Source: Megasphaera elsdenii DSM 20460 (lineage in GTDB: Bacteria; Bacillota; Negativicutes; Veillonellales; Megasphaeraceae). Taken from it: a DNA stretch of 32,000 nt. Below the pieces are notes generated by a model. That model saw only the letters and a list, made by a program, of their open reading frames with translations, was not told where the DNA came from and did no database searches. Both the position numbers and the translations under genes were made by a program. Below, piece after piece: positions 1 to 32,000 of this stretch (position 1 is the first letter of the stretch; each line of letters opens with the position of its first letter). The DNA lies in assembly GCF_003010495.1 (NCBI RefSeq), contig NZ_CP027570.1, forward strand, positions 120,001 through 152,000. The letters are read 5' to 3'.

Positions 1-567
1 GTAAAGCTGTTTGTAATGCTTTTCGTTCAGCAAGACTATTTTAACATATTCTCGCGTTTCTGAAAAGGGGATTTTTTCAATTTCTTGAAAATCTTTTTTC
101 CAGCCATATTTCCGGATCCACGAGTCGACATGTCCCCGGCCGGCATTATACGCAGCCAAGGCCAGTACTTGATTCCCATCGTATTCCTTCAATAAGTAGG
201 CCAGATACCAGGTTCCCAACCTGATGTTTGTACGGACGTCGTTGAGTTTATCAGGCGTGTAGTCAGTCATCCCCATTTCATCGGCAATCCATTGTGCCGT
301 GTCGGGCATGACCTGCATGAGGCCGTGAGCACCGGGCTGCGAAGCAGCGCGTTCGTCGAACTTGCTTTCCACTAAGATGACCGACGCTACCAGGGCGGGG
401 TCGACTTTGTCTTCATACGCATACTGCCGGACCAGGTAATCATACTGGAGGGGGTATACGAACTTCCGCATGACATCATCTTTCCAAGAATAAAAGTACG
501 ATGCGGACAGACAAATCAACAATGCCGCTATGATGATTTTCCCTTTGGTGCTTGCTCTTTTTCTCAA
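1..567 (-). CDS. Lytic transglycosylase (SLT/GH23 domain), membrane-anchored; 3' end runs off the window
   Basis: Absent from the ORF track because there is no stop in the window. Hand translation of the minus strand starts at TTG (565-567) with SD GGAGAAG (rc of 571-577). It gives (M)RKRASTKGKIIIAALLICLSASYF (TM anchor), then SLT motifs VESKFD, GAHGLMQVMP and AYNAGRGHV. The frame stays open to base 1. Confidence 0.8.
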   Translation of the reverse strand, partial: MRKRASTKGKIIIAALLICLSASYFYSWKDDVMRKFVYPLQYDYLVRQYAYEDKVDPALVASVILVESKFDERAASQPGAHGLMQVMPDTAQWIADEMGMTDYTPDKLNDVRTNIRLGTWYLAYLLKEYDGNQVLALAAYNAGRGHVDSWIRKYGWKKDFQEIEKIPFSETREYVKIVLLNEKHYKQLY

Positions 568-577
568 CGTCTTCTCC

Positions 578-1186
578 CTACCCTTTGATGCGGTCCATCA
601 AGGCCTGCCATGCGACGAGCACCTGTTTCTGCGTCTCTTCCGGAGAGCCGGTATTGTCGATGATGACCTGGGCTAACGACCGTTTTTTGTCGATAGGAAG
701 CTGTGCATGAATCCGTGCCAGTGCTTCACTTTCGGAATAGCCGTTCCGCTTCATCAGCCGCGTAAGCTGCGTCACCGGATCGACGTACACCAGCCACGTT
801 TCGTCAACGTACGAATCGTATTTTACCTCATAAAGCAGGGGCATGTCAAGGAAAATGACAGGATTTTTTTTATTTTCTTCAATTTTTTTGATTTCTTCGT
901 CGATACCGGCATGGATGAGGGGGAAAAGAATGGCTTCAAGCTGCGCTTTCTTCGCCTTATCGCCAAAAACGACACTGCCGATGTAAGCCCGGTCCATGGA
1001 GCCGTCAGGCAAAAGTGTCTTCGGCCCAAAAGCCGCGGCGACGGCCGCCAGTCCTTCCGAACCCGGTTCGACGACGTCGTGGGCGATGACGTCGCAGTCG
1101 ACGATACCTGCCCCCAATCCGCGCAACATGGTGACGACCGTACTCTTGCCGGAGGCAATGCCGCCGGTCAGGCCAATATGTAACAT
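578..1186 (-). CDS. coaE: Dephospho-CoA kinase
   Basis: 202 aa with the N-terminal P-loop GLTGGIASGKST typical of CoaE. Length and overall pattern fit the family. Confidence 0.95.
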   Translation of the reverse strand: MLHIGLTGGIASGKSTVVTMLRGLGAGIVDCDVIAHDVVEPGSEGLAAVAAAFGPKTLLPDGSMDRAYIGSVVFGDKAKKAQLEAILFPLIHAGIDEEIKKIEENKKNPVIFLDMPLLYEVKYDSYVDETWLVYVDPVTQLTRLMKRNGYSESEALARIHAQLPIDKKRSLAQVIIDNTGSPEETQKQVLVAWQALMDRIKG

Positions 1187-1381
1187 AAGAATCGCTCCTT
1201 CCGAAAATATCTATTTCTTCCATTATAACGGCTGATACCGGGTCTGTCCATGACACGATGAGAAGAATTGTCACAACTTCTGCGCCGTTTCGTAGAAAAT
1301 CCGTAAAATCGTCAGGTCATTTAGGATTTATTTATATTTCTCCTGTATACTATAGATAAAGATATACATAGGAGGTAAGTT

Positions 1382-3058
1382 ATGACTGACGCAATCCGCC
1401 GCCATCGGCACTTTTTGATGGGCCTCTTCATCGCTGCTGCGGCCTTTCTCTATCTGGCCCATATCGGGTCGTATCATCTCATCGAGCTCGACGAAGGGCG
1501 CTATCACCGGGTCGCCATGGAAATGGTCCTCTCCGGCGACTACATCACGCCCCATTTCGACTATATGCCCTATTTCGAGAAACCTATTTTCCAATACTGG
1601 ATCACGGCCCTGTCCATGGAACTCTTCGGCTTCCGTGAATTCACAGGCCGCATCCTGCCGGCCCTGACGGGTCTTGGAAACGTCTTCCTGGCTTTCTGGC
1701 TGGGCCGCACCATGTACGGCCGGCGCACGGGAATCCTCGCCGCCATCATCGTAGCTACGTCGGCGCTGCAGCTCATCGTCGCCTCTATCGGCGTCATGGA
1801 CATGGCCCTGACCTTTTTCATCGACGCCTGCCTGGTCTCGTTCTACGTCTTCGAGCGGACGGAAAACAAGAAGTACCTGCTCCTCTTCTATGCCGCCATG
1901 GGCTTCGGCATGCTCACGAAAGGCCTCATCGCCATCGTCTTCCCCGTTGGCATCCTCTTCTGGTATGCCCTGCTCAGCAAGCGGCCGCGCCTTTTCCTCA
2001 AGCTCTTCTACCTGCCGGGCATCGCCCTCTTCCTGGTCATCGCCATGCCCTGGTACTACCTGGTCTGCCAGAAGAATCCCGACTTCTTCTATTTCTTCTT
2101 CATCCGCGAGCACTTCCTGCGCTTCGCCACCAAGATGCACGAACGCTTCCATCCCTGGTACTACTTCGTCCCCGTCCTCATCGCCGGCCTCATGCCCTGG
2201 ACCGGCTTTCTGGCGACGTTCTTCAGTAAGGACGGGATTTTCCGCAAGCCCGGCTCCCTGCGGCACAAACAGGACCTGCTGCTGCTCTCCCTTTGGGCCG
2301 GCCTGATTTACGTCTTCTACAGCGTTTCCGACTCGAAACTGCCGACGTACATCCTGCCCTGCTGGCTGCCTTTGTCGGTCCTCCTGGCCGCATCCATCGA
2401 ACGGTGCCGTCACCAAGGGCGCTGGCTCGGCCACAGTTTTCTCATCAACGCCATCCTCTGCCTGCTGTTCACGGCAGCGGGCATCGTCTACCTCATGCAC
2501 ACGGATTTCCTGACCGTCGCCGACTTCCTGACCCATGGCGGCCTGCTTATAGCGTCGCTCCTCATCGGCACCCTGGCCGCGGCCTGGGTCTGGCACCGCA
2601 AGCGGGATTTCTTCTCCGTCCTGGTCATCCTCAGCGTCATGGCCTACGGCTTCGGCCTCGGCGCCCATCAGGTCCAAGGGCAGATCCATGACCACCAGAC
2701 GGCCTACACGGTCAGCCAGGACATCCGGGCCCTGCACGTCCCGGACAGCACGCCCATCATCATGTACGGCTCGTTCATGCCCGGCCTGGTCTATTACCTG
2801 GACCGGCCCATCGCCGCCGGCAACTTCATGGGCGAACTGGAATTTGGCATCCATCATACGGACCGGACAGGCATGTACTACGACAGCCAGGACCTGTATG
2901 ACCGCTGGAACAGCGATGAACCGGCCGTCATCGTCGTCCAGCCGAAATACCGCGACGAAGCCCTGCGCGTCCTGGGATCGGCCCCGGCCCAGCGCTTCGA
3001 CGTGGAAGACTACACGGTCCTCCTGAACCGGGCCGCCGCGGGAGGTGACAAGCGATGA
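1382..3058 (+). CDS. ArnT-like GT-C membrane glycosyltransferase (GT39/GT83, PMT_2 type)
   Basis: 558 aa and polytopic. The N-terminal segment ELDEGRYHRVAMEMVLSGDYITPHFDYMPYFEKPIFQYWI resembles the ArnT/PMT signature (DExRYAEisreM...G.w..P...g..YFEKP). Strong SD TAGGAGG precedes the ATG. Confidence 0.85.
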   Translation: MTDAIRRHRHFLMGLFIAAAAFLYLAHIGSYHLIELDEGRYHRVAMEMVLSGDYITPHFDYMPYFEKPIFQYWITALSMELFGFREFTGRILPALTGLGNVFLAFWLGRTMYGRRTGILAAIIVATSALQLIVASIGVMDMALTFFIDACLVSFYVFERTENKKYLLLFYAAMGFGMLTKGLIAIVFPVGILFWYALLSKRPRLFLKLFYLPGIALFLVIAMPWYYLVCQKNPDFFYFFFIREHFLRFATKMHERFHPWYYFVPVLIAGLMPWTGFLATFFSKDGIFRKPGSLRHKQDLLLLSLWAGLIYVFYSVSDSKLPTYILPCWLPLSVLLAASIERCRHQGRWLGHSFLINAILCLLFTAAGIVYLMHTDFLTVADFLTHGGLLIASLLIGTLAAAWVWHRKRDFFSVLVILSVMAYGFGLGAHQVQGQIHDHQTAYTVSQDIRALHVPDSTPIIMYGSFMPGLVYYLDRPIAAGNFMGELEFGIHHTDRTGMYYDSQDLYDRWNSDEPAVIVVQPKYRDEALRVLGSAPAQRFDVEDYTVLLNRAAAGGDKR

Positions 3059-3990
3059 AACAAATAGATATCCTCGTCCCCTGCTATAACGAAGAAGCCG
3101 TCCTGCCCCAGTTCTACGAAAGGACGTGCGCCGTCATCGACAGCCTGCCAGACTACGCCTTCACCTTCATCTTCGTCAACGACGGCAGCCGCGACCGGAC
3201 CCTGCCCATTTTGCGCCAGCTCCACGAAAAAGATGCGCGCGTGGCCTACGTGTCCCTGTCGCGTAATTTCGGCAAGGAAGCGGCCATGCTGGCCGGCATG
3301 GACTACGCCGAAGGCGACGCCCTGGTCATCATGGACGCCGACCTCCAGGACCCGCCGGAACTGCTGCCGGACATGATTGCCTGGTGGGAAAAAGGCTACC
3401 GCGACGTCTCGGCCCGCCGGCGCCACCGTGAGGGGGAAACGTTCTTCAAGAAGTGGTCGAGCCACGTCTATTACCGCCTGCTGAAAAAGTTATCCCCTGT
3501 CCCGGTCCAGGAAGATGTCGGCGACTTCCGCCTTCTGGACAAACGCTGCGTCAAAGCCCTGTGCAGCCTGCGCGAATGTCAGCGCTACACGAAAGGCCTC
3601 TTCTGCTGGATTGGCTTTGAGAAGAAAGAAATCCTCTTCGACAGGCCGCCCCGGGCCGCGGGCAAGACCAAGTGGAACTACTGGAAACTCTTCAACCTGG
3701 CCATCGACGGCATTACCAGCTTCACGACGGCGCCCTTGCGCATCGCCGCCTTCGCCGGCTGCTTCTTCGCCTTCGTCGCCGCTATCTACCTCATCTTCAT
3801 TGTCCTGCGCACCCTGCTCTACGGCGAAGACGTCCCGGGCTACCCTTCCCTCATCTCCCTCATCCTCTTCATCGGCGGCGTCCAATTCACCTTCATGGGC
3901 ATCCTCGGCGAATACGTCGGCCGCATCTATAACGAAAGCAAAGGCCGCCCGCCATACATCGTCGGTGAGAGTACAAAAGAAAAAAAATAG
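3055..3990 (+). CDS. GT2 polyprenol-phosphate glycosyltransferase (GtrB/ArnC/DPM1-like)
   Basis: 311 aa. Motifs: ILVPCYNEE, FVNDGSRD, MDADLQDPPE (DxD region), two C-terminal TM helices and GEYVGRIY. The start overlaps the upstream stop (ATGA at 3055-3058), implying translational coupling. Confidence 0.9.
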   Translation: MKQIDILVPCYNEEAVLPQFYERTCAVIDSLPDYAFTFIFVNDGSRDRTLPILRQLHEKDARVAYVSLSRNFGKEAAMLAGMDYAEGDALVIMDADLQDPPELLPDMIAWWEKGYRDVSARRRHREGETFFKKWSSHVYYRLLKKLSPVPVQEDVGDFRLLDKRCVKALCSLRECQRYTKGLFCWIGFEKKEILFDRPPRAAGKTKWNYWKLFNLAIDGITSFTTAPLRIAAFAGCFFAFVAAIYLIFIVLRTLLYGEDVPGYPSLISLILFIGGVQFTFMGILGEYVGRIYNESKGRPPYIVGESTKEKK

Positions 3991-4020
3991 ATTCATCATA
4001 GGGAAGTCCCCTTCTCCCGG

Positions 4021-4974
4021 TCACATCTGATTGTCTAAGGAGCGGGCGGCGCATCGTTTCAATGTTTCGGCTTCGTCCGCAGCGATATGATAGTCCGTAT
4101 AAGGTATGACCTTCTCTTGGATGAATGTATCTGATTGCGCCAGTAATTTTTCTGGCTGCAGCTGGGGAGCCAGTTCTTCCAGTCCAGGATAGGCGTCGCC
4201 TTGATTCCAGTCATGCTGCCGATTATAGGGACAGGCGTCCTGGCAGCTGTCACACCCACAAATCCAAGTACTGCAGTTCTTATCATTCAGCCCCGGAGTG
4301 AGTTCTCCTTTGGCAAAGGTCGTGATAAAAGAGACACATTCCAGCGGGCTCATGGTAAACGGCCCTTTCAGGGCGCCGCTGGGACAATGGGTTTGACACA
4401 GATGACAACTTTCGGCGCAAGGTCGTATATCCGGTACATGATGACACCAGGCCTTCTGGTCTATCACATATCCCACCAGCTCCACAAAAGAACCTTTTTT
4501 CGTATAGAAAAAATTATTTTTGCGAATAATCCCCAGCCCTGCCATCATGGCCGCATATCGCAGGGGACCAATGCTGGGATGACCAAATTGGTCCCCTCCT
4601 TCACAGCGGATTCCCTGCTCCTTAAACCACGTTTCAAAGTCTCTGCGCGCAGTGAGACTCTCCTTACAGACACTATTACTGGGCGACAGGAAAAAGGCTT
4701 TGCCATATTTACCCTGCAGCGAAGGGGGAAAGCGGTACTTTCCTAACCAATACGTACCGATGATTACCGATTTTGCCCAAGGGAAGCGTTTCTTAATATT
4801 CGCAAAATCGCCCATTCCCTGATAAAAAAAGGCACTGGACGGGACTTTTTCTTCCCGTTCCTGTAACCGCTGTTGAAATCCATCCATATCATCTATCGGA
4901 ATGATGCCACAATCATCAAAACCACAGGCTAAGGCCTTCTCGTAAATGACTTGCCCTAATTTATCCGTATCCAT
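4021..4974 (-). CDS. QueG-like / reductive-dehalogenase-superfamily Fe-S protein (two 4Fe-4S motifs)
   Basis: 317 aa. Cys motifs CAESCHLCQTHCPSGA and CGCDSCQDACPYN resemble the QueG pair (C..C..C...CP and GCD.CQ..CPWN). It is shorter than canonical QueG as I recall it. SD AAGGAG lies 8 nt upstream. Confidence 0.7.
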   Translation of the reverse strand: MDTDKLGQVIYEKALACGFDDCGIIPIDDMDGFQQRLQEREEKVPSSAFFYQGMGDFANIKKRFPWAKSVIIGTYWLGKYRFPPSLQGKYGKAFFLSPSNSVCKESLTARRDFETWFKEQGIRCEGGDQFGHPSIGPLRYAAMMAGLGIIRKNNFFYTKKGSFVELVGYVIDQKAWCHHVPDIRPCAESCHLCQTHCPSGALKGPFTMSPLECVSFITTFAKGELTPGLNDKNCSTWICGCDSCQDACPYNRQHDWNQGDAYPGLEELAPQLQPEKLLAQSDTFIQEKVIPYTDYHIAADEAETLKRCAARSLDNQM

Positions 4975-4992
4975 GTTCAGCTCTCCTTATAT

Positions 4993-5006
4993 CGTGTATA
5001 TACACG
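4993..5006. promoter_or_regulatory. Perfect 14-bp palindrome CGTGTATATACACG; candidate MarR operator upstream of the QueG-like gene
   Basis: Read directly from the sequence. It lies 4 nt upstream of the SD of the 4021-4974 gene. A near-identical copy sits upstream of the marR gene. Confidence 0.5.
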
Positions 5007-5027
5007 TTAAAATAAAAAAATATATAT

Positions 5028-5462
5028 CTATCCCATTAGCTGGGCCAACAAATCTTCTAACTGGCTCATTTGCTTTTTTCCCAAACGGGATTCCAGTTGC
5101 TGCTGCGCTTGCTGCCAAGATTCATAGGCCTGCGCAAACACAGCTTGTCCCTGCCCTGTCAATTGAACGAGTCTTCGCCGCCCTGTAGAAGGAAGCGTTT
5201 CCAGCAATCCTCGTTTCGTAAGCAGCGTAATATTCCGGGAAAGAGTCGTCCGGTCCAAATTCATGGCTGAGGCTAATTCTGTAATTGATAGAGGGCCTAA
5301 TTCCTTACTATGCCAGAGAATAGAATACTGTTGCGCCGTAATCCCTGATTCTTGCAAATACTTGTCGTATAAAGCCGTGACGGCCAAGGTAACTTGCCGT
5401 AAATTGAAGCAATGACATTGCCGTAAATGAACTTTCTTGCTGGCATTACACTCTTGATTCAT
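5028..5462 (-). CDS. MarR-family transcriptional regulator
   Basis: 144 aa with a winged-HTH pattern (ITAQQYSILWHSKELGPLSITELASAMNLDRTTLSRNITLLTKRGLLE). SD AAGGAG lies 7 nt upstream. Confidence 0.9.
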   Translation of the reverse strand: MNQECNASKKVHLRQCHCFNLRQVTLAVTALYDKYLQESGITAQQYSILWHSKELGPLSITELASAMNLDRTTLSRNITLLTKRGLLETLPSTGRRRLVQLTGQGQAVFAQAYESWQQAQQQLESRLGKKQMSQLEDLLAQLMG

Positions 5463-5477
5463 GTCCTATCTCCTTAT

Positions 5478-5490
5478 CGTGTATATGCAC
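5478..5490. promoter_or_regulatory. Second copy of the palindromic box (CGTGTATATGCAC); candidate autoregulatory MarR operator
   Basis: Same context as the first copy: CTCCTTAT(AT)CGTGTATAT(A/G)CAC. On the minus strand it sits just downstream of the predicted -10, covering the likely transcription start. Confidence 0.5.
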
Positions 5491-5491
5491 T

Positions 5492-5520
5492 ATATTATCA
5501 TCAGCCACCGATTTCGTCAA
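5492..5520 (-). promoter_or_regulatory. Sigma-A-type promoter for marR
   Basis: Minus strand reads TTGACG (5515-5520), a 17-nt spacer, then TAATAT (5492-5497). Confidence 0.6.
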
Positions 5521-5572
5521 GAAGCAGTCAGCCCTTATTTGCTATCAAAAGGGACATCACAGGATAGGCCCT

Positions 5573-6457
5573 TTACAGCCATTCCTCACTGTGGCAGCAG
5601 ATGGATATGAGGTCCTGCATGGGTTGGGTCAGGTATTTATTCTTGTGGTGTACCAGGCGGAAATGGCGCTTGAATTCAAGATCTGGCAAGGGGAGCTCGA
5701 CGAGGCGGCCCGTTTTGATTTCGTCCTGGACCAGGCGGCGGGACAAGACGGCGAGCCCCAGGTTGGCCATGACGGCTTTCTTGATGGCTTCCGAATTGTT
5801 ATAGACGCCGACGACCTGACAGGTCAGGTGGTGTGCTTCCAGGACGCGCTCGAAGAGATCCCGCGTGCCGCTTCCCTGTTCGCGGACGAAGACGGGCAGG
5901 CCATCCAGGTCCTGTGGCGCTGTAATGGCCTTGCGGCTCCATTCGCTGTCCGGTGAGGCGATGAGGGTCAGATAATCCGTAAGGATGGGCCGGGATACGA
6001 GGTACGGCGACTGGATCCGTCCTTCGACGAGGGCCAGGTCCAATTTATCTTCGATCAGGAACTGCTCCAGCTCTTCCGTGTTGTGGATGGCCGACAAGAT
6101 AGACCAGTCAGGCCGCGTCCTGCGGCAATACGTCAGGAGCTCCACCAGGAAGATGTCGCCGATGGTGATGCTCGCGCCCAGGCGGATAGGCAATGAGCGC
6201 TGCATGGCTGTCAGGCTGTCTTCAGCCTGCTGGCAGAGCGATAAAATCTGATAGGCATACTGTTTCAAGTTCTCGCCGGCAGCGGTCAGGTAAATATGAC
6301 GACCCAGGCGTTCGAATAACAATATGCCGTAATGGTCTTCCATTTCATGGATGGCCTGGGTGACTGACGGCTGGCTGATGTGGAGCTGGCGGGCCGCTTC
6401 GGTCATGCTCAGCCGCTCGCAGACAGCCAGGAAAATGCGGAAATGGCGCAAGGTCAT
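5573..6457 (-). CDS. LysR-family transcriptional regulator (YeiE-like, divergent from yeiH)
   Basis: 294 aa. N-terminal HTH MTLRHFRIFLAVCERLSMTEAARQLHISQPSVTQAI, followed by a LysR substrate-binding domain of typical length. Classic divergent arrangement with a YeiH-family gene. Confidence 0.9.
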   Translation of the reverse strand: MTLRHFRIFLAVCERLSMTEAARQLHISQPSVTQAIHEMEDHYGILLFERLGRHIYLTAAGENLKQYAYQILSLCQQAEDSLTAMQRSLPIRLGASITIGDIFLVELLTYCRRTRPDWSILSAIHNTEELEQFLIEDKLDLALVEGRIQSPYLVSRPILTDYLTLIASPDSEWSRKAITAPQDLDGLPVFVREQGSGTRDLFERVLEAHHLTCQVVGVYNNSEAIKKAVMANLGLAVLSRRLVQDEIKTGRLVELPLPDLEFKRHFRLVHHKNKYLTQPMQDLISICCHSEEWL

Positions 6458-6582
6458 GGACTTCTCCTCCTCGATTCATAGGCAAATACTTATATATTAT
6501 ATTATATCCTAGTATTTTACTTATTGAAAGAGGCAGATTATACTGGAGTCATCTCAAATATCAGTATAGGAGTGACTTCATC

Positions 6583-7596
6583 ATGCATTTATCCACTATG
6601 ATCGACTGGCGCCACGCCCTGCTCGGTGTCGTCCTGACCCTGGCCTGTTCCCTGGCCGGCCAATCCCTGGCAGCCCTGCCGGGCTTTTCCCTCATAGGCC
6701 ATCTCGTCCTGGCCCTGCTATTGGGCATGGTCATCCAGGTCTGCCGTCCCGTCACCCTGGCAGCCCGGGAAAGTACGGGCTTCATTGCCAACAAATTTCT
6801 CCGGGCCGGCATCATCTTCCTGGGGTTCAAGCTGAATCTCATCGTCCTGGTCAGCGCCGGTCTGCAAAGTCTGGAAGCGGCAGTCTTTGTCGTCGCCATC
6901 ATGATTCCCCTCAATTACGCCGCCGCCCGTTTCCTGCGCGTCGACCACACCCTGGCCCTGCTCACGGCCTGTGGCTGCAGCATCTGCGGCGCCGCCGCCG
7001 TCATGGGCGTGTCCGGCGCCCTCAAGGCCAAGGCTGACCAGTCCGTCCTGGCCGTCGCCATCGTAGCCATCCTGGGCACGGTCTTTACACTCATCGAAGT
7101 CTTCGCCCAGCCCATCCTGGGCTTTACGGACAGCCAGTTCGGCGTCATGGCCGGCCTGAGTCTCCATGAAATCGCCCACGCCGTCGCCGCCGGCGGCAGT
7201 GCCGGCCCGGTCGGGACAGACAGCGCCATCATCGCCAAATTATCCCGCGTCCTGCTCCTGGCTCCGGTTGCCATCATCCTGGGCATCGTCGAAGCCTGGC
7301 GCCAGCGCCGTCAGTCCCAGGATAGGGATCAGAAATTCAAAGTCCCTATCCCCTGGTTCATGGGCGGCTTCATCGCAGCCAGTGCCATCGGCTCCTATAT
7401 CCCCGCCATCGGATCGGCCGTCCCCATGCTGGTCAAGATAGCTTACCTCATCCTGGGCATGGCCATGGCCGCCCTGGGCCTGAACGTCAACTTCTCAGTC
7501 ATCGCCAAAGAAGGCGTCCGCCCCATGGTCAGCGCCATCACCTGCTCCTTCGTCATCCTGGCCCTGTCCTGGTTCATCGTGCGCACGTGGTTCTAG
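6583..7596 (+). CDS. yeiH: YeiH/UPF0324-family integral membrane protein (putative sulfate exporter family)
   Basis: 337 aa and highly hydrophobic with many TM segments. Paired divergently with a LysR regulator, as in yeiE-yeiH. Confidence 0.8.
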   Translation: MHLSTMIDWRHALLGVVLTLACSLAGQSLAALPGFSLIGHLVLALLLGMVIQVCRPVTLAARESTGFIANKFLRAGIIFLGFKLNLIVLVSAGLQSLEAAVFVVAIMIPLNYAAARFLRVDHTLALLTACGCSICGAAAVMGVSGALKAKADQSVLAVAIVAILGTVFTLIEVFAQPILGFTDSQFGVMAGLSLHEIAHAVAAGGSAGPVGTDSAIIAKLSRVLLLAPVAIILGIVEAWRQRRQSQDRDQKFKVPIPWFMGGFIAASAIGSYIPAIGSAVPMLVKIAYLILGMAMAALGLNVNFSVIAKEGVRPMVSAITCSFVILALSWFIVRTWF

Positions 7597-7601
7597 GAAG
7601 T

Positions 7602-7644
7602 GCAGAAAAAGGCGCTGTCTTCATGCGACAGCGCCTTTTTCTGC
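7602..7644. terminator. Bidirectional rho-independent terminator between yeiH and mmuM
   Basis: Perfect 18-bp stem GCAGAAAAAGGCGCTGTC / GACAGCGCCTTTTTCTGC with the 7-nt loop TTCATGC. A-run and T-run flank the GC core on both strands. Confidence 0.85.
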
Positions 7645-7671
7645 AAACTACAAACTCTGTACTATAAACGA

Positions 7672-8622
7672 TTATTTTCCCGTATACGTTCTGCGGGCGG
7701 CGACGACTTGGCGGATGTGGTCGGCTACGGTCGTGCAGCAGCCGCCGACGGCGACGGCACCGGCTTTCATGTAGTCCAGGGCATAATCGCCAAAACGGCG
7801 GTCCGTCCCGACACCATGCCAGGTCTTGGTTTGCGGGTCATATTCTTCACCGCTGTTCGGATAGACGATGATCGGCAGGTCTGATGCCCCTTTCAATTCG
7901 CCGATGAGGCTGGCAATGTATTCCGGCTTCGTGCAGTTGACGCCGATGGCCTGCAGGTGCGGATAGTTACGGGCCAGCTGGCGGGCACAATCGGCCAGGA
8001 GCTGGCCTTCGCAGTTGTGGCGGCCGTCGCAGCAGGAAAAGCTGATCCAATAGGGGGCGCCCAGTTCTTCGGCGATCTGCGCTTCGACTTCCGCTTCCAT
8101 CAGGGACGGTTCCGTTTCAAAGAGCAGGACGTCGGCACCGGCCTGCCACAGGAGTTCCGCCCGGCGGCGATGGAAGTCCCGTAGCGTATCGGCACTGACG
8201 CCGTAATGGCCCTTATATTCGGACCCATCGGCCAAATAAGCCCCGTATGGGCCGGCACTGGCCAGACAGAGCGGCCAGGACCGGCCGGCCTGCTTCCCTT
8301 CGGCGTCCCACCATTCCTGGCGAGCGTCCAAAAAGACCTGGACTGCCCGGGTGATGAGGGCTTCTGCCTGTTCGCGGCTGTACCCCGTTTCCATCAGGCC
8401 CGGCAAAGAGGCCTGGTAACTGCAGGTAATGCCCGCATCGGCGCCGGCCCGGAAATACTGGATGTGGACTTCCTTGACCAGTTCCGGCCGGTCGGCTAGG
8501 ACGCGGGCCGTCCACAGTTTGTTGTTCAAATCGGCCCCGAGATTTTCCAAAGCTGTCCCCATGGAGCCGTCGAGGACCAGGATGCCCTCGCGGTCCAAAA
8601 TCTGTTTCAATGTACTTTTCAT
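7672..8622 (-). CDS. mmuM: Homocysteine S-methyltransferase
   Basis: 316 aa. N-terminus ILVLDGSMGTALE and C-terminal zinc-ligand motif GGCC (AVGGCCTT) are typical of the Hcy-binding domain. Confidence 0.9.
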   Translation of the reverse strand: MKSTLKQILDREGILVLDGSMGTALENLGADLNNKLWTARVLADRPELVKEVHIQYFRAGADAGITCSYQASLPGLMETGYSREQAEALITRAVQVFLDARQEWWDAEGKQAGRSWPLCLASAGPYGAYLADGSEYKGHYGVSADTLRDFHRRRAELLWQAGADVLLFETEPSLMEAEVEAQIAEELGAPYWISFSCCDGRHNCEGQLLADCARQLARNYPHLQAIGVNCTKPEYIASLIGELKGASDLPIIVYPNSGEEYDPQTKTWHGVGTDRRFGDYALDYMKAGAVAVGGCCTTVADHIRQVVAARRTYTGK

Positions 8623-10055
8623 TTTCTTTCCCCTTTCACAGGCACCGTCCCATAAGCGACGACAGGCGGATTTTCCCCTCGTTCCTGCGCCGGCAGGAAA
8701 CGGAACCAGAAATCATTGAACAAGCGGAAAATTTCTTTCCGCTGCGTGACGATGAATAAAATCGTGATCATGACGTAAATAGCCGACAAAATATCGGTCA
8801 TGGCCCACAGGGCATCGGCTTTGGCATTGTAGAGGACGACACAGGGAATCATGTAATAGATCATATAGACCTTGATCGCCCTGCGGTTGCGCCGGGTATC
8901 GCCGAAAGCATAATTGACCGATTTTTCGCAGCTGTAATACATGCCGATGATCGTCGTCCAGGCAAAGACCGTAATGGCGATGGCCATGAACCAGGCGCCC
9001 CAGTCACCAAAGGAAATGCGAAAGGCCACCGTCGTCAAGCTGGCACTGTCGACACCAGGATAATCGATGTAGGAATTTGTCAGGAGCAGCGACAAGGCCG
9101 TGACTGAGCAGACGACGATCGTATCGAGGAACACTTCGCCCCAGCCCCAGGAAGCCTGGCGGACAGGATGATCCGTCCGGGCCGTCGCATGGGCGATGAT
9201 GCCATAGCCCGTACCGGCGTCATTGGAATAAAGGCCGCGAGCAATGCCATAGCGCATGGCGTCCTTGACGGTGGCCCCGGCGAAACCGCCGACACCGGCC
9301 ATGGGCGTAAAGGCGCTGCGGACGATCAATTCCAGCGTCTCCGGTACCTGCGGCAGATGCTGGACGAGGATGGCCAGGCCGCCGAGGATGTAGAGCAGGG
9401 CCATGATGGGCACGACCCGTTCCATGACGGCCGAAATGCGCCGCAAGCCGCCGAAAATGGTGACGAAACAGGTGAGGCCCAGAAAAGCGGCTGACCAGAG
9501 CGGGTCGATGCCGAAGGCTTCCCGCAGGGCGCCGACGACGGATTCCGTCTGGACGCTGCACGTCCAGGGACCCAGAGTGAAACAGGCAATGGCCAGCAGG
9601 AAAGCCCCTTTCCGCCAGCCCAGGGCGTTGCGCATGACAAAGGACCGGTCGCACATGTATTCATCCATGGATTCAGAATACTTGACGCGGAAGCGCTGGC
9701 CCAAAATGATTTCGCAGGCCTTCGTCGACATGCCGAGACAGCCCGAGACCCACATCCAGAAGACGGCGCCGGGTCCGCCGGAAACGATGGCCGTCGCCAC
9801 GCCGCCGATATTGCCGACGCCGATCGTATTGGCCATGGCCGTACAAGCTGCGGCAAACCCCGATACCGACCCCTGGCCGCTGCCATGGCGCTGGAACATC
9901 TTGCCAAAAGTATTGCGGAAATGAAAGCCAATATGCCGGAAATTATAGTAAAAATGAAAACGGATGCTCAAATACAAGCCCATGCTGACCAGCACGACAA
10001 TCATCGGCGTCCCCCATAGCGCATCGGAGACCGCCATCAATCCATTCAAAATCAT
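8619..10055 (-). CDS. Alanine/glycine:cation symporter (AGCS) family amino-acid carrier
   Basis: Motifs GVGNIGGVATAI and GGPGAVFWMW. I prefer the ATG at 10055 (MILNGLMAVSDALWG...) because SD GGGGGA lies 5 nt upstream; the track start at 10073 has no SD. The stop overlaps the mmuM start (ATGA at 8619-8622). Confidence 0.88.
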   Translation of the reverse strand: MILNGLMAVSDALWGTPMIVVLVSMGLYLSIRFHFYYNFRHIGFHFRNTFGKMFQRHGSGQGSVSGFAAACTAMANTIGVGNIGGVATAIVSGGPGAVFWMWVSGCLGMSTKACEIILGQRFRVKYSESMDEYMCDRSFVMRNALGWRKGAFLLAIACFTLGPWTCSVQTESVVGALREAFGIDPLWSAAFLGLTCFVTIFGGLRRISAVMERVVPIMALLYILGGLAILVQHLPQVPETLELIVRSAFTPMAGVGGFAGATVKDAMRYGIARGLYSNDAGTGYGIIAHATARTDHPVRQASWGWGEVFLDTIVVCSVTALSLLLTNSYIDYPGVDSASLTTVAFRISFGDWGAWFMAIAITVFAWTTIIGMYYSCEKSVNYAFGDTRRNRRAIKVYMIYYMIPCVVLYNAKADALWAMTDILSAIYVMITILFIVTQRKEIFRLFNDFWFRFLPAQERGENPPVVAYGTVPVKGERK

Positions 10056-10180
10056 AATCTTCCCCCAATCCATACATAATCTGACTTACTAAGAATGACA
10101 TAAGCCATAGAAAAAGTCAATGATTCCTTCCATTTGTCACGTACTTTTCGATATGGTACAATTTATATAATCCAATTAAT

Positions 10181-10363
10181 TTGTTCATATCTTTCATTTT
10201 TATTTTGGAGCTGGGTATACATTCTTTGTGTCGCCTTTTTTTCCTCTTCCTGGTCATCTTATGCCTGGGAAAGCTCGGTGACATCCGCTTGGGAAACGAA
10301 GATGAAAAACCAGAATTCTCCTTTTTTTCCTGGCTGTGCATGCTGTTTTCAGCCGGTATGGGC
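10181..10363 (+). pseudogene. Remnant of the N-terminus of a BCCT (betaine/carnitine/choline) transporter
   Basis: The translation LGKLGDIRLGNEDEKPEFSFFSWLCMLFSAGMG matches the conserved BCCT N-terminal signature (G.ikLG..dekPEfs..SWfaMLFsAGMGiG). Similarity ends right after SAGMG and the frame stops at 10453. Full BCCT proteins, as I recall, are several hundred residues longer. Confidence 0.55.
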
Positions 10364-10480
10364 AATTCCTCAAACAGACCGTCGACCCGGCTTTCCAGAA
10401 CGGTATGTCAAGATGCTGGCAGCCGGCAAACACGACTTATACCTGACGGATAAAGTACATCCCAGACAAGGAGGAAAATC

Positions 10481-11854
10481 ATGAACCGCTGGAATAACTT
10501 AATCGATTTGAAAAGCGACTCGGCCCCGATGGAAGTCATCAATCAGCGCATCTTATCCGACGCCACCATCGAAGGCACGAACTTGATTGTCTTAGTCATG
10601 GCCATCATGATCGCCTGCATCGGCCTGAACTTGAACAGCGTCGCCGTCATCATCGGCGCCATGCTCATTTCCCCGCTGATGGGCGGTATCGTAGCAACGG
10701 GCTACGGAATGGCCACATATGACGTCCCTTTTATCCGCAAATCCCTCATCAAATTATCTTTCCAGGTCGGCCTGGCCGTGCTGACAGCTTCGATTTATTT
10801 TCTCCTTTCGCCGTTGACCTCGCCGACAGATGAAATGCTGGCCCGGACTACCCCGACGATCTGGGATGTCCTTGTCGCCTTATGCGGCGGGATTGCCGGT
10901 GCGGTCGGGAACACGCGGAAAGAAAAGAGCAATGTCATCCCCGGCGTCGCCATCGCCACGGCACTAATGCCGCCCCTCTGTACGGCCGGCTATGGGCTGG
11001 CCTCCGGGAATCACACGTTTTTCCTGGGTGCCTTGTACCTGTTCTTCATCAATGCCTTCTTCATTGCCTTGTCCTCGTTCCTGGTCTTCAAAGTCCTGAA
11101 AGTACCGCCTCATGGCAATATTGCCGAGGCCCATTTCCGCAAACAACGCCTCGTCTTGGTCACACTGGGCCTCTTGATCACCATCCCCAGTATCTACCTG
11201 GCCCATCAGACGGTAAAAGACGCCCTCCAGGAAGTCCAGGTCAAGTCGTTCATCCAGACGGACATGCAGTTCGAGAAAACCAGCGTCGTATCGTATGCAC
11301 TGAAAGACGATACCTTGACGGTCGACCTCGTCGGGGCGGTCTTGACCGAAGAACAAATCGAGCAGCTGAAAACAGCCATGAGCCACTATCACCGCCTGCA
11401 AGGCATAACCCTCTCCATCATCCAGGGAAACCGGAACCTGAACACAGAGGAAGTGCAGCAGTTGATCAATGCCCGCATCGAAAAACAGGGCAAAGCCGAC
11501 AAAGAAGCCTCTTACAAGATGCTGACCAGCAAATATTACCCGGCTTACGAACGGGCGGCGGCTGACCAGCAGGTCATCCAAACCCTCAACAGCCAGGCCC
11601 CCTTATTGTTCCCAGAAATACAGTCCGTCCGAGGCGGCACACTGACTGCCTTGAACCATAGCAAAGATACAAAAAACGGTGACTTCAGCTATGACCGCTT
11701 CATAGCTGAAGTCACCGTCACGACGCCGTTAAGCGCCGACGACGCCCTACGTCTCCACGACTGGATCAAAGGCCAGGTCAAGATGCCCGTCGTCATGAAT
11801 GTCCAGACCAGCGATACGCCCAGCGAATACTACGGCAACGGGATCCAGTGGTAG
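10481..11854 (+). CDS. DUF389 (TIGR00341-type) membrane protein with a soluble C-terminal extension
   Basis: 457 aa. The signature IGAMLISPLMGGIVATGYG and multiple TM segments occupy the first ~230 aa; the C-terminal ~220 aa are hydrophilic. SD AAGGAGG precedes the ATG. Confidence 0.75.
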   Translation: MNRWNNLIDLKSDSAPMEVINQRILSDATIEGTNLIVLVMAIMIACIGLNLNSVAVIIGAMLISPLMGGIVATGYGMATYDVPFIRKSLIKLSFQVGLAVLTASIYFLLSPLTSPTDEMLARTTPTIWDVLVALCGGIAGAVGNTRKEKSNVIPGVAIATALMPPLCTAGYGLASGNHTFFLGALYLFFINAFFIALSSFLVFKVLKVPPHGNIAEAHFRKQRLVLVTLGLLITIPSIYLAHQTVKDALQEVQVKSFIQTDMQFEKTSVVSYALKDDTLTVDLVGAVLTEEQIEQLKTAMSHYHRLQGITLSIIQGNRNLNTEEVQQLINARIEKQGKADKEASYKMLTSKYYPAYERAAADQQVIQTLNSQAPLLFPEIQSVRGGTLTALNHSKDTKNGDFSYDRFIAEVTVTTPLSADDALRLHDWIKGQVKMPVVMNVQTSDTPSEYYGNGIQW

Positions 11855-11872
11855 AACTGCGGCGGTCGGCCC

Positions 11873-12697
11873 CTACGATTGGCACTTCGGGCAGTAGTGG
11901 GTACCGCGGCCGTTCAATTTAGTGTATTCGATGGTCGTACCGCAGACCGTGCACGGCGTGCCTTCGCGGCCGTAGACGCGGAGGTTGTCCTGGTTCTGCC
12001 CTTCTTTGCCGTTACCGCTGATAAAGTTACGAATCGTCGTGCCGCCGTGTTCCAGGCCTTCCTGGAGGACGGCGACGATGGCTTCATGGAGGCGGGCCGC
12101 TTCTTTCTTGGTCACTGTATCGCTGTGGCGCAGGGGCCGGATGCCCGCCCGGAACAGGGCTTCATCGACGTAGATATTGCCCAAACCGGCCACTTTCGTC
12201 TGGTCCAGGAGGAGCGTCTTCACCGGCCGGTGGCAGCCCTTGAGGAGGTCATAGAGCCGGTCCGTCGTGAAGTCCGGACTGATGGCGTCCGGTCCCAGGT
12301 TGTCGTAACCTTTGACGCCTGTCGCCCCCTCTGACGGCACGAGCCACAGGCAGCCCAGGGTGCGGATATCGCGGTAGAGGAGGCGCCCTTCGCTGAGCGT
12401 AAAGATAAGATGAATGGCCCGGCCAGCATACTGGCCGGGCTTTTCTTCATAGAGCAGGCTGCCTGTCATGCGCAGATGGACCAGAAAGGACCAGGGACCG
12501 CGGCAGCGGACAAAGAGGTACTTGCCGCGGCGTTCCACGCCTTCCAGGGTCTGGCCGGTCAAGGCGGCTGCAAAACGGTCTGCCGTCGTATTCTTGATGA
12601 GCCTGGGCAGGCCTATTTCAACGGCCGTAATGGCCTTTCCCCGGACACGCTCGTCGAGGAAGGCCCGTATCGTTTCTACTTCCGGTAATTCTGGCAT
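11873..12697 (-). CDS. mutM: Formamidopyrimidine-DNA glycosylase
   Basis: 274 aa. N-terminus MPELPEVE and C-terminal zinc finger CTVCG...YCPKCQ. Confidence 0.95.
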   Translation of the reverse strand: MPELPEVETIRAFLDERVRGKAITAVEIGLPRLIKNTTADRFAAALTGQTLEGVERRGKYLFVRCRGPWSFLVHLRMTGSLLYEEKPGQYAGRAIHLIFTLSEGRLLYRDIRTLGCLWLVPSEGATGVKGYDNLGPDAISPDFTTDRLYDLLKGCHRPVKTLLLDQTKVAGLGNIYVDEALFRAGIRPLRHSDTVTKKEAARLHEAIVAVLQEGLEHGGTTIRNFISGNGKEGQNQDNLRVYGREGTPCTVCGTTIEYTKLNGRGTHYCPKCQS

Positions 12698-12705
12698 GAT
12701 TTCAC

Positions 12706-15282
12706 CTACTTCGCTTCTTCCCAGTTGACGCCGCTGTGAATGTCGACGACGAGGGGCACGGACAAGTCGACGATGTGTTCCATCGTGTCCTTGAGGAGCT
12801 GTTCCACTTCGTCCTTTTCCCCGGCCGGGACTTCCAGGACCAGTTCGTCATGGACCTGGACCAGGAGCTGGCTCTTCAAGTGGCGCTTTTCCAGTTCGTC
12901 CTGGACAGCGTTCATGGCCAGCTTGATGATATCGGCAGCACTGCCCTGGATAGGCGTGTTCATGGCCGTCCGTTCGGCAAAGGACCGGCGCGTGAAGTTC
13001 TTGCTGTTGATTTCCGGCAAGGCCCGGCGGCGGCCGAACATGGTGACGGCCATGCCCGATTCCTTCGCCGAGGCGATGAGGCCGTCCATGTAGTCATGGA
13101 CCGTGCTGTAGCGGGCAAAATACGAATCGATGTATTCCTTGGCTTTCTGGCGGGAAATGGAGATATTCCGGGCCAGGCCGAAGTCGCTGATGCCATAGAT
13201 GATGCCGAAGTTGACGGCCTTGGCATGGGACCGTTCTTCCGGCGTGACCTCGTCCAGGGGGATGCCGAAGACTTCCGACGCCGTCCGGCGGTGAATGTCC
13301 TGGCCCTTCTTGAAGCCGTCAATCATAGTCGGGTCCTGGGACAAGTGAGCCAGGAGGCGCAATTCGATCTGCGAATAGTCGCCAGAGACGATGTAGTCAT
13401 AGCCTTCGCCGGGCACGAAGAGGGAGCGTATCTTGCGGCCCTGTTCGGTCCGGATGGGGATATTCTGCAGATTCGGGTCGGAACTGCTCAAGCGTCCCGT
13501 CGACGTGACCATCTGGTTGAAATGGGTATAGATGCGCCCCGTTTCCGGCACGATGAGCGGTTCCAGGCCATCGAGATAAGTGGAAATGAGTTTCTTCAAG
13601 GCCCGGAAGTGCAGGATCTTGTCTATCATGGGATGCTTGTCGCGCAGGGCGTCGAGGACGGAACTGTCCGTCGAATAGCCCGTCTTGGTCTTCTTGATGA
13701 CCGGCAGCTGCAACTTCTCGAAGAGGATGACGCCGAGCTGTTTCGGCGAATTGATGTTGAAGGTCTCGCCGGCGTCGTCGTAAATGGCTTCTTCCAGGGC
13801 ATCAGCCTGGCGGGACAATTCGCTCTTCATGGTCATGAGGCGGTCCGTATCGACAGTGAAGCCGTTCATTTCCATGACGGCCAGCGTATGGATGAGCGGT
13901 TCTTCGATGGTATCATAGAGCTGTGTCAGGGATGCCTTATCCAATTCAGCTGCCGCTTTGGGCCAGACCTGGAAGGCAAAGGCGGCATCGCCGGCCAGCT
14001 TCTGTTCGTCGTCTTCGGCCCCTTCCTGGAGGCTGACGTCGAAGGTCTCAGAAATATACGTCAAGCCGTAAGCCGTCCGCGTCGGGTCCAACAAGTAGGC
14101 TGCCAGGACGATGTCCTTCAAGGGCAGGCGGCCCGATGCCACGCGGGATGCGGCCTTGGTCAGATTCTTACCGTCATCGGTGACGACGGCCGCCGCTTCA
14201 GGCAGGACGGCGAGATAGGCGTCGTACTTGCTTTCGGGGACGACGAAAGCGCCGTCCTCGACAGCCATGGCCAGGGCCGTCACGGCCGGGATGGGCTGGC
14301 TGTCGTCATAGCGGGCGGCGACGGCGACGGTCTTCCCTTTCAGGCTGGCTGCCTCGGGAGCGGCCATGACCTGGACGGTTTCAGCCGGGGCCACCCCTTC
14401 GGCCAGATGGGAAAAGCGGTCGAAGGCAGCAAAGCGTTCCAGGAGATTGCGGAAGCCCAGGCTGCGGAAGAGCTGGGCCACGTCTTCCTGGCGCGGCTGG
14501 GGCTGGAACATGTCCATGGTATAATCCAGGGGCACGTCGCAGCGGATGGTCGCCAAATCCTTGGACAAGACGGCCTTGTCCTTGTTATCGGCCAGTTTTT
14601 CCTGCAATTTCTTGCCCTTCACTTCGTCCAAGTGCTCATAGACGCCGTGGACGCTGCCGAACTGGCTGATGAGCTTGAGCGCCGTCTTTTCGCCGACACC
14701 GGGGACGCCGGGGATGTTGTCGGCCGTATCGCCCATGAGAGCCTTCATGTCGATGACCTGGGCCGGCGTATAGCCGTATTCGCTTTCCATGACGGCCGGC
14801 GTGACGGCCAGCATGTTGGTGATACCCTTCTTGGTCAGATAGACCGTCACGTCGTCTGTGACCAGCTGCAAAGCATCGCGGTCACCGGTGACGACGTCGA
14901 CGGCATAGCCATCGGCAGCGGTCCGCCGGGCCAGGGTACCGATGATGTCGTCTCCTTCATAGCCTTCCTGTTCGAGGACGCAGATGCCCAGGCAGGCCAG
15001 GACTTCGCGGATCAAGGCGAACTGCGGCCGCAGGTCGTCCGGTGCCGGCTTGCGCGTAGCCTTGTAGCCGTCGAACAAGTCGTTGCGGAACGTGTGCTTG
15101 CCCTTGTCGAAGGCGACGGCGACGTACTGCGGGTCCAGTTCGCCGTATAATTTCAATAACATGTTCAAAAAGCCATAGACAGCATTGGTCGGATGCCCCT
15201 GGGCGTCGGTCAGATGCGGAATGGCATAAAAGGCCCGGTAGAGCAGACTGCTGCCGTCGATGATGACGATATTTTCTTTCAT
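12706..15282 (-). CDS. polA: DNA polymerase I
   Basis: 858 aa. 5'-nuclease N-terminus (IIDGSSLLYRAFYA) and family-A polymerase motifs (DYSQIELR, RRSFAERTAMNTPIQGSAADI, QVHDE). Confidence 0.97.
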   Translation of the reverse strand: MKENIVIIDGSSLLYRAFYAIPHLTDAQGHPTNAVYGFLNMLLKLYGELDPQYVAVAFDKGKHTFRNDLFDGYKATRKPAPDDLRPQFALIREVLACLGICVLEQEGYEGDDIIGTLARRTAADGYAVDVVTGDRDALQLVTDDVTVYLTKKGITNMLAVTPAVMESEYGYTPAQVIDMKALMGDTADNIPGVPGVGEKTALKLISQFGSVHGVYEHLDEVKGKKLQEKLADNKDKAVLSKDLATIRCDVPLDYTMDMFQPQPRQEDVAQLFRSLGFRNLLERFAAFDRFSHLAEGVAPAETVQVMAAPEAASLKGKTVAVAARYDDSQPIPAVTALAMAVEDGAFVVPESKYDAYLAVLPEAAAVVTDDGKNLTKAASRVASGRLPLKDIVLAAYLLDPTRTAYGLTYISETFDVSLQEGAEDDEQKLAGDAAFAFQVWPKAAAELDKASLTQLYDTIEEPLIHTLAVMEMNGFTVDTDRLMTMKSELSRQADALEEAIYDDAGETFNINSPKQLGVILFEKLQLPVIKKTKTGYSTDSSVLDALRDKHPMIDKILHFRALKKLISTYLDGLEPLIVPETGRIYTHFNQMVTSTGRLSSSDPNLQNIPIRTEQGRKIRSLFVPGEGYDYIVSGDYSQIELRLLAHLSQDPTMIDGFKKGQDIHRRTASEVFGIPLDEVTPEERSHAKAVNFGIIYGISDFGLARNISISRQKAKEYIDSYFARYSTVHDYMDGLIASAKESGMAVTMFGRRRALPEINSKNFTRRSFAERTAMNTPIQGSAADIIKLAMNAVQDELEKRHLKSQLLVQVHDELVLEVPAGEKDEVEQLLKDTMEHIVDLSVPLVVDIHSGVNWEEAK

Positions 15283-15300
15283 AGAACCTCCCTACTCCCT

Positions 15301-15636
15301 TCACCGATGCAGCAGGGAGCTGACGATGCTGTAGATGCAGTAGATGACGAAGATGCCCAAGAGGTAGGGCATGGCCATGATGATGAAGCCCAGGGCGCCG
15401 ATGATGACGGCGACGATGCAGAAGACGATGAAGCCCAGGGCCAGTTTGACGCGCCACGAGAGGCCGGACGTGACGATATGGATGCCGCTGTGCTGGCGAC
15501 GCGCTTCCTGTTCCTGGCGCAGCCGTTCTTCATAGAGGGACTTCTGGTCGTGGACCGTACCATCTTCGTCAATGGTCTGGCCGCGGAAACTGTCCCGTTC
15601 GTGATCGGAAAGGATTTTGGGATCTTCTGAATTCAT
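15301..15636 (-). CDS. Hypothetical small membrane protein (charged N-terminus plus two C-terminal TM helices)
   Basis: 111 aa. Good SD (AAGGAG, 9-nt spacing). Packed between smpB (17-nt gap) and polA (18-nt gap). I recognise no family. Confidence 0.6.
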   Translation of the reverse strand: MNSEDPKILSDHERDSFRGQTIDEDGTVHDQKSLYEERLRQEQEARRQHSGIHIVTSGLSWRVKLALGFIVFCIVAVIIGALGFIIMAMPYLLGIFVIYCIYSIVSSLLHR

Positions 15637-15653
15637 AGACGATTCTCCTTCTG

Positions 15654-16127
15654 TTAATAGTTACGGCTCTTCATGCGGCGTTCAATGTCGCGCTTGGCTT
15701 CTTTTTCAGCCAGGGCCTGCCGCTTGTCGTAGAGTTTCTTCCCGGTCACCAGGGCGACGGTCACTTTGACCTTCCCCTTTTTGAAATAGAGGTTGAGCGG
15801 GATGAGGGTATAGCCTTTTTCCTGGATCTTGCCCAGGAGCTTGATGATTTCATATTTATGGAGCAAGAGCTTGCGCGTCCGCAGGGGATCGTGGTTGAAG
15901 CGGTTGCCCTGGTCATAGGGGCTGATGTGCATGCCCAGGAGGAAGACTTCGCCGTTCTCGATGCGGCAGAAGCTGTCCTTCAAATTGACCTTGCCCTGGC
16001 GCAGGGACTTGACTTCCGTCCCCGTCAGGGCAATGCCGGCTTCATACGTTTCATGGATAAAATAATCGTGACGGGCCTTGCGGTTGTCCGAAATATATTT
16101 CACACCTTTTGTCGGTGACGTTGCCAA
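15654..16127 (-). CDS. smpB: SsrA-binding protein
   Basis: 157 aa with the SmpB pattern (NRKARHDY...GTEVKS...LLLHK.EI). Confidence 0.95.
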
Positions 16128-16139
16128 AACAAATTCCTC

Positions 16140-18482
16140 CTATTTCTTCTTTTTCTTGCCGCGGCTCTTCCGGCCTTTTCCCTTGCGCGCCGCTTTGCGG
16201 CCGGATTTCTTTTCTTTGCGGCCTTTCTTGTCCTTCTTGTCTTTCTTTCCCTTCTTGCCGATGGCCCCGGCGAACCAGTTGCGCTTGGTATCGGTGTCCT
16301 TCTTGTCGCTGTGCTTCCGTTTATGGCGCCGTTCGGCACTGGCTGCCATCAGCTGCTGGACGTCTTCCAGCGATTCATAGCGGCCCGGGACGAAGTCGAT
16401 TTCGCATTTTTCCACATTGACCTGGGCCAGGGTGACTTCCATGGCATCGCCCAAGCGGTAGACCTTGCCGCCGTGCTGGCCGCGCAGGGTATACGACGCT
16501 TCATCAAATTCGTAATCGTCGTCGGTGAGCAGGGAAATATGGACCAGGCCTTCGATGCCGTTTTCCAGGCCTACGAAGAGGCCGAAAGACGTAATGCCCG
16601 TAATGTGGGCTTCAAAGGGCTGGCCGATGAAGGGCAGCATGTACTGGCACTTCTTGAGGTCGTCCGTTTCCCGTTCGGCTTCGACGGCAATGCGTTCGCG
16701 CGAGCTGGCCTGGTCGGAAGCGATGGTATGGTACGACAGGGACTGCTGCGATTCTTCCTCGGTCAGCTTGCCCCTGCGCTGGTACTGGCGGATCAGGCGG
16801 TGGACCATGAGGTCCGGGTAGCGGCGGATAGGCGACGTGAAATGGGTATAACATTCCGAAGCCAGGCCGAAGTGGCCGGCATTGGTCGTCGAATAGCGGG
16901 CCTGCTGCATGGAGCGCAAGGCGATGGTCTGGACGACAGCCGCTTCATCGGTCCCCTTGGTCATTTCCAGGAGCTTCTGGAAGTCTGCCGGCTTGACGGC
17001 TTCCGTATCGGGCATGGGCAGGTTGAAACTGGACAGGACGGTCCGCATCATTTCCAGCCGTTCCGGTTCGGGCAGTTCGTGGATACGGTAGACCGACGGG
17101 TTCTCGCTGTCCCGGAGATAGCAGGCTACGGTTTCATTGGCGATGAGCATGCTTTCTTCGACGATCTGTTCGGCAATGGTCCGTTCCCGTTTTTCCAGGC
17201 GCAGCGGCACGCCTTCCGGGTCGAGGATGACCTTGTATTCCGGAAAATCGAAGTCGATGGCCCCGCGGCGGAGGCGCATGTTCTTGAGGATCGTCGACAA
17301 AGACCGCAGTTCGTGGAGCATGGGCATGAAGGGCTGCAAATCATCGGGCACGATGCCTTCCAGGAGGGCCTTGCGGATTTCGACGTAGTTGCAGCGCCGC
17401 TTGACGCGGATGACAGCCGGACCGATGTCGGCCTTGAGGACCTTGCCGTTCTCATCGATTTCCATGACGCAGGTCATGGAGTAACGGTCTTCGTTGGCAT
17501 TGAGGCTGCAGATGCCGTTGGACAGGACCGTCGGCAGCATGGGGATAACCCGGTCGACGAGATAGACGCTGGTGCCGCGGTTATACGCTTCCTGGTCGAT
17601 GGCCGAGCCCGGGCGGACGTAGTAGCTGACGTCGGCAATGTAGACGCCCAGGCGGAAATGGCCGTTGGGCAGGCGGACGACGTCGATGGCATCGTCCAGG
17701 TCCTTGGCATCTTCGCTGTCGATGGTGATGAGCTGGCGGTCGCGGTAATCGCGGCGCCCTGCTTCCAGGGTGACCGCCGTATCGATCTTGGCGGCTTCCT
17801 TCTTGACGTCGTCCGGGAAATCGAAAGGCAGACCGTGGCGGGCCATGATGACCTTGATGTCCAGGTCCTTGTCGCCGTCATAGCCGAGGACTTCCGTCAC
17901 TTCCCCTTCGGCTTTGCGCCCTTCTTCAGGCCACTTGGTGATCTTGACCAGGACGCGGGCACTGCTACGGGCGCCGCCGGTCTTGTCGAGGGGCACGTAG
18001 ATGTCTTCGCGGATCCGTTCGTCGTCAGGCGTGACGAAGGCGCTGTGCTTTTCCAGCTGGAACGTGCCCACCAGGGTCTTGTTGGCCCGTTCGACGATGG
18101 ATACGATTTCCCCTTCCTGTTTGTGCCGGCCGTCGCCGCTGTGCAGGATGCGGACCGTGACCTTATCGTTGTTCATGGCCGTATGGCGGTTCTGTTCGGC
18201 AATATACACGTCTTCTGTCAAATCCTGGCTGAGGACGAAGCCGAACGTCGGCGTATAGCCTTTATAAATGCCGGTTATCTCCTGGGGCTGTTTGGCCGAG
18301 ATATACCGGTCTCCTGCGATTCTCATGAGTTTCTCACTCCTCACTAATTCTTCAAATGTGTCAAATACGTCAGCCAGCCGGGCGCCGGTGATACCGAGCT
18401 GTTCCGCACAGTCCTCGACCGTCGCGCCGCCGCTGTCTTCATTACATATACTTATTATATCATGAGCCAGCTGTAAATCCAT
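16140..18482 (-). CDS. rnr: Ribonuclease R
   Basis: RNB catalytic region (IDSEDAKDLDDA), an S1 domain and a Lys-rich basic C-terminal tail. I prefer the ATG at 18482 (MDLQLAHDII...) because SD GAGGAGGGG lies just upstream; the track start at 18530 adds 16 aa with no SD. Confidence 0.93.
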   Translation of the reverse strand: MDLQLAHDIISICNEDSGGATVEDCAEQLGITGARLADVFDTFEELVRSEKLMRIAGDRYISAKQPQEITGIYKGYTPTFGFVLSQDLTEDVYIAEQNRHTAMNNDKVTVRILHSGDGRHKQEGEIVSIVERANKTLVGTFQLEKHSAFVTPDDERIREDIYVPLDKTGGARSSARVLVKITKWPEEGRKAEGEVTEVLGYDGDKDLDIKVIMARHGLPFDFPDDVKKEAAKIDTAVTLEAGRRDYRDRQLITIDSEDAKDLDDAIDVVRLPNGHFRLGVYIADVSYYVRPGSAIDQEAYNRGTSVYLVDRVIPMLPTVLSNGICSLNANEDRYSMTCVMEIDENGKVLKADIGPAVIRVKRRCNYVEIRKALLEGIVPDDLQPFMPMLHELRSLSTILKNMRLRRGAIDFDFPEYKVILDPEGVPLRLEKRERTIAEQIVEESMLIANETVACYLRDSENPSVYRIHELPEPERLEMMRTVLSSFNLPMPDTEAVKPADFQKLLEMTKGTDEAAVVQTIALRSMQQARYSTTNAGHFGLASECYTHFTSPIRRYPDLMVHRLIRQYQRRGKLTEEESQQSLSYHTIASDQASSRERIAVEAERETDDLKKCQYMLPFIGQPFEAHITGITSFGLFVGLENGIEGLVHISLLTDDDYEFDEASYTLRGQHGGKVYRLGDAMEVTLAQVNVEKCEIDFVPGRYESLEDVQQLMAASAERRHKRKHSDKKDTDTKRNWFAGAIGKKGKKDKKDKKGRKEKKSGRKAARKGKGRKSRGKKKKK

Positions 18483-18511
18483 AGTTCCCCTCCTCAAATC
18501 GCAGTAGTCAG

Positions 18512-18543
18512 AAAAAAGGAGCCGCCGCATATGCGACAGCCCC
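18512..18543 (-). terminator. Rho-independent terminator after secG
   Basis: Minus strand reads GGGGCUGUCGCAUAUGCGGCGGCUCC, a stem of ~10-11 bp including G-U pairs, followed by UUUUUU. Confidence 0.65.
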
Positions 18544-18553
18544 TAATAATTCA

Positions 18554-18790
18554 TTAAAAAGTATGCATCAGTCTGCCTAACAGCAATGTACAAATGGCAA
18601 ATGCTATCGACAAGACGATAGTCAGTTTGGAAAGCAGGGCATCCATGCCGCGGGCCCGGCTCCCGAACAAGTCTTCGGCACCGCCGCCGAAACCGGCGCC
18701 CATGCCCTGGGTCTTGCTCTTCTGTGCCACGACGACACCGATGATGAGCAGTGCCAAAATGACAACGATGATTTCTAATGCTGTGATCAC
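18554..18790 (-). CDS. secG: Preprotein translocase subunit SecG
   Basis: Two TM helices flank a Gly-rich loop (GMGAGFGGGAEDLFG). I prefer the GTG at 18790, 6 nt after SD GAGGAGG. The track start at 18805 lies inside that SD. Confidence 0.85.
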   Translation of the reverse strand: MITALEIIVVILALLIIGVVVAQKSKTQGMGAGFGGGAEDLFGSRARGMDALLSKLTIVLSIAFAICTLLLGRLMHTF

Positions 18791-18834
18791 GCTAATCCTC
18801 CTCACACAATGACGCTAACAGTACTATTGTACAC

Positions 18835-19542
18835 TCATTTGCCGTTTCTATCAATAGGTTCTTTCCCTTTCTCATCCGGTTCTTCTTCCTTTTCGGCATT
18901 GCGCGTTTCCAGATAATGTTCCAGCTTGCGTTTGACCCGCTGCAGGGCGTTGTCGATGGATTTGACGTGCCGGTGAAGCTGGCGGGACATCTCGTTGTAA
19001 GACTTGCCGTCGAGATAGGCCGTCAGGACCTGCCATTCCAGATCGCTGAGGATCTCATTCATCTTCAGTTCGATATCATTGAATTCTTCACGGCTGATGA
19101 CCAGCTCTTCGGGATCGCTGACGCGGATGCCTGCCAGGATGTCCTGCAGGGTCCGGTCCGATTCGTCTTCATAGACGGGCTTGTTGAGGGACACATACGA
19201 GTTGAGGGGGATGTGTTTCTGCCGCGTCGCCGTCTTGATGGCCGTAATGATCTGCCGGGTAATGCACAACTCGGCGAAGGCCCGGAACGACGACAGCTTG
19301 TCGCCGCGAAAATCCCGCGTCGCTTTGTAGAGGCCGATCATGCCTTCCTGGATGATGTCATCCCGGTCGGCGCCGACCAGGAAGTAGGCGCGGGCTTTGG
19401 ATTTGACGAAGTTGCGATACTTGTTGACGATATAATCGGCCGCCTTGCCATCATGCTCATCCTGGGCGATGCGTACGATTTCTTCATCGGTCATGCCTGC
19501 AAAGCGGTCATTTCTTTCTTCTGCATGGGACGCTGCCTGCAT
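18835..19542 (-). CDS. sigH: RNA polymerase sigma factor SigH (Spo0H type)
   Basis: 235 aa. Region-2 pattern DIIQEGMIGLYKATRDFRGDKLSSFRAFAELCITRQIITAIKTATRQKH is typical of Firmicute SigH. Its position after rlmB matches Bacillus synteny. Confidence 0.85.
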   Translation of the reverse strand: MQAASHAEERNDRFAGMTDEEIVRIAQDEHDGKAADYIVNKYRNFVKSKARAYFLVGADRDDIIQEGMIGLYKATRDFRGDKLSSFRAFAELCITRQIITAIKTATRQKHIPLNSYVSLNKPVYEDESDRTLQDILAGIRVSDPEELVISREEFNDIELKMNEILSDLEWQVLTAYLDGKSYNEMSRQLHRHVKSIDNALQRVKRKLEHYLETRNAEKEEEPDEKGKEPIDRNGK

Positions 19543-19571
19543 AATCGTTACCTCGCTTATCTAATGTTGAT

Positions 19572-20318
19572 TTATTCGCCTGCCTGCCGCTGCCGCACGA
19601 CTTCATACATGAGCAGGGCCGCTGCGACGGAGGCGTTGAGGGAATTGACGTGGCCGAACATGGGGATCTGGACCAGGACGTCGCACGTCTCCTTGACCAG
19701 GTGCGAAATGCCCCGGCCTTCGCTGCCGATGACCAGGACCACCGGGTCCGTCAGGGAACTGTGGAAATAGTCCGTCTCGCCATCCATGTCGGCGCCGATG
19801 ACCCAGAAGCCGCGCTTCTTGAGCTGCTTCAGCGTCTGGGCGATGTTGCCGATCTGTACGAGGGGCATGTATTCGACGGCGCCAGCCGACGTCTTGCCGA
19901 CGGTCTCGTTGATGGGCGCCGTCCGCCGTTTCGGCAGGAGGACGGCATCGACGCCGGCACATTCTGCCGTGCGGATGATGGCCCCCATGTTGTGGACGTC
20001 TTCAATGCCGTCGAGGAGGACCAGGAACGGTACCTTCCCCTTTTCATCGGCAGCGATGAGGACGTCTGTCAAATCGGCGTATTCCACGGGCTTGGCAAAG
20101 GCGATGACCCCCTGGTGGCGGTTGCCCGGTGCCAGGTGGTTGAGGACCTTCAGGGGCACGTCTTCGACGAGAATCTCCTTCCGGTCTGCCAGGTCGCGGA
20201 TGCGCTGCAGCGGCTGCGATTCGTTGCCGGCAGCGACGTACAGCTTGGTGATGGACCGGCCGGCCTTCAGGGCTTCGGTGACACTGTTGCGGCCGATGAT
20301 GATATTTGCCTCACTCAT
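19572..20318 (-). CDS. rlmB: TrmH/SpoU-family 23S rRNA 2'-O-methyltransferase (RlmB/YacO-like)
   Basis: 248 aa. SpoU motifs are present (NMGAIIRTAE, VIGSEGRGIS, IPMFGHVNSLNASVAA). ATGA overlap with mrnC. Confidence 0.85.
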   Translation of the reverse strand: MSEANIIIGRNSVTEALKAGRSITKLYVAAGNESQPLQRIRDLADRKEILVEDVPLKVLNHLAPGNRHQGVIAFAKPVEYADLTDVLIAADEKGKVPFLVLLDGIEDVHNMGAIIRTAECAGVDAVLLPKRRTAPINETVGKTSAGAVEYMPLVQIGNIAQTLKQLKKRGFWVIGADMDGETDYFHSSLTDPVVLVIGSEGRGISHLVKETCDVLVQIPMFGHVNSLNASVAAALLMYEVVRQRQAGE

Positions 20319-20800
20319 TCCATTCCTCCATGTTTCTCGTTACAATAGGCCTTCGTTTCTTCATAGACCTGGCCCATGACGGTGTCCAGCCGTTCCTGAC
20401 GGCCGGCCATGACCAGGTAGCCCACCAGGGCTTCCAGGGCCGTACTGTCGTGGTATTCGGCGACAGTCGCGCTCTTGGGCGCCAGGGTATAGGCATTGCG
20501 GGCCCGCTGACAAACAGCCTTCTCTTCGTCCGTCAGGCCGTCGTGGATGCGGCGGTAGACATAGGCCTGGGCCTTGGCCGATACAAATTCTGCCGCCAGC
20601 GTGTGCAGGACCTGGACGTGGGGGATGCCCGTTTCCACCAGGCGCTTGCGCAGGGTCAGGGCGTAATAGGCATCGCCGACGAAAGCCAGGTTGATCGAGT
20701 CGAGATGGGCCGCATCCTGGTCGGGCACGTCCAGGCGCTTGCCGTCGGCAAAGGCCCGATAGGCCCGTTTCTTTAAAGCTTGCAGTTGTTTGAATTTCAC
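20315..20800 (-). CDS. mrnC: Mini-ribonuclease 3
   Basis: 161 aa with the RNase III-like motif LAFVGDAYYALTLR. The GTG start overlaps the cysS stop (GTGA). Position matches cysS-mrnC-rlmB synteny. Confidence 0.85.
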   Translation of the reverse strand: MKFKQLQALKKRAYRAFADGKRLDVPDQDAAHLDSINLAFVGDAYYALTLRKRLVETGIPHVQVLHTLAAEFVSAKAQAYVYRRIHDGLTDEEKAVCQRARNAYTLAPKSATVAEYHDSTALEALVGYLVMAGRQERLDTVMGQVYEETKAYCNEKHGGME

Positions 20801-22242
20801 TTTTTCCAGCGTGCTCCCTGCGGCGAATCTTCGATAGTGATGCCAAGGGCAGCCAGTTTATCGCGGATGGCGTCGGCCAGGGCGTACTGCTTCTGGGCAC
20901 GGCATTCCTGACGGATGTCGAGGATGGCCTGCATAAGGTCGTCGTAATCCTTGCTGCTGGCATCTTCCTTCTTGCCGGTCCAGCGGTCTTCGAGGATGCC
21001 CAGGATGTCCGTGAAGGTCTTGAAGACGCGTTTGACTTCCGACAGGGCTGCCGAATCGACGGGGACGCCGTTGTTGACGACGGCATTCTTGAAGATGTTG
21101 ACGTTCTTGGCCAAGTCGAACATGGCGGCGCTGGCCAGGGCCGTATTGAAATCGTCGCACATGGCGTTTTCAAAGGCTTCTTCGTCTTTGTGAGCCGTTT
21201 CCAGGAGCTGCTGGGCTTCCGGCGATTTAGCACCGGCCGGCATAGCCAGGAGTTCCAGGACGTTGTCGATAGCTGTACCCAGACGTTCGAGGCTGCGCGT
21301 CATTTCTTCCAGCCGTTCATCGCTGAAGTCCAAGGGGCTGCGGTAGTGGTTGGAAATGAGGAAGAAGCGCAGGGCATCGGGGCTGTAGTGTTCCAGGACG
21401 TCCTTGACCAGGAAGAAGTTGTTCAGGGACTTGCTCATCTTTTCCGAATTGATGGTGATGAAGCCGTTGTGGAGCCAGTATTTGACCATGGGTTTCTTGC
21501 CGGTGAAGGCTTCGGACTGGGCGATTTCGTTTTCATGGTGCGGGAAGATGAGGTCGCTGCCGCCGCCGTGGAAATCGAAGGTATCGCCGAGGTATTTATT
21601 GCTCATAGCCGAACATTCGATGTGCCAGCCCGGACGGCCTTTGCCCCAAGGGCTGTCCCAAGACGGTTCGCCAGGTTTAGCCCCTTTCCAGAGAGCGAAG
21701 TCCATGGGATTGTGTTTGCGGTCGTCGACTTCGATGCGGGCGCCGGCCATCATGTCGTCGAGGCTGCGGCCGCTCAATTCGCCGTAGTCGTTAAATTTTT
21801 CGACGCTGTAATAGACGTCGTGGTCGATGACATAGGCATAGCCTTTGTCGATGAGGGTCTGGACCATGTGGATGATTTCATCCATGTGTTCCGAAACGCG
21901 GGGATATTTGTCGGCCCGGCGGATATGGAGCTTGTCCATAACTTCGAAGTACGATGCGATATAGCGGTTGGAAATGGTATCCCACGTGACGCCTTCGCCG
22001 TTGGCGGCGTTGATGATCTTGTCGTCGACGTCGGTGAAGTTCTGGATGTGCGTGACTTCATAGCCCAAGTGTTCCAGATAGCGTTTGATGACGTCCCATG
22101 TGACGAAAGGACGGGCATTGCCCATGTGGGAATGGTTGTACGGCGTGATGCCGCAGACATACATCTTGACCTGGCCCGGCGTAACGGGTACGAAGGTTTC
22201 TTTCTTGCGGGTCAATGTATTATATACTTTCAGTTCTCTCAT
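20797..22242 (-). CDS. cysS: Cysteine--tRNA ligase
   Basis: Class I motifs HMGNARP (HIGH) and KMSKS. The true start is MRELKVYNTLT at 22242 (SD GGGAGG). The 53 extra aa in the track ORF read through the T-box leader. Confidence 0.95.
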   Translation of the reverse strand: MRELKVYNTLTRKKETFVPVTPGQVKMYVCGITPYNHSHMGNARPFVTWDVIKRYLEHLGYEVTHIQNFTDVDDKIINAANGEGVTWDTISNRYIASYFEVMDKLHIRRADKYPRVSEHMDEIIHMVQTLIDKGYAYVIDHDVYYSVEKFNDYGELSGRSLDDMMAGARIEVDDRKHNPMDFALWKGAKPGEPSWDSPWGKGRPGWHIECSAMSNKYLGDTFDFHGGGSDLIFPHHENEIAQSEAFTGKKPMVKYWLHNGFITINSEKMSKSLNNFFLVKDVLEHYSPDALRFFLISNHYRSPLDFSDERLEEMTRSLERLGTAIDNVLELLAMPAGAKSPEAQQLLETAHKDEEAFENAMCDDFNTALASAAMFDLAKNVNIFKNAVVNNGVPVDSAALSEVKRVFKTFTDILGILEDRWTGKKEDASSKDYDDLMQAILDIRQECRAQKQYALADAIRDKLAALGITIEDSPQGARWKK

Positions 22243-22261
22243 ACGGTAACCTCCCTGAAAT

Positions 22262-22500
22262 TTGAACAAAAAAGCCACCATCCCCGATGACAGAGACGGT
22301 GGCCCGTGGTTCCACTCTGTTTTTACGGCACAGCCGTAATCTTTACTGCGCAGTAACGGGCGCACCCGGACCGGATTACTCCTTTCACCCGGCCTGCTCA
22401 CAAAGGCAGCATTGCAGTTTTATGACCTGGAAAGGCTCTCAGCCGTGACCCTTCCTCTCTGTCGGATGCCACTGCAACTCATTTTGATCATCGCAGATTC
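22262..22500 (-). promoter_or_regulatory. T-box riboswitch leader with a cysteine (UGC) specifier and terminator/antiterminator
   Basis: Minus-strand elements in order: GA/K-turn motif UGCGAUGA (22488-22495); AGAGAG box; distal loop GCUGAGAG; specifier loop AUAAAACUGCA with UGC at 22414-22416 followed by A; T-box sequence AGUGGAACCACGG (within 22298-22318); terminator GCCACCGUC...GGGGAUGGUGGC plus U6 (22268-22303). Confidence 0.85.
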
Positions 22501-22517
22501 TTATTGATACATATTAT

Positions 22518-22546
22518 TAATTAATATGTATGTATATAGTACCCAA
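22518..22546 (-). promoter_or_regulatory. Candidate promoter for the T-box-cysS operon
   Basis: Minus strand reads TTGGGT (22541-22546), a 17-nt spacer, then TAATTA (22518-22523), about 20 nt upstream of T-box stem I. The hexamers are weak. Confidence 0.35.
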
Positions 22547-22591
22547 TAATCCGTGCCCTGTCAAGTGCGAATTTAATTTGCAGATGGCAGT

Positions 22592-22620
22592 AAAAGGCGC
22601 CCCTAATAGGGGAGGCATTT
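22592..22620 (-). terminator. Weak hairpin after gltX (possible terminator)
   Basis: CCCCU-AUU-AGGGG core with partial extension. On the minus strand the tail is only CUUUUAC; the clean T6 run is on the plus strand. Confidence 0.3.
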
Positions 22621-22621
22621 T

Positions 22622-24076
22622 TTATCCGCAAATCTTATCGAGGCGCTGGAGGACCTTGTCGCGGCCCATGAGGGCGACGATGACGTTCAGATCCGGGCCG
22701 TGCATGACACCGGTGACGGCGACGCGGATGGGCATGTAGACGAACTTGCCTTTGACCTTGAGGCCCTTCTGGATTTTCTTGAACAGGGGCTGTACCGTGT
22801 CGGGCGTGACGTCGTCGAGGGCAGCCAGTTCATCGCGGAACATCTTGAGGACGGACGGAGCCGTTTCTTCTTTGAGGACAGCTGCCGTTTCTTCATTTTC
22901 CGGTGCGTAGTCGTCGGTGAAGAAGACCTTGGCAGCATCGACAATCTGAGCGCCGTACTGGACGTGTTCGCGCATAGCCGCGCAGACGGATTTCAGCCAA
23001 GCGGCTTCCGTTTCATCTGGCGTTTCGCTGGCATAGCCGGCCTTCTGCAGGTGCGGCAGGCAGACGGCATAAAGCTGGTCTTCATCGAGCTGCTTCATAT
23101 AATGGAAGTTAATCCAGTTCAATTTTTCGATGTCGAATACGGCCGGGTTCTTGGCGACGCGGTCGAGGGTGAACTGTTCGATGAGTTCGTCGCGGCTGAA
23201 GATTTCCTGATCGCCATCGGGCGTCCAGCCGAGGAGAGCCAGGAAGTTGACCAGGGCATCAGGCAAATAGCCCATGTCGCGGTACTGCTGGACCGAGGTG
23301 GCGCCGTGGCGCTTGCTCATCTTCTTCTTGTCGGCGCCGAGGATCAGCGAGACGTGGGCGAACTTCGGTGCTTCGAAGCCCAGGGCCTTGTAGATGACGA
23401 GCTGGCGCGGCGTGTTGGAAAGATGTTCTTCCGCGCGGATGACGTGGGTGATGTGCATCAGGGCATCGTCGAGGACGACACAGTAGTTATAGACCGGGAT
23501 GCCGTCGGATTTGACGATGACGAAGTCGCCGACATTGTTGGAGTCGAAGGATACGTGGCCGCGGACGAGGTCGTCCAGTTCAATCGTTTCGTTCTTCGGC
23601 GTCTTGATACGGATGACATGGGGACGGCCTTCCCTGAGGTACTGTTCGACCGTTTCCTTGGGCAGGTCGGCACATTTGCCGGAGTAGACCGGCGTTTCGC
23701 CCTTGGCCAGCTGAGCCTGTTTTTCTGCTTCCAGTTCTTCTGGCGTACAGAAACAGTAATAAGCCTTGCCTTCAGCTAAGAGCTTTTCCGTATATTTCTT
23801 GTAGATGTCCAGGCGTTCCGTCTGGCGGTACGGGCCGTTCGGGCCGCCGACATCGATGCCTTCATCCCAGTTGATGCCCAGCCATTTCAGGGCTTCCTTG
23901 ATATTTTCTTCTGATTCCGACGTCGAACGCTTGCGGTCCGTATCTTCGATGCGGACGACGAACTTACCGTGGTTGTGCTTGGCAACGAGGTAGTTGAACA
24001 GTGCCGAACGGGCACCACCGATGTGGAACGGGCCTGTCGGGCTCGGAGCAAAACGAACGCGTACTTCCTGTGACAT
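22622..24076 (-). CDS. gltX: Glutamate--tRNA ligase
   Basis: 484 aa. N-terminus VRVRFAPSPTGPFHIGGARSALFNYL (HIGH region) and KMSKRHG (KMSKS). Confidence 0.97.
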   Translation of the reverse strand: MSQEVRVRFAPSPTGPFHIGGARSALFNYLVAKHNHGKFVVRIEDTDRKRSTSESEENIKEALKWLGINWDEGIDVGGPNGPYRQTERLDIYKKYTEKLLAEGKAYYCFCTPEELEAEKQAQLAKGETPVYSGKCADLPKETVEQYLREGRPHVIRIKTPKNETIELDDLVRGHVSFDSNNVGDFVIVKSDGIPVYNYCVVLDDALMHITHVIRAEEHLSNTPRQLVIYKALGFEAPKFAHVSLILGADKKKMSKRHGATSVQQYRDMGYLPDALVNFLALLGWTPDGDQEIFSRDELIEQFTLDRVAKNPAVFDIEKLNWINFHYMKQLDEDQLYAVCLPHLQKAGYASETPDETEAAWLKSVCAAMREHVQYGAQIVDAAKVFFTDDYAPENEETAAVLKEETAPSVLKMFRDELAALDDVTPDTVQPLFKKIQKGLKVKGKFVYMPIRVAVTGVMHGPDLNVIVALMGRDKVLQRLDKICG

Positions 24077-24108
24077 AAAAGATTCCTCCTAAAGACTATA
24101 TATATGTA

Positions 24109-25278
24109 TTATTGATAGCTAAGGACCATGGCTGCCGCCTGGGCTGCCATGCCTTCTTCCCGGCCGACGAACCCCAATTTCTCTGTCGTCGTCGCCTTGA
24201 CGGAGACAGCAGCCTTAGGGATACGCAAGGCCTCGGCAATATTCGCAATCATCTGCGGCACATAGGGCTTGATTTTAGGCCGTTGTGCCAATAAGGTCAC
24301 GTCGAGATTGACGATGCGGCAACATTTCTCCCGCAACAGATGGCGGACCTTTTCTAAGAGGACCAGGCTGGAAATGTCCTTGAAAGCCTGATCCATATCG
24401 GGAAAATACGTCCCGATATCGCGGAGCCCGGCGGCTCCCAGCAGGGCGTCCATGATGGCGTGGATGACGACGTCGGCGTCAGAATGGCCGTCGAGGCCCC
24501 GTTCAAAGGGAATCTCGACGCCGCCCAGGACCAGGCGCCGCCCTTCCTTCAGGCGGTGGACGTCATAGCCTGTGCCGATGCGCTGGACTTCCCGTCCTTT
24601 CATGTACAGGGACAGAATGGGAATGTCGTCGCGCGTCGTCACCTTGCGGTTCTTCTCGCTCCCTTCAAGGATGACGACGGGCACGCCCATGGCTTCGACG
24701 AGGGATGCATCATCGGTAGCCTGAATGCCTTCAGCCCGGGCATGCTCATGGGCTTCCACGAGCAGGTCACGGTGAAAAATCTGCGGCGTCTGGGCCGCTA
24801 CCAGGCGGCTGCGGTTCAGCGTATGGAGGCGGCCGTCGTCGCCGCGGACCTTGACCGTATCCTTGAGGGGAATGCCGTAAATGGCGGCCCGGGCCGTTTC
24901 CATCATGGCCGCGCCCTGGTCATACCAGTCGGGACCGGCAAAGGGCCGGGCGCCGTCGTGGACTATGACCACGTCCATGTCGCGGCTGACGGCCATGAGG
25001 CCGTTGTAGACCGAATCTTCCCGCTCGGCTCCGCCCAGGGCATAGCGCACGGGCTGGATGGGATGGAGGTCATCGACAAGGCGGCGGATTTCCTTCTCAT
25101 CGACGCGGGAGTGGACGATGACCACTTCGCTGACCGACCGGGCCGCAAAGATGTGGCGCAGGGTATGCGCCAGGACGGGCTCACCGCACAAGGGATAGAA
25201 GAGCTTGTTCCGCTCGTAGCCGAAGCGGCTCCCCGTGCCGGCCGCTACGACGATGACAGATACTTTCACACATTTCAC
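24109..25278 (-). CDS. ispDF: Bifunctional IspD/IspF (MEP cytidylyltransferase / MEcPP synthase)
   Basis: 389 aa. IspD N-terminus [13 protein letters not shown]. IspF C-terminal half has [11 protein letters not shown] and [19 protein letters not shown]. Confidence 0.92.
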
Positions 25279-26475
25279 CTACTCATTTGCAATCTTGACG
25301 AATATCATGCGCCCAGCCGACGTCTGCAAGACCGACGTCACCGTAACGGGCACGGTAGAACCGATGTATTTCTGACCATCTTCGACGACGATCATCGTGC
25401 CGTCATCGAGATAGGCCACGCCCTGGTTCTCTTCCTTGCCAGCCTTGACGATGAGGACGTTCATGTGTTCCCCAGGGATGCGGGCCGGTTTCAGGGCATT
25501 GGCCAGGTCGTTGATATTGAGGACGGCCACGCCCTGGAGGGCAGCGACCTTATTCAAATTATAGTCGTTGGTGACGACTTTGGCATTGATCTTGCGGCCC
25601 AGGCGGACGAGCTTGGAATCGACGCCCTGGACGTCATCGAAATCATCGTTGATGATGCGGACTTCGACGTAATTATCTTCCTGCATCTGCTTCAGGATAT
25701 CCAGGCCGCGGCGGCCCTTATTGCGCTTCAGCAAATCCGACGAATCGGCGATGAGCTGCAGTTCTTCCAGGACGAAGACCGGCACCAGCAGGGGCCCTTC
25801 GAGGAAGCCCGTACTGCAGATTTCGGCGATACGGCCGTCGATGATGGCACTCGTATCGAGGAGCTTGCCGGAAAAGTCCATATCCTTGCGCTTGCCGCTG
25901 TGCTCCTTGCCGGACTTGCCCAGGCGCAGGTTGCTGACCAGGGCGATGATTTCGCTCTTCTTGCGGGTGGCAATGCTCATGCCGGCATAGCCGAAGACGA
26001 TGCTGAAGACGATCGGGCCATAGGCCCCGATGATCGGCAGACGGGCGAACGCCAGGCCAATTAAATTCGCAATAATAAGTCCAAAAAGCAATCCCAGCGT
26101 CCCGACGATGATATCCTGGCTCTCGAAATCACTCAGGCCCGATTCGATGCGGTGAATCGCCGCCCAGATCAGGCGCAGCACGAACGGTGAAATCCCATAT
26201 CCCACCAGGGCCCCGACGAGAATGCCGATGATGTAGGCCACGATGGTGATGATAGTCGTCCCGAAAATACTGCCGTGGAAAAATTCCCCTTCTATTTCGG
26301 CACTGATGAAGGGCGTCGTAATGACCTGGTCGGCAATCATGACAAAAATGACCGCCATAATCAGGACGATGACCCCTTTCATGATGTTGTCGGCCACATT
26401 GCGCCCATTGAATTTCTTCGACTTCGGCTCCTCGTGGTCCAATCCATATTTATCTTCCATAGAGTAGTAAGACAC
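25279..26475 (-). CDS. yacL: PIN/TRAM-domain membrane protein (YacL family)
   Basis: 398 aa: N-terminal TM helices, a PIN domain (LLDTSAIIDGRI) and a C-terminal TRAM-like beta domain. The start is uncertain: the GTG at 26475 abuts the SD, and the ATG at 26460 is 14 nt from it. The stop abuts the ispDF start. Confidence 0.82.
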   Translation of the reverse strand: MSYYSMEDKYGLDHEEPKSKKFNGRNVADNIMKGVIVLIMAVIFVMIADQVITTPFISAEIEGEFFHGSIFGTTIITIVAYIIGILVGALVGYGISPFVLRLIWAAIHRIESGLSDFESQDIIVGTLGLLFGLIIANLIGLAFARLPIIGAYGPIVFSIVFGYAGMSIATRKKSEIIALVSNLRLGKSGKEHSGKRKDMDFSGKLLDTSAIIDGRIAEICSTGFLEGPLLVPVFVLEELQLIADSSDLLKRNKGRRGLDILKQMQEDNYVEVRIINDDFDDVQGVDSKLVRLGRKINAKVVTNDYNLNKVAALQGVAVLNINDLANALKPARIPGEHMNVLIVKAGKEENQGVAYLDDGTMIVVEDGQKYIGSTVPVTVTSVLQTSAGRMIFVKIANE

Positions 26476-26498
26476 CTCCCCTTATGCGTAATTCTGTA

Positions 26499-26528
26499 AC
26501 TATACTAGTTTACCACATTTCCCGTCAA
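26499..26528 (-). promoter_or_regulatory. Candidate promoter of the yacL-ispDF-gltX operon
   Basis: Minus strand reads TTGACG (26523-26528), an 18-nt spacer, then TATAGT (26499-26504). Confidence 0.4.
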
Positions 26529-26584
26529 TGTACCACAGGTGGCGTGTAAAGTTTTTGCGCAGGTTCGTCTATAACATTTTGAAC

Positions 26585-26619
26585 TAGTAAATCGTAATTT
26601 AGTAAATTACGATTTACTA
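26585..26619. repeat. Perfect 16-bp A+T-rich inverted repeat with a 3-nt loop, 9 nt past the stop of the restriction-enzyme-like gene
   Basis: TAGTAAATCGTAATTT-AGT-AAATTACGATTTACTA, read directly. No U-tract follows on either strand, so it is not a canonical intrinsic terminator. Confidence 0.9.
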
Positions 26620-26628
26620 AATAAAATC

Positions 26629-29505
26629 TCATTCGCACAAATACCGATAGAGCTTATCTTCTACCGGCTTATCCAAGAGAAATTGGAAATTGACAATGGG
26701 CAGCTGCTGTCCTTTGTCATTGGCAATGGTCGTTTCGACGGGTTTCCCTAGAACGGTTAAATCACCGATATAATAGAAATCGGACCCTTCGGCATCGCTC
26801 TTTTTCACAAACAATAATTTTCGCGTGTGTTCATCGCAAATCGCCGGAATCTGCGACGATGTCAGGTGAATCCGGGCCCGCGTCATCCAGCTGAACTGCT
26901 GCGGCGAAACGAACTGGTCTTCGTACTTCGTATTGGCTGAAATGTCTTCCCGTTTCTCGTAGGTGACGAAAATGGGACACGTAGCGCCGACAATCTGATA
27001 GCCATTGAGCGTGCCTTCACGGTTCGTTTCATAATTGAGGATACGCGACACATCTTTTCGGGAATACCGGCCGTAGCGGACAAAGCCCCGGACGATTTCC
27101 GGTTCGTCATGAACATAGAGATTTTCAAAGCGATACGTTCCATAGTCAAGGATATCCTGAACATAACGTTGAAATTCTTCATTGGCTTTCAAGTCATTCC
27201 AATAGGAGGTGGCCACATACGCATGATTTTCAAAGGAAATAAGCGGCTCACTACCGTATTTTTTTCTAGCCGTTTTCGTAAAAAATTGCAAATTCAACAA
27301 GCGGGCCACGCTTTCCATCGTTTCCGTAGACGGCAGAAAATGGTATGTTTCGCTCATTTCCCTAGCCAGCGCCGCCGTAGACCAAGATGATTCCATCAAT
27401 AAATGGCGCAAGACCAACAATTCCTCTATGCGTTTGCCATTAGCCAGTTCCAAACTCAGCATCTTCAATACCGCCCGATGGGCTTCGGTCAAGGTCGAGG
27501 CAAAAGGCTCCATGTATTGAACAAATTCAAAGAAAGACTCCTTCTTCGCCACAAACAAGGCCGGATCCTTGTCGCCAAAGCGGACAAAATCCATCATCAT
27601 GGGTTGACGTCCCAAGCGATAGGCCATATTACGGTATGATTCTTTCAAATCCCGCAGATCTGCCAAAGCACTTTTGGCATCAATCGCCGCATAAATCCGT
27701 TCTTTGGCGATATCGTCAAAATGAACCGACGTCGGACCCGGCAAAAAATTGACCTGCATGAGACGGCGGACAAAATCCTTATCGTATGTCCGGTCGCCAA
27801 ACAGGGCAATGGGAAGCAGGAAATTATTTTCATAATTGCCGATGAAATCGAGAACTTCCAAATAGCGCTTATGTGGATATTTTCGCAGTCCCCGGCCTAA
27901 CTGCTGGACAAAGACGATCGCCGACGTCGTCGGACGCAGCATGATGACCTGATTGACCTGGGGAATGTCGACGCCTTCATTGAAAATATCGCAAGTAAAA
28001 ATATAGTCGAGATACTGCAGGTCTTCTGCTGCCTTCGCCTCCAAATGACCAATGGCTTCGCTTCGTTCCCTTTCGCTCGACGCACCCGTCAAGGCAACGG
28101 CTCGTTTTCCATGCTGGCGAAAAGTTTCAGCCAGGGCCTGCGCTTCGTCTACATTGCGGCAAAAAACGAGACCTTTGATGCGTTCAGCGTCACTGCCATA
28201 CAAATCAGCATAATATAATATATGTTTTACACGTTCTTCACAAGTCAGTAAGGCGAAATCACTCATGTCATCTAACACCTTGCCGTTGACCGTAATTTCG
28301 CTGATGCCGTGATAGTGAAAAGGAACGAGCATATTTTCTTCCAGCGCATCGTGCAAACGGATTTCATAAGCAATATGATGATGGAACAGCGCATAAATAT
28401 CGAAATCATCGGACCGCTCCGGCGTCGCCGTCATGCCTAACAGAAACTTGGGCTGAAAATAGCGAATGACTTTTTGATACGTCGCAGCACCCCCGTGATG
28501 CACTTCGTCAATGACAATATAATCAAAGGTGTCGGGCGCAAAGGTATGAAGGATTTCGTCTTGGGACAAAGTCTGAATGGTCGCAAAAATATAAGGCTTA
28601 TCCAATTCTTTATCATGCCCTGTCAGCAGCCCCGTATCGGCCGGATTGATGCCAATCCGGACATAACTATCCCGTGCACTTTTGACGATGAGCTCCCGAT
28701 GGACCACAAAGAGAAACCGCCGGGGCTGCATTTTTAAGACGTCAAAGGCTGATAAATAGGTTTTCCCAGTCCCCGTCGCTGAAATGAGCAAGCCTCGATC
28801 CTGCCCGTCATCACGAAGCTTTTGAATCCCAGCTAAAGCCGCCTTTTGCATGGCATTAGGTTGAATTTTATGGAAGGGCACATATACGGACTGCCGTTTC
28901 GGCTTATTATGCGTGTACACAGACTCGTAGGCCTGAATCCACGCTTCGTCCACGACTTCCGCCGTATCCCACAAAGCATCAAATTCTTCCTTCGTCTGCC
29001 GGATGAGAGAGCCGTTTTCTGCCGATGTAAAGAAAACATTCCATTCCTGATTGTGCGTCAAGGCGTTAGCCGTCATATTGCTGCTGCCAATGACCATGGT
29101 ATAATTTTCCGGCCCTGCCTGGGGACGATGGAAAAGATAGCCTTTGGCATGAAAAGCCCGTTCTTCTGTCACCATGCGCAATTCAACATTGGGAAACTTC
29201 AACAATTCCCGCAACGCACCGGGTTCGGTAAAATTCAAATACTGAGAGGCTAAAATTTTTCCCGTCGCCTTCCGATTCTGAATGAGCGCATCTTTCAGGC
29301 AGGCAATGCCGCTTTTCGTCAAAAACGCCACGGAAAACAAAAAAGAATCACAGACGTACAGCTGCGACAAAATCGTGTCGAGAACCTTGCGCTTTTTCTC
29401 TTTATTATTGGTCAGAATCTTGGGAACATAGCGTTGGTCCGCTTCTACCGTATAATCAATAAATCCTTCGCGCAGGCACTGTTCCAAAGCCCCGTATTCA
29501 ACCAT
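26629..29505 (-). CDS. SauUSI-like type IV (modification-dependent) restriction endonuclease: PLD nuclease + SF2 helicase/ATPase + C-terminal DUF3427-type domain
   Basis: 958 aa. One HKD motif: FHAKGYLF...VIGSSNMT (His119 at 29149-29151). Helicase motifs: I ATGTGKT (aa 242-249), II DEVH (333-336), III MTATP, VI QQLGRGLR. The C-terminal ~200 aa (RYSRKDVSRILNYETN...LLFVKKSDAEGSDFYYIGDL) fit my recollection of DUF3427. Size and domain order match SauUSI. Confidence 0.78.
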   Translation of the reverse strand: MVEYGALEQCLREGFIDYTVEADQRYVPKILTNNKEKKRKVLDTILSQLYVCDSFLFSVAFLTKSGIACLKDALIQNRKATGKILASQYLNFTEPGALRELLKFPNVELRMVTEERAFHAKGYLFHRPQAGPENYTMVIGSSNMTANALTHNQEWNVFFTSAENGSLIRQTKEEFDALWDTAEVVDEAWIQAYESVYTHNKPKRQSVYVPFHKIQPNAMQKAALAGIQKLRDDGQDRGLLISATGTGKTYLSAFDVLKMQPRRFLFVVHRELIVKSARDSYVRIGINPADTGLLTGHDKELDKPYIFATIQTLSQDEILHTFAPDTFDYIVIDEVHHGGAATYQKVIRYFQPKFLLGMTATPERSDDFDIYALFHHHIAYEIRLHDALEENMLVPFHYHGISEITVNGKVLDDMSDFALLTCEERVKHILYYADLYGSDAERIKGLVFCRNVDEAQALAETFRQHGKRAVALTGASSERERSEAIGHLEAKAAEDLQYLDYIFTCDIFNEGVDIPQVNQVIMLRPTTSAIVFVQQLGRGLRKYPHKRYLEVLDFIGNYENNFLLPIALFGDRTYDKDFVRRLMQVNFLPGPTSVHFDDIAKERIYAAIDAKSALADLRDLKESYRNMAYRLGRQPMMMDFVRFGDKDPALFVAKKESFFEFVQYMEPFASTLTEAHRAVLKMLSLELANGKRIEELLVLRHLLMESSWSTAALAREMSETYHFLPSTETMESVARLLNLQFFTKTARKKYGSEPLISFENHAYVATSYWNDLKANEEFQRYVQDILDYGTYRFENLYVHDEPEIVRGFVRYGRYSRKDVSRILNYETNREGTLNGYQIVGATCPIFVTYEKREDISANTKYEDQFVSPQQFSWMTRARIHLTSSQIPAICDEHTRKLLFVKKSDAEGSDFYYIGDLTVLGKPVETTIANDKGQQLPIVNFQFLLDKPVEDKLYRYLCE

Positions 29506-29514
29506 GGCTGTCGC

Positions 29515-29913
29515 CTACTTTCCAGAAAGTTTTTTCATGATGGGCACATCGGCCGGTGCCCAGTCCAATGTCGGCATATCTTCGGGAGTCATCCACTTCG
29601 CATCGACGTGTTCTTTGCGAACAAAGTCGGGCTTGTCCAAATGGCAATAGAAGGCATACATGGTCATGGAAAAATCAGGGTAATCGTGATGGACCGTCAT
29701 GTACAAATCCGATTCCTTGACAGACACATGGACATCCATTTCTTCCCGCAGTTCCCGTTCAATAGCCGTATGCTTGGCTTCACCCGGTTCAATCTTGCCG
29801 CCAGGAAACTCGTATTTGAAACTGACATAGTCAAATTTCCCCTGGCCCCGTTCCATGCAAAGAATTTTTCCATCATACTCCAAAATCGCAGCTACCACTT
29901 CTAAATGCTTCAT
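29515..29913 (-). CDS. NUDIX hydrolase, MutT/NudG-like (deoxy)nucleoside-triphosphate pyrophosphohydrolase
   Basis: 132 aa from the ATG at 29913 (SD GAGGAA, 6-nt spacing; the track begins one codon earlier at TTG). Nudix box GGKIEPGEAKHTAIERELREEMDV fits Gx5Ex7REUxEExGU, with D in place of the final G. Confidence 0.85.
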   Translation of the reverse strand: MKHLEVVAAILEYDGKILCMERGQGKFDYVSFKYEFPGGKIEPGEAKHTAIERELREEMDVHVSVKESDLYMTVHHDYPDFSMTMYAFYCHLDKPDFVRKEHVDAKWMTPEDMPTLDWAPADVPIMKKLSGK

Positions 29914-29950
29914 CAAAAATTCCTCTTTTCTGTATTATTTCCTGTACCTT

Positions 29951-31156
29951 CTAAAAAACGTATTCCGACAGGCGTCTCATGGCTTCTTCCAGGCGGGTCC
30001 GGGGCAGGGCCAGGTTCAGGCGCATGGCGTCTTTCCAGGCGAATTTCCGGCCATCTTGCCAGGCGACGCCGACGTCCCAGGCTTTTTTCAGGAGTTCCGG
30101 CAGGGTCATCTGGTTTGCTTTCAAGTATTCCCCACATTCGACGAAGAGCATGTAAGTCCCCTGCGGCAGGCTGACCTGGCAGCCCGGGAAATGGTCCTGG
30201 ATGTACTGGGTCGCATAGCGGCAGTTGCTTTCCAGGACCTGGTTCAATTCGTCGGTCCATTCGTGTCCGTCCTGGCTATAGGCGCCGATCAGGGCGTGCA
30301 TGGAAAGGACGTTCATTTCGTTATAACAGGTCCGTTGTCCATGCTGTGTAATCTTTTCTCGCAAAAGCGGATTGGCGATGATGTGGTAACTGCCGATCAG
30401 GCCGGCCAGGTTGAAGGTTTTGGACGGAGCATAGAAAGCGACCGTACGCTGGCGGGCGTCTTCGGAGACGGCTGCCGTCGGGATATGGCAGTGGCCTTGG
30501 AAAATGATGTCCGACCAGATTTCATCGCTGATGACCCAGACATCGTATTTTTTGAAAAGGGCCATGGCCTGTTCGATTTCCCAGCGTTCCCAGACGCGGC
30601 CTGTCGGGTTCTGAGGTGAGCAGAAAATGGCCAAGTGGACATGGTGCTTCTTGATTTTTTCTTCCATGTCGGCGAAATCCATGCGCCAAATGCCCTGTTC
30701 TTTGCGAAGGGGGCTGAAGACGACGTGCCGGCCGGTGTTGCTCAGGTCCCCGATGAAGCCGGGATATGTCGGGCTGTGGACTAAGACGGCGTCACCCGGT
30801 TCGGTCAGAACCTGGATAGTGCTAGTAATGCCGCCGTGGACGCCATTTTCATAGCCGATCATGTCGCGTGTCAGTTCCGGCCAGTCATGACGGGTCGTCT
30901 GCCAGTCGATGATGCGCTGGTAATAGGCATCAGACGGCAGGAAATAACCAAAAAGCGGGTGTTTCAACCGTTGTTCCATGGCCTGGACGACAGCCGGGCA
31001 AGTCGCGAAACTCATGTCCGCTACCCACATGGGGATTTCATCGAAACCGGGCTTGGCCTTATCCGGTTCAAAGCCCCAAACGGTCTTGCCAATGCCATCG
31101 AAAGCCGTAGCATCCTTACCAGCTCGGTCAATAATCGTCGTAAAATCGTATTTCAT
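29951..31156 (-). CDS. patB: PatB/MalY-family PLP-dependent C-S lyase (cystathionine beta-lyase type aminotransferase)
   Basis: 401 aa. N-terminus YDFTTIIDRAGKDATAFD and class I/II aminotransferase features (CSPQNPTGRVW, APSKTFNLAG with the PLP lysine). Confidence 0.82.
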   Translation of the reverse strand: MKYDFTTIIDRAGKDATAFDGIGKTVWGFEPDKAKPGFDEIPMWVADMSFATCPAVVQAMEQRLKHPLFGYFLPSDAYYQRIIDWQTTRHDWPELTRDMIGYENGVHGGITSTIQVLTEPGDAVLVHSPTYPGFIGDLSNTGRHVVFSPLRKEQGIWRMDFADMEEKIKKHHVHLAIFCSPQNPTGRVWERWEIEQAMALFKKYDVWVISDEIWSDIIFQGHCHIPTAAVSEDARQRTVAFYAPSKTFNLAGLIGSYHIIANPLLREKITQHGQRTCYNEMNVLSMHALIGAYSQDGHEWTDELNQVLESNCRYATQYIQDHFPGCQVSLPQGTYMLFVECGEYLKANQMTLPELLKKAWDVGVAWQDGRKFAWKDAMRLNLALPRTRLEEAMRRLSEYVF

Positions 31157-31512
31157 CTAATTTTTCTCACCTTTCATCATAAAAGTTGCGATTCGTTGTT
31201 CATAAAGGCCCGTCAAAGCCCCAGAATAGGCTGTGGTAAATTCTCTCTAGCAGGTTTCCCACGTGGAAGCCCCTACACAACGGCCATTGGCCGTGTATTT
31301 TTTTCAATGAAAAATTCCTCTTTATCATAGTTCTTTCTCCATTGTACATCATCAGCCCTGCAAAAACCACTTTATCCTTCTTGATTATGTCGCAGCTCAT
31401 TCCTACTGAACCATTTCTAAGCTGCCTATGTGGCAGCTAACAACATCCTTTTGTATGAATAGCCGGATTCTACCTAAGCTTGCGTCAGTTCTTTTTATCT
31501 TCCTCCAGCTAA

Positions 31513-31790
31513 TTATCCCCCTACGGTCGATTCCTGTTGGGCCAAAAAGGCTTCTGCATCTTGGCGAATTTTTCCCAAATCCAGGCCCTGGTCGCGGGCA
31601 CCGAAAATGCAACCGCAATAGGGCTGGCGGTAGAGGTGGTAGGCTTCGGTCATTTTCGTCGATGTAAGGAAGCCGTTGTTTTTCTTGAAATCCGTCGGCA
31701 AATAAGCGTAGCCGTATTGGTCTTCGATGTCCAGGCCGACTTCATTGATGACCTGTGAGTTCTTATGGGGGCTGACGGTCAGAAGTTGAT
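31513..31790 (-). pseudogene. queH: C-terminal fragment of epoxyqueuosine reductase QueH (DUF208); N-terminal half missing
   Basis: Hand translation gives ...LLTVSPHKNSQVINEVGLDIEDQYGYAYLPTDFKKNNGFLTSTKMTEAYHLYRQPYCGCIFG..., matching the QueH C-terminal pattern (TTLLvSP...YrQ.YCGC). Upstream of ~31790 the frame hits TAG and TGA, and no CCAPC-type N-terminal motif appears in any frame out to 32000. Confidence 0.65.
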
Positions 31791-31793
31791 GTA

Positions 31794-31832
31794 ACCCCCA
31801 ATTGTTAGACCTAACATCTAACTATTGGGGGT
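31794..31832. repeat. 15-bp inverted repeat (1 mismatch) with a 9-nt loop at the queH truncation point; possible mobile-element terminus
   Basis: ACCCCCAATTGTTAG-acctaacat-CTAACTATTGGGGGT, read directly. TTGAT at 31786-31790 immediately precedes it. Confidence 0.7.
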
Positions 31833-31882
31833 CAGCTCACAGCTCAAATACGACAGCTTCTTTTTTTATACATTATCTGCCT

Positions 31883-31948
31883 AAAGCAGCCTAATTTATC
31901 AAAGTTTTCCACAAAAAAGGAAAACACGAAAATTAGACTGCTTTTTTT
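31883..31948 (+). other. Nested hairpin followed by a T7 run (terminator-like on the plus strand) in non-coding A+T-rich DNA
   Basis: Outer stem AAAGCAGCCTAATTT / AAATTAGACTGCTTT (1 mismatch). Inner stem GTTTTCC-acaaaaaa-GGAAAAC. Then TTTT(TTT). No plus-strand gene is visible upstream. Confidence 0.4.
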
Positions 31949-32000
31949 ATCCGTCTCCTTACGGGGATTATGGTTCTTATCCGCAAGGTCTTCACAGACC

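Follow-up and report, generated by a model that had tools for sequence, protein, structure and literature searches.

Why should the gene for a restriction enzyme that attacks modified DNA lie immediately behind one for a small Nudix hydrolase? Two such genes occupy the minus strand of the window (the whole 32,000-nt stretch of DNA analysed here). An initial annotation had read them as a candidate module in which the hydrolase clears modified dCTP from the nucleotide pool and the nuclease restricts modified DNA, and had left room for a coincidental meeting with an ordinary mutT.

A two-gene cassette and its restriction enzyme

The Nudix gene (29515..29913, minus strand) encodes 132 aa counting from ATG 29913. 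This is its most likely start and has an SD-like AGAGGA 7 nt upstream; the mechanically called ORF opens at TTG 29916. The AGAGGA falls within the 37 nt that separate the patB stop from the Nudix start (29914..29950, minus strand), a gap that is too short for a terminator and in which no promoter-like site was found. The gene ends with TAG (29517-29515) and is followed, after a 9-nt spacer (GCGACAGCC, 29506..29514, minus strand), by the ATG at 29505 of a SauUSI-family type IV (modification-dependent) restriction endonuclease (REase) gene of 958 aa (26629..29505, minus strand). The initial annotation placed the genes, the TAG, the ATG and the 9-nt spacing correctly, and its remark that the second gene lacks a convincing SD is fair: the REase ribosome-binding site consists of a weak AGG at -11..-9 and nothing else. 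Directly 3' of the REase stop is a perfect 17-bp A+T-rich hairpin (26584..26620, minus strand) with a folding dG of -21 kcal/mol (z -5.85; 0 of 200 shuffles equally stable). It has no U-tract, lies in the junction between the cassette and the host backbone, and may be either a terminator or a junction element.

The two genes are equally A+T-rich, as had been noted, with GC contents of 46.9% (Nudix) and 47.4% (REase) and GC3 of 0.549 and 0.536, compared with 55-61% and 0.70-0.75 in the neighbours patB, yacL, ispDF and gltX. The resulting low-GC island (26500..29950, no strand assigned) coincides with the two-gene cassette between patB and yacL-ispDF-gltX-cysS. When Megasphaera genomes are compared, homology covers precisely the two ORFs, from the Nudix start to the REase stop; cassette homology stops at about 26642-26655 and backbone homology restarts at about 26537-26557. 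At one Megasphaera locus (L005) the cassette occupies the same yacL site in reverse orientation. The Nudix and REase genes are thus a horizontally acquired, mobile type IV restriction cassette of joint foreign origin.

The reading of the PLD/helicase/DUF3427 gene as SauUSI-type is borne out by its end-to-end match to the SauUSI structure 7CLG (E = 3.3e-213; query residues 8-957 on 7CLG residues 9-952). It also matches the PADLOC mREase_IV model (3.8e-220) and has 7944 homologues. The PLD-type nuclease domain (aa 97-179; 28969..29217, minus strand; Pfam PLDc_2, 3.1e-9) has the arrangement H119-x-K121 ... GSSN143 ... E154, with H119 and K121 in the motif FHAKGY; none of the four residues H119, K121, N143 and E154 varies in alignment A1. 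The SauUSI catalytic mutants made by Xu et al. (2011) include H119A, K121A, N139A and E150A, of which the first two carry the same numbers in the window REase. Next comes an SF2 helicase/ATPase core (27883..28869, minus strand) made up of ResIII (aa 213-364, 4.3e-39) and Helicase_C (aa 438-541, 3.9e-11). Its motifs, Walker A SATGTGKT, DEVH, TATPER and QQLGRGLR, are all present and invariant in A1. The C-terminal DUF3427 domain (aa 682-956; 26638..27462, minus strand; 4.3e-84, profile positions 1-279 of 280) is the module predicted to bind modified DNA. SauUSI of S. aureus depends on ATP to cleave 5mC and 5hmC DNA and leaves unmodified DNA intact (PMC3141236), and by homology the window REase is predicted to carry out ATP-driven cutting of DNA with 5-methylcytosine or 5-hydroxymethylcytosine.

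Linkage of the Nudix and REase genes

The initial annotation pointed to adjacency in unrelated taxa as a check on the module, and such adjacency is what we found. Among the best 80 of at least 580 SauUSI-like relatives (42% identity or more), a homologous Nudix gene adjoins the REase gene in 79 loci, a fraction that overstates the number of independent events because many of the 80 are related. In 72 of these best 80 the Nudix gene is directly upstream on the same strand; in seven it is downstream or convergent, so the adjacency outlasts rearrangement. Judged by record title, the same 80 loci fall into at least six phylum-level groups, among them Bacillota (Negativicutes, Clostridia, and Bacilli), Bacteroidota, Fusobacteriota, Gammaproteobacteria, Spirochaetota, and one archaeal MAG. 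Stop-to-start gaps are within about 30 nt in either direction at 64 of 69 measured loci, with overlaps common and orthologue gaps mainly between -29 and +29 nt. Neither a third conserved gene family nor a methyltransferase was found around the 80 loci. Pairwise identities of the Nudix and REase proteins are correlated (r = 0.79, Mantel 0/999), part of which may reflect species phylogeny. The adjacency is far beyond chance, and the pair is a genuine co-inherited, tightly coupled module, as proposed.

This pairing is not new, contrary to the belief expressed in the initial annotation that no Nudix-SauUSI partnership had been described. It was first reported in 2011, when Xu et al. found the linkage in at least 60 genomes, and Bell et al. 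(2020) drew attention to it once more. When Monk et al. (2012) removed the Nudix gene of S. aureus, the strain still restricted; it was viable and reported to have no growth defect. Cleavage therefore does not require the Nudix as a subunit, and any protection that the Nudix offers is dispensable in rich laboratory medium. The initial annotation had counted unchanged restriction or unchanged REase toxicity after Nudix deletion against the module; restriction is indeed unchanged in S. aureus, which is one half of that condition, the other half concerning toxicity, here under exposure to 5-methyl or 5-hydroxymethyl nucleotides.

The S. aureus locus (SAUSA300_2431 / SAUSA300_2432) has the same order as the window, Nudix then REase, with a gap of 1 nt in strain Newman (read from primer IM224 of Monk et al. 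2012) rather than 9 nt. The two REases share the same full-length architecture and are well diverged, going by the end-to-end E of 3e-213. The window pair belongs to another phylum branch (Negativicutes, Megasphaera elsdenii-like) and is visibly a foreign low-GC cassette between patB and yacL.

The Nudix protein and its relatives

The window Nudix matches Pfam NUDIX at 1.5e-15 (57.8 bits against a cut-off of 21.1) and NUDIX_4 at 1e-13, and the PADLOC family PDC-S07 matches its whole length (4.6e-43). A Pfam search detected no regulatory domain in this 132-aa single-domain protein. The Nudix box (residues 39-61; 29731..29799, minus strand) reads GKIEPGEAKHTAIERELREEMDV against the pattern GX5EX7REUXEEXGU, with the catalytic R53, E54, E57 and E58 intact, E45 present, and the penultimate G replaced by D. 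E45, R53, E54, E57 and E58 are unchanged throughout the 79 REase-linked homologues. All residues of the clade signature (C19, Y29, H76, Y78, P79, F81, C90, H102, W118, and D122) are present.

Against structures in the PDB, the window Nudix matches 3GWY with E = 1.9e-42 over residues 1-130, compared with 3e-16 for NudG (2RRK) and 6e-12 for MutT (1MUT). All of the family-specific invariant residues are common to 3GWY and the window Nudix, and not to NudG or MutT. The median identity of 3GWY to the 79 linked Nudix proteins is 50%; that of the L001 Nudix, which is about 98% identical to the window protein, to the other linked proteins is 47%. In NCBIfam the window Nudix scores higher with NudG than with MutT and falls under both curated cut-offs. 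As a NudG equivalog (NF007834) it reaches 83.6 bits against 156, with about 35% identity, and as a MutT 8-oxo-dGTP diphosphatase it reaches 71.1 against 97.9 (TIGR00586) and 63.9 against 148 bits (NF008044); both assignments were rejected. Position 122 is Asp, as in NudG, and the aligned MutT residue is the Asn that reads 8-oxoG. By its sequence, then, the window protein is placed in the 3GWY/Q5LBB1 clade of 5-substituted (d)CTP pyrophosphatases.

Of the characterised enzymes, the nearest to it is B. fragilis Q5LBB1_BACFN (3GWY), which is about 50% identical over the full length, has identical family-invariant residues and belongs to the same PADLOC family, PDC-S07. Its kcat/Km values are 4.8e6 for 5-Me-dCTP, 4.4e6 for 5-hydroxymethyl-dCTP and 6.7e6 M-1 s-1 for 5-Me-CTP; with 5-OH-dCTP the value drops about 50-fold, and canonical NTPs are much poorer substrates (PMC5158307). 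The kcat is 45 s-1 for 5-hm-dCTP and 14 s-1 for 5-Me-dCTP, with Km of about 3-10 uM (PMC5158307). E. coli NudG (Orf135), a CTP / dCTP / 5-methyl-dCTP pyrophosphatase and the best-scoring NCBIfam model for the window protein, shares H102 and D122 but not C19, Y78, F81, C90 and W118. Its best reported substrate is 5-methyl-dCTP, on which its kcat/Km (0.3-1.3e6 M-1 s-1) is about 4- to 16-fold lower than that of Q5LBB1. The window Nudix most likely hydrolyses 5-methyl-dCTP, 5-hydroxymethyl-dCTP and 5-methyl-CTP to monophosphates and pyrophosphate. The published kinetics and the shared invariant residues thus favour the earlier suggestion of activity on modified dCTP, with specificity carried over from Q5LBB1 by sequence likeness since its own closest kin are not SauUSI-linked. 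The preferred substrates of Q5LBB1 are the triphosphates of the very bases that SauUSI restricts, so the two specificities match, a connection with restriction that Nguyen et al. (2016) did not draw (PMC5158307).

The Nudix clade also occurs in other contexts. In Nudix-centred look-ups the gene is alone in 5 of 10 cases, and some standalone copies lie among housekeeping genes. The standalone cases include the nearest relatives of Q5LBB1 (98%, 86%, and 65% identical), which unlike the window gene have no SauUSI neighbour, so the activity is not exclusive to restriction contexts. Elsewhere a Nudix with the same signature lies 3 nt upstream of, or overlaps, non-homologous HNH proteins whose nuclease domain is nearest to EcoKMcrA, ScoMcrA and TagI. 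No ATPase domain was detected in these HNH enzymes, and the pairing links the Nudix with restriction of modified cytosine rather than with helicase chemistry. A second SauUSI subtype pairs with the same Nudix clade in the opposite gene order. In two unrelated contigs the gene immediately ahead of a PDC-S41 nuclease-helicase encodes a PDC-S07 Nudix; in Vibrio the Nudix lies in a defence island between hsdR and a PDC-S41/McrB pair. PADLOC lists PDC-S07 and PDC-S41 as single-gene candidates to which it assigns no function, and no mention of PDC-S41 was found in the literature searched. In one ORF from a viral contig (L119), a Nudix domain is fused with a stretch homologous to a putative reader of modified bases. 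Overall, the REase almost always has a Nudix (among the 80 top-ranked of at least 580 relatives), while the Nudix is often found without an REase; this asymmetry is expected for a protective partner.

Possible roles of the Nudix hydrolase

From the linkage and the family biochemistry we infer both the specificity of the window Nudix and its role: with moderate confidence, we favour the view that it cleans the nucleotide pool and so shields the host against the type IV enzyme that it carries. The Nudix would be translated first, from the same message as the REase. Modified dCTP could arise by salvage from degraded methylated DNA, from m5C turnover in RNA, or from phage synthesis, provided that bacteria phosphorylate 5-methyl-dCMP well enough for a hazard to build up, and the Nudix would remove the 5-methyl and 5-hydroxymethyl precursors, keeping the replicative polymerase from writing the REase target into host DNA. 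It would thus do the job of the methyltransferase in a classical restriction-modification system, likewise a co-transferred, co-expressed partner that spares host DNA from the nuclease. A methyltransferase works on DNA, however, whereas the Nudix would work on the pool and is non-essential in laboratory culture. Phages whose cytosine-modified genomes are assembled from modified dNTPs may plausibly be affected too, as a secondary consequence.

It is possible, if rather unlikely, that the Nudix serves chiefly as a second line of attack on phages rather than for self-protection. By depleting phage 5-hydroxymethyl-dCTP or 5-methyl-dCTP it would starve the phage or force it to incorporate plain cytosine, and the REase would cut the modified DNA that remained. 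The turnover of Q5LBB1 (45 s-1 on 5-hm-dCTP, 14 s-1 on 5-Me-dCTP) would suit such a task, and the Nudix family is itself a PADLOC phage-defence candidate (PDC-S07) found inside defence islands, as in Vibrio. Because phage hmC is glucosylated after replication, the hydrolase would also reach glucosylated-hmC phages that escape SauUSI. However, a Km of about 3-10 uM in Q5LBB1, and a place that is almost always upstream of the REase and coupled to it in translation, suit a sanitiser of trace contaminants tied to the nuclease better than a bulk destroyer of the pool. Phage kinases can also re-phosphorylate the monophosphate product, and standalone copies sit among housekeeping genes. The standalone half of the Nudix-centred contexts is in keeping with a general antimutator or house-cleaner (5mC is mutagenic via deamination) that hitchhikes with the REase and has no functional dependence on it. 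For Nguyen et al. (2016), Q5LBB1 was simply an enzyme that clears mutagenic nucleotides, and the S. aureus deletion strain has no restriction phenotype. We nevertheless find this improbable, since hitchhiking fails to explain 79 of 80 linked loci (the 80 top-ranked of at least 580) across phyla, adjacency kept after inversion or relocation of the Nudix gene, or the fact that this Nudix clade has been recruited repeatedly, both to McrA-like HNH nucleases, which are non-homologous, and to a second SauUSI subtype.

Tight co-expression and the L119 fusion might instead hint that the Nudix regulates the REase, either by sensing modified nucleotides from restricted DNA or by making a 5-methyl-dCMP effector. 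This is very unlikely given that SauUSI is fully active in vitro on its own, as it is in cells lacking the Nudix, and that the small hydrolase has no detected regulatory domain. Still harder to credit is the suggestion of Xu et al., in the original SauUSI paper, that the Nudix handles cofactors or products on behalf of the nuclease. Its characterised homologue Q5LBB1 has low activity on canonical NTPs, and the HNH enzymes that share this Nudix as a partner showed no ATPase domain. Helicase-type ATPases, moreover, release ADP and Pi, and so offer no pyrophosphate to a Nudix enzyme, which produces pyrophosphate and does not consume it. Finally, although sources annotate relatives as '8-oxo-dGTP diphosphatase', the linkage census (79 of the 80 top-ranked relatives out of at least 580) effectively refutes the chance adjacency of an ordinary MutT (8-oxo-dGTPase) that the initial annotation had allowed for, and we give it almost no weight. 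The MutT model score (71.1 against 97.9), an Asp in place of the Asn that reads 8-oxoG in MutT, and the preference of the closest characterised enzyme for 5-substituted (d)CTP also speak against it.

If the pool-cleaning, self-protective role is correct, this type IV REase travels with a protective partner that acts on the nucleotide pool. A functional parallel is human DCTPP1, a MazG-type dCTP pyrophosphatase that is reported to clear 5-methyl-dCTP and related modified dCTPs and thereby to keep them from distorting DNA methylation. Unlike the Nudix, DCTPP1 has an unrelated all-alpha MazG fold, is eukaryotic, and has no restriction partner.

The gene pair and its linkage across genomes

Both genes lie on the minus strand, and the initial annotation placed and described them correctly. 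The mechanical Nudix ORF runs from a TTG at 29916 to the TAG at 29517-29515 (133 aa), with a likely start at ATG 29913, where AGAGGA stands 7 nt upstream. The spacer (GCGACAGCC, 9 nt) separates its stop from ATG 29505 of the restriction enzyme gene (the REase), which extends to 26629 and encodes 958 aa; only a weak AGG, 9-11 nt ahead, precedes this ATG. A Nudix domain makes up the small protein (Pfam NUDIX 1.5e-15, NUDIX_4 1e-13), and the REase combines PLDc_2, ResIII and Helicase_C with DUF3427 at full length (4.3e-84).

The REase matched the PADLOC type IV model at 3.8e-220 and, over its residues 8-957 (9-952 in the structure), SauUSI 7CLG at 3.3e-213. The PLD catalytic residues H119, K121, N143 and E154 and the helicase motifs SATGTGKT, DEVH, TATPER and QQLGRGLR are all present and are invariant among homologues. 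By every feature testable here, the REase is predicted to be an intact SauUSI-family enzyme. SauUSI cuts DNA containing 5mC or 5hmC and needs ATP or dATP for its nuclease activity (PMC3141236).

We used an alignment of 13 REase homologues to query GTDB (one genome per species) and examined the best 80 loci (42-97 per cent identity) of at least 580 confirmed relatives. By record label these include Negativicutes, Clostridia, Bacilli, many Bacteroidota, Ilyobacter (Fusobacteriota) and four Gammaproteobacteria. A Hymenobacter plasmid is also among them, as are two MAGs labelled spirochaete and Bathyarchaeota; a few of the MAG labels are obviously mis-binned. A Nudix homologue adjoins the REase in 79 of these best 80 loci (phmmer with the window Nudix, E 1e-17 to 1e-92). 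It is directly upstream on the same strand in seventy-two (including L025, which has a second copy downstream), downstream and convergent in five, and downstream and co-oriented in two; no Nudix was found in the remaining locus. The stop-to-start distance was within ~30 nt either way at 64 of the 69 junctions measured, many of them 1-nt gaps or 4- or 8-nt overlaps. When all ORFs were clustered, the Nudix and REase were the only families conserved across the eighty loci, and no third conserved gene, such as a methyltransferase or nucleotide kinase, was found. Pairwise identities of the two proteins are correlated (r = 0.79; Mantel test, 0/999 permutations), with a contribution from shared species history. 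Adjacency in 79 of 80 loci, across unrelated taxa, bears out the proposal that the two genes form a module.

The initial annotation was wrong, however, in stating that no Nudix-SauUSI partnership had been described. Xu et al. (2011; PMC3141236) reported a conserved MutT/Nudix gene, SAUSA300_2432, linked to sauUSI, along with at least sixty SauUSI-like genes showing Nudix linkage, and left its function open. In S. aureus Newman, loss of the Nudix gene by deletion did not make the strain transformable (Monk et al., 2012), so the Nudix is dispensable for restriction; the deletion primer used there shows 1 nt separating the nudix TAA from the ATG of sauUSI. MutT homologues adjoining SauUSI homologues in Streptococcus were again pointed out by Bell et al. 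(2020), and PADLOC lists the Nudix family as defence candidate PDC-S07. These 2011, 2012 and 2020 mentions were all that a literature search returned for a paper tying a Nudix to type IV restriction via modified dCTP. The window locus is an uncharacterised further member of a known gene pair, and the result specific to it, a Megasphaera orthologue, is modest.

Likely substrate and role of the Nudix protein

Against curated models, the window Nudix scored higher for NudG (pyrimidine (d)NTP diphosphatase, 83.6 bits) than for MutT (71.1 bits), both under their cut-offs. Of the solved structures, B. fragilis 3GWY matched far better than any other (1.9e-42 over the full length), compared with 3e-16 for NudG (2RRK) and 6e-12 for the E. 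coli MutT structure. This protein (Q5LBB1_BACFN) was tested on 74 Nudix substrates by Nguyen et al. (2016; PMC5158307), who found a kcat/Km of 6.7e6 M-1 s-1 on 5-Me-CTP, 4.8e6 M-1 s-1 on 5-Me-dCTP, 4.4e6 M-1 s-1 on 5-hydroxymethyl-dCTP and 8.5e4 M-1 s-1 on 5-OH-dCTP, with much lower values on canonical NTPs and cleavage at the alpha-beta bond. The authors viewed the enzyme as sanitising mutagenic nucleotides and did not mention restriction (PMC5158307). The bases that this relative clears as triphosphates are the two that SauUSI restricts in DNA.

The median identity of 3GWY to the 79 REase-linked Nudix proteins is 50 per cent, compared with 47 per cent for the L001 Nudix (near-identical to the window's) against the other linked proteins and 35 per cent for NudG. 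Seven residues (C19, Y78, F81, C90, H102, W118, D122) are 86-100 per cent conserved in the 79 linked proteins; Y29, H76 and P79 are invariant in a 12-sequence alignment (A2) and occur in most, though not all, sampled linked members. The window Nudix and 3GWY have all ten of these non-Nudix-box signature positions in common, whereas NudG shares only H102 and D122 with the window Nudix, and MutT has Asn at position 122 in place of Asp. We take this Asn to be the residue by which MutT recognises 8-oxoG. The kinetics of 3GWY, the identities and the signature residues together lend good support by homology to the suggestion that the Nudix hydrolyses modified dCTP, and the window protein likely does so. 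The second-best solved relative, PDB 5X1X (E 8e-21), was deposited as ‘mutator mutT protein’; its HMMER alignment includes C19, Y78, C90, H102, W118 and D122, though not F81, and a literature search found no publication on it.

Type IV enzymes are described in textbooks as solitary one-protein nucleases without a protective partner, none being needed, in the usual view, because the host lacks the modification. A partner that destroys the triphosphate precursors of the nuclease's target bases would alter this picture: self-protection would operate on the nucleotide pool as well. The best-supported model is a pool-cleaning Nudix that would prevent SauUSI targets from arising in host DNA. Made first from a shared transcript, the Nudix would hold 5-methyl- and 5-hydroxymethyl-(d)CTP at trace levels, and the host polymerase would thereby be unable to place SauUSI targets in the chromosome. 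Modified nucleotides could plausibly be salvaged when methylated DNA is degraded (including DNA that the REase has just destroyed), be made by phages, or come from the turnover of RNA that contains m5C; this last source agrees with the equal activity on 5-Me-CTP. Such pool cleaning would explain the near-obligatory linkage, the upstream position and the matching specificities, as well as dispensability for restriction and standalone copies acting as general sanitisers. Given that the S. aureus Nudix deletion is viable, any protection would be conditional.

The main rival to this model casts the Nudix as a second anti-phage arm that would deplete modified dCTP made by phages; this reading and self-protection are not mutually exclusive. 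Other explanations, that the Nudix gene hitchhikes with the REase or that its product manages cofactors, fit the data poorly. The same holds for coincidental adjacency: an ordinary MutT placed here by chance is ruled out by the linkage census, the sub-threshold MutT scores and the Asp at the MutT Asn position. If pool cleaning is correct, it could account for a linkage that has lacked an explanation since 2011, and it would suggest that mis-incorporation is a real risk for bacteria living amid methylated foreign DNA or phages that make modified dCTP. SauUSI-type barriers also limit how far many Firmicutes and gut anaerobes can be manipulated genetically, and these small Nudix enzymes would be ready-made reagents to remove or measure 5mdCTP and 5hmdCTP.

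The Nudix clade with other partners

The B. fragilis enzyme does not itself appear to be SauUSI-linked. We saw the opposite: relatives 98, 86 and 65 per cent identical to 3GWY stand alone, adjoining DprA-like, HTH or transpeptidase genes. The link from biochemistry to cassette therefore rests on clade membership. We looked up ten Nudix genes by exact protein, picked blind to their neighbours, and scanned viral contigs (IMG/VR); both are small, biased samples, and the viral contigs, several of which carry closely related loci, may be prophage-adjacent cellular DNA.

Five of the ten look-ups were standalone. Three adjoined a SauUSI-like gene, whether intact or decayed, and one of these three is on an element that carries a relaxase. 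In the other two (L088 4001-8399, from Vibrio sp. RE86, and L095 4001-6402) the Nudix lies directly before a PADLOC PDC-S41 protein, with a 0-nt gap or 4-nt overlap. PDC-S41, on which a literature search found no paper, has an N-terminal PD-(D/E)xK-like motif (read by eye) and a DUF2075/Schlafen-type helicase; the Vibrio pair is within a defence island, with hsdR and mcrB either side. At L092 (4001-7054) an intact Nudix is followed by a SauUSI-like gene in pieces (a 254-aa PLD+ResIII piece and a later fragment), which points to decay of the nuclease and survival of the Nudix as one route to standalone genes. Just upstream of the Nudix-SauUSI pair of Peribacillus faecalis (L065), a fragment at 2952-3356 resembles the PDC-S41 C-terminus and may be a remnant of partner exchange.

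In the viral contigs L099-L104, L113, L117 and L118 (about 4400-5240), a clade Nudix or close relative is followed by a McrA-like HNH protein. These Nudix genes are 43 per cent identical and lie 3 nt ahead of their partners or overlap them; L099, L102 and L113 have the full signature, while L117 and L118 are more divergent. The HNH partners (about 220-280 aa, and about 275 aa beside the same-signature Nudix genes) match the PADLOC type IV model PDLC03656, and the HNH domains of the two tested (L102 and L117) have EcoKMcrA 6GHC as their best PDB match (4e-18 to 3e-22) and are also close to ScoMcrA and TagI. The L118 partner has no Pfam match and was assigned by homology to L102/L117-type proteins; in L105 the homologue is instead upstream of the Nudix. 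A reader domain shared by the HNH partners and SauUSI was not supported: BLASTP against the window REase gave non-significant E values of 0.23-1.3. SAD_SRA and DUF3427 Pfam matches to the N-terminal reader were below threshold. We regard the assignment as firm for the HNH domain only, the putative N-terminal reader being weakly assigned.

A second SauUSI subtype (PDLC03659, about 1000-1050 aa) was found in L107, L109-L111 and L116, where the REase comes first and a sister-subclade Nudix is immediately downstream. In L106 the Nudix gene adjoins a protein with a weak SRA match. A single 421-aa ORF in L119 (3131-4396) joins a C-terminal Nudix (NUDIX_4 1.5e-21) to an N-terminal region that has no Pfam match and is homologous (8e-19) to the weakly SRA-like L106 protein, and may be a modified-base reader fused to a Nudix.

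The association is asymmetric: the nucleases are nearly always with a Nudix, whereas the Nudix is often alone. The clade has also been recruited by non-homologous nucleases, for which modified-cytosine restriction is the only evident common theme. We tentatively propose, giving it somewhat less than an even chance, that type IV restriction of cytosine-modified DNA may routinely include ‘pool-level immunity’, in which one 5-methyl/5-hydroxymethyl-(d)CTP pyrophosphatase clade, repeatedly recruited by unrelated nucleases, keeps the target base from host DNA. The recruiting nucleases would be the two SauUSI subtypes, the McrA-like HNH enzymes and the PDC-S41 PD-(D/E)xK-helicase, and the Megasphaera cassette would be a typical case of an unrecognised two-component logic. 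The 15-year-old linkage puzzle may extend to several families of type IV enzyme.

Mobility of the cassette and its surroundings

The Nudix gene (GC 46.9 per cent, GC3 0.549) and the REase gene (47.4 per cent, 0.536) form a foreign cassette among four neighbour genes with GC of 55-61 per cent and GC3 of 0.70-0.75. The housekeeping neighbours, also on the minus strand, are a PatB-type C-S lyase (patB, 29951-31156) on one side and, on the other, a PIN/TRAM protein (25279-26475) that we take to be YacL-like, then ispDF (24109-25278) and gltX (22622-24076), both labelled from translation alone, with cysS beyond gltX.

The window looks M. elsdenii-like, and locus L001 is 97 per cent identical to it at the protein level and 93 per cent at the DNA level across 7.2 kb. 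In diverged Megasphaera alleles, DNA homology of 69-77 per cent runs from the Nudix start codon to the REase stop codon. Another Megasphaera locus, L005, has a yacL-ispDF backbone 92 per cent identical to the window's and, at 3422-6867, a cassette allele 76 per cent identical that occupies the same yacL-proximal site in opposite orientation; in other Megasphaera the cassette is at other genomic places. These boundaries, the inverted L005 allele and the other sites show that the two genes move together and are replaced together. Nudix-SauUSI pairs were also seen on a 250-kb Hymenobacter plasmid (L053) and on a putative conjugative element, where the pair adjoins a relaxase gene (L090 1902-7343), consistent with horizontal spread.

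Directly 3′ of the REase stop is a perfect 17-bp A+T-rich hairpin (26584-26620, minus strand; dG -21 kcal/mol, z -5.85) without a U-tract, within a ~90-nt junction unlike both the other cassette alleles and the backbone. Consensus scans for a cassette promoter or terminator gave nothing exceeding shuffled expectation and found no promoter-like site upstream of the Nudix. The gap to patB is only 37 nt, and read-through into the cassette from patB is possible. Between the cassette and yacL, a promoter-like TTGACG-18-TATAGT (26499-26528, minus strand, 10/12 matches) suggests that yacL retains its own promoter downstream of the insertion.

Three further features lie beyond patB. A single Rfam CRISPR-DR4 match (GTTAGCTGCCACATAGGCAGCTTAGAAA-like, 31414-31441, minus strand) scored 36.6 bits, where the gathering score is 35; a CRISPR array was ruled out by the lack of repeats around it, and the match may represent an orphan repeat or just a hairpin. 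A 62-aa ORF (31516-31701, minus strand) aligns to the QueH profile over its final 35 positions only (4.4e-10) and so resembles a truncated remnant of queH. Immediately upstream of this ORF, an imperfect 23-nt inverted repeat (31787-31839, 83 per cent complementary, 7-nt spacer) could mark an insertion or deletion scar.
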